A DNA stretch of 64,000 bases, taken from the NCBI GenBank assembly GCA_025786725.1, contig JAHLTZ010000013.1:434001-498000 (forward strand). The letters are read 5' to 3'. The notes beneath the pieces were generated by a model that had not been told where the DNA came from, searched no databases, and worked only from the letters and a program-made list of their open reading frames with translations. Of this stretch, positions 1 to 64,000 are shown piece by piece. Each line of letters opens with the position of its first letter. Position 1 is the first letter of the stretch. The position numbers and the translations under genes were made by a program. The stretch is from Syncephalis fuscata S228 (lineage: Eukaryota; Fungi; Zoopagomycota).

Positions 1-269
1 GTTTGGATATATTTGGTAGGTTAATGAATGCCAATGTATCGCTATTTTTTGTATTAATTTAAAAATATGTAACCTATTATAGGAATATTACATTGATAAC
101 GATATTCTCGGTCAGCATTATCATTACATATACGCTTCGATGGTCATTTCCCAAGAAAAAACCAGATTCAATACAAATTGTAGTGTCAGAACCAGCCACA
201 TCAGCACAATTCACACCAGTTGTGTTACCAAGCGATAATAAACACCCGCATACATTGCCTGCAATGTGA
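1..269 (+). CDS. 3' end (partial) of a DUF4436-like membrane protein, tandem paralog of 5181-6496
   Basis: 1-250 closely matches 6228-6480. Intron 16-82 (GTAGG...TAG); last exon reads W|NITLITIFSVSIIITYTLRWSFPKKKP...PAM* (TGA 267-269). The minus-strand ORF 77-280 is its shadow. Confidence 0.75.
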
Positions 270-514
270 TCTATACTCAAATAAAACTTATTATCATAAG
301 ATTGGTATTAGCCTGGAATGTGTTATATATTGTTTATTATAAAACAATTATAATGTAATTTGTAACCAATTAAACATAATGACAAAGTATAGAAACATTA
401 AGTGTATTGTTAATGTTATTAACCATAATACGATGCAAGTATTAATGTTTATAATAATTTATAATTATTTATTTATGCCAGGTTTATTAAATAATTTATT
501 AAATAATTTAATGT

Positions 515-1500
515 GACTTGATGGCCAAATGACCACAATTAATAATATTCAATCTACTGAACATGATGATGGGTGGTAAGCGACATCAATCATCAAATAT
601 TCATCATTGTAGATTCATTATCCAATATGCATATATCATCACAGTATGTGTTATTACTATATATACCCGTCATTTTGTTTGAGTAGCATTAAAATCATAA
701 CTAATTGCCATGATCTAGTTTATTTATAAATAATCTTAATAAAACATAACCCGTTCATATCCATATTATCTGTTTTACCAATATAACTCAGTGAACAAAC
801 TAGGTATGATATGTCAATTTTTATTAATAAAAGAGTTGGAACCAAATAGACAACGGCTATAGACAGCGCATAGCCAATATAAAATAAAATAATAAGCATT
901 ATAATGGATATGCAATATTGAACGAGATTAGCTATGTCAAAGTTATTGGGCATATATGCATGCTCAAGCTGATTGACATTAGTTGAGATTTGTTCATAAT
1001 AGTGCTAGAACAAAAATAAAAAAGTTTTGGGTAGAACAAGGGTAGGCGAGTATAGAATAGTATATAAAATGATAAATGTACGGTGAGGAAACATATAAAA
1101 CGATGTTGAAGTTATAGCGCATATAGCATAATGAGGGGAATGAGTAGAGTGTGTTGAACATATAAACAATAGAATGTGTCTAGTATATCATAGAATGATG
1201 TATATTAGTGTGGAATAGAATAGAAATGATACATATGGATATAGGATATATGTGTACTGAATATATGCATACTGGATAATGAATCTATGATGATAAGTAT
1301 TTGATGATTGATGCCACTCACCACCCACCATCATGCTCAATAGGTTGAATGTTATTAAATGTAGTCATTTGACCATTAAATCACACTGTGATATGCTGAT
1401 TTGTCTATTTAATAAAACTTACCACTTGTCTCTATGTTCAATAGATTAAATATTTAGTTCAATTGCGCAAATATTATTAAGAATAGTCATTTGACCCCCA
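515..1500. repeat. Inverted pair of the dispersed head + ~165-bp satellite repeat family (short + copy ~515-660, long - copy ~720-1500)
   Basis: 555-660 (gaacatgatgatgggtggtaagcgacatcaatcatcaaatat...tagattcattatcca) is the approximate reverse complement of 1230-1345. Both match 20870-21210 and 36750-37100. Confidence 0.75.
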
Positions 1501-2300
1501 AATTATAATTATATTGCCAATACATTGTTAATAAAAGACAAATCGTTTTAATTATTGCTGATTTAATTACATTGAATAGACTATACCAAATGTAACTTAA
1601 TTTGAATATATTCTTAAAGAATTATAATAGTATACAACATATTTTATTAAAAGCAAGTACAAATAAAGTGAGAATAGAACTAATTAAAGCGAAGTGACTA
1701 TTTGTTTGTTAGTATTTGGATATAGATATTAAATGATACTTACTTTTTTGGGCGCGTTTAGTTTTCTTCTTTTCTTCAAATGATTCAAAAGAGCGTAAGC
1801 GTTTTACGCCTTTTGGAATCAATAAGGCAACATTAAACGTTGCCGAGACCGCAGCCGATACATTTGCAGCCAACTTGTTAGATGGTGATGCTGCAACTGG
1901 ATGGCTGGATGTTGATACTACAGCTGACTGACTGTATGTCGTTAGTGCTATAGTTGGGATGGTGGATTTGAAGCTGTAGGAGTAGCAACAGCATCAGCAG
2001 CCACATCTTGAGCGCCATCTTCGCTGCAAGATGCTTCCTTAAACCATCCACTGTTTAAGGCTTCATCGATAGTACAGCGCTTGGTACTATCGATGGTAAG
2101 CAGCCCTTGAAGCAAATGTTTGGCTATAATAAAATTAGTATTGTCCGCTATTTAATGTATTGTTACTTACCGTCTTGACTTAAGTCTGGCCGATTAACAT
2201 TCGCCAGATCAAGTTTATTACTGAATACATCAGTAATATACGTGATATGGCTGCCGTTATTGTAAGGCAATTGATCTAAAAACATATATTAGCTATTACT
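1010..2300 (-). repeat. ~1.3 kb inverted duplication of ~19915-21210 (kinase 3' exons, 3' flank and repeat head)
   Basis: For example, 1741-1830 is the reverse complement of 20390-20480 and 2170-2300 of 19920-20050, with few differences. Confidence 0.9.
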
Positions 2301-2490
2301 ATTTAATATCTAAAGTATGCAATGTGTAATAATTATTGCTGTACTTACTGCAATGCACAATCTTGTTTGTGCGCATATGCTATTTAATGTTAATATCAAC
2401 ATATATAATATTAATGTGGCTTACCTGTACGATACTAAGCATTTGCTGAAAGATGTAGTCTTCTGGGTCAGTTTGAATAAAATCAGCTAA
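1684..2490 (-). pseudogene. Truncated, internally deleted CAMK-like kinase copy
   Basis: Last three exons match the kinase at 18839-20534. Upstream relic exons (2425-2487 DFIQTDPEDYIFQQMLSIVQ; 2347-2381 resembling AY-H-KIVHC) are present, but the DIK/DFG/APE exons are missing. Confidence 0.65.
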
Positions 2491-5180
2491 TTTTTTTATA
2501 GAAATATTGATTAACTTTATTAAAATATGCTGAAATGCGCTAATATTTATATAAAAGTATACAGAATGTCTAATGCTTTAAACGGCGTAGCACTGTAAAA
2601 TAATGAGAAAAAAGAGCACGTTTGCTTGAAAAGGTATTAGGTGATACGAGGGAACTGATTAATGTACAAGTAAGTACAGTTTATTTAGAAATTAGATTAA
2701 CAATTACAACGAATGACAAGAGCGAAAAGGTTAAAAGTAGAAAACACGTGATGCAATCATACTGTTAAGATAACGGATTACGATATATAGCATGCAAATT
2801 AATACTATATACAGTGATTTAAATATTGTTATGATAAGAAACGATAAGCTGCTAAAATTCAAAGTTGACAACAGGTCAAAGATGTCATCTATTACATTTA
2901 TTGTTTATTGCTTTTATCATTGTACAGCATCTATACTATTTTTTGATTGACTGTACTAATGGTTATATTTTGCTTACTAATTAGTAAAATTTCACATACA
3001 TTCAATAAATAGTGGGCATTTTAATAGATTCATTTTAATGGATCACTTGACATGAAGTATTTATTATTGCATTTATTATTATTTTCACTAATAGCTGTTT
3101 ATTTAGAAAATTTGAGTATACACACTTAAATTAATTTTTTTATATATAGTAATATAAATACTAGTCAAATATTAAGATAAATTTCTGTGTAAGCGGCAAA
3201 TAACGTCTGGAATATGGATAGAATGTATTTGTTTAAGATGCAACATTGTGAGAATTCAAACCATTTTATTACCATATTTAACAATGGCATTATTTAATTA
3301 CTTCTTTATTTATATGCTGTTTTTACAAGGTACTTTTATACTCCTAAACCAAACAAAAAACTGTAAACATTTTTATATTATTTACAATAGATAGCAACGG
3401 TTGTTTTACTTTTTAAATAATCTGATTGTTTAAAATTGTTAAAATTTCACGCTGCATCACATGATTACATTCATAAGAGGACGCAACGAACTGTATAGCA
3501 CACAAGCCCATTACTCGGCTACATTCTATACAACTGGGTATAAATTAAGCATTTAACAATAAGTTATTAATTTGGTTTTTTATATAGCTGTATTGACATT
3601 ACGCCAATGTTAGACATTTTATTAATACTTTAGTATATTTTATTTATGAAAGATATCCGTTTTTTCTATTTGTATTTTTTGCCTAGTTTAATTTAGTCTA
3701 CTTCTTTTTGTTCATTACACACGTAGATACACATACAGATGCAGTAACTTTTTCACCATTATTGATACTTTTCTATTGATTGATAATGCTAATACATTTT
3801 AATAATTTATATCAGACCGGTAATTAACTGGTATGCTGTATCATATTAAATAAAAACTATTGGTATAAAATAAATATTAAATAAACTGGAATTTATAGAC
3901 GTTTTAAAAATGGTTTATACTGTTTATTATAAAATAATTATAGAAAGCTTGTAGCTACTCAAACACAAGAACATATTATAAATACATTGCTAATGAAACT
4001 GTCGATAATACTGTCTATAGATGTAACAATTAGTTGAACATTGTTATGATGTAAATAATGGCGGTAATATTATCAGCGTATTTATAATTATTTTTTATTT
4101 TTTGAATGGTTATAGAATATTATATTATTACTCCATGATGAGCAATATACAGTGTTTATTACATTTGTACACATAGCACTTCACTAAACATTTATCTTAT
4201 CATAGTGACCTTTGCTTAAATAGCATTTACAAATAAAACATATATACTATAGTATATAATGACATAATATATAATAAAGTGACAAATAAAGATTTGTAAA
4301 TAGCATAGTTGAAACTATAGTGTGCGCGATTCTTTAAATAAAATGAGCAAAAAAGTTAAGATTTGCAACCAATAAAACTAGCATCAAATAAACAGCAGTT
4401 TTAAATATAGTGACGCTAGTTAGGCATATAACAGTTAGAGAGAGGTGAATAAACATATAAAAGTATACGAATAGTTGCGCTAGTATTATGATGTGCATAT
4501 ATGCATAAGTCAATGTGCCTTAAATTAGAATAATAAAGCTTGCAGCAAAGGAACAACGACTTTGAATAGCGTCTTGCTATTATATGATGAAATGATGTAA
4601 AATATAACGATTATACAACAAGAAAAGCATAAATAGCAATGATAAGCATATGTATATATATATTATTATTATTATTATTTAATATAACAAAATAATTCAA
4701 TTTATATTGTACAATTAAAATGCTCACGCTTGTCATATTAATTGCAATTACATGGTGTGCAATCATTAGTAAATACTAGTCACGCGTACGTTGCCGCCTT
4801 TGTGTCTTATGACCAAAAATGATGCCCAACTTTTAGTCATGGCGTATTATTTTTGTGCGTTGCTCCCGACTTTTTTCGCCATTGAACCTTTGTAAGGCCG
4901 CATGCAATTCTTGCCTGTCGCTATTGCATTCAATATAAAACAGCACCGCGGAATCAACATACTTCATACATGTGTGTTCCTTTCTCACTCGCATGATTGA
5001 TATTAAGCATCTTGGCATCAGTAACAATTGTTTTTTGTTATCGATTGATACAATATTCACTATTCATTTGCAATCTACTCGTAACAAAGCCAATCAATAT
5101 TGTGACAATTGTTTGGCCAATCATTTGTACATCAATTTTAAATCCATTATACAGCCCACATTTAACCATTGAATATAGCC

Positions 5181-6496
5181 ATGTCGCTGGTGAAACGGAC
5201 AGCACGTTTTCTACGACGACATGATTATATACGTCGTGCGCTCTGGATGCTGTTGGTATGCGTTCTCTACGTTATCATTGTAGTACCCGTCTACGAAGCT
5301 TATAATGAAGAAAGCGTGCGCCGACGTGTTTCCGTCAACCGAGCTCCGCTTCTTGCGGATATGGAAAAGCTGGGACAACGTGCAGACCAACTTAATGTGT
5401 CAATCAGTGATTTGGTATATAATAATGATACGTCAATTTCAGAGGCTGAGGATTTCATCGATATTCTACTTCGGGCAACCGGAGCCGATTTCGCCAACAA
5501 CGTTTTAAAAGTGCGTGCATCATTTCTACCTGTGGGGACCTTTGCTCTTGACAATGCCACAATAACTCAAGGAGATATTCGTGGTGCTGTAACAAAGTCT
5601 TTGAAGAACGGTATTGTAGATGCAGAGGGTCTTACAGCGCCATCTGCTTTGGCTACGCCTGTAATTGTGACCCTTGGTACAACAACAATAAAGTTTCCGG
5701 CAAATCAAACAATGTAAGTTAATGGCAAACCATACCATAATGATTATAAATAACCGTTGACTCATTATATCTATTTAGGGAGAACCGCGATCTACAAATA
5801 CCATTCCAAAACGGAAATCAAGCAGCATACCACTTGACAAGTACCCGACATCTATCTTCATAAAAGTATATCGGGAACAAGGCAACGATACTACAAAAGC
5901 GTATTTTCCTGTACCCTTCCAGGCTCATTTTGACGGTGCCGTACAATCAATTAGCTTTCGAGCATTTGTAATTTACGACTCGGTCACTGAGGCGTCTTTC
6001 TTCATTCGGACCCGACGCACCACAACAACAGTGGTATTTTCTGTGTTCATTTGTGTGCTAATGTGGTTCCTTACCTTGGGCCTTGGTATTCTATGGATGC
6101 AGCTTGTCGTACGTGGCCGTGAGGTTGCTCCGCCACACATGTCGGTAGGTATAGCCCTTTTATTTGCACTGCCTGGTTTGCGTAATTCTCAGCCGGCCAT
6201 TCCGCCAGTCGGTGTAGCCAGTGATATGTTTGGATATATTTGGTAGGTTAATGAATGCCAATGTATCGCTATTTTTTGTATTAATTTAAAAATATGTAAC
6301 CTATTATAGGAATATTACATTGATAACGATATTCTCAGTCAGCATTATTATTACATATACGCTACGATGGTCACCTCCCAAAAAAGAACCGGATCCAGTA
6401 CAAGTTGCAGTGTCAGAGCCAGTGGCACCAGCACAAGCTACACCAGCTGTGCCACCAAGCGATAATAAACATCCAAATACACCGTTGGTAGTGTGA
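5181..6496 (+). CDS. DUF4436-like multi-pass membrane protein (3 exons; apparent 1-nt deletion at ~5830)
   Basis: ATG 5181; introns 5714-5778 and 6243-6309. N-terminal TM; YP(L)DKY motif restored by adding one C; C-terminal TMs with LLFALPGLRNSQPAIPPVG...D.FGYIWN, matching my recollection of DUF4436 (LFA...RN..PG.PP.G). Confidence 0.7.
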
Positions 6497-7289
6497 TTTA
6501 CAGCAGGCATTAAGTAACAAACCTAAAAATGGTGACTGTGCAGCTAGAGAAATAAAAAAAAACATTTTTTGTTTGCTCAATATTCCATGTTATCCACTGT
6601 TAATGTCGGTGATAAAAATGACTAGTCAATACGAACTTTACATTATAATAATGTGTTGTATTAGCTAGTCACTGATATAAATTGTTAGTTAAATAAAACT
6701 TATTATCATAAGGTTGGTGTTGGTTTGGAATGTGTTCTATATCGTTTATTATATAACAATAACAATGTCCAAATTATTTATTTATGCCAAATTCGTTAAA
6801 TAGTTTATTACAATTTAGTGGTTTGTTTTGGTGGTCAAATAACTAAATTTAATAACATTTAATTTATTAAACATGATGATGGACGGTGAGTGACATCAAT
6901 CATCAAATATAATGGTTTAAATACTCTACAGCAACAATTATAATATGAATTGACATTACTATTAATATTATTTATTTATTAACTGACTATAATAAACCAT
7001 AATGATGAATTTAATATTACTACCGCACATTATGATTCTCATATATACATTAGTACATATGCTAGCACATGTATTAGTATACAGTCTATATGCTGCCAAA
7101 ATCATTGCATTTGTTGTTTTGCCTTAGTTCGTCATTACATATCGTACCAACAGCAGATTATAGAGTCTCTGTAGTAGCAGATCACGTTGCCACTCTTGAT
7201 ATTGCACATGCTGTTGCTAGATAAACTACAACGGCATTTTATGGCAAGAATAGAATATACAACAAGACTTTCATGCATATATTTAACAC

Positions 7290-7720
7290 AGCAGAAACAA
7301 GACCAAAAATGCACTTACCGTGTTGAAAAAGCTTATAATACAAATTATCAGAGTGATGATTTGCAAAAAAGGGTCAGATTACAAAAGAGTAATGCAAGGA
7401 CATAGTGTAGAAGGTGTATATACTTGACTATTAGTCAATCAAATACTAGCACTATCTATGTATAATATATAGAGTGTAAAAGTATATGGTATGGATATAT
7501 GTTGTCAAGTGTAAAGAAAGAGAAAGGAAATGTGATGAGGTAGATTGTGAGATGTGAGCCTGTCAGCCAATATTTATAAACTGCCGAGTTTAATTCATTA
7601 ATAAATGCAATGTGAAATAATAAAAGTCAATCTACCCAACATGTTGATACATCATAGAACAGATTAACAGTAAAGGAATAAATGCATTGAGAATAAAAGT
7701 AATTTACCCCCAAAACTACT
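7290..7720. repeat. Dispersed ~430-bp repeat, copy 1 (copy 2 at ~16190-16590)
   Basis: Shared blocks aaatgcacttaccgtgt, catagtgtagaaggtgt, tacttgactattagtcaatcaaatact, gtagattgtgagatgtga, tgtcagccaatatttataaa and catcatagaacagattaacagtaaa. Confidence 0.85.
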
Positions 7721-7922
7721 CATTATTATAGAACATATATTCAGTATATTAAAAGATCAATTAAAAGAATAAAAATTATTTTATTATTAAAACTAATTAA
7801 TATCATTATCATAAAACACTTTGTATACACTAATAATAAAATAAATGATTAAATATTGTATTGTGTTGTGCATATCCTATTAGATTCATTACTAGTAATA
7901 AATAATGGTCGTAATAACTAGT

Positions 7923-9852
7923 CTACTGGCTATTGCAGTCAGCAGGTACGGTAAAGTCTTCAGTGACTGGACCAAAGCCTTCCGAGATGGCTTTTACACC
8001 TACACCACGTTTGGCAAACGCAGCCCAAATAGCACACTTGTGTTGACCTTTAGTCAGTAGTAATTCCGCTTGGATAATAGCATCACGGCCTGTAATAAAC
8101 GTTGGATTACAAGGCTGTAGCTTCATCGCACTAACTACAATCAATAACGCCAGCGTATTGCCTTTAGTTATATTGGCCGATTTTCTAACATTATCAAAAC
8201 CAAGCTTGGCCACCAAATTTAAAAACATTTCATATAAAATGTTGCCCCAAATAACACCAGATTGATGGGACGCTTGCCAATCATCGCGGTTGATATAGGC
8301 ATAGGTCGTTGGATTGGCCTTCATATCCGGCGTGTAATCAAAGGCTCGAATACTTTCACTGTTGACATAATCACCAAGTCGCATACTTGTTTTATTCGCG
8401 CTTGTAGCTGCAGTCGATCGAACCCAGATGGCAAAGAAATCGCCCCATCCTTCGCCCATACCGCTAGATTCTGATGCGAACAAACAGTCGGTATTAAGTG
8501 GGCCACCAGTCAATCGATTTGAAATGCCGTGTGTGTATTCGTGTACCATAATATCGTTTTCAAGTGCGCCATCGCGGCGTGGGTCTGCGCGGTTCCAAAG
8601 ATACATACGCATCGTTGGCTGCTCACCATCCGGTGGTGTGTAGAATTCGGCATTGTTTTCACTAACCGGATCTTGCGCATAAGCAATAACTCGATCGTTA
8701 CCGAGACCGCCCTTGCCATAGTTATCTTTTGGAAATTGCCGGCGGCTTCATCAAAGCCATAATGATAGGATAAGTCATGCATCATATTGTTCATATAAAA
8801 TAAATTTGTAACTGAAGCTTCGCTATAATTTGATGGATCTTTCGTTAAATCTATAGGATAGGAAAAGTTGCCATTGGTCGCCATTGGCTGAACAGCTGCA
8901 ACTGTCTCATCATCTTCAGTTGGAACACTGGCTTCAACGTTATTACCACGTGTAGTTGAATTGGTCGCCGAGTCTGACTCGAGCCAGCCTTGTGGCGATG
9001 CCATTTTGTCCTCTGGATTAATTAGCAAATAACGGCCATTCGTTTTGATATCTTTGTCACCCATTTTAACAACGGTAAACATTGCTGGCGATACCCAATC
9101 GGAAAGTGATAGCAATGTTTGACCATCAGCCGAAACATGAGCATGGAAATAATTGTACTCGAGTCGAACAAAAAACTCCCAAGTCGGTTCGAGACGGCCA
9201 TCTTTCGTATGAATATAGGACTGTTGTACACGAACGGGTGCTTTAACCGTAAATGGAAGGTTACGCAATTTGAATTGCGGCTTCGACGTATCGGACGTTG
9301 TGTGTATTGGTTCTTCAATAACTTTGCTTACATCATTAGGCATTTTGATGTAAGTAGCAAATGTACGGAAGGCATCGCGTGGCGGTACAAAGCTGTCGAA
9401 CTAGGACCAATCCATAAGTGTAGCTTTGTAGCATCGCTGGTTCGGTAGAAAGCATCACTAAACGCAATGACTCGATTGCTGGCATCGACGTGCACAGCAA
9501 TATCGCCATTCGTTACCTCTACACCCTTAACAACTTGACGGAAATAGAAGTGATTAACGTTAAGTGAAGGTGTACGATAGGCATTTTTGATAACAAATCC
9601 ATCTTTAATAACGCCCAAATGTCGACGAATAAACTGAATGGCAGCCTCTTTTGGATCAGATGCTGGTGCAAACTGAGTTGCTGTTTTTTTAAGTCGTGGT
9701 GAGGAGGTTATAGCTTCAAATTTTGACTGTGGGCCAGGCCGGATCATCGATACGTTAATACGTTCGCATTGCACGGTCATCGGCTCTGTCATACTGACAA
9801 CCACCATCATGACAAGAGCCGACAAAAGAAACAAGTTACACGTTATACGCAT
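7923..9852 (-). CDS. Secreted M36 fungalysin zinc metalloprotease (intronless; two apparent 1-nt deletions at ~9385 and ~8725)
   Basis: Signal peptide; FTP propeptide (HFYFRQVVKGVEV.NGDIAVHVD); TTRGNNV, TNLFYMNN.MHD..YHYGFDEAAGNFQ, RMYLW...P.RDGALENDI..HEYTHGISNRLTGG, EGWGD, LQPCNPTF..GRDAI, IWAAFAKRG.G. ORFs 9328-9852, 8510-9343 and 7923-8612 join by single-base corrections. Confidence 0.92.
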
Positions 9853-9930
9853 GGTGTCGTTAAAATAAGTGGAATAATTAAAAGACTTTGATTAGAATGC
9901 CAATAAGCGTAGCATCAAAAGTGTTGTTAA

Positions 9931-10062
9931 TTTCGTAAATCAATTTCGTCCAGAATGTAAGAATAAAGTGTGAGTTATTTCGTAAATCACTATCGTCCAG
10001 AATGTAAGAATAAAGCGTGAGTTATTGCGTAATCAATACGGCCAAGCTATAAGAATAGAGCG
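9931..10062. repeat. 47-bp tandem repeat (2 near-identical + 1 degenerate copy) just upstream of the fungalysin ATG
   Basis: tttcgtaaatca.t.tcgtccagaatgtaagaataaag.gtgagtta at 9931 and 9978; degenerate third copy at ~10025. Confidence 0.85.
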
Positions 10063-11175
10063 TTAAACGGGAAGAAAGAAAATGAAAAGAAGAGTCAATT
10101 GCTACATAGAGGACACGCGACCTATTGTCTACAATTAAATAGATAAAAATATTTGAAACAAACACACGAGGGCATGTTTGAAAGCTTTATCATTGACAGA
10201 TAAAAAAAATCCGGTTTGCAAGTCATCAGACAACAACGTTAATTTACTGTGCATATTCATTAATGTCAATACTTTAACGCGTGATCTGTCATGCGACAAT
10301 GACTCCAATGCAGCGTCATGCCAAGCATAAATAAAGAAATCAAAAGTGCTTTATTGCAATACAATGTATTTGTTAATTAACTATAAGCGCTAATATGAAA
10401 ACTGTAATGCTAATAATGGTAATAATACGACCATTAATGTATTAATACTGCCAAGGTCAGCAATAAAATGGATCATTGTTTCATTTTATTGCCAATCTCA
10501 TACTAATAAACGCCATTTTTTTGTTTAAATATACATAACCTGGTAATTGGTCCAGTGATCTATCCGTATCTCATACACTGTATGGAAAACACAATAAAAG
10601 TTTCATTAACGAAGAACCATTCAATCATCTTTTATGAGGTGTTACATATGCCGATACCATCTGACCACGGTCACTTTACATGCCGAGCACGTGGTGTTGG
10701 CCACCTTATTCGCATGTGTGAGTGTAGGCGAGAACGGTAGATAGCTTGCCGTTTTTTTATTTGTTTTATGTAGATATTGCTTGGACGCCGAGTAACATCC
10801 GATGAAAGGCAAATTTAATGACAATCACGGCTAGAACAATAGAAAGTATCGGATCTAACAGCGGAGTTACCAATACAGGGATAATAAATAAATAGATTGA
10901 ATTTATTAGGATGTTAGCTGAACACAGATACACATACATAAAGAGTACACGTACACACACCCCACCCACCCACACTTATAGCTTATCTATTCTGATTGCT
11001 TTTCTTACAGCCTGTTGCTTTCTTTTATTGCATGAAACATCATTATTACGCTTTACTGCCATAGTAATAACTGGTGCTGTAACTGTTATTGGTCGCCTAT
11101 AGTCCTCTTTTGTAGTTGCTACACTGTTTCTTTAACATTGTCTACTCTCCATTACTGTAGTTAGTTTGCAGCAAT

Positions 11176-13556
11176 ATGGTGGTCGCTGCGAAAGAGCATT
11201 TAGCGGCCACGGACGCCTCGGCCAAGTCTTCGCTATCCGAATTCATGTGCGACTTTATTAGCTGGATACTTGGTCTTATTGTTACTATATTCTTTCGTGA
11301 AATCCGTACTCGTGGCTCACATAAAATTCCGCTTACTGGTCCGGTTATTTTCGTCGTTGCCCCTCATGCAAACCAGTTTCTTGATCCAATCATGGTGATG
11401 CGGTCGGTGCCACGTCGTGTTGGCTTTCTGTGTGCACAGAAAACCATGGATCGCAAGTATATTGGCAAACTAGCTACGGCAATGCAAGCCATTCCTGTAT
11501 CGCGGGCCCAAGATATGGCCCGTAAAGGATCGGGTCGTATACAGCTGCCTGATCGCTATGGCGAGCCAACACGCATCACCGGTGTTGGTACCAAGTTCAC
11601 TTCTCAATTACAAGTCGGCTGGACAGTTGCATTGCCACAGAATCGTGGTAGTGCCACAGTTGTGGAGATTATCAGTGATACGGAATTGCGTGTCAATAAG
11701 GAATTTAAGGAATTGGCAGCACTCGAGTCGCTTACTTCGCCGAATGGCACACCATACAAATTTATGCCACACGTTGATCAATCTGAAGTTTATCGTCGTG
11801 TTCACGAACAGCTAACGGGCGGTGGCTGTATTGGTATCTTCCCTGAAGGTGGCTCGCATGACCGTGCTGAAATGCTACCGCTTAAGGCGGGTGTCACTAT
11901 TATGGCTCTTGGCGCTATGGCTGCCTATCCAGGTCTTGATGTCAAAATTGTACCTGTTGGTCTAAACTACTTTCATCCAGATCGTTTCCGTTCTCGAGCT
12001 GTGGTTGAATTCGGCAATGTTATTACAGTGGATCCATCGTTGGTTGAGCGATTTAAAGAAGGCGGTGAACGAAAGCGTGAAGCATGTGCTCGACTACTCG
12101 ATACTATCTATACAAGTCTAAAGACCGTAACGGTAAATTGTCCAGATTACGAAACGTTAATGGTCGTGCAAGCAGCCCGTCGTCTCTATCAGCCACCGGT
12201 TAAGCGCCGTCTACGCGACACTGCTCGAGTACTGCGTCTACAGCGCCGTCTTGTTGAAGGCTATCTTGAAATGAAAGACCATCCAGCGGTAATTGCCGTA
12301 CGTGAACGTATTCTTGAGTATAATAAGCTATTAAGCTATTACGGCTTACGTGACCATCAAGTACGCAATACAACCTCGACTTTTCACGGGCCTTCCAGCT
12401 ATGGGCCTGGCGACTAATAACCATTGTACTTATGACTATCGTTGTACTACCGGGCTTGCTTATTAATTTGCCTTGGCTATTACTCGCTTCTATTATTAGT
12501 AAGCACAAGGCTAAAGAAGCACTAGCTGCATCTACAGTGAAGATTAAGGGACGCGATGTGCTTGCTACGTGGAAGGTTATGGTTGCTTTGGGCCTAGTGC
12601 CTATATCCTATCTATTCTACGCTGGATATATCTTTGTCAAGGCCATTCGATGGGGCTGGCCACTTGATTGGCAATTAGGTGCACCTATTCTGGCACTGTG
12701 GGCCCTGCCTATCATTTCCTATCTATCTGTTTTATTTGGTGAACGTGGTCTGGATATTTATCGCTCATTGCGTCCACTTACCTTAGCATTACTGCCTATT
12801 GGTCGTGAACAATTACGCCAGTTGCCAATTATGCGTGAAGAACTATCACGGGATATCACTGCATTGGTTAACGAACTTGGGCCGCAAGTCTTTCCAGAAT
12901 TTGATGTGGAGCGCGCCTTTGATCCAAATAGCAGCACTGAACGCACTAAACGTCGTAACCGTATTCGTGGCCGTAACTCTGAAGATTACGACGAAGGTTC
13001 GGAGACGGGTGGTGCCAGTAGTGAAGGTATTAGCGGCGCAACTACACCGGGTCTTGTTTCATTACGTGGATGGATTAAATCACCGCTTGAGTTACTTGAT
13101 GGCAGTAACTTTGACTGGGGCAGTATGGATGATAAAGAAGATCAAGAAGATGACGTGTTCTTCTTTGGCAGTCGAGCCAATTCGGCCGCTGTCACTCCCA
13201 ATCTACTTAGTAGAAATAGTAGTATGAGTGCAGCTGTTATAAGCACACCATCATCTCATTATCATCATGGCGATACGCTTACCGTACCTGGTATGTCAGT
13301 ATCATTATCGACATCACCAGCAACTGTGGATGAATCAACAAGTCACCATGAAACAAGTCCACCAAGTAGTCGCGGTTCAAATTCATTAACCAACACTACA
13401 GCTACAACTGATCAACATCAACAAAATAATGGTGATAGTAGCCCATCAACCACCGAAGAAAGCTTATATACAGTTGCTGCTACTGTGCCTATACAGGTAC
13501 CATCGACTGAGACATCTTCACCATCACCACCATTGCCGCCATCATCTGCACAATGA
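11176..13556 (+). CDS. SCT1: Glycerol-3-phosphate/DHAP O-acyltransferase (Sct1/Gpt2 type); apparent 1-nt deletion at ~12372
   Basis: APHANQFLDP (HxxxxD), GIFPEGGSHDR, KAGV.IMALGAMA, PVGLNYFH...FRSR, EALAAS.VKI.GRDVLATWK. ORFs 11176-12417 and 12432-13556 join if one A is added (aca aac ctc gac ttt...). Confidence 0.9.
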
Positions 13557-13749
13557 TGATATTAAAACATATCAATTAACGAACAAAAGTTGAATCTTTA
13601 ATGGATATTCATAAAGTAATAGTATTATTAACATCTATAGCTTATGGCTCGTATTTTCCTTCTTTTTAAAACTGCGTTTATTCATATTTTCTTTTATGTT
13701 GCTATTCAACTATGGCAACGACGTAAATATCTTTTATACAATAAATTTA

Positions 13750-15456
13750 TTATTCTATCGCTTTAAATACATTTCTACTAGTTTCATAAGCATCACCTTG
13801 TTCTTGTAAATAGTTAAGTGCTTCAATAACCGCTCTTTTTGACACTTCAGCAAAATTCTTTTCAGATTTGATTCGAGCATGTATAAATTCAGCTCTTATT
13901 CCGCCTAATTAATTAATTAGTATTAATGATATGGATTAGTTAAAGGTATGGCTACCACTTACCTGGACATGATGATGATAGTAGTCGGGTAGCTTCGTAT
14001 AGATATTGACGTACACGTCGAGCAAGATTGCCTTGTGGCACGATACATGCATAGATCTGTTGTTCCAAATCTTCAATATAGATTTGACCCATAGAAATAA
14101 GTAAACCAAGTGTTCTTTAATTGCAACATCGATTTGTTGTCTTTTCTCTTCAGTAGTTAATCGAGTTGATGAAGATCGCTCGTTATTGTCATTAGTAGTA
14201 TTGGTGGTGCCGGTTTGACTATATTCTGCAGCCACAATACTTGAAGCAATAGAGTAAATAAATCTATATTGACGCAATTGATGTAGCGATATTGTACAAT
14301 GACCACGGAATTGTGTTGATGATCGACTGTCTTCAATCTCATATGGTACTTGGTTAATACGTGTATTGATATACTTTTGCATAACTATTTTTAATCCTTC
14401 TGGTGTATTTAGTCGATTTGCTAATAGATGGGGTTCCCAATTTTTCTATAAGTTAACAATTATAAAGTTAGCAATGGTAATCAAGTGCGACAGATTAGAT
14501 TAGCTGTTTAATAAAACTTACTGAAGTACCGACTACATTGACTGCTTCAATGTTAGATGGATCACTATGACCATCGATCGTATCAATAGTGCTACCATTG
14601 GCAGTATTGATGTTAGATTGTTGACTGTTGGTAATAGATTGGCTGTCACCAATGGTGCCGGTAGCTTTGCCAAATCGTTTGGCCGACTCCCAAATACACT
14701 GTTCAATTGCCGGTTGGCGTTCAATTACTTCTTCTGGAACAAATGGTGGTTTTGAGTATATATCGCGTTCAAGCTGTAGCACTTCAAGCCAGTGTAGTGA
14801 CTCGGCATTAGGATCATTAGTCACCGCTAATAGTTGACAAGTTGTATTCAATAAAGCAAATAGTAAATATTTAGCAATTAAAATGTGCATCTAATTATCG
14901 CTGTATACTTGCCCAAATCACCAATATCTATTTGACGTTCGTCATTAAACTCGGTTAATCGACCAGAAACCAATACTAAGTCACCGACACTTGGCAGTAT
15001 TATCTTTTTGTGTGATGCTTGATCGACTGCTGTTGTAGTGTTGTTATCATCGACATTGATCTTATATTTATTAAGCCAGTAAACCGTGACAACGCAGTCG
15101 GTGCCATCGTCCACTAAGGACCGCCATTGTTTGTTAAGTTTATGTGGCACTTTCATGTATTACTTTACTTACCAGTATACAAATGCATTCCCCGACGCAG
15201 TTCTACAGCTGTGACCACGCCAACAAGTGATACTTTTTGTATTAAGTGCGTTTTATTTAGTATGTAAATACCTTTTGTCATTGTATTCGTATCAGTTAAG
15301 TGAATGTGGCAATACTGCTAGTAAGTATTTAGCGTTTGAATGCTTACCATTTGTCGGGCCAGTGGTCAGTTCATGAACCTGTTTACATAGCAATTTGACG
15401 TTAAGCCAAAATAGCGGATTTAATCCCCAGGCTATTCCAGGAGGCAAATGATTCAT
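13750..15456 (-). CDS. STN1: CST complex subunit Stn1 (OB fold + C-terminal winged helix), multi-exon
   Basis: MNHLPPGIAWGLNPLFW..VKLL; KVSLVGVVTAV...ILVDDGT; GDLVLVSGRLTEFNDERQI; NDPNAESLHWLEVLQL..IY; last exon ...VIEALNYLQEQGDAYETSRNVFKAIE* is a winged-helix end typical of Stn1/RPA2. Confidence 0.8.
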
Positions 15457-15739
15457 ACTGTTGTTGTTGCTTAAATTAACAATGACTTCAATAAAAAATA
15501 ACAGCAAAAATGTTATCTACGTGTTTGTGTGCAATGGTCCATTTTGACTATTTTATTTAAGTACTAAATTATTAATATTTTAATCTACTATATTATCTGG
15601 CTGTTACAATAAAACGTTATTGTTATTTATTACTATTGTTATACTGTGATATAATCATAGCCGGATAAATGATCTAATTCAATTGCGCATTTGACTTGAT
15701 ATTACGTCGTATTATTTCACAATTAGTTATACTACACTG

Positions 15740-15920
15740 TAAATATGAAATTATTTACTTTTAGTTTAAACAAAATATAGTAACATGTATTGTCTGTGTT
15801 TGTAGAGAACATAAAATATTCAATAAAACTTAGTAATACTTGGCTACATATTTCAAGAAAAGACGCGTGTTTAAATGTAGAGTGATAAAACATATGGTTG
15901 GAAAATGATCAACCAACGAT
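15740..15920. repeat. Diverged inverted copy of ~45960-46140 (3' flank of the secreted kinase gene)
   Basis: gtttgtagagaaca..aaatattca...ttagtaat...ggctacatatt...gcgtgtttaaatgtagagtgata.aacatat is the approximate reverse complement of 45975-46080. Confidence 0.7.
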
Positions 15921-16189
15921 AGACCATCAAACTTGACACTAATTACAGTACTGGTACAGGAAAGTAGTGTAAGGACTAGAATGTTATGCAGTTCTGTAAA
16001 CCGCCACTAGTTACAGACAGAGAAAAGTACTGATGAGTGGGAATGTTTAGATAATGAAATAACGAAGACAGTTGCTGTTGAAGTAACAGTGCATATTGCA
16101 CCACAGCCATCATACTGACAGTTGTGCACATATAGTAGTAGTCATAATCGTAGATTGCACTGTTGTATATGCATGGTAACAGCATAAAA

Positions 16190-16590
16190 ACAAGTCAGAA
16201 ATGCACTTACCGTGTCAATAAAGCTGCCAATACCAATGATCGGAGTAATGAAGGTCAGATTATAAAAAAATAATGCAAGTACATAGTGTAGAAGGTGTTT
16301 GTACTTGACTATTAGTCAATCAAATACTGGTACTATCTATATATCATATATGGAGTATACAAGTATATGCAATGGATGTATACTATCAAGTGTAAAGAAA
16401 AAGAAAGAAAATGTAGTGACGTAGATTGTGAGATGTGAATTCTGTCAGCCAATATTTATAAAGACGTAAGCTTAATTTATTAATAAATGCAATGTAAATA
16501 ATAAAAGTCAATCTACCCAGCATGTTGGTACATCATAGAACAGATTAACAGTAAATGAATAAACGCATTAAAAATAAAAGTCATTTGACC
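16190..16590. repeat. Dispersed ~400-bp repeat, copy 2 (see 7290-7720)
   Basis: Same conserved blocks as 7290-7720, same orientation. Confidence 0.85.
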
Positions 16591-16923
16591 TTTAAATTAC
16601 AATATAATTCAATAGTCTGGCCATTATTAAAATTCACCACTTAGTTCCATATCCAATAGAACGAATTTGTAGTTTAATTGCATGAATGTTATTAAATGTA
16701 GTTATTTGACCACTAAAGCATACCAAATATTAATTAATATTTAATATTGGCATATTATTAGTATATTTGCATAAACAACTGAACAAATAATTAGTATTAC
16801 CGTTAAATTTCAATGTAGATGTAATTATATTAAAGCTAGTTATGCTATGATACTATTTGTGAAAATAAAAAGCTACTTTTATTTAGCAAATAAAAAAGAA
16901 TAATAAATAATAAAAATATGCTA

Positions 16924-17660
16924 CTACAAACCAAGTGCTAAATTGTGTATTGCGATCCTAATCTTGCGAAATATAAACAGTTCTTGAATATAATCTATAA
17001 AAGTGGTATAAGTAAACGATACATGTAAATCAATTATAGCAGTGATGCCTGCTGCATAACTACACCAAGACAAGCAATTTGGAATAGTTACTCTGCATAA
17101 ATACAAAAACCAGCAAGCCAGCGCAAAATCATTTGTATAATACCACCGGACAGAATCCCAGCCCATAAATATGCAGAATAGGCTATTACCACTGCTACTT
17201 CATAGCTGCTTAATTATAAAGGCTACTGTTTACGTCATTTATATACAATCTTTAGCACATATATACAGCATAAAACTAACAGCAGCTGCCTAAGCAACAC
17301 TCTATCTGTACCATCAAAATATCAAATATCAAGTATCAAATACCAAGTATTAAAATTGGTGTTAAGCAGTGGCTCAACAATATCTTCAAGCACAGCCTTC
17401 ATGTTGCACCGACAACCAAATAACTATACCAATGTAATTACCACAGGCAAGCACATAGTAAACACCCATATTCACTAATCAGTATAGCTAATTAACCATA
17501 TAGTATTGAAGCACCTTATGTAGCATATTGGAATTATGCCACAGTATTACATAGTTGTAGCCGACTATGTGTCTAAGAATGCTACCAAATCACACAGCCA
17601 AAAAGCACAACAGTACTGCCCACACAGATTCGTTTACTTAGCTTAGGTATGCAAAACAGT
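16924..17660 (-). pseudogene. Possible degenerate membrane-protein gene relic
   Basis: Higher GC than flanks. Minus-strand frames give hydrophobic segments interrupted by stops (e.g. SYEVAVVIAYSAYLWAGILSGGIIQM). Family not recognised. Confidence 0.25.
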
Positions 17661-18838
17661 AATTAGCAGCAATCTTGTGATTACTAAAGTCTAACAAGTA
17701 AAAAGTGTACTGAACAATAGACAATGGTATGAAAAGACAAAAACGCAATGCTTGGTTCGGGGAAAGTGGCAAAGTCATTTTATGTGGCAAAAAATCGAAA
17801 CTGGTGAAAAGCATTCACGTTGCATAATTCAGTTGATAAAGCCTAATGGATAGATACTGATATTCGCTCATACTAACAACAGCTACATCGGCAAATAGTC
17901 ATAAATAATTGATTTGTTTGGACATATCCATACTCACTGTGCGTTATTAAGTGCACGGTGCTGGTTGTTATCAGGATCCAAGCCAATCCAGCCAATTAGA
18001 CTGTTCTTTTTGTTATGCCTTCCATACCCATTTAGTTTGTTGCATTAGTCATTCCAAAGCTTCGGAATCATCTTTACGCTTTTTTCCGCACACCTGAATT
18101 TACCTGTTTTGTAGTATGACAAATGCAACTTGTTATACTTTCATAACTAACTGTACAAATAATATGACAATGTGCATAATTAATATATTTGTTTATTGTT
18201 TATATTTCTATACTAATAAAATGAACATAACTATCGTTCGATAACTATCGTAAAGTGGGCAATTGATAAGATCTGAAACCAACACAAAATTGCGTCATTG
18301 ATGGCTTAATTAGACCGTTTTGCTAGTAGACCCGTAGCCGGACGATAACGACGATAAGAAATTGGGGCAATATAGCTTCTGAGCAAAAGCAAGAATCAAC
18401 ACTATACCTAAAGCAGCATTATACGTTCTAATGGCAAAGCGCTATGACCAAGATACACGCCGTCACAAGTCCTTTGTCGGTCTTTATTTGACTAAGCCCG
18501 ATATGTCGGTATCGGAGGTTCTACCGGAGTGTTTAAAGTGCATGTGCCGTTTTAAAATAAATTGTTATTGAAAGCAGTAGCAAGTGCAAAAACAATTGTT
18601 ATATGACAGTGCAAAGCAATCAGCTAAAGACCATACCGCAGTAAATTGTGTAGAGCTAATGATGCTTTTGTGATAATATGGCATAGTATGGCTAGCCCAT
18701 AAGACAATGAATAAAGTGTGCAATGCGCAAATATAAAAATAAAATACCAATTGTGTTTCTTCCAACTTACTGTCAGTATATCGTTGTTTATCCGAGCTTG
18801 TTTATTGTATTTTTACTACACTATCTTTTAAAAAAGTA

Positions 18839-20534
18839 ATGGCGTCTATTTCCGCCGTACAAAGGAATACAGATGACAACAGCTCCGATTACGAGAAGGT
18901 AAGTGTTGTATAAGTAGTATATGTTTATTGAAGTTTAATGCGCATACTCATATGTAGCTTATCGCTGCCAAATATCATGTAACAAACCGCCGAATTGGAT
19001 CGTAAGTTATATGTATAAGCAGCCATGCATAGCTAATTGATTATTACTACTATAATACAGAGGCGGTTTTGGTAGCGTCTACTTGGCTACTGCTCTTAGT
19101 TCACGCGAGCCTGTAGCAGCTAAGATGGAGAAAAAGTCCGCTGAAAAGGGAAGTCTTTCTCTAAAGACTCCCTTCAGCTACATTCGTGAGAAGAGTGCCT
19201 TGGAAGTTCTTCAAGGCCACACAAACATTGTTCGACTGCTTGAAGCGGTTGAAACCAAAAAATATACCTATATATTTTTGGAGTATGCGTGGGGTGGCGA
19301 TTTGCATAAATACGTGCAAAAGCACCACCCACTTTCAGAAGATATCTGCAAGAGCATTTTCTGGCAGATCTCTGTGCTGTGCAAGTAAGTTATAATAATA
19401 TTATATACATATATTGGTATTAACAGTGAAGTAGCATATGCACGCCAATAATATCGTACATTGCGGTAAGTAATACAATAATTATAACACATTTAGCTAA
19501 TAATAATTTGCATTTTATATTGCATGTTAGATATTAAAGTAAGTATTTTATTTATAGCTATTTGTAATAACACACGCTAACATTGTTTTAGCTGTTAATG
19601 CACTGGTCATGGATGACGGTGCTAATCCGAAGATTGCGCTTGCAGATTTTGGCCTGGCGCAAACGATCTTAAGCACCGAGCCAAGATTTACCAAATGCTG
19701 CGGCACAAAAGGTACATGGCCCAGAGGTGTTATTGCGCACCGGCTTTAAAAAAGATGTATTAAATAAAATAATCGGATACAGCCAGGAATGCCAAGAAGG
19801 CATTAAGACATTTGCTTCTGGTCAGGATGGTTATAACAAGGAAGCAGATGTTTGGAGCTTAGGTATTGCTTTGTTTTACTTGTTAACAAGTAAGTACATA
19901 ATTCAAATATAAAATAATAGTAATAGCTAATATATGTTTTTAGATCAATTGCCTTACAATAACGGCAGCCATATCACGTATATTACTGATGTATTCAGTA
20001 ATAAACTTGATCTGGCGAATGTTAATCGGCCAGACTTAAGCCAAGACGGTAAGTAACAATACATTAAATAGCGGACAATACTAATTTTATTATAGCCAAA
20101 CATTTGCTTCAAGGGCTGCTTACCATCGATAGTACCAAGCGCTGTACTATCGATGAAGCCTTAAACAGCGGATGGTTTAAGGAAGCATCTTGCAGCGAAG
20201 ATGGCGCTCAAGATGTGGCTGCTGTACTGTTGCTACTCCTACAGCTTCAACATCCACCATCCCAACTATAGCACTAACGACATACAGTCAGTCAGCTGTA
20301 GTATCAACATACAGCCATCCAGTTGCAGCATCATCATCCGATAAGTTGGCTGCAAATGTATCGGCTGCGGTCTCGGCAACGTTTAATGTTGCTTATTGAT
20401 TCCAAAAGGCGTAAAACGCTTACGCTCTTTTGAATCATTTGAAGAAAAGAAGAAAGCTAAACGCGCCCAAAAAAGTAGGTACCATTTAATATCTATATCC
20501 AAATACTAACAAACAAATAGTCACTTCGCTTTAA
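18839..20534 (+). CDS. CAMK-like Ser/Thr protein kinase, ~8 exons, several apparent 1-nt deletions (errors or recent pseudogene)
   Basis: Spliced motifs IGS|GGFGSVY, VAAK, H.NIVRL, IFLEYAWGGDL, IVHC|DIK|(P)VN, LADFGLA, CGT..YMAPEV, ADVWSLG, R.TIDEAL...WF; basic C-terminal tail KRLR...KKKAKRAQK. Last intron 20475-20520, stop 20532-20534. Confidence 0.8.
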
Positions 20535-20714
20535 TTAGTTCTATTCTCACTTTATTTGTACTTGCTTTTAATAAAATATGTTGTATACTATTATAATTCT
20601 TTAAGAATATATTCAAATTAAGTTACATTTGATATAGTCTATTCAATGTAATTAAATCAGCATAATTAAAACGATTTGTCTTTTATTAACAATGTATTGG
20701 CAATATAATTATAA

Positions 20715-21900
20715 TTTGGGGTCAAATGACTATTCTTAATAATATTTGCGCAATTGAACTAAATATTTAATTTATTGAACATGGAGACAAGTGGTAAGTT
20801 TTATTAAATAGACAAATCATCACATATACTATGATTGGTGATCAAATGCTACATTTAATAACATTCAACTATTGAGCATGATGGTGGGTGGTGAGTGGCA
20901 TCAAAGTTAAAATACTCATCATCATAGATTCATTATCCAGTATGCACATATTCAATACACATATATCCAATATTCATATATATCATTTCTATTCTATTCC
21001 ACACTACTATAAATCATTCTATGATATACTAGACACATTCTATTGTTTATATGTATCAACACACTCTACTCATTCCCCTCATTATGCTATATGCGCTATA
21101 ACTTCAACATCGTTTTATGTGCTTTCTTACCGTACATTTATCATTTTATATACTATTCTATACTCGCCTACCCTTGTTCTACCCAAAACTGTTTTTATTT
21201 TTGTTCTAGCTTTATTATTTATAAATGTTGACTAATTCCGCTCATTGATCATAATACATGCTCAATAACTTTGACATAGCTAATCGTCATTTCACACCGT
21301 ATATTCTTTATATTGTATATCATTTTATTGTCTAATAGCTACGCACTACCTATTGTAGTTGGTTTTTTGCTGCTAGCTTTATTGTTTGTAAACTTTGACT
21401 CATTTCGCCTATTCATTCATTAGGCCATATGCACTATAGTTTAACATAGCTAATTGCCACTCTGTATTGTATATTTGCTATATTGTATATTACTTTATTG
21501 TATAGTACATATGCGCTATTTATTACAACTACCGTTTGTTTTAGTCTTATTATTAATAAACATTTATTTATTCGTTGATTAAACTATATGTATTTGAAAC
21601 ATATAACAATAGTGTGTGTCTAGTATATTATAAATGATATATAGTATCGTGGAATAGAATGGGAATGATATAGGTGAATAAAGGATATATGTGTACTGAA
21701 TATATGCATACTAGATAATGAATCTATGATGATGAGTATTTTAGACTTTGATGCCACTCACCACCCATCATCATGTCAATAGATTTAATATTATTGAATG
21801 TAGTCATTTGACCACCAAATCATAGTATATGTGATGATTTGTCTATTTAATAAAACTTACCACTTGTCTCCATGTTCAATAGATTGAATGTGCAGTTCAA
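20715..21900. mobile_element. Foldback/MITE-like element: head + satellite (+) facing an inverted ~300-bp head (-)
   Basis: 21595-21900 is the approximate reverse complement of 20755-21060 (tattgaacatggagacaagtggtaagttttattaaatagacaaatcatcacatatactatgatt matches exactly). No transposase and no clear TSD seen. Confidence 0.6.
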
Positions 21901-22316
21901 ATACATTTAATTTATTTATTTTATTATTAATACAGCATAATAGATGATTATTATTCATATATAAAATCATATTAATAATATTACTAATCGTTAACTTGTC
22001 CATCTATTGTGCTGGTGTACAACTAATAGACTAGCATCTAGAGTGTATATTAGCCGTAGTCATTTCTATAGTCATTGACCAATAACTTCATTTATAAAAA
22101 ACAATATCATACGTCAGTGGTGTCACAAATCAGCATCTACATCACACATATCAACGTATAACACGGCTCTTCTCGCCCCCAATACATACGTCTTGGTTTT
22201 ACTCACTTTTTTCTACTTCAACCTTGTGAATAAAGCACTGCCTACCCTCGTAACTATTGCTTTTTGCTTGCTCTCTACACCTAACAGCAACAACAACAGC
22301 AACAACACGGACGACA

Positions 22317-24419
22317 ATGGCTTCAAGTGGCAACAACTTTCACGATGTTGATCGTTTGGCGATCAATACTATTCGTACGCTAGCGATCGATATGGTACAA
22401 GCGGCCAACAGTGGTCATCCTGGCGCTCCAATGGGCTGTGCTCCAATGGCCCACGTATTGTTCTCGCGTCATTTGCGCTGCAATCCAAAAAACTCGTTGT
22501 GGTTTAACCGCGATCGCTTCGTTCTATCCAACGGCCACGGTTGTGCACTTCAATACGTGCTGCTGCACCTACTCGGCTACAAGCTTAGCCTTGATGACTT
22601 GAAACAGTTCCGTCAGCTAGAGAGTAAAACACCTGGTCATCCGGAATCTGCTGACACCGACGGTATCGAGGTGACGACCGGTCCACTAGGACAAGGCTTC
22701 TCTAATGCCGTCGGCCTTGCTATTGCCGAAGCCAATTTGTCTGCTACGTTTAACCGCGATGGATTCCCTATCGTCGACAATTACACGTATACTATACTCG
22801 GCGATGGCTGCCTACAAGAAGGTGTCGCATCTGAGGCTGCTTCGCTAGCTGGCCATCTTAAACTAGGTCGTCTTATCGCGCTCTACGACGACAATCATAT
22901 TCAGATTGATGGTGACACAGCTCTAAGCTTCGACGAGGACGTTATTAAGCGATTCGAAGCCTATGGCTGGCATACACTTGTTGTTGCAGATGGCGACAAC
23001 GACCTTGACGCGATTGACCGTGCCATTGCCGAAGCCAAGCGTGTTACCGATAAGCCAACGCTCATTAAAATCCGCACGACCATTGGTTTGGTTCAGGAAA
23101 GGCTGGTACAGAAAAGGTTCATGGTGCGCCACTTGGCGATGCCGATATTGTCACGGTTAAAGAGGCATTTGGTTTTAATCCTGAACAAAAGTTTTTTGTT
23201 CCAGAGCAAGTAAGCGAGCTTTACGGCAAGATCTGTGCTGCAGGCGAACGACACGAAGCCGACTGGAACCAGTTGCTATCTAGCTATAAGACAAGCATGC
23301 GATGAGGTAAGTGAATGCTGTATACTGATGAATATATGCTAATTGCCAATATAGGCTAATGAATTGGCTCGCCGTATTGCAAAGAAGCTACCTGATAACT
23401 GGCGTCAACATTTGCCCACTTACACTCCATCAGATGCGGCCAATGCTACTCGTAAATTGTCAGAGACAGTCATTAATAAGATTGCCGACGTTTTGCCCGA
23501 ATTGATTGGTGGATCGGCCGATTTGACTCACTCCAACTTGACGATTTGGAAAACAGCCGTTGACTTCCAAGCTAAGGGCAGCTCTTTGGGCCGACCAGAT
23601 GGCCGTTACTTGCGCTTTGGTGTACGTGAACACGGTATGGCAGCCATTCTTAATGGTCTTAGTGCCTATGGTGCTATTGTACCATTTGGTGCTACCTTCC
23701 TTAACTTTATCAGCTACGCTCTTGGTGCTGTGCGTCTTAGTGCTCTTGCAAAAGAACGTGTTATTTATATTATGACCCACGACTCCATTGGCCTCGGTGA
23801 AGACGGTCCTACGCATCAGCCTATTGAAACGCTCGCTGGTCTACGTGCCATGCCTAATCTCAATGTTATCCGTCCAGCCGATGGTAATGAAGTGTCAGCT
23901 GCTTACGTGGCGGCCATTGAGTCGCTAGAAACACCAACAGTCATTTGTTTGACTCGTCAAAATATACGCCAACTTGATGGCTCATCCATTGAGAATGCTC
24001 TGCGTGGTGCCTACCGACTTGCTCACGGATCGGCTAAGCCACAAATCATTCTAGTTGGCACCGGTTCCGAGGTAGAGATTTGTGTCGATGCAGCCACTGA
24101 ACTCATTGCCGGAGGTATTGAGGCCCATGTTGTATCGATGCCTTGCTGGGAACTATTCGATAAACAGTCTGAAGACTACCGTCAATCGGTATTCCCAGCT
24201 GGTGTGCCAGTACTTAGTGTTGAGGCCCTCTCCACGGTTGGCTGGTCTCAATATGCTCATGCTCAATTGGGTATGCACACATTCGGTGCATCTGGCCCTT
24301 ACAAACAAGTATACGAGCATTTTGGTCTAACTGCAAAGAATGTTGCAACCAAGGCCCGTGCCACCGTAGAATTCTACAAGTCAGAACCAGTTACTAATCT
24401 TGTAAAAAAGCCATTCTAA
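22317..24419 (+). CDS. TKL1: Transketolase (intron ~23307-23353; apparent 1-nt deletions at ~23087 and ~23295)
   Basis: [78 protein letters not shown]. Confidence 0.95.
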
Positions 24420-24596
24420 TCAATGGTAATTACAACATTAATTACGTATCAAATGTGGTTTAATTTTAATGATAATAAGAATAAACTACTAACAGGATAC
24501 AATTTATATTACTATTATTATAACTAATACTAACTAATGTGTTTATATGGTAAATATATCTGACACTGTTTCAATGTTTACTTAAAATTTAGATAA

Positions 24597-27500
24597 TTAA
24601 CTCGGCTGTACATCAAACTCTAATTCTCCATTCAAATGCACAATATTTGTACGAATATCTTCCACATGACACGCAAGTGTATAACGACCACAGCGTAAAA
24701 AGTAGACAGGCAATTTGTACTCGTAGTATTCATTCGGTTGGATCTAATAAACAATATAAATAAAATATTAAAATTATTGGTATATCACTTACTTCAGGAA
24801 GAATACATTGAAGTTGGCCACTCCATAATACGTGTTGTGTAAGATGCTGCTCCTTTTGTCCATTACAATAATCCAGTGATGGTTGAGCACGGAAGAATAG
24901 TTTGCTAGGCAAATCTACCACACGTATTAATATTACTATCATCAAGTGCTACATAGCCATTACCATTATTATTAGTCAATCTAATGACAAGTGTAAAGAA
25001 TTGATCGACTTGACAAATAAATCGACCATCAGCTGAATCGATCACTTTATCGCCCAAGGTTAATGACGATTTAAATACAATATCGTCACTTTTTAGCACA
25101 TCAAGCATTGGTTCAGTTAATCGAATGGCCCTCAAATCAAACCTGCCCTCTTTACCAGGTGACTGTATTATGTCATCAATTAGTGTTAGTGTTAACATTG
25201 CCACCATGTCTATTACTTACACAGGTCCAATTTGCGGTTATTCGCTGTAGCATATGTTCTTTGTACCAAAACAGTTGTCGTGTTAATTGTTCTTCTTTCA
25301 TACTGGGCTTTGGTCCTTTGTCAACAACAAATTGCTTATTTACTAAAGGAATCGGCTGTTCTGCCTCTGTCTTCAATCCAAGTCGTTCAACAGGCAATAG
25401 AATTCTAATACAATAAATACATGTATCCATTAGCCAATAGGCCAACTATAGTAACCAATATAGTCTAATTACCTTTTTGCCGATCCTGGCTGAAGTGTCA
25501 CTGAAGTAAGTGCAATAACCTTATCGCTATCTATTTTATTACTAATCATATTGATATCTGTCATATTAATTATTGCTGCCTCTTCTCCTTCTTCATCTCT
25601 ATTTAATGTCGACAGTTCTTTCGATACCAATGAAAACTGTAAATGAAATGGTGTTGACCATATATTACGTATATCAAGTGTAAGTAGACACCATTGATCA
25701 CGTCGATCCTCAATCACTTGATTGATCATGCCCATAGCATCTGTATTGCTTAATGGTATGTCCCGTTGATTTACCGCCAGTACATCAGCATTTAACAATT
25801 CAAGCGTACGTCTAACTGTTAACAGTACTGGAATTGATAACTGGCGAGTATAAACAATATTGGCCGTTGTATCTGTTGTATTTGACAATAGTTCATGGCC
25901 ATAGTCAACTTGAATAGTGCCACCCGTACTATGAATATCGTATTAATCACTATAGAATACTGGTGTCACTATTAATTAACTACCTATTTCTTTTGCCATA
26001 GAGTCCAATTCTAAGATCAAATGTATGGCCTGGTTCAATAGTAACCTTTGTCTCACTCTCTCCGGTCTATCGGTTAATGGCCATTGAAAAGCGTGTGTAT
26101 AGGCAAGGAATCTATCCTGTTCATATGTATCCTCCTTTGATGGCCGTAACTGATGATTGCTAGTGGGTGGCGGTGTTGGATTCTCAGCAAATGTTGGCAG
26201 TACAAAATTGACAACTTCTCGTCCAATATTCTCAAGTGTAATAGTCATGGTCGTGCTTAGCATTAATACTGTATTAGTTTATATTATTTTACAGCAAATA
26301 TAAACTTACGCTTCGCCTTCACATAACATAACTGCGCCATGATTCAATGTTGTGTTTTTAACACGAACTAGTGGCATTTGTTGAATTACTTGTACCTCAA
26401 TTGAACTAGCCATACCAGCTGGAGCTGTAGCAGTGGCTGTTGTGGTCGCTGGTGATAGTGGCTCATTATCTGCTGGTGCTGTTTTACTATCAAGCTGGTT
26501 ATTGATTGACATGCCAAATGCTTCCAGACCACTAATAATCAATAGTGTCAGTATCAATAGCCAGACTGATTAACAAATCCATACCTTCGTTTAGGCCGTT
26601 GTTGAAAGGCCAATTCGTTTTGCGTCTTTCAATCATTTGAGCATTATTGCCCCCTCCACTGCCTCCACCTGCACTGTCATCGTTATCGTTTTCATCAAGA
26701 CTTGGTCGAATGTAGAACTCTTGTCGAATACCGCCAAATACTACAACTGAACAACCAATAATAGACAATTGACCAGCCTCTTTAGGTGTGCCAGATAATC
26801 GAAGTGTTAATGGTGCACCAGCTGGTATAAGTGCTACAGCTGGTTCTGATTCAAATGCCAATCCCTTTGTACTATTATTACAACAATTAATATACAATCA
26901 ATACACAGTATATATATATATATTAGCTTACACAAGACGGATTTCTTGTAGTTCAAGATCAAATGCAAATGGATTCCATAAAGTTACCATAGTATAGACG
27001 GGCTCATCAACCACCCATATAATCTAATTATATATTCATCTGTATTAGTTAAACAATCATATCAATATGATGGTGTCCTACTTTACTAGTATCTTCATTG
27101 GACTTCTTGGCAAATGGATTGTAGATAAACGGATCTGTACCTGCTTGTGTACCGCCATCTGTTCGACGTTTTCTTAGATGTGGTCTTCGATGGTCAAGCG
27201 GCCTAATCGCTATCATTATCAACTGATAAATATTAAGCGGTAAGCTAACTTACTTGCACGCCTCTAAATGACGTAGAAATCCATTGTGCCAAAATGCATT
27301 GTAAAATGCCTTACGTGCACCACTATTAATGGCTGCAATAACCATTCGGTGCATAGAAGAAGCAACACGGGCCTGGTCATCTCTGTGTAGATAGTCACGT
27401 CTTCTACGTAATAGCTGTGTTGTATAATGCACCATTCGATCATAGTCTATGTAATGTATATTTGTTTAATTATCTGTTTATTTATTCTAATATGGATATG

Positions 27501-29710
27501 TGTATATCGACTTACCTCGAATGGCTTCACATACTCGAATGCATTCACGTAATACATCAACTTGTAGTATAGCCCATCCAAATGTATGGTTTAAGTCTAT
27601 TTGTTCTTCTTCATAGCATATTTGTGTGCCAGTTACTCCAGGTACATAATCTATATTTGAATAGCATTTGAGTTAATTAAATGCATCTGTTAACCAATAG
27701 ACTTGTATACCTTCAATGCCATATGCAGGACATACTCGGTTCAGACAGCCAATTAGTTGTTGCGTTACATCCTGTCGTGATACATCATTCTGCGCAATGG
27801 CTCGATGTAGTAGAGGAAACAAAAGTGTTGTTACACGTCGAAGCCAAAATGCACGTTTACGATGCGCGCCAATATCGCTAAGTAACTCGGCAGCAATAGT
27901 AGCAAATGAAATCTAAAAAGTATTAGATATTGTATATTGTATATTGTGCATCGCCATCATATATTGTATATTAGCTTACTTTGTCTCCTACAGCTAATAT
28001 GTCTCCGGCATAGTTCCAGGCTCTGGCAATCCATATTGATGCCTCTTCCGTACGCCATCGTCGTCCTGTTTCATTAGTAATTGAAAATCGGGCCATTTTT
28101 AAACATGCTTCAATATATACAACAGGCCACACTTGAGCTCTTTCATACATAAGAGCAATCTCTCGATATCGAGATGGAATATCTGCCAAGAATTTACGTA
28201 ATGTATCTGTAGATGTAATAATCATTGGCGCAGATGGATCAAATGTAAATCCATAAGAGGTTGAAGTGACACTGTTTAGTGAAGGCAGTGGCTAATTGAT
28301 AGTGATGTGTCGTATTTTAGTACTGTTTTGTAACTATGACACTGCTATATATTCAATATAGCTGTTACTTACCCCTACATCCGGTGCATCAGTTAAAGAG
28401 AGCAGACCAATGGCCGCACATAATCCTTCTGTGGCAGTTGCTTGCCATAAATAATCACCACCACTACGAGCTTGATCAATTGATGATATATAACTATAGT
28501 GGTTAAAGTGGTAAAATGGTTATTTAATAAATAAAATAAATAAACTACACTTACGCTATAACTGCCTCGGGTAATCGACCCGATAACACTAACAAATCTC
28601 CAATTAATTTCTGTGCACGACCTGGAGTGCGTTTACGTGCTTTGGCTTCATTTGAAGCAGTATTACTGATATTAAAGTTGTTATTGCCGCTATTATTGTT
28701 GCTATTATTACTATTGGCGGCTACACCAGTCATAGCACCTCCCGGAGAGGCTGATCGGAAATACGATGACATTGGCTGTGGCTGTGGTTGGGCATTAGTT
28801 GTCCCAGAAAATGAACCAGCGTATCCACTGCTATTACTGCCTGTACTATTGAGATTGGTACTACTGTTGTTATTCGGTGTAGTTGGTCGACCAATATCTG
28901 GTGTGCTAATAATAGTACGTCGTTCAATGGCTGCAATCTATTAGTTAATACCATTCAATTAATACTATTATCCTTGTTGACACAACTAAACTAGTTTATA
29001 TTTACCATTATATTAAATGCATCCAATAGTTGTTGTCCAAATTCTTGTATAAAGCTTTCAAGATATGTGTCAATCTCGCCTTGTCGTGGAATAATTGTGA
29101 CGCCGTCTAATTTACACGTACGTTGATCCTCTCGAGGCTCAAATGCAATGCAGCGCCGCACAACACTACGTGAAAACTAGTTGTGTATACCAGTTAGTTG
29201 GTGGCTATCCATTGTTTGCATTGCGTTATTTAGCCAGCTACCTACATCTTTGGTATTAGCCTGAAATTCCTTATGAAGTTGGTCAACGCTGGCAAAATCA
29301 GTGCAGCATGCCACGCCAACCACCTAATACGTATATCAAGTAAGTAACAGCTATATAGCAAACAATACAAAACTATTTACTATCGCGCTACTTACACCGA
29401 GTACTTGGCGATATGGCTGGAATTCGTCGAGGTATTCATGATCTTGTGGCGCCTCAGTAATAAAATTGAAGCGAAGTCTGCCCTCAGTCCAACGAGAACT
29501 GCTTGTAATGGACGACGACGACGTAATAGCACCCGATTTCAAATCGGCAACCCGAACTGCATTATGAACAGCTAACTGGCGAGCATACTTTTGAAACGAG
29601 CTTATATGTGCCAGTGTTGACTGTCCTGGTAGGATGGGTACAAGCAGAACCCGTACGCGTGCTTGGTCTAGCAGACCCGTGGTAAGTTGCGGCTGCACGG
29701 GCACAGTCAT
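24597..29710 (-). CDS. TRS120: TRAPPII subunit Trs120/TRAPPC9, multi-exon
   Basis: ARVRVLLVPI, W.EGRLRFNF, L.EFQPYRQVLGV, KR..GRAQKLIGDL.VLSGRLPEA, DYLWQATA.EG, DPFIYNPFAK, VDEPVY..VTL.NPFAFDLE. ATG 29710; stop 24597-24599. Confidence 0.9.
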
Positions 29711-30249
29711 CACTTCTGTACGCTAATAGTCAAATACTACAGTCGCCAGAATTGCCGTCGATAACTAGCGTATGCGAAAAGAGTGAAGCGCCTACGTATA
29801 GCTGGCAATAAATGAAGAAAGCAGAAATGATGACGATTGAAATATAGATGAATAAACGCAATAAAACTGAGTAGAATCGATATTTAATTGTCATAATACT
29901 AAATATTTATTTGCTTCAATATGAACACAATACAATACATTTGGTAAATAAAACAGTAATTTTATTACTTTCAAATATCAAACTAAATTACTATGATATA
30001 ACACCTATTATAAATATGAAATAAATAGAAATTGATATTAAATTGAGTACACAATCTACGCTGAGCCATATCTCTAGCACTCATCACATCACAGCGTATT
30101 AGCTTTTGATAACAAAATTATTATAACTTTTATTTACATACACTACCAAACGAACGGTGGTAATCATATTAAAACATAACAAGTGCTGGTTGATTTATCT
30201 ACTCTATTCCAAATGTATTGATCGAATAGCGAATAAATAAAGTTTGTAT

Positions 30250-31000
30250 TTACTTCTATGTAGAAATATATGAATGAGTGAATGGGAGCGTGTATAAATA
30301 TTTATGGTCAAGTTATAGTATACATGACAACAAGATAAGCGAAATAAAGCGAGATTATACCGAATAAAGCTAATTACAAACAAGCAATAGTATTAAATAA
30401 AGTGTGTCCATTAGAACATATAACAATGTAAAACAAAACAAATAGACAATAAAGAGTGTATAAATGATGACATTGAAAGTGTAGTACATATGGCTTAACA
30501 AGTGAATGAACGAATGAGCCAAAATTTATGACGAATAGAGACGGTGATAAATGAACAGCGATTTTGAATAGATAGCAGTCAATATATGATGAAAACATAC
30601 AATATAATGAATATACAACTTCGTTGTATAAATAGCAGTACTGAAGCTATAGTGCAATGAGGGGAATGAGTAGAGTGTGTTGGTGTATATAATAAATAGA
30701 ATGTGTCTAGTATATCATAGAATGATGTATAGTAGCGTGGAATGGAATAGAAATGATACATATGAATATAGGATATATATGTACTGAATATGTGCATACT
30801 AAATAATGAATCTATGATGATAAGTATTTGATGATTGATGTCACTCACCACTCACCATCATGTTCAATAGATTTAATATTGTTAAATTTAGTGGCAGGCA
30901 AGTTCTGCTTTAAGCGGATAGGTCCTACAGACCGTTGCCTCACATCAGCAAAATATAAAGAATAAAGAATGTTATTAAATTTAGTCATTTGACCACCAAG
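30250..31000 (-). repeat. Solo minus-strand copy of the head + ~165-bp satellite family
   Basis: 30640-30890 resembles 1130-1365 and 43335-43580. GTCATTTGACC motif at ~30984. A degenerate satellite-like tail continues leftwards. Confidence 0.75.
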
Positions 31001-31454
31001 ATAGCAATAAATGTGATGATTTAATTTATTGCAATAATAATATAATAAAGCATGCAATTCAAGTGATTAAATGACGCATTACAGCTGTCACCAATTCTAT
31101 GGTCATTGTGTCTATACTCAGTCTTTATGTTCAAGTAGCTATCAAAATACTTTATAGTTTTTCTACAATAAACAATATATAACACTTAACACTTACTACA
31201 AAATGATTTAAATCTGTATTAATCTTATAATAGTAACATTTATTAATATTGTTATCGATATGTGCCGTAACAGTTTCGCTGACTGTACAGATAATTGACA
31301 CAAATAAATAATAAGCATTAAATAATAACTAAAATCAAAAGGATAAATATATATGTTTATTAAAAATAAAAATTATTAATTATTAGAGAAAATAAAATAA
31401 GAGAATTAAACTACAAAAATAAAAGATAAGGTTTGCTAGACTTGAAAACTTGGT

Positions 31455-31765
31455 TTAACAAGTGGGCTTGAATTGCATCGTTGATGAACCAACATCAGGC
31501 TCAATTTCATTGTCGATTCCAATGCTCGATGTCACTAAAGCATTCATTGCATTTGTGCCGATAATAAGTCTCCGGGAGTTGTCTTTATATTGTATGGTCG
31601 CATGCACACCAGGATACAATGCGTCACTTGGTGGATGTAATGTCATTCTTGAACTTTTCCCAGTTAGAATCGTTCATGGTGTGCATCGACAGATGGAGTA
31701 CGCCCATATACTTCTAGACAATTGACTAGAATCGCGGCTGTACCCTCCATCAGTATAGCGCCTGT
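31455..31765 (-). pseudogene. Inverted ~310-bp fragment of the zinc-finger gene 34758-36459
   Basis: Approximate reverse complement of 35600-35905 (HPP.D.LYPGVHATIQY.DNSRRL.IGTNAMNALVTSSI.IDNEIEPDVGSSTMQFKPTC) with substitutions and small deletions. Confidence 0.9.
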
Positions 31766-34235
31766 TAAAACTATTGCTGTTGAATAAAAAGAACAAAGAT
31801 GATTGAAACTTAATATTTAAAATGTGAAGAGCTCATAAGATACTATTTTATCGGCTAAAATGTAACAGCTTATTTATACTGGTCATAAATATTAGTAAAT
31901 CATCAATGAACTACAATTGTATCAGGTAACTAATAGATGTCAATCATTATCAGCATATCAGTCCTGTACAAGTATGACAGATGTGTCAAGACATTGATGT
32001 CTTTAGTTGTTCGTGTTTTGACCGATCATGCTACTGATTGCATAGCACTATATAGCTTTTACAGCCTGTAATTACGGCCATATTTGCATATTTGCCAATT
32101 GTGTCTAATTAAAAGCTTAAAGATTCTAACATTTTTTATTAAGTAAAATATGGCAATCATTTAAAATATTGTGTTTATTTAATATTATTACGCAATTTAT
32201 TTCTATAATAATTTATAATTAATTTATTATAATCTAAGCATTAAATGGCAGCAATTGCCAATATCTGTTTAATTGGATTAGACACTTAGTTTGTCAAAGG
32301 TAAATATGGGTGATGCGTTATGTCAGTCATCAAAGCAGCAAATCATAAATTTGTCATCATAATTATCCTGTATCCATATCGTCTATTCGTCCATAGTATT
32401 ATTTCTATATACCTATACTACTATATATTACCTTAGCATATATCAATCACTTCATATTACAGGTTAATATTTTTTAATGCTGGTTATACTAGTTATAAAT
32501 TTTGTTTCACTCATTGTGCCATATATACAATTACTTAATAATGTCATGTCCTTTATTGTATATTCATTTTAATGTATATCATTATATCGTATAACAAACA
32601 TTGACTTTTATTGCCATCTAATTTAACATATTGTTACCATTGCTTAAATTACTAGATTCAACGAAGTTCATTTTAAGCTTCGTTGTACTTAAATTAAGCT
32701 TTTCTCGTCAGGGTCCTTTGCCTGATCCTCCATTTTAATTGCCGACAGCATTGTAAATACTTAATGCTGCCGGCCAAACATTAAATAAATAACTTTTTTA
32801 CTTTCAATTACTTTTAGCTTATTTTCAGGTTTATACACTTGAGACTTCTGTTTAAATTACTGAATAAAGCTATTTATTGTTAACAAAAGGCGTTAAGCTA
32901 TTAAATTAATCATATTTATTAGTTTAAATAATTAACAAGTGAATAAGCTACCTTTATTGTTTTTTCTTTTATTTGGGGTGCTTAGCAAAGCTTACAAAAC
33001 CATAAAACTAATTTTGTAACAATATATTCAATTTAATTTTTTCATTTTGTTGTCATAAATACAGCAACTTCATCACTAACATTCATATAACTCCACCTAT
33101 TAGATTATAACAACTATACAAAGCATATATTCAAACAAATAAAATACCTCAAAGTTTATAAAGAATAAATTTAATTAGTATATGATAAAATACTATGTAT
33201 TAATATAAGCATATAAAGATAGTGATATATGTGAATAAAGTAGATGCGTGTACTGATAATGATGATAAACTGATAATTTAATAACTAATATTACTTATTG
33301 CACACGTTTATCTTCATTAGGATAAATGTTGTCATTTGCCTCTTAAATCATTCTAACATATTAGTAGGTTGTTGATAAAAGTAAATTGTATGATAACGTT
33401 AAATGGTGCTGTGATCAATTGATTTATAATAATTGCTTGATTATGTATTATTCATTTTTTAAAGGTCAGCTATTTAATAAATAAGCACGCAATTTATATA
33501 AAATGAATAATAAATAATAAGCAATAGTGAGTTTTTATAGTTAATGAGTGTCACAAGTTTGAGTAATAAACTGAATAACGTTTGCAACTAGAGCTGAATG
33601 ATATTAAATGCGATAATTAGAAATATCTACTGTATAATAAAATAATGCTGATATTTATATTAAAGTACAAATTGGATAATGAATAGTATTAATAATAAAA
33701 TAGGAGCACCGTTTTACTTCTTCCACCATGTGGCTATTTATTTCATATGGTAAGTTATATATTTCAAATAATAAATAATTTTAAATAATTTTAAATGTTA
33801 TAAAGTAAATTGTAACTAATTAAATATTTAAACATATTTAAACATTTATACGAAAGTAGGAAGTGGCTAATACTCGAAGCAAATTAAAGCACAGTAACAC
33901 AATGCGAAATAAATCATGTAATAATGTTAACAATTACAAACATAATTGATAAAAGCTGATATTACGTATAAAAATATTATATCTCACGTAGCAGTTTAAT
34001 AATTAAGCTTAACGAATGACAAAAAAATGTAAAGATGGAAGAAATATTGTATAGTAAATGCTGATTAAACATCAGGTAATATTTTTAACAATAAGTATTG
34101 CTATTAAATATAGTTAGCATTAATGTTAGTACTGTTTTATACTTTTAATGGATTACACATATAATTACAATATTACTTATTTGCTCACAATATTTGATCC
34201 AAATGATTCGTGGTAGCTCACGTAATAAAATAAAT

Positions 34236-34302
34236 AAATTACGTGATGCATTGGCTTATTTATTAAAAACAAAATCACGTGATTCATTGGCATATTTATT
34301 AA
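34236..34302 (+). promoter_or_regulatory. Duplicated E-box + reverse CCAAT module upstream of the zinc-finger gene
   Basis: aaattacgtgatgcattggcttatttattaa and aaatcacgtgattcattggcatatttattaa, 36 bp apart. Palindrome ATCACGTGAT at 34274-34283. Confidence 0.45.
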
Positions 34303-34757
34303 CTTCATAGTCAGGTGTTGTAATTACTGTAATAATTACCACATTTGTAACAGTACACAGCATGCTACATGATTAACACATTCATTTAACTTGATAAATA
34401 AATAAAAAAATCTATAGCATTTTTTTAAATAAAACAATCGACAATTATGTGAATATAGCTGTAATTAGACACCATAGCATTATAACAATTATAAGTAATT
34501 TCCTAATAAAACATGTCTTACTTGAGACCAGTTCTCGTCATACAGCACCATGCATTAATTCCTTTATTAAATATAAGGAATTACTAGCGCAATATTCAAT
34601 AAATTATTTGCTTTCTCTTATTCAAAATTTGCTGTGTTCAAATACTTTAAAAACATTTATTGTTTATCTTCCAAGCTACATCCACATCAACTCAAGCGAA
34701 ATCAATATACTATTTCAGTATAACGCCTATCTTTTTGTTTTATTTAAACATTTAAAT

Positions 34758-36459
34758 ATGACTTCCAAGAATCTACTCACTTGCCAATTTTGCCCAGGAT
34801 CTTTATTTAAAACTAAAGGTAGTCTTAGATACCACCAATCTAAAGAACACACCAAGAGTGTTAAAATTACCTTAGTGGGTTTAGGTAGCTTTAATTAAAA
34901 GCTTTAAATAAAGTTAATTAATTTTATTTTATATTTATCTACAGGTCAAGTCACTATCATTAGAAATGAAGACAATATGTTTGTTTGTCCTTGCGGTGCA
35001 TTTTTTCCCGGAAGAGCATCAGTTGCTAGACATGGCAAGCAGTGTGATGGCAAACAAAATCAAGGTAAGCAAGAATAGTATTTTAAAAGTGAAATTAACA
35101 TTAGTTTATTATTTAGGCGACAAACTGGGCTTAATTACATCTATTGGACTAAATACAGCCAACGACCAATTGTCAGCTACAGCCCCGCGATCATTTAACC
35201 ACGCAACATTATCTGCATGCGGTGCTCTCAAAGAAACACCGGATGCTCAGCGTAAAACACTCCGAGTTGTAGATGCATTGGAACTGAAACCAATTGCCTT
35301 AACAGGCCCAGATGGTTTCGAATACAACTTGCTGGGTGACAGTTCGGTAGTTTCTCGTCTAGTAGCTTATCAGCCTGCCGTGACTTTCAATGCTGCTCAT
35401 AGTGAGAAAAGCAAAACAGTAGATGACAATATCGGCTGCTCTAGCAGCGACTTGTCCCATTTAATTCAACATGGGCCATACAATAACTGCATAAGTATAA
35501 ACGACTTTTCCGAGCTGGATGCCAAACTTTGTTATCATTTGAACAAGGATTGGCGATTTAAAAAATCGATGATGTACTTTTGTTCACAAGTACTTGCAGG
35601 GGCCATACTGATGGAGGGTACAACCGCAATTCTAGTTAATTGTCTAGAAGTATATGGGCGTACTCCATCTGTCGATGCACACCATGAACGATTCCTAACT
35701 GGGAAAAGTTCAAGAATGACGTCACATCCACCAAATGACTCATTGTATCCTGGTGTGCATGCGACCATACAATATGAAGACAACTCCCGGAGACTTGTTA
35801 TCGGTACGAATGCAATGAATGCTCTAGTGACATCGAGCATTAGAATCGACAATGAAATTGAGCCTGATGTTGGTTCATCAACGATGCAATTCAAGCCCAC
35901 TTGTAAAACTAGAATTTTTGTGTCGTCAAAGAGCGCTAAATATGCAATGGAATTCATTGAACAAAAGCCGCCTTGCGAGCTATATCCATTTGATACATGT
36001 TCACAATTACGGCAGCTAAGATCAAAATTTAACAACCCCACAACATATTTACTTCTACGTTCATCATCGTCATACACGAACCGGTGTTATTTGCGGCCCT
36101 ATACAATTTGGACACTTGCTGATTTTGATTCGACTGCTGCATTACCTTCACAATCAAGCATGGCATCAAAAATGTTCCAGCTTGTCATATTTGCAGTTAT
36201 AAATGGTACCAATGCTCTCAAGAAGGATGAAATTGAAACCTTGTACGCGGACTGTTCCGATGGAGTGACAAAGGCCTCACTGGAGGCGATTCTAAATCAA
36301 TTTGGATCTTCTGACGAACTTATGGTGTTGAAAAACACCAACTTGAACATGGTGCTAAAACAAATGGCAACAAGCATGATGACTGATCTACAACGGATCA
36401 ACAAGAAAGTTGCCGTATCCATTCTGGATGCCTTTAAATCGCTATGTTCTCATTCTTAA
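34758..36459 (+). CDS. Uncharacterised ~530-aa protein with N-terminal C2H2 and C2HC zinc fingers and an unrecognised C-terminal domain (3 exons)
   Basis: Exon 1 34758-34884 (CQFCPGSLFKTKGSLRYHQSKEH), exon 2 34945-35064 (FVCPCGAFFPGRASVARHGKQC), exon 3 35117-36459. Both introns are GT-AG and the splice is in frame without corrections. Confidence 0.8.
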
Positions 36460-36904
36460 AGTATTTAAGTGTATCATTAAATTGTAGCAATATGAGCTGG
36501 TCGACGTTATTATATTAAATAAATAGTATTTATTTTATTGTTGTTATTGCACTAGCATTAATATTGATTTGGTTTAAAGTTTAACATGATTGATGGTCAA
36601 ATGATTACAATTGATTATATTCGCATAATGAAACTAAAATTTGTTTTATTAAAGATGGGGCCGGATGGTAAAAAATATTCATCATCACATCATCCCATTT
36701 AACATGGTTTGGTGATTAAATGACTACATTTAATAACATTCAACCTATTGAACATGATGGTGGGTGGTGAGTGGCATCAAAGTTTAAAATACTCATCATC
36801 ATAGATTCATTATTCAGTATGCACATATCCAATACACATATATCCAATATTCATATATATCATTTCTATTCCATTCCACGCTACTATATATCCTTTTATG
36901 ATAT

Positions 36905-37790
36905 ACTAGACACATTCTATTGTTTATATGTTTCAACACACTCTACTCATTCCCCTCATTGCACTATATGCGCTATAACGTCAACAGCATTTTATATGTT
37001 TCCTCACCGTACATTTATCATTTTATATACTATTCTATACTTGCCTAGCCTTGCTCTATCCAAAACTATTTTTATTTTTGTTCTAGCTTTATTATTTATA
37101 AATGCCGACTAATTCTGCTCATTGATCATGCATACATGCTCAGTAACTTTAACACGACTAATCGTCACTCAATATTGCATATTCAGTATATTGTATGTTA
37201 TTATACTATATTGTAACTGTGTGATAGCTCTTGCAGTTGTTCTTTTACTGCTAGCTTTATTTTTTTGTAAATTTCAGCTCAATCGCTCATTGGCTCATGC
37301 ATATATGCTCAGTAACTTCAACACTACTAATCGTACAGTTTCCACTGTATACTAAGTATATTGTGTATCGCTCTACCATATAACTGCTACACTTTGTTCA
37401 AACATGTTGTCTGTTTAATTCTAGCTCTACTAACTGTGATTGTTTACTCATTTGTTCAATGGGCAATATGCGCTACAGCTTTAACATCGCTGTTTGTATT
37501 TTGCCATTGTGTTCAGTATCATGGATTATTATGTCATCTAATAGCCAAAAGTGCTAATAAAAGCTGTCTATTTATTGCTAACTATATTCATTATGAATTT
37601 CGAGTCATTTGCTCATTAGGTTATATACACCACAGTCTCAACATCATTATCTATACACTCTTATTGTCTATTTGTTTTATTCTATATCGTTGCATGTTCT
37701 AATAATCACATTCTATTCAACACTGTTGTTCGTTTGCCACTAGCTTTATTCGTTGTAAATCTTGCTTCTATTTGCTCACTCTTTATGTTT
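36905..37790 (+). repeat. Degenerate ~160-175-bp tandem satellite (about 6 monomers; mirrored at ~42520-43400)
   Basis: Recurring ctagcttta...tgtaaa...tcgctcatt...atatgc(t/g)c...aac motif at ~36907, 37083, 37251, 37421, 37578 and 37740. Confidence 0.65.
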
Positions 37791-38774
37791 TAGATAAGAC
37801 ATAAATGACGTTGTTGAAACAATAATGCATTTTAGCTTAATGAATGAAATGAGTGAATTCACAAATAATGGAGTTATTTCCAAACGGACAATAATTTTGA
37901 ATAAAGTTGGCTAATATATGATGAAATACTATATGTTTGTATAAATGTACAATGATAGTAATATGAATGAATACATCTATGTATACAGGATAATAAACTT
38001 ATAATTGATGGTTTGATGATTGGTGCTACTCATCGCCTGTCTTTATATTCACCAAAAAAAAAGTTTAGCTCAACTGCGCGAATGTTACTAATGTATTCAT
38101 TTGATTCTAAATACAAAAATGTTTGATTAATAAAATGTTTAATATCAATTTAAAAACAATGGCAGAACTAGATGGGATAGCTGGTCAAATAAACCACTGA
38201 TGTTATCATTAAAATGGTAACGTGGACGTAATTGTATTGAGTGTAACTTGCTTTAGTATTTTAGGTAAGATAATGACATTTTAATATGGTTCAAGTAACT
38301 AAATGACGCGTTGCGCATAAAGATACTACGAATAGACCAGTCGTTACAAGCAAAAAATCGTCAATACGTTGTATGGCAGTAGTGCTTTATAGTTGCAATT
38401 GCCGGCCAGATATGGTGATTTTATAATAAAAGCTTTCAATGTCATAAACAACTTCATTATCTTGTTAATGATATAAATATAAGTAAAACAACATTATCAC
38501 TGTAGATCAAATAGACGGTATACATTTGGTATTATATATATATATATATGTGTGTGTATTTACTAGTTATTTGTTTATATTTATTTATAGCCGTACGTTT
38601 TGAAAAATAAAATAAATATGCATTCGATAAATTCACTTCTAGCTACTTGCTGCTGTTATCATACGCGTTAAGCGATTTTAAAAAATAAAAACTTATTGTG
38701 CACCAAATAAATGCAAATCTGCCAATGACTGTCCAGACTTGACGTAATACATTGTCATCAAATCATATTGTTTA

Positions 38775-41527
38775 AAGCAAAATAACTTGGTCGTGCTATA
38801 TTTGACCATTTGCTGTGTATAAATGTTGATGATTAGCTGTAGTCTAGTTTATTTAACATGTAAACAATTAAGATTTATTTGTATTTGGTCAATCCACCTA
38901 TTTTCATTTAGACACACCTGCGCTGTTCATTTTATCTGTGATGGTCTGTGTGCGCACTTGCTTTTTGTGATGGTTTCAAGAGCGCACTTGCTTTTTGTGA
39001 TGGTTTCAAGAGCGCACTTGCTTTTTGTGGTGGTTTCAAGAGCGCACTTGCTTTTTGTGGTGGTTTCAAGAGCGCACTTGCTTTTTGTGGTGGTTTCAAG
39101 AGCGCACTTGCTTGCTGTGGTGATCTTGTGTGCGCCTCATGTTCACCATAACCATTCAGCTTTATTTGCTTCCACCTAGTTGGCTAGCAAAACAACTTAT
39201 CACGTTTATTTACAACATTCCACATACATAATTGTGGTTAACAAAAAACATAATAAATAGCCATTCACAAATAAATATAGCACAATTTGGTGTTTGTAAA
39301 ATCGATAGAAACATAAAAACAAATGCTATCTGAAGCAAAATAACTTGGTCGTGCTATATTTGACCATTTGCTGTGTATAAATGTTGATGATTAGCTGTAG
39401 TCTAGTTTATTTAACATGTAAACAATTAAGATTTATTTGTATTTGGTCAATCCACCTATTTTCATTTAGACACACCTGCGCTGTTCATTTTATCTGTGAT
39501 GGTCTGTGTGCGCACTTGCTTTTTGTGATGGTTTCAAGAGCGCATTTGCTTTTTGTGGTGGTTTCAAGAGCGCACTTGCTTTTTGTGATGGTTTCAAGAG
39601 CGCACTTGCTTTTTGTGGTGGTTTCAAGAGCGCACTTGCTTTTTGTGATGGTTTCAAGAGCGCACTTGCTTTTTGTGGTGGTTTCAAGAGCGCACTTGCT
39701 TTTTGTGGTGGTTTCAAGAGCGCACTTGCTTGCTGTGGTGATCTTGTGTGCGCCTCATGTTCACCATAACCATTCAGCTTTATTTGCTTCCACCCAGTTG
39801 GCCAGCAAAACAACTTATCACGTTTATTTACAACATTCCACGTACATAATTGTGGTTAACAAACAACATAATAAATAGCCATTCACAAATAAATATAGCA
39901 CAATTTGGTGTTTGTAAAATCGATAGAAACATAAAAACAAATGCTATCTGAAGCAAAATAACTTGGTCGTGCTATATTTGACCATTTGCTGTGTATAAAT
40001 GTTGATGATTAGCTGTAGTCTAGTTTATTTAACATGTAAACAATTAAGATTTATTTGTATTTGGTCAATCCACCTATTTTCATTTAGACACACCTGCGCT
40101 GTTCATTTTATCTGTGATGGTCTGTGTGCGCACTTGCTTTTTGTGATGGTTTCAAGAGCGCACTTGCTTTTTGTGATGGTTTCAAGAGCGCACTTGCTTT
40201 TTGTGATGGTTTCAAGAGCGCACTTGCTTGCTGTGGTGATCTTGTGTGCGCCTCATGTTCACCATAACCATTCAGCTTTATTTGCTTCCACCTAGTTGGC
40301 CAGCAAAATTGTGCTATATTTATTTGTGAATGGCTATTTATTATGTTTTTTGTTAACCATAATTATGTATGTGGAATGTTGTAAATAAACGTGATAAGTT
40401 GTTTTGCTGGCCAACTGGGTGGAAGCAAATAAAGCTGAATGGTTATGGTGAACATGAGGCGCACACAAGATCACCACAAAAAGCAAGTGCGCTCTTGAAA
40501 CCACCACAAAAAGCAAGTGCGCTCTTGAAACCATCACAAAAAGCAAGTGCGCTCTTGAAACCACCACAAAAAGCAAGTGCGCTCTTGAAACCACCACAAA
40601 AAGCAAGTGCGCTCTTGAAACCATCACAAAAAGCAAGTGCGCTCTTGAAACCATCACAAAAAGCAAGTGCGCTCTTGAAACCACCACAAAAAGCAAGTGC
40701 GCTCTTGAAACCACCACAAAAAGCAAATGCGCTCTTGAAACCATCACAAAAAGCAAGTGCGCACACAGACCATCACAGATAAAATGAACAGCGCAGGTGT
40801 GTCTAAATGAAAATAGGTGGATTGACCAAATACAAATAAATCTTAATTGTTTACATGTTAAATAAACTAGACTACAGCTAATCATCAACATTTATACACA
40901 GCAAATGGTCAAATATAGCACGACCAAGTTATTTTGCTTCAGATAGCATTTGTTTTTATGTTTCTATCGATTTTACAAACACCAAATTGTGCTATATTTA
41001 TTTGTGAATGGCTATTTATTATGTTTTTTGTTAACCACAATTATGTACGTGGAATGTTGTAAATAAACGTGATAAGTTGTTTTGCTGGCCAACTGGGTGA
41101 AAGCAAATAAAACTGAATGGTTATGGTGAACATGAGGCGCACACAAGATCACCACAGCAAGCAAGTGCGCTCTTGAAACCACCACAAAAAGCAAGTGCGC
41201 TCTTGAAACCACCACAAAAAGCAAGTGCGCTCTTGAAACCACCACAAAAAGCAAGTGCGCTCTTGAAACCACCACAAAAAGCAAGTGCGCTCTTGAAACC
41301 ATCACAAAAAGCAAGTGCGCTCTTGAAACCATCACAAAAAGCAAGTGCGCACACAGACCATCACAGATAAAATGAACAGCGCAGGTGTGTCTAAATGAAA
41401 ATAGGTGGATTGACCAAATACAAATAAATCTTAATTGTTTACATGTTAAATAAACTAGACTACAGCTAATCATCAACATTTATACACAGCAAATGGTCAA
41501 ATATAGCACGACCAAGTTATTTTGCTT
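38775..41527. repeat. Head-to-head higher-order repeat: unit = 378 bp + n x 30-bp GCGCACTTGCTTTTTGTG(G/A)TGGTTTCAAGA
   Basis: Plus-strand units start at 38775, 39333 and 39951 (periods 558 = 378+6x30 and 618 = 378+8x30; third unit partial with 4 monomers). Minus-strand units start at 41527 and 40939 (period 588 = 378+7x30; inner unit has 10 monomers). Confidence 0.97.
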
Positions 41528-43719
41528 TAAACAATATGATTTGATGACAATGTATTACGTCAAGTCTGGACAGTCATTGGCAGATTTGCATTTATTTGGT
41601 GCACAATAAGTTTTTATTTTTTAAAATCGCTTAACGCGTATGATAACAGCAGCAAGTAGCTAGAAGTGAATTTATCGAATGCATATTTATTTTATTTTTC
41701 AAAACGTACGGCTATAAATAAATATAAACAAATAACTAGTAAATACACACACATATATATATATATATAATTACCAAATGTATACCGTCTATTTGATCTA
41801 CAGTGATAATGTTGTTTTACTTATATTTATATCATTAACAAGATAATGAAGTTCGTTTATGACATTGAAAGCTTTTATTATAAAATCACCATATCTGGCC
41901 GGCAATTGCAACTATAAAGCACTACTGCCATACAACGTATTGACGATTTTTTGCTTGTAACGACTGGTCTATTCGTAGTATCTTTATGCGCAACGCGTCA
42001 TTTAGTTACTTGAACCATATTAAAATGTCATTATCTTACCTAAAATACTAAAGCAAGTTACACTCAATACAATTACGTCCACGTTACCATTTTAATGATA
42101 ACATCAGTGGTTTATTTGACCAGCTATCCCATCTAGTTCTGCCATTGTTTTTAAATTGATATTAAACATTTTATTAATCAAACATTTTTGTATTTAGAAT
42201 CAAATGAATACATTAGTAACATTCGCGCAGTTGAGCTAAACTTTTTTTTTGGTCAATATAAAGACAGGCGATGAGTAGCACCAATCATCAAACCATCAAA
42301 TTATAAGTTTATTATCCTGTATACATAGATGTATTCATTCATATTACTATCATTGTACATTTATACAAACATATAGTATTTCATCATATATTAGCCAACT
42401 TTATTCAAAATTATTGTCCGTTTGGAAATAACTCCATTATTTGTGAATTCAACTCATTTCATTCATTAAGCTAAAATGCATTATTGTTTCAACAACGTCA
42501 TTTATGTCTTATCTAAAACATAAAGAGTGAGCAAATAGAAGCAAGATTTACAACGAATAAAGCTAGTGGCAAACGAACAACAGTGTTGAATAGAATGTGA
42601 TTATTAGAACATGCAACGATATAGAATAAAACAAATAGACAATAAGAGTGTATAGATAATGATGTTGAGACTGTGGTGTATATAACCTAATGAGCAAATG
42701 ACTCGAAATTCATAATGAATATAGTTAGCAATAAATAGACAGCTTTTATTAGCGACTTTTGGCTATTAGATGACATAATAATCCATGATACTGAACACAA
42801 TGGCAAAATACAAACAGCGATGTTAAAGCTGTAGCGCATATTGCCCATTGAACAAATGAGTAAACAATCACAGTTAGTAGAGCTAGAATTAAACAGACAA
42901 CATGTTTGAACAAAGTGTAGCAGTTATATGGTAGAGCGATACACAATATACTTAGTATACAGTGGAAACTGTACGATTAGTAGTGTTGAAGTTACTGAGC
43001 ATATATGCATGAGCCAATGAGCGATTGAGCTGAAATTTACAAAAAAATAAAGCTAGCAGTAAAAGAACAACTGCAAGAGCTATCACACAGTTACAATATA
43101 GTATAATAACATACAATATACTGAATATGCAATATTGAGTGACGATTAGTCGTGTTAAAGTTACTGAGCATGTATGCATGATCAATGAGCAGAATTAGTC
43201 GGCATTTATAAATAATAAAGCTAGAACAAAAATAAAAATAGTTTTGGATAGAGCAAGGCTAGGCAAGTATAGAATAGTATATAAAATGATAAATGTACGG
43301 TGAGGAAACATATAAAATGCTGTTGACGTTATAGCGCATATAGTGCAATGAGGGGAATGAGTAGAGTGTGTTGAAACATATAAACAATAGAATGTGTCTA
43401 GTATATCATAAAAGGATATATAGTAGCGTGGAATGGAATAGAAATGATATATATGAATATTGGATATATGTGTATTGGATATGTGCATACTGAATAATGA
43501 ATCTACAACGATGAGTATTTGATGATTGATGTCATTCACCATCAACTAGCATGTTCAATAGATTAGATGCTATTAAATGTAGCCATTTGACCACCGGATC
43601 ATGTTAAATGGCAATAAATAAGACAGCAATAAATAAATCATTGGCACTATTATTAAAATAGTTGGTGTAGATGCAGTATTAAATGTAGCTACTTGTAATC
43701 TAGCCATTCAAGTATCAGT

Positions 43720-45450
43720 GACTTTAATTGAATACATGTACCAGTATTATAGTTTTATTAAACATAATAAGACCATTAGACAAACTAGTAATGGAGTCAC
43801 AGTGTTATGTTGATTCAGCAAACACCTCATGCGCTTCTTTATTAAATCTACCATTTCAATGTAATATATGTGTAATGCCCACCACCTCCCTCTTTATTAC
43901 CACCACTTCAATCAAACCAAAGCATTTAGCAGATGCGCAATAGCAATGCCAGTTAGTGTTGGGTAATATAAACCAGATAAGTATATGTCCCATTTAGAAT
44001 CCAGTCCAAACAATAGTACCAACGACAGTATACAGTATTGTTGTCGATGCTTGTGCCAACGAATTCTATAGTTGGTATTGTAAGTTGCATGCAAAATATT
44101 TGTGCCCGATAACAAATGCAGTCAGATATACTTGTCGATCCGGCACCAATGCTCGAATAGCTATAATAAAAGTGCGTTAGTATTGTTTAGTAGTAATAAG
44201 CACCTACATCTAGTTGATTGTTCCTTGCGTATAGTTTATAGCGTACATGAGTGCAGTTGTTTGTATATTGTTGTTAGTTGTTATACAAATAAACTAGAAA
44301 TGTTGTTAAAGTTGTTAAACAAGATAGCAGCTAATATAGCAACTATACGTCCACCTGGAGTACCGGCAATACTACGACTTGGGCGTAAGTAACATTTGTC
44401 GGATGCGTACGGCTCTATATTAGCTGCTATCTTGATGGCGATGCTGTTCAATAAATGTTACAAGATGCCATGGCAATTCAAGCGTAGCAATAAGCTGCAC
44501 CAAACTATGGATTCACCCATTTGTAGTTGATGTTTAGAGCTAAACACATGAACACCACAACATATTACAACTAAACAGCACATCACCATATACTGATATG
44601 TTATTAAATAATTGTAATATAGTAACCAGTCTACACTAAGACATTATCAGTAGTAGAGATGCCATTTGTTTTCGGCCGCTAGTCCTTGTTTATGTCAGTG
44701 TTGTAAAAATTAATAAAAACGGCAGTTGAAAACTAAAATGGTATGGCGACTAGTGTTCTATTACAATCGTTTAACAACACCCACAGGTAAACAGTGTAAT
44801 GCATGGTATTCAGTACGAATAAGCCACATATCACACCAGTCCAGTGTGCGATGATAGTATTCAGCAAGTTGAAGGCTATCAAACACACCTCCAGTGCACG
44901 TTCAATACAAGTGAGCACTAACATATAACCACCCATACAGGTCGCCGCATCAACATGAGGGGAGTGCACAGCAATACTGACTTGCTAAACACAGCACTGC
45001 ACACCCTGTTATCCCACATATCTCCGCACTATGCCAGTATACAGCTGCCTAGTACAGGCAACCATATAGTTGCTGAGCTAGTATAACACAATAGTCTGCA
45101 CTATTGTACTCTACATTCAACACAGCTCAAATGCATAACGCAGTATATCGTGATCAACCAACAAGGAGACCACTCACCACTGGATATAGCTACTAGAACA
45201 GATGCTTCCATTAACAAGCGGTTTATAGCATATTAACAACTAGAAACAAGAGAAAGTGAAGTAATGAGCAAAAGTACTCTCGGCGCAACCTTATAAACTT
45301 GGTCCAAAATATATCCACCAATTAGAATGGGCAATATTGGTAAAGAGTACATGGCGACTGTTCATTGGCATATTGCACCTGACTGGACCATTTTAGTGAG
45401 CAGCCACTATCTATAATACGCTATTTATGTTACTTGAATTGTATCCACTA
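43720..45450 (-). pseudogene. Degenerate MFS (MFSD1-like) transporter pseudogene
   Basis: Minus strand ~45250-45355 reads MYSLPILPILIGGYILDQV...RVLLLITSLSLV, resembling MFSD1 YS.PN....GG.LID. Further hydrophobic segments (ORFs 44733-44969, 43912-44115) are broken by many stops and frameshifts. Confidence 0.35.
44320..44434. repeat. Hairpin with perfect 20-bp arms
   Basis: caagatagcagctaatatag (44320-44339) / ctatattagctgctatcttg (44415-44434). Confidence 0.85.
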
Positions 45451-46244
45451 CTTTATCAGTATCATGTAGATATTATCTTATCAACATATCACTCTACATC
45501 CCTTCCTTTGTTCCACATTTGCTCGCTTTCGCCTTTTATATTTGTTAATTTTTTCTTACAAACTGTCATTTTTTAACTGGTGTCTATCACCATATTTTAT
45601 TAAATAAAATCATTAGAAAATGACAAAATACAATTGATGTTCAAAGGTACCAAATTGCAAAATGTAAATAATTTTGGTGTGAGCTGATGTTAACTATGAG
45701 TGCTATGATTCTTCAATGTAGAATGAACCGAATAGTTTTCAATTACTAAATATGATAATGATAATTAAAATAAATCAATGTAATCATAAATCATAGTAAT
45801 GTGTTACATTACCATGCTTCTGCCACCTGAACATTTTACTCATTACTAATTTCCTTTGATCTTTAGCCATTGACAATTGTACATGGCTAAACTAGCCTTC
45901 TCGTCTTTGCATTACTCGTCATGTACCGGTAAGTTAATTGTGTCAAACAGTTATCTATCATTGATTGACCATTTGCCAACTATATGTTGTATCACTCTAC
46001 AGTTAAACGCGCATTTTTTTCAGAATATGTAGCTAAATATTACTAAACCTTAGTGAATACTTTGTGTTCTCTACAAACACAAGTGATACATGTTGCCATA
46101 TTTTGATTCCGAATAAAAGTGAATAACTTTGTATTTATCATATAAAAAACCATGTTTTATTTTATATACTAACAAAACAACAACGATGGTTAGATTAGGA
46201 CGCAGAAATAGGATAATAATAAAGCACCATTATGTTTATCTGCG

Positions 46245-47558
46245 TTAATAAAGTAAAAGATTATTTAATCCTACTCGATACTCAGGATTGACTACCAAAA
46301 GCTCGTCTACATTACTACCAAGAGAGTGCATAGCTTGTACAACCGCTGGTTTCATGTTGATTGGAATGGTCGATTGCCAGTTATCAATACAGTATATATT
46401 TAAAAAACTTAAATATTCATAAATAGGCATTACCGACCATTGGCCCTGCCGATAATGGTAGCCAAATAGTGGTACTTTTGCAAAAACATGATACAACACA
46501 GAGCCTACTGCCCATGCGTCACGTTTAATAAGATTAACATATTTTTTAACCGTTGTCTCCGGTGCTTCAAAACCAATAGTACGAGTCAAAGGTTCATTGT
46601 CAATTAAATGCTCATCGCTAGAATCGTAACGTAATCCCACAGCATTGTCTAAATCAATAAGCATGATATGAACGTTATTGGGGTCTTCATCGTTTACCAT
46701 AATATCTAAAAGTATCAAGATAAAGTAAGATAATTGCTACAGACAATTTGGTATGAATAAGCGTAAACCTACTGGATGTGCTAATATCACCGTGAGATAC
46801 ACTGATGTCATGTAAGAAATTAACAGCTAATATGATAACATATAATAATTAGATGTGTTATGTTATAATTATATCTATTACCATGAACTATCTGCTTAAA
46901 TAAGCGCTTCATAACAGCTACGGCTGCTTGCAAATCGAGTCCCCTAGTAAACACATCTAACTTTTTGGTGCCACCATAGCTAAGCACCATACAATAATGG
47001 CTATTGACCCAGAAGCTATGCAGTCGTCTTACAATCCACTGGCTACCTTGATGGTTTGCATAGCTTGGATCTTTTTGTCGTTCATTTATATACTGTAGAA
47101 AGATATAGCAGTTGATTAATGCTTTTGTATAATTCATCAAATGGCATAGCAAAGCTTTTACTTACTTTAAGATATTCATTTTCTCTTATAAACCTTGTCT
47201 TCATGGACGAACATTTTAGAAACGCCTTTTTTTTCTGATAAAGCACATCAGCTGTGACTACAAACTCGCTTTGTGAGCCCCACTTGGTAATCACTAAATC
47301 ATCCTCAGAATACGGGCTTGGCGTGTTCACCTTTTCCTTAAACATAATTTCGTGTATGCTATCGACAGTATATATGCTAGAAAAACTTGAAGAAAGGCTT
47401 GGTACTGAAGATATAGATATACTTTTTTCTAATGCTACATCTTGTCTATTATCATTAGATGGTGATGTTGGTGATGGTAGAGCAGCAACAGGAGATTCAC
47501 ATATCTTTATAAGCAACAAAGTGCTCCATAAAATAAGTAAAAAACGTAAATATTTCAT
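46245..47558 (-). CDS. Signal-peptide-bearing protein kinase-like protein (4 exons)
   Basis: ATG 47558 MKYLRFLLILWSTLLLIKICESPVAALP (signal peptide-like). Kinase motifs KAFLKC, FIRE, FKQIVH|AVNFLHDISVSHGDISTS|NIMV, IMLIDLD, TIGFEAPE, KRDAWAVG, LL..NPEYR. Confidence 0.8.
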
Positions 47559-48575
47559 TGGGTAGAAATTTTTAACTTGATGTAGCATAAAAATAAAGTA
47601 TAAATATAATCTATTTGATGCTTTATATAATTTGACTAACAACGACTTGCACACATGCCATTGTATACTAAATAGCATAATAACATGTGGCGGTTTACAT
47701 TTATATACATCGCTAATCAAACTGGAATTTAAATTTATAAGAGTTGCTCAACTAGTGCTAATGCCAAAACGATAGCTATAATTAGAAATGCTCTATTACC
47801 ATATGCGTATTTTTTTTCGGATCTTATTCAAACAATACATATATTTGGCAATTTGTGTAGACTAGATAGTAATGGGGTATAACGCGTGCCATTTCAGCAC
47901 TAAAAGAGTATATAATTATACGCGGATTTCCATTTTGTATATTGATCGCTTGATTGAGATTTAAATTTATTAGTACCACTCACTTAGTGCTAATGATAAA
48001 ATAGCAATTATACAGCGTAATGCATACTCGACTCGTTTTATACATCTAAATTGGTATATAATCATCTACTATTTATATTTACAACATGTCAAATACTATA
48101 TTCCTACTTGATATTTAACGTACTTAACACGCATATGCTACACTCATAAATCAAGTTCAGCTTAGCTATTATGTATATTATATAGTTATAATTAACTAAT
48201 ATAATAAGCAAATATTACCCATATTAGTAGCATGTAACTAGTATTTATTATTATCATATTGTATATATACCCAACAGAAACGCACATAGCTACCACCAAA
48301 TAAACAACAGTAGCAATAAGATAAAGGTATAATATAGTGTAAATTGTGATATATTTTAATTAATTTTAATAATTAATAATGATATATACTAATTTATTTA
48401 ATTAAATACAAATAAAATGACTTTTTAAAATTAAAATACAAATGTTATATAAACAACTGTATTAAATTAATAGTAAACGCCCAAAGCTTAAGCTAAAATG
48501 TAATAATAGCCAAATTACGGAGTTTTAATTTGAGTTTTGAAATAAGTATGTAATTTTACCTTAAAAAATATCCGA

Positions 48576-48648
48576 GGGCGCATGGCCAAATGGATAAGGC
48601 GCCTGACTACGGATCAGGAGATTCCAGGTTCGAGTCCTGGTGTGCTCG
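48576..48648 (+). tRNA. tRNA-Arg (anticodon ACG), intronless
   Basis: Acceptor stem GGGCGCA/TGTGCTC; D arm with TGGCCAAATGGATAAGGC; anticodon arm CCTGA-CTACGGA-TCAGG; T arm CCAGG-TTCGAGT-CCTGG; T5 Pol III terminator at 48653-48657. Confidence 0.97.
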
Positions 48649-49219
48649 GATATTTTTGCTTCAGCAAACTTTTTACATTTTGCTATTTATTTTTACTCAG
48701 CCATTCAGCAAATACTTTTTTATTTAAAAAATCAACAATAGCGGCCTTACAAGAGCCAAATTTTAGCTGTACAAACACAATTGAATAATAAAACATTTAT
48801 TTATGTATATATTACTGTATTAAATATAATAAATACATATTTAAATGATTAATAGACAGTCAGGTTATATATAACACAAACCATCATAGCCTTTATTAAA
48901 TAAACAATTGCATAATAGCTTATTAATACTACTGTACTTTTAGATATAAACACTATACAGTATTATAAATAGGACTGTTTATTAATTAATCGTGTAACCA
49001 TTGTACAACAATCTATTATATACTTAATAAATACAAAATTACTTAATAAATCAATATATATTACATTACAACCAATATATAATAGCAATACTAATTTATT
49101 AAATAACTTTATATTATACCATTGACTGATAAACCATTCTTTATTTTCTTAATAGTTATTGATAATGGAATGTTGTAATGCACAAGTCTTGACTACTGTT
49201 GTTAATCCTACGACCGCCA

Positions 49220-52200
49220 CTACATGTCGTCATCGTCATCTACATCCATGGCTGCCACATTAGCACCATTGACGGCATTCTTCATACGGGCTAGTCGTTC
49301 ACGTAGATCGGCCATAGTTTGAGCACGTTCCGTATCTGCAGCAGCAGCTGTCGATGATGACTGTGATTGACCTGCATCCTTAATTTGCTAACCAATCAAT
49401 CAATCAATCAACTATTAATAATTACTAATAGCTACTTACTTGGTAATCAAATCCGATGGGCACTGATGCTCGTTTAGTAGCATCTAATGCAGCATGGGAA
49501 GGTGTTCTACTAGGAAAGATCATCGATCCAGGACGAGAGGAGGCCGGTGAAGACTATTAACACAAATACTAATTAGTTTAGTGGCTATTAGACGTATTAA
49601 ATACGTACATCTTGGCTTTGATAACCAAACATTTGTTGCAATCGCTGTAATCGCTGTCTATAAGCATCACTCTCTCCTATTATAATAAATAATAAATAAA
49701 TAAATAAATAAAATCTATTATTAATTACTTACCACCCATAGTAGAACTGCTCATATCTGATGATGTATCAGAAATGGTCGATATACGTCTAGTTACACTA
49801 TTTGATCTGGATGGCGATATAGGCGGTGTACTGCCACTTGGGCTGGTGAGCGATTCGCCTCGGTCGGCAGCAATATTGGCCAAGGTGCGACGAATATAGC
49901 TCTGGAATGTACCGGCCTTCTTTAAAAACGTTTCAATAGCTTCACCTTCATTAGGATGGTCCCTCTGGAACTCATACAACTCCATAATTCCCTAACCAAC
50001 ATTATCGTTATAAATACACACGTATATATACCTACACACAGTACTATATAACTTACTTGTTTGGTACGTTCACTTGTACTGATCTTCATAAATATTTGTG
50101 AAAGAGTGGCGTGGATCGGATCTGTTGGTGATTTGAGTGATGGTGATTCCCTATTCGCAGTAGAGCTGTATCCATTACTGCCGCCATATCGATCGGAACG
50201 GTCGCCAGACGGTGAGCTAGACGAACCAGCAGTGCTAGGTGGCCGGTCATCGCTTCTATCCTCTGCTGCCATCGCTCGTCGTGTACCGGTGGTTGATCCG
50301 TCATCACTACCATTCTCCGGTATCGATGCCACTCTTGAACCGGGTCGTGAACCGCCATCTTCAATGACAGGTGCCCGTTTACGCGTTGGATCAATGATGT
50401 GACTCAAATAGCTATACAAATAGCTTTTCTCCACATCCGGAATAAGTGTGAGTTGTGACAATACTTGATCGCCCCAGGCTGCCTTCACTTCATGTAGAAT
50501 GGTTTTAATCGTCTTTTGCGGCATATCACCCAATGGTACACGTTCAGCCACTCGACGTTTCCATTCAGCTGGTGGTAATGCTACGTAGAATTTATGCACA
50601 TTAAATAGCAGTACTGGTGTATCCAGTTCCTGCTGTTTAATACTATCTTGAAGTGTTTTGGTCAGTTTCCAAATACACTTCATAACTAATTCGGCAAACT
50701 TTGTTTGGAATTCTATTTGTGCCTTATCCGTGGTACGTAACATGACCGAACTCGATTGCAGCACCGATAACAACGCACTACAAATCAATCCAGTTAACCA
50801 CTATTATATAATTAAATATCTATTTCTTACCTAAATGCTACATCACGTCGTGTATTATCAAGTATACGAATCATAAGAATGTTAAGGGCCCGCGTTAGCT
50901 GTGCACCCGTCTCCCATTGTTGTAAGCTTTGGTCAAGTAGTCGACGTAGTAACTCTTTAAGTAACTGATGCAAGTAGTCTTCAGTCACTTCCGTGGCAAT
51001 TTCCCGTTTGGAAAATAGCTGCACTAAACAATTCATTAAATGTTTGCACAGTTTAACAAATGTTTGTGACTCCGTGTCGAGTGATGTAAATGAAATATCT
51101 ATTTGAAGTGTAATCGCCTTTACCAGTTCATTAACAAACGGTATGATCTTTGATATATCTTCAGCCAGGTATACTTCAAGCTGTTTAAGACCATGAATAC
51201 TACGATGTGAATCGCCACTGTTAATCTCATCCTTTAATAGACGTGGTTCAATCGCACGTCGTTCAGGACGGACTGGTTTCTGAACCGGCATTTGAGGTGT
51301 AGGTGGCATATCAGCCGGTATTTGATGATCTGTTTCCATAGGGACATCGTTATCCGCGTCATCCGATGCTTGTGGCAAATTTAGCTTATTAAGCTGTAGA
51401 CCAAATTGCCGTGGTGGCGTCATAGCACTATTGTTGCCACCCGCACTTGCACCAAATTGTGGACGGCGCAGTGACGAACCACCCAGTTCACGTGGCTGTA
51501 ATCGTGATGGTATTTGACGTGGTCGTTGTAATTGCTGTGACTGTTGTTGTGCCGGTGGTTCAGTATCAATATCCATATCCATTTCATGATCTGGTTCTGG
51601 CGTAACGGCGGTGGGTGGTCGTGGTCGATTTCGGTATAATAATGACCCACCACCGGGTGCCGGTATACCCGATCCACCACCACCACCGGGCACAGGAATG
51701 CTTGATCCACCACCACTACCGGGTGCCGGTATACCCGATGTGGGTGCTTTCAAACGAGCCTTTTGGAATGAAAATATAGGTGCAGGTTCTTCTTCTTCCG
51801 GTCCAGCATCTGGTTCTTCATCAAAACCCGGTGGTTTATTACGACGGAATCGCTCCTCCAACATATCTTTGTCCTTTTCAGATATACGGCCTAGATATTT
51901 ATGCACTGCACTGCCCACCAATAAATAGGCTTGGAGAATAGCATTCATAGCACCATTTCGCACTGCTGGATCACGATCGCCTATATGCGCAGCAATGGTC
52001 GGCAATGCCTTTTGCGGTGTGCATACAGTTAAATTGTTACGCTGTATTAACAGGCCTAATTCCTCCAGCGACTCGGCACGGGTACGGGCATTTTTTGACT
52101 TTAATCCATGATCCATTATAGTGGCAAATATACGACTGGCTGGACATATGCGGGTCATTTGCTTTAAACTAGCCCGAACACGTACACGAATTGTATCATT

Positions 52201-55200
52201 CTTTTCACCCAGCTATAGCACAACTAACATGAATACTAGTACCAACATAAATATACAATCTACCTACCTTGTTGACAAAATGCGGCAAGAAGGCATTGGC
52301 TTCATATTCGGTCATTCTATAGCCGGCTTCATCAAGCATAGTGAATAAATGCTCAATAAGATCCATACAGCGTAGTTGCATTGTAGTACCGTTATCATAG
52401 AGTCGAATCGATAAGTACTTTAGAATTAGATCCGCATTAGCCATAATACGTTGATTCATCTCTTCACTAGATATACCAAAGCTGGTCTCTGCATCAGTTA
52501 CTAGACAATCATCAAGTATGGATATAGCATTTAGCCAGTCTTTATCCTTGCTATGGGATGCACTAAAGCATAGACTATGTATATTTGATGAGAAGTGTGG
52601 CTGCATTTGATCCGATAGTAGCTGTATTATATCTTTACGCGGTGTATCAAATATCCATTTAGCCGTGGTACGATCTTTATCCGCTCGTATATCTTTGGAT
52701 CTGTTATCAGAGGTAAGTATAGGTGCATCACCACCACCGCCACCATCAGCTGATGACGATGATGCAGCTGCAGCACTACTAGATGATCCAGGTGCCGGTA
52801 TACCGCTACGTGGTCCGCCAATGCCACTACTGCCTGGTGCTACAAGTTTACGTTTAAGCGCCAATTTGGATTTAAGATTAGATGGACGGGCCAGTCCTTT
52901 GGGTGGTGAACCGGGTCGAGCAGGTCCTGGACCAGGTGAGATGGAACGGTCGTTATTGCTACTATTACGACTACTACTACGGCTCATAGAGGTGGCCGTT
53001 GATGGTGGTGCTAGTGCAGAGGCTGGCTTACTAGTAGGAGCACTTGCCGCTGCCTTGCCAGTATCACGACTTCTTAGTCCTTCAACAATAGGTCCAACCG
53101 TCTTGACACCATTGTTCTTTAGACTATTGCATTTACTACGCACTCGGTCAAATCCCACTACCGCAATCAAGTCACCTGTTGTACTTTGTGCCGCTTTACG
53201 TACATCAGCATTTCTATCCATTAGACAGCCAAGTGTAGGTAGGATAATCGGATCAACTTCACTGGCCGATAATCCTTCCGCTTTAGCTACACGTTCTTGT
53301 AGCCATTTCAATAGATCTTTACGCAATGTAGGAGCCTCTGCTTCGAGTGCAGTACCTGCCGGGGGTAGAATAATTGCCAGTGAACATTCATCGGCTAGTT
53401 TGTCAAGTGCACTGGTAACACCGAGTCGTACAGGTGCCTTTGTATCATTAAGATTGGATAGCATCAATGGCAGTAAAGGACGGACCATCTTTTCAAATGG
53501 TTTACCCATGCCTTTAGCCAAAAGGCCTATAATTTCACAAGTAGTAACTACTAAACTCTTATTACTGTCACCTAGACGTCCTTTAAGTGCTGGAATCAAT
53601 TCATTGCCTATCATAACAAGTATAATAATAAGTATAATATACAATATATACAATTAGAGTAATGATTTACCTAGATTTGGTTTAAGGCGAGTATTCGCAG
53701 TGGCTACACCATGAATATGATCGAGTGCTTCTTTACGCACTTTCCAATTAGCATCCATCAATTCCTAAAATAATATGAATACTAACATTATTCCTGTTAT
53801 TAATAACTTACTTTATATAATTTATTTGGTATTTGTGATGTAATATCTATACGGGGGAATAGTTCATCCATAACATCGGCTGAACCACCACCACCACCAC
53901 TGCCACCAGCATCACCACCATCATCCTATCATATCATATCATATCATATTATTAGTAATAGTCAAATCAAATCAACTACTACTTACACCACCACCACCTT
54001 TTGTAGGTTGGGGAGGAGGCAATGCAGCTACTCGTTCAAATTCGGCATCAATATTTGTTAATACTGCTGGACTCACATCCTGTACAAATGTACGAATATC
54101 TAGCATTATACAACATCTATTAGTAGTCACCTATAAATACGTATATAATTGTATATTACCTGGACCGGCAAACATACGAATAACACCGAGGAGAGCAATG
54201 CTATTGGTACGCACTGCAGCATTCGTGCTACTTAATAATGATTTGGCAAATTCAATTAAATCACGAATAGCCAATCCACGAATACCAAAATCACTTAAAG
54301 TAGTCTGCATCCATAAAAGTGCATCAGATTGAGCCTTGGGTGCTTTCTGACTCTTAATCGAATCATAGACTAAATAGTAAATACATTAATATAAATACAC
54401 TGATTATAATAATGGCTTTACCTTGCGAGAATACAAATTGTAATGATATCTTTTCTGCAATGGCTGTTAAACTATCACCGGCACTTTTCTTTACTTTGAT
54501 GTCACCCAATTTATCCGTCATACCTATACAAATAGTTAATACAAGCGTAAATACAATACTATAGAGTTATTACCAGAAATACAAAGAGCACCACAGGCTC
54601 GAGTAAAGTTATTACTTTGAGTGGCCAGTAATCCAATAACACCAAATACTTTGGATAATACCTATTGATTGATTCATTACTATGGTTATTATGGTATTAT
54701 GGCTATTATGGCTATATAGCTTACTTGAAAGTTATTGTCTTTCCATCCCGGCTTCTTGGACATCATACGAATAACTAATTCAGGATGAATAGCACTGCAT
54801 CCTGTTCTATAAGCGAATGAACAGATTCCACCGCTATATAATATAATATTAATTAATATTATATTAATTTAGGATTATTTAATGTACATACCAGCTAGAC
54901 GGGTCTTCCAATTAGAATTGGCAATATCGGTAAGAATATTGGCGGGGAATGCTTCTTCAATCATGCCTTGGGCTGTATCTGGATTGAATTTATAGACAAT
55001 GGGTTCATCAGGCTTGGATCCTTTCTTTGGTGCCGGTGGAGGGGCACTTTTAGCAGCAGCCGGTGCAGCTTTCTTAGGCGGACCTGCACCAATCTATTAC
55101 CATATATATATATATTAACCTAATCAATATCCATATTAATACTAACTAATAAATACTTACTTTTGGTTTGGCTGGACCAAGTTTTGGTTTTAGTTTTGGT

Positions 55201-56421
55201 TTTGGTTTTGGTGGTGCAGCTGCACTCGCTGATGATGGTCCACTATCATCAATAGGATCAATGTCCATATCCATAGCCGATGAAGAGGGTGGAGGCTATA
55301 TAAATACATATACATTATTAGTTCATATACATACCCTTTATATATACGTCTAGTTTACCGGTTTTCTGGCTACTGGTTTACTGGGTGCACTGGCTGCTGG
55401 TTTGGCTGGTGCAGGTGCAGGACGGGCCGCTGTGGCTTTGGCTTTAACTTCAGCCTTGTCAAAATATTCGCGCATTTTAGTTTCCTTTACTTTATCCATG
55501 CCATCAATCATTGATAGCATTGCTCGTTCGCCGGCTGCTTTCATCATTGTGCCTAGTGCTTCCAATGCTGCTTCACGTACATCTGCTTGACTATCATCAA
55601 GAGCCACTTTCATAGCATCAGTATACGTCTTCAATTCAGCCTTGCCCGGTGGCTGTTTAATCACTTTAAGACTTCTTATTAACCAGCGACACGTTTCAGC
55701 TCGCACATTCGGGTTCTTATGCTTTGATCCAGTCACCACATCTTCCATAATATCACCAATAGTTATCTATAGATATATAAATCAATATATAGATATATAG
55801 ATATATAAATAACTAGATAGTATAATAACAGATAAATGACTTACAGTAGCAAAGATGGCATCAAGTGCATTCCGAAGTGCATCTAGTGCATTTTGTTTCT
55901 TTTCTTTCAACTTTTCAATCAGGGGTGATATGACTGCACCTTTGTACTGTGCAAATTGTTCACGTAGACCTTTAGCGATGCATTCAATGCATTGAGCAGC
56001 TAGAATGGTAACTAGAATATTGGCATCACCAATACGCTATGAACAGTTAGTATATTGTATATTGGTATTCATGGGAACCTACTTTGGCTAATGCGGCTAA
56101 TAGTTCACTATAGTTGGCTGGGGCTAGTTTTACGGTATTGGCAATGGCATAGAGTGCTTCTAGTGCTTCTTTACGATCCTTCCATTTTGCAGATCCCTAT
56201 GTAACATCATAGCAAGTAGTGAGTATGGATGGATGGATGTACCTAATGTATACTTACCATATGTGTATAGAATTCCTTGTCCATCTTTCCTAGTAAGTCT
56301 ACTGGATCTGCCAAATCATAGGCATCTACTTGTACAAAGGCATCATCGTCACCATCAGCTTCACCGGCACCACCACCACCACCACCTATAACGAGGATAG
56401 ATAGTAAGTATTTACATATAT

Positions 56422-56453
<32 letters not shown>

Positions 56454-57691
56454 TATTTATTAATAGAATTCATTACCTGCTGCATCAGGTTCTGCTTCTG
56501 CTTCTGGTGCTGCTTGTTGAGATCGTAAAAGACGTCCTTGAACAGGTCGTTCTTTAGGTAACTTTTCAAACTGTTCAGTAAGTTCTTTTACTTGAACTGG
56601 CTTCAACTCTTGTAGTTGACCGATAAGGGCATCACCCAACCAACGATACAATTCCACAACCAATAGCGATGCCTACCATATTAATAACATTAATATAAAT
56701 ACGCATCATGTTATTACTATTGTTACTTACTTCAGCCCGGACATTTTTATCAGTATGGGCAAACATTTTGGGTATCACTTTAAGTAATGGCTTTACATTA
56801 AATGTACGTACACCAAATGCTTGTACTATTTCTCTTAAACTTGTTACACACATCGCCACCAATTTAGGTAGTTTATGGCCTAATCCACTAATAATACATT
56901 CAATCACTGGATCTGGTACTTCTATTTCACAATAAAATAGAAATATGTCTACTGCTTTCTTCTTTGTACCGGCTCGTGATGAACCAAGACATTTCTCGAC
57001 AAGAATAGGCAGTACAGCCTCTCGTGTTCTATTTATTAATTATATATTAATATATATGTGTTTTCTTTTATCTACTTATACTTACTGTGTAGCAGTAGGT
57101 GAATTTTCTACAAAGGATGCTAAACAAGCTAGACCACTTTCTTGGGCTATTGCATTACTATCGGCAGCCATCTTTGGCAAATAACTATGATATTTCCTAT
57201 AGGCTGCTTGATCGTCTGGATCACCGATACGGAACTCTTTGACTAGTTCCTCATACGCACTAACACGGGCCTTCCATACCTAGATAATAAACAAATAAAC
57301 AAATAGATAAGTAAATAGGAGTAGAATACATACGGAGAATATCCAATATGTACACACAGTATTGTGTCTATGGTATGCAGTCTGCAGTGCTTATGCATAA
57401 CCATGACCACTATCGGTTGAACAGTTATCAAAGCAACACTACAATGCACAATACCCGTATTTTATCAATGTGGTATTCATGACTGCAGCTATTTTACACC
57501 GCCAAGTAGTATTCGTAATACTTGTATCGTTATAAACAATAGACATACGAACAATAGCCGTATAACTTGTTTATAACAGTTGGTACTGCAGTGACATGTC
57601 ACCTGATGGGTCGTGGTTGTTGTACTCTTACCTTATGTTCGAGTCGATCCATGACGGGAAGCGCCCCGAAATCTTCCTCGGGTGCCGCCAT
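49220..57691 (-). CDS. STU2: XMAP215/Dis1-family TOG-domain microtubule polymerase (Stu2/Alp14/CKAP5), many exons
   Basis: MAAPEEDFGALPVMDRLEHK|VWKARVSAYEEL; KWKDRKEALE; LEKLKEKKQN; KNPNVRAET; NWKVRKEAL; GLKSKNARTRAESLEELG; ELVMKCIWKLTK; C-terminal DLRERLARMK. Confidence 0.93.
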
Positions 57692-58332
57692 TGCATCTAA
57701 AAGATACTCGTTGTTGTCGTTGTTACTGTTGTTATTGCTCTAGTCTTTCTAATCTGTACTAGTCACTGGATGAGATAACTAAAGAGGACTACAATCAAAT
57801 AGAAGAAGAGCAGCTATCAATGTACAACAAGGCTATGAAACAACGATATTGAAATAAAACGAATAAATAGCTAGAATATCGACGCGCACGCACGGTAACA
57901 GTGAAGATGAACACAATAGATCCGGTCGCTTATTCCAATGCAAGAATAGGCGCTAATAGTAAAAAGAAAGGAGTGACCGGTGGATAGTTCGTTGTTGAGT
58001 AAGTGAGTGAGTTAAGTGAATAGAATAATAACAATAATGTTATGGTTACTATTCTGTTTTCAGTGACGTTAATGTTAGTTAATAATAATAATAATAATAA
58101 TATTAATAACGAGAGAATGTTAAAAGGTCAGAAGAAAAAACACAATTTACTACAAATTGTATCCATTTGTACACAAATAAATAATAATAAATTATCAATC
58201 AATTTAATCTATAATGTTAATACTATTGAAAGTTATTACACCACTTTTTTCTTTTGATTCAATCTATTTGACACCACTACAGTTATTGTAGTAGCAGCAG
58301 TAGTAGTAGCAGTAGGTTATTTCTAGTTTATT

Positions 58333-59149
58333 ATGGGGGCCAATTCTTCTAAAGAGGAGCAGACGATGGCATTTATGGCTGAACGCAGTACACCGGTTAT
58401 GGTATGTGGTTAGCGTCTATTCTGTATATCATATTGATGACGCGTAAAGCTTACACCGGATGTGATCGACCAAGTAACGGCCGACCCATCTACTACCACA
58501 ACTAACGATGGCCAAGTAAGTTTGTAGATCAGATTGATAGATTCATTAACGGTAATATACTGTGCTATATGGTATCTGTATTGAATAGAAGAAAGAACAA
58601 GGTGGTGCGATAGTACACGATGCACCATTATCAGAGACGGATGTGGATGCACTGGTTGGTGAACGAGTTAAAGAAGAATTGGCCAAGTTACGCCACACTG
58701 AAGTGAAGAAGCAGTTGATTGAACTAGAGCGTAAAAATCTTCATTCTCAAACCCTACGACGTGATATGACTCACTCGGGGTCGTCAACGCATGTAAGTAG
58801 AAAAAGTAATTCATACATTCATCATAACCTATCTCTACTATATATTTGTAGTATGCAGCAGTTAGAACTACATCCAGAGTTGAAACGTCGTCAAAAAGCC
58901 GTGGATGCTTGTTACAGGTAAGTAGTAATAAAGTGTTAAATATTTATATACAATTAATTAATTATGATTACGTATTAGATATCATAAAGATCAGCCACTG
59001 GATTGTTGGCAAGAAGTACGTGATTTTAAATATGCGGTAGAAAAAGCCGGCGAGGTAATTAATAGATGAATAGATTATGTATTATATAACAGTTATATTA
59101 ATATACTGTTATTAATGGTTAGGAGTTGATTCGACAGCCCATTGCCTAA
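58333..59149 (+). CDS. MIC19: MICOS subunit Mic19 (DUF1690), multi-exon
   Basis: N-terminal MGANSSK (myristoylation-like); coiled-coil VKEELAKLR; C-terminal AVDACY|RYHKDQPLDCWQEVRDFK.AV. Internal exon boundaries around 58430-58640 are uncertain. Confidence 0.75.
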
Positions 59150-59234
59150 TAAATAACCATAGTTTATTAAATGAATAGTATTTACTCGTTTATTTTTAGT
59201 GTTAAATGCTTATTAATGAAATTAAACTATTTAT

Positions 59235-60372
59235 TTACACAGTTGATCGTAATAATCGCATCATGTCAGTTAGTGAAATAACTTGTTCAGGCTGTCCCTT
59301 ATCATTAACTACCCAGACATGATGGGTACGTGACCGTATCATGCCATCGAGTAATTCTCGTAGACTGGCCGTGACTAGACAAGTGACAGGAGTTAATGGC
59401 GCATTGGTAGCCATCTAGGAGTTATATTAGTAGGTGTACTCTTCTATTCTATAGTATAGAGTACTTGCCTTTAAAAAGTCAATGACGGGTCGGTAAAGGA
59501 CCGATAATTGACTAGCGGCTACAAATCCTGCATCAAAGGCTCGTAAATTAGCCACCAACTGTCCATTCCTATTAAATAGTTACATATCAACAAAAGTTCA
59601 TATTTAATTAACTGCTTACTGATCTAATACAGGAACACAGTGTAGATTCTGTCGTTGCATAATAGCAAATGCATCGAGGGCTGTTTGATCTTGATTAACT
59701 GATACCAGTGGCTGTTTATCTTTTAGACAGCCGAGTTGTTCAAGAGAAGCATCTAGGTTTAATCCATGTAGGCATTGGGGATATCGGGCGGCAAATCGAA
59801 CAATGTCGGCTTGCGTTACTAGTGTTGATGGCAGTGCACTTGGATGTTCATCCACCACCATGCCATAATGACCACCAGCCGAGAATGCATCAAGTAACTA
59901 GCATGATTATCGGGTGGGTTATAATGTTATTTTACGATTTGCTACTACTTACTTTAGTTAACGTGTCGTAGCGTTCTGCTTGAATGAGTCGATAGCTTTC
60001 ACGGTCTGGATCGAGGGTCATTACCGCTTCAATACTTTCATTTAACTTTAGGTTGCTCGCTTGTTGTAGCTGTGCCGCATTCAATTCTTTCTCTCTATTT
60101 GCATAGTGTTGTGAGAAGGATATAACATAGTTAAGCAAGTCATATGTATTAACAATATTGACAATGACTCCTGGACGGTCATGACTATAGACAGGCAGAG
60201 CAGTAATATTGTACGTATGGAGTGTTTCCATAGCCGTTCTTACGGTAGTCGACGGGTGGGCGGCCACCAATTCTTTAGGGCCTACCAAATGCTGTTGCCT
60301 ATCTTCAAGCACATCATTGAGTGTAAGCTGTGCCAATGGCGTCGTTGCTGTTTTATCAGCCATGGATGTCAT
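59235..60372 (-). CDS. CBS-domain protein (Sds23/AMPK-gamma-like)
   Basis: TTVRTAMETLHTYNITALPVY..IVNIVNTYDLL; LVTQADIVRF; ALDAFAIMQRQNLHCVPVLD|NGQLVANL; RTHHVWVVNDKGQPE..ISLTDMMRLL. Introns are GT-AG. Confidence 0.8.
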
Positions 60373-60710
60373 AGTTAGAATAGAGTAGAGTAGAGTGAAA
60401 TAGTACGGACAAGAAAGTGACGACAAGAGAAGGAAAGAAATAAAACTTTGCAGTTAGTTGTCATGTAAAGGATAAAACAGTAAATGTAGTATTTGTAGAA
60501 ACATTTGGACAAGTCAAAGTAATAGAAATGTTTTACATTTGATGATTGTATTTAGTATTGATTGTGACGTCATCATTAGTATAATTGTATTCATAAATAT
60601 GGATCATAGTAGAATACGGATCATTTATTTATGTGAAGGGGAATTTAAGTTACTAAATTACTAGTATAGATGCTGTATGGTGTGCTATATTGTAGTATTT
60701 AATACTATTA

Positions 60711-64000
<3,290 letters not shown>

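What the first reader, a model, noticed from the sequence alone, without database searches (positions are those of the whole stretch)
36802..43505. 6.7-kb near-perfect palindrome whose arms differ in repeat copy number
Seen: the ~2-kb outer arms are almost identical (a few 1-nt differences), but the inner arrays differ. The outermost HOR units have 6 vs 7 monomers and the second units 8 vs 10, with different G/A variant order and SNPs (ccacctagttggct vs tcacccagttggcc). Both second units share a private variant (GCGCATTTGC in monomer 2). A pure fold-back read artefact should copy the arrays exactly. Inference: a real, recent or conversion-homogenised palindrome with fast-evolving arrays, or two alleles/loci joined in assembly. 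Knowledge: long palindromes with short spacers are normally unstable (cruciform cleavage), so persistence would imply function or recent origin.
Basis: partly seen in the sequence, partly recalled or inferred. Interest (0 to 1): 0.85.

Follow-up and report, generated by a model that had tools for sequence, protein, structure and literature searches.

The report
Real fold-back palindrome on dispersed repeats
A 6.9-kb mirror-image stretch in the mould parasite Syncephalis fuscata is most likely a genuine inverted duplication, made when 3.3 kb beside a fold-back repeat was copied backwards onto a neighbouring repeat, and it looks like a by-product of repeat instability, not a device with a job.

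Summary
The inverted repeat runs 36695-43611. Its outer 107 bp are only 78% alike. The next 2.1 kb differ by one substitution and five 1-nt gaps. The inner arrays (378-bp spacer plus n x 30-bp monomers) have 6/8/4 monomers on the left and 7/10 on the right, around a 93-nt loop.

It is very likely real. A 12-kb allelic haplotig (C193) carries the same centre junction and the same outer switch point, with its own SNPs and monomer counts.

The left arm is native and the right arm is the copy. The right flank and the right outer 107 bp match paralogous repeat units at 96-99%, and identity falls to 76-79% exactly at 43504/43505. The left arm is the right-hand long inverted arm of a decayed fold-back element that carries a C2H2 zinc-finger gene with an alkyladenine-glycosylase-like fold.

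The best model is a single one-ended copying event between two inverted fold-back units, closed by a 3-nt microhomology joint. Array slippage and probably arm-to-arm exchange followed. No function is indicated.

Earlier agents had already noted many similar palindromes and this fold-back family elsewhere in the genome.

The parts
30342..30983 (-). Decayed left long inverted arm (fold-back unit) of the gene-carrying element whose right arm is the palindrome's left arm.
   Evidence: Inverted matches 30648-30892/36968-36723 (88.6%), 30342-30559/37773-37563 (72%) and 30967-31020/36741-36689 (80%). Five paralogous gene copies show the same arrangement.
34449..36459 (+). Gene for a C2H2 zinc-finger protein with an alkyladenine-DNA-glycosylase-like central fold (NCBI KAI9595880.1, Syncephalis fuscata). 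It is the cargo gene of the fold-back element.
   Evidence: The product is 100% identical over 447 aa to P0003. The family has 620 clusters. Pfam finds only C2H2 domains. The model has pLDDT 80.7, and its best fold match is human AAG 1ewn_A at Z 9.4, rmsd 3.9, 161 aligned, with the next unrelated chain at Z 5.8.
36595..36694 (+). Terminal subrepeat of the left fold-back unit, lying outside the palindrome.
   Evidence: About 10 of the 20 family loci fetched match this stretch, and dispersed 75-82% matches were found.
36695..36801 (+). Left outer edge: native fold-back sequence, 78% like its mirror partner.
   Evidence: There are 24 differences from 43611-43505. Identity to this unit's own paralogues stays at 82-93% across 36801/36802.
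36802..38774 (+). Left arm, near-perfect part: the rest of a whole fold-back unit (to about 38145, with its own inner inverted end at 37801-38145), then about 630 bp found only at this locus.
   Evidence: (score 86 against 42.8 +/- 6.3 in shuffles).
38775..40308 (+). Left arrays: three units of a 378-bp spacer plus 6, 8 and 4 monomers of 30 bp. The third unit is cut at the centre junction.
   Evidence: The monomer occurs nowhere else in the genome.
40309..40401 (-). 93-nt loop: the next 93 nt of the unit, here continuous with the right arm. The joint at 40308/40309 has a 3-nt AAA/TTT microhomology.
   Evidence: (pair I15). The DNA hairpin of 40100-40610 folds at -238 kcal/mol, z = -40.
40402..41527 (-). 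Right arrays: two units with 10 and 7 monomers.
41528..43504 (-). Right arm, near-perfect part: a copy of the left arm.
   Evidence: It is only 76-79% identical to the paralogues of its own flank.
43505..43611 (-). Right outer edge: the remnant of the fold-back unit that belongs to the neighbouring 1.8-kb repeat. The switch point is 43504/43505.
   Evidence: It is 96-97% identical to three C224 paralogues, and identity drops abruptly further inward. C193 has the same 24 edge variants.
43612..45398 (+). A 1.79-kb non-coding multicopy repeat that carries a fold-back unit at this end in its paralogues. It is not unique flank.
   Evidence: The search gave 59 matches, 13 of them full-length at 93-98%. 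The repeat is joined to a fold-back unit in C224. It has no ORF above 96 aa.

Best explanation
This is a real chromosomal quasi-palindrome of Syncephalis fuscata, created by one inverted duplication.

The starting state (inferred) ran, left to right: a decayed fold-back element (long inverted arms around a zinc-finger/glycosylase-like gene), about 630 bp of local DNA, a local two-level minisatellite, and then an inverted fold-back unit about 78% similar, belonging to a neighbouring 1.8-kb repeat.

After a break between the minisatellite and that neighbouring unit, 3.3 kb of the left side was copied in reverse. The synthesis ran either outward from an intrastrand fold-back or inward from an invasion at the fold-back homology. 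One end of the new copy is a 3-nt microhomology joint that leaves a 93-nt loop (40308/40309). The other end is a switch inside the homologous fold-back units (43504/43505).

Shown here: the anatomy, the left-to-right copy direction, the sharp switch point, and the presence of both in a second haplotype.

Inferred: the break-repair mechanism; later changes in unit and monomer number by slippage or unequal exchange; continuing arm-to-arm exchange that keeps the arms alike within a haplotype and may flip the centre.

I assign it no cellular function.
For: The anatomy and its significance are shown.

Copy direction. The right flank is 97-99% identical to the C224 paralogues and the right outer 107 bp are 96-97% identical. 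Identity falls to 76-79% from 43504 inward. The left unit keeps 82-93% identity to its own paralogues across the matching point.

Second haplotype. C193 is collinear with window 40622-52466 (98.6-99.8%). The stretch 45401-48500 exists only in C35 and C193. SNPs between them are patchy, as expected of alleles. C193 has the same stems, the same breakpoints and the same outer switch, but two loop SNPs and 7/5 monomers instead of 7/10.

The five 1-nt gaps in the left arm lie exactly at the five sites where the two right-arm alleles differ. This is what a collapsed two-haplotype consensus would give. It implies that the left arms differ at the same sites, so the arms co-vary within a haplotype.

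The private T variant is shared by the mirror-partner units of C35 and is absent from the C193 units assembled.

The arm ends are members of a dispersed family of fold-back units with unrelated flanks. Other large inverted repeats in this genome include such units.

MycoCosm lists the S. fuscata S228 assembly without the 'single-cell' label carried by its amplified relatives (PMC7466969).
Against: Continuity from the left flank through the centre to the right flank therefore rests on one contig path through about 1.5 kb of arrays.

The right anchor 43612-45398 is itself multicopy.

The opposite loop orientation in C193 could be a real flip. It could equally be left-side reads placed in reverse within the identical 2-kb arms, so it cannot be counted as proof of recombination.

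A 3-nt A/T microhomology is weak evidence in AT-rich DNA.

The two repair routes (fold-back priming first, or invasion at the fold-back homology first) predict the same product and cannot be told apart.

Absence of function was not tested. No RNA, chromatin or population data were available.
Confidence: 0.72

Rival explanations
1. Assembly or library artefact. The two arms exist, but the centre (the arrays plus the fold-back joint) is a mis-join or a chimeric fold-back molecule, and the true locus holds other sequence between the arms or the arms are not adjacent.
For: No reads were checked. The left arm carries consensus errors (five 1-nt gaps), which shows the region was hard to polish. Haplotig C193 stops 359 bp past the centre. 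Earlier agents' notes (unchecked) report many palindromes in this assembly and raise assembly error for some of them.
Against: Two contigs with different SNPs and different monomer counts carry the same joint at the same two positions. Random in-vitro chimeras would not recur in this way. The arms lie in unrelated flanks inside a 669-kb contig. The outer switch sits inside 78%-similar repeats, where an overlap-based mis-join is implausible, and it too is shared by both contigs. The arrays are not mirror copies. The loop is local sequence, not adapter.
Confidence: 0.1
2. An old inverted pair of segments kept identical purely by continuing gene conversion, with 36801/36802 marking the edge of the conversion domain. 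On this view there was no single recent copying event and no defined donor arm.
For: Both haplotypes share the structure, so it is not brand new. The arms appear to co-vary within haplotypes. Sex-chromosome palindromes behave this way (PMC3723533 and PMC8600007, abstracts seen).
Against: The right outer edge and flank belong to a different, 96-99% conserved repeat subfamily, and the inner right arm does not. The right arm's interior therefore replaced other sequence at some point, which means it was a copy from left to right. The centre has the form of a break-repair joint with a single-copy loop. The arm interior beyond the fold-back unit exists nowhere else.
Confidence: 0.1
3. A functional element that uses the hairpin: a source of long hairpin RNA and small RNAs, an invertible switch, or the core of a regional centromere in the 16-kb gene-poor AT-rich domain.
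For: The hairpin potential is very strong. The domain 29.9-45.9 kb lacks long ORFs apart from the zinc-finger gene. The loop lies in opposite orientation in the two contigs. It is retained in both haplotypes.
Against: No gene, promoter-to-gene arrangement or known RNA lies in the arms or the loop. The 30-bp monomer and the arm interior are unique to this locus. Gene-poor stretches of 8-10 kb are common in this window, and similar inverted repeats elsewhere flank ordinary genes. The loop holds only 93 nt of repeat-unit sequence, so a flip changes nothing that can be read out.
Confidence: 0.06

Closest known systems
Fold-back inverted duplications formed at a double-strand break (Hermetz et al. 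2014, PMC3907307; palindromic amplification in yeast and Tetrahymena, from my own knowledge)
   Same: An inverted copy sits next to the original, with a short single-copy spacer at the point of symmetry and short inverted or micro-homology at its edge (abstract).
   Different: Here the event is small (3.3 kb) and resolved inside the chromosome. The outward end switched into a pre-existing inverted repeat instead of producing a dicentric chromosome or a terminal deletion. It is fixed in both haplotypes of a wild fungus.
Foldback-type transposons with long, internally repetitive inverted ends (Drosophila FB, Galileo, Tetris; PMC3573991, PMC4079207)
   Same: The arm ends belong to a dispersed family of 0.8-1.3-kb units with 100-300-bp inverted ends built of roughly 110-bp and 168-bp subrepeats. 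Larger members have long inverted arms around one gene. The structures are very variable and sequence is exchanged between copies (abstract).
   Different: No target-site duplications were found. The enclosed gene shows no transposase domain and has a glycosylase-like fold. Most of the palindrome (the arm interior and the arrays) is locus-specific DNA, not element sequence.
Large sex-chromosome palindromes maintained by arm-to-arm gene conversion (human Y P1-P8 and X palindromes; PMC3723533, PMC8600007)
   Same: The arms are more than 99.9% alike with a sharp outer boundary and a unique spacer. There are signs that the arms co-vary within a haplotype, and there is a possible spacer inversion (abstracts).
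   Different: This palindrome is a thousand-fold smaller, has no genes in the arms, has a 93-nt spacer, and contains minisatellites that break the symmetry. Conversion is inferred here from consensus gaps, not measured.
Expansion and flip-flop of the plastid inverted repeat, and yeast inverted-repeat centromeres such as Komagataella phaffii (from my own knowledge, not checked in papers here)
   Same: An inverted repeat grows by copying adjacent single-copy DNA from one arm to the other, and recombination between the arms inverts the middle.
   Different: Those are stable, functional architectures with long single-copy middles. Nothing here shows function, and centromere identity could not be tested.

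Membership tests
Fold-back (intrastrand) inverted duplication | An inverted copy directly adjoining the original | tested here: met
   36695-40308 against 43611-40402.
Fold-back (intrastrand) inverted duplication | A single-copy spacer at the centre with short inverted or micro-homology at its boundary | tested here: met
   The loop is 93 nt and the joint has a 3-nt AAA/TTT overlap. The microhomology is weak evidence in AT-rich DNA.
Fold-back (intrastrand) inverted duplication | A dicentric intermediate, a terminal deletion or a translocation at the far end | tested here: not met
   The far end switches into an inverted homologous repeat and normal flank follows. The mechanism may be the same, but the resolution differs.
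Foldback/Galileo-type DNA transposon | [quoted passage not shown] | tested here: met
   At least 40 copies were scored out of 957 candidates, with unrelated flanks, inverted ends 70-90% alike and subrepeats.
Foldback/Galileo-type DNA transposon | Target-site duplications at the insertion | tested here: inconclusive
   No direct repeat was seen at the ends of the 20 copies fetched, but the ends are ragged because subrepeat number varies and the flanks are AT-rich.
Foldback/Galileo-type DNA transposon | A recognisable transposase (P-element/THAP or Mutator type) in full-length copies | tested here: not met
   The enclosed gene has only C2H2 fingers in Pfam. Its core folds like alkyladenine DNA glycosylase (Z 9.4). 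A profile of the core finds no solved relative by sequence.
Gene-conversion-maintained palindrome (sex-chromosome type) | Arm identity above 99.9% with a sharp boundary and a unique spacer | tested here: met
   One substitution in 2,139 bp, a step to 78% at 36801/36802, and a 93-nt loop.
Gene-conversion-maintained palindrome (sex-chromosome type) | Demonstrated arm-to-arm conversion (the arms share variants that differ between chromosomes) | tested here: inconclusive
   The five left-arm gaps coincide with the five allelic sites of the right arms, and a private monomer variant is shared by mirror units. However, the left arm is a collapsed consensus.
Inverted-repeat regional centromere | CENP-A occupancy, one such locus per chromosome | not testable with these tools
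   No chromatin data were available. The arm interior and monomer are unique to this locus, which neither supports nor excludes this.
Alkyladenine (AAG/MPG-type) DNA glycosylase (the neighbouring gene only) | The AAG fold | tested here: met
   Model residues 212-416 against 1ewn_A residues 82-295: Z 9.4, rmsd 3.9, 161 aligned, next unrelated chain at Z 5.8. Foldseek probability is 0.8-0.96, but with E about 0.02.
Alkyladenine (AAG/MPG-type) DNA glycosylase (the neighbouring gene only) | The catalytic glutamate and the base-flipping tyrosine in equivalent positions | not tested
   The family has invariant E260, Y262, D269 and H271. I recall a similar E-x-Y...H motif in AAG, but no residue-level structural alignment was available. 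This is a lead only.

The most novel reading that the evidence does not exclude
The fold-back units and the zinc-finger/glycosylase-like gene they enclose form an undescribed kind of selfish element in zygomycete fungi. On this reading its enzyme makes base-excision lesions or nicks in its own arms. The resulting breaks are what repeatedly seed palindromes and inverted duplications such as this one across the Syncephalis genome, and the centre flips in vivo.
Probability: 0.1. Interest if true: 0.75.

Novelty: new member of a known kind. Interest (0 to 1): 0.35.

Why it matters
This is a cleanly dissectable natural example of how an inverted repeat grows. The donor arm, the recipient repeat, both junctions and a second allele can all be read from the sequence.

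It shows that dispersed fold-back units act as landing sites that let a fold-back copy resolve without breaking the chromosome. That may explain why this genome holds so many palindromes.

There are also practical points. The assembly has consensus errors and possibly orientation ambiguity at such loci. The apparent 'unique' right flank is multicopy, so any read-based validation must anchor beyond 45400.

Tried and rejected
- Independent contigs by exact protein look-up found nothing.
- Telomere-fusion idea: TTAGGG x4 is absent from the assembly, so the telomere repeat is unknown. The 30-bp monomer occurs only at this locus and its haplotig. Nothing supports a chromosome-end origin.
- Known RNAs: Rfam gave only sub-threshold matches to long plant miRNA hairpin models (83 bits against a gathering score of 200). 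These reflect the hairpin alone.
- Coding arrays: several frames of the monomer are open, and the unit ORFs are hydrophobic translations with no support. I rejected them as genes.
- Kinase linkage of the fold-back family: a kinase C-terminal fragment lies next to the unit only in one subgroup (C157 and window 1.4-2.3 kb). It is not general.
- Target-site duplications were not found.
- A sequence profile of the glycosylase-like core finds no solved relative.


Full report
ORGANISM AND SETTING

The window is C35:434001-498000 of a 29.4-Mb, 371-contig assembly. The ORF at 34966-36459 is 100% identical over 447 aa to NCBI KAI9595880.1, a 'hypothetical protein [Syncephalis fuscata]' on a contig of 668,898 bp, which is the length of C35. 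This confirms the species named in earlier agents' notes. MycoCosm lists S. fuscata S228 without the 'single-cell' label used for its amplified relatives (PMC7466969). That is weak evidence against whole-genome amplification.

THE OBSERVATION

An inverted self-match joins 36695-39906 to 43611-40306 (pairs).

A three-way alignment of the outer arms shows three zones.
- The outermost 107 bp (36695-36801 against 43611-43505) differ at 24 positions.
- From 36802 inward, 2,139 bp differ by one substitution (38050) and five 1-nt gaps, all in the left arm.
- Further in lie units of a 378-bp spacer plus n copies of a 30-bp monomer.

The left side has monomer counts 6, 8 and 4. The right side has 7 and 10. 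The G/A patterns differ between the sides. A private T variant sits in monomer 2 of both second units.

The left third unit is cut at 40308 and joined to the reverse complement of the unit starting 93 nt further along. This gives a 93-nt loop (40309-40401), a 181-bp inner stem, and a 3-nt AAA/TTT overlap at the joint. Outside 36695/43611 the inverted similarity is at shuffle level.

IS IT REAL?

The internal evidence is nevertheless strong.

Contig C193 (12,249 bp) is collinear with window 40622-52466 at 98.6-99.8%. The stretch 45401-48500 occurs only in C35 and C193. SNPs between the two are patchy, 0-23 per 500 bp. C193 is therefore the allelic haplotig of the right half.

C193 crosses the centre by 359 bp and shows the same stems and the same two breakpoints. 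It differs by two SNPs in the loop and has 7 and 5 monomers instead of 7 and 10. It also has all 24 right-edge variants. Two alleles that share both junctions argue against a random chimera.

The five gaps in the left arm fall exactly at the five sites where the C35 and C193 right arms differ. The simplest reading is that the left arm is a collapsed consensus of two haplotypes that was never properly polished. If so, the two left arms differ at the same sites as the two right arms, which means the arms co-vary within a haplotype.

WHAT THE ARMS ARE MADE OF

The first 640 bp or so of each arm belong to a dispersed family. At least 40 copies were scored out of 957 candidates, at 76-88% identity, on many contigs. 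Twenty copies that I fetched are units of 830-1,330 bp. They have inverted ends of 100-300 bp (70-90% alike), terminal subrepeats of about 110 bp, and unrelated flanks. I found no target-site duplication.

Each palindrome arm contains one whole, diverged unit (36695 to about 38145; its inner inverted end gives z about 7). This is followed by about 630 bp and the arrays, which exist only here and in C193.

The left unit has an older mirror partner at 30342-30983 (72-89%). Between these two units lies the zinc-finger gene.

Five paralogous copies of that gene share 34% amino-acid identity with the window's gene and are 99% alike among themselves. Each is flanked by the same units in the same inward-facing inverted arrangement, with arms of at least 420 bp at 96-98.6%. 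The palindrome's left arm is therefore the right-hand long inverted arm of a decayed, gene-carrying fold-back element.

DIRECTION OF COPYING

The 'unique' right flank 43612-45398 is a non-coding repeat. The search gave 59 matches, 13 of them full-length at 93-98%. In its paralogues on C224 it is joined to a fold-back unit exactly as it is here.

Against three C224 paralogues:
- The window's right flank is 97-99% identical, apart from two variable bins.
- The right outer 107 bp are 96-97% identical.
- From 43504 inward, identity drops at once to 76-79%.

The left unit shows no such step against its own closest paralogues. It stays at 82-93% across 36801/36802.

So the right side was once an ordinary unit of the 1.8-kb repeat. 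Its interior was overwritten by a reverse copy of the left arm. The left arm is the donor, and 43504/43505 is the point where the copy merged into the resident homologous unit.

MECHANISM (INFERRED)

A break lay between the arrays and the right-hand unit. Two routes give the observed product.
- The left end folded back on itself at the 3-nt homology and was extended outward, until the new strand could anneal with the inverted resident unit.
- The right end invaded the left unit at the fold-back homology, copied inward, and was joined to the left end at the 3-nt homology.

Both routes give the same result, and I cannot separate them. The first corresponds to the fold-back model of inverted duplication with a single-copy spacer (PMC3907307). 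The difference is that here the far end resolved inside the chromosome.

Afterwards the arrays changed by whole units (three against two) and by monomers. These changes now differ between arms and between haplotypes.

THE LOOP ORIENTATION

In C193 the loop is continuous with the left stem. In C35 it is continuous with the right stem. This is what a crossover between the arms would produce. It is equally what would appear if reads from the left half had been placed in reverse within the identical 2-kb arms when the haplotig was built. The unit types on either side fit both readings. I rate a real flip at about even odds, and I do not use it as evidence.

FUNCTION

Nothing indicates one.
- There is no credible gene in the arms, the arrays or the loop.
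- There is no Rfam family above threshold.
- The monomer is locus-specific.
- Gene-poor stretches of similar size are common in the window.
- Comparable inverted repeats elsewhere simply flank ordinary genes. Examples are window 813-2319 against 19897-21399, and C157 arms of at least 2.2 kb at 99.96% around a 4.5-kb gene-bearing spacer.

The 93-nt loop and the unequal arrays leave only a 181-bp uninterrupted inner stem. From general knowledge of inverted-repeat fragility in yeast, this should lower cruciform-driven breakage and could explain persistence without selection.

THE NEIGHBOURING GENE

Its family is large: 620 clusters at 50% identity. The ten clusters I looked up are all from Mucoromycota and Zoopagomycota. 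Pfam finds only N-terminal C2H2 fingers.

An AlphaFold model (pLDDT 80.7) has a core, residues 212-416, that matches human alkyladenine DNA glycosylase with Z 9.4 (rmsd 3.9, 161 of 200 residues). The next unrelated chain scores 5.8. Foldseek agrees only weakly, and there is no sequence-level match.

This independently reproduces an earlier agent's reading of a zinc-finger-guided base-excision-like enzyme inside this fold-back family. Whether the protein acts on the arms is unknown.

VERDICT

The finding is a real, well-explained structural variant of a known kind: a fold-back-type inverted duplication seeded on foldback-like repeats. The assembly caveats stand, and no function is in evidence. 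Earlier agents had already noted similar palindromes and this repeat family elsewhere in the genome. New here are the donor/recipient assignment, the two junctions and the allelic confirmation.

Noticed in passing
window 43612-45398: A 1.79-kb non-coding repeat (59 matches, 13 full-length at 93-98%) that ends sharply at 45398 and carries a fold-back unit at its other end in paralogues on C224, C357, C113 and C319. It may be the abundant non-coding RNA gene family described in earlier notes, but I did not test that.
   Followed up: partly
window 34449-36459; L054-L059: A C2H2 zinc-finger protein with an alkyladenine-glycosylase-like core fold (Z 9.4 to 1ewn_A). Its family has 620 clusters in zygomycete fungi. 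S. fuscata has five 99%-identical copies on short contigs, each between inverted fold-back units.
   Followed up: partly
window 31453-31764 and 35597-35909: A 312-bp internal piece of the zinc-finger gene is duplicated in inverted orientation 3.8 kb upstream (94.6%).
   Followed up: no
window 813-2319 and 19897-21399: A 1.5-kb inverted repeat (92.5%) encloses 17.6 kb of ordinary genes (fungalysin M36, acyltransferase). Each arm holds a fold-back unit plus a fragment of a kinase C-terminus that is 95% like C157:28647-29517.
   Followed up: partly
L024 (C157:27000-36999): Inverted arms of at least 2.2 kb at 99.96% identity, running off the fetched stretch, around a 4.5-kb spacer with two ordinary ORFs. 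A fold-back unit sits at the inner edge of each arm.
   Followed up: partly
window 37552, 37854, 38004, 38449, 38531: The primary contig has 1-nt deletions exactly at heterozygous sites. This suggests unpolished consensus in collapsed or repeated regions of this assembly, and such errors could create false frameshifts elsewhere.
   Followed up: no
whole assembly G000: Four tandem TTAGGG repeats occur nowhere in the assembly, so either the telomere repeat differs or the chromosome ends are not assembled.
   Followed up: no
window 7923-9852: A fungalysin (M36) gene appears as three overlapping or adjacent ORFs on the minus strand. These could reflect short introns, frameshifts or consensus errors.
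   Followed up: no
window 37069-37194 and 37237-37364: Degenerate direct subrepeats of about 168 bp lie inside the fold-back unit (77% alike). These are the 'hidden satellite' of another first-stage note, and they are part of the dispersed family, not a local satellite.
   Followed up: partly
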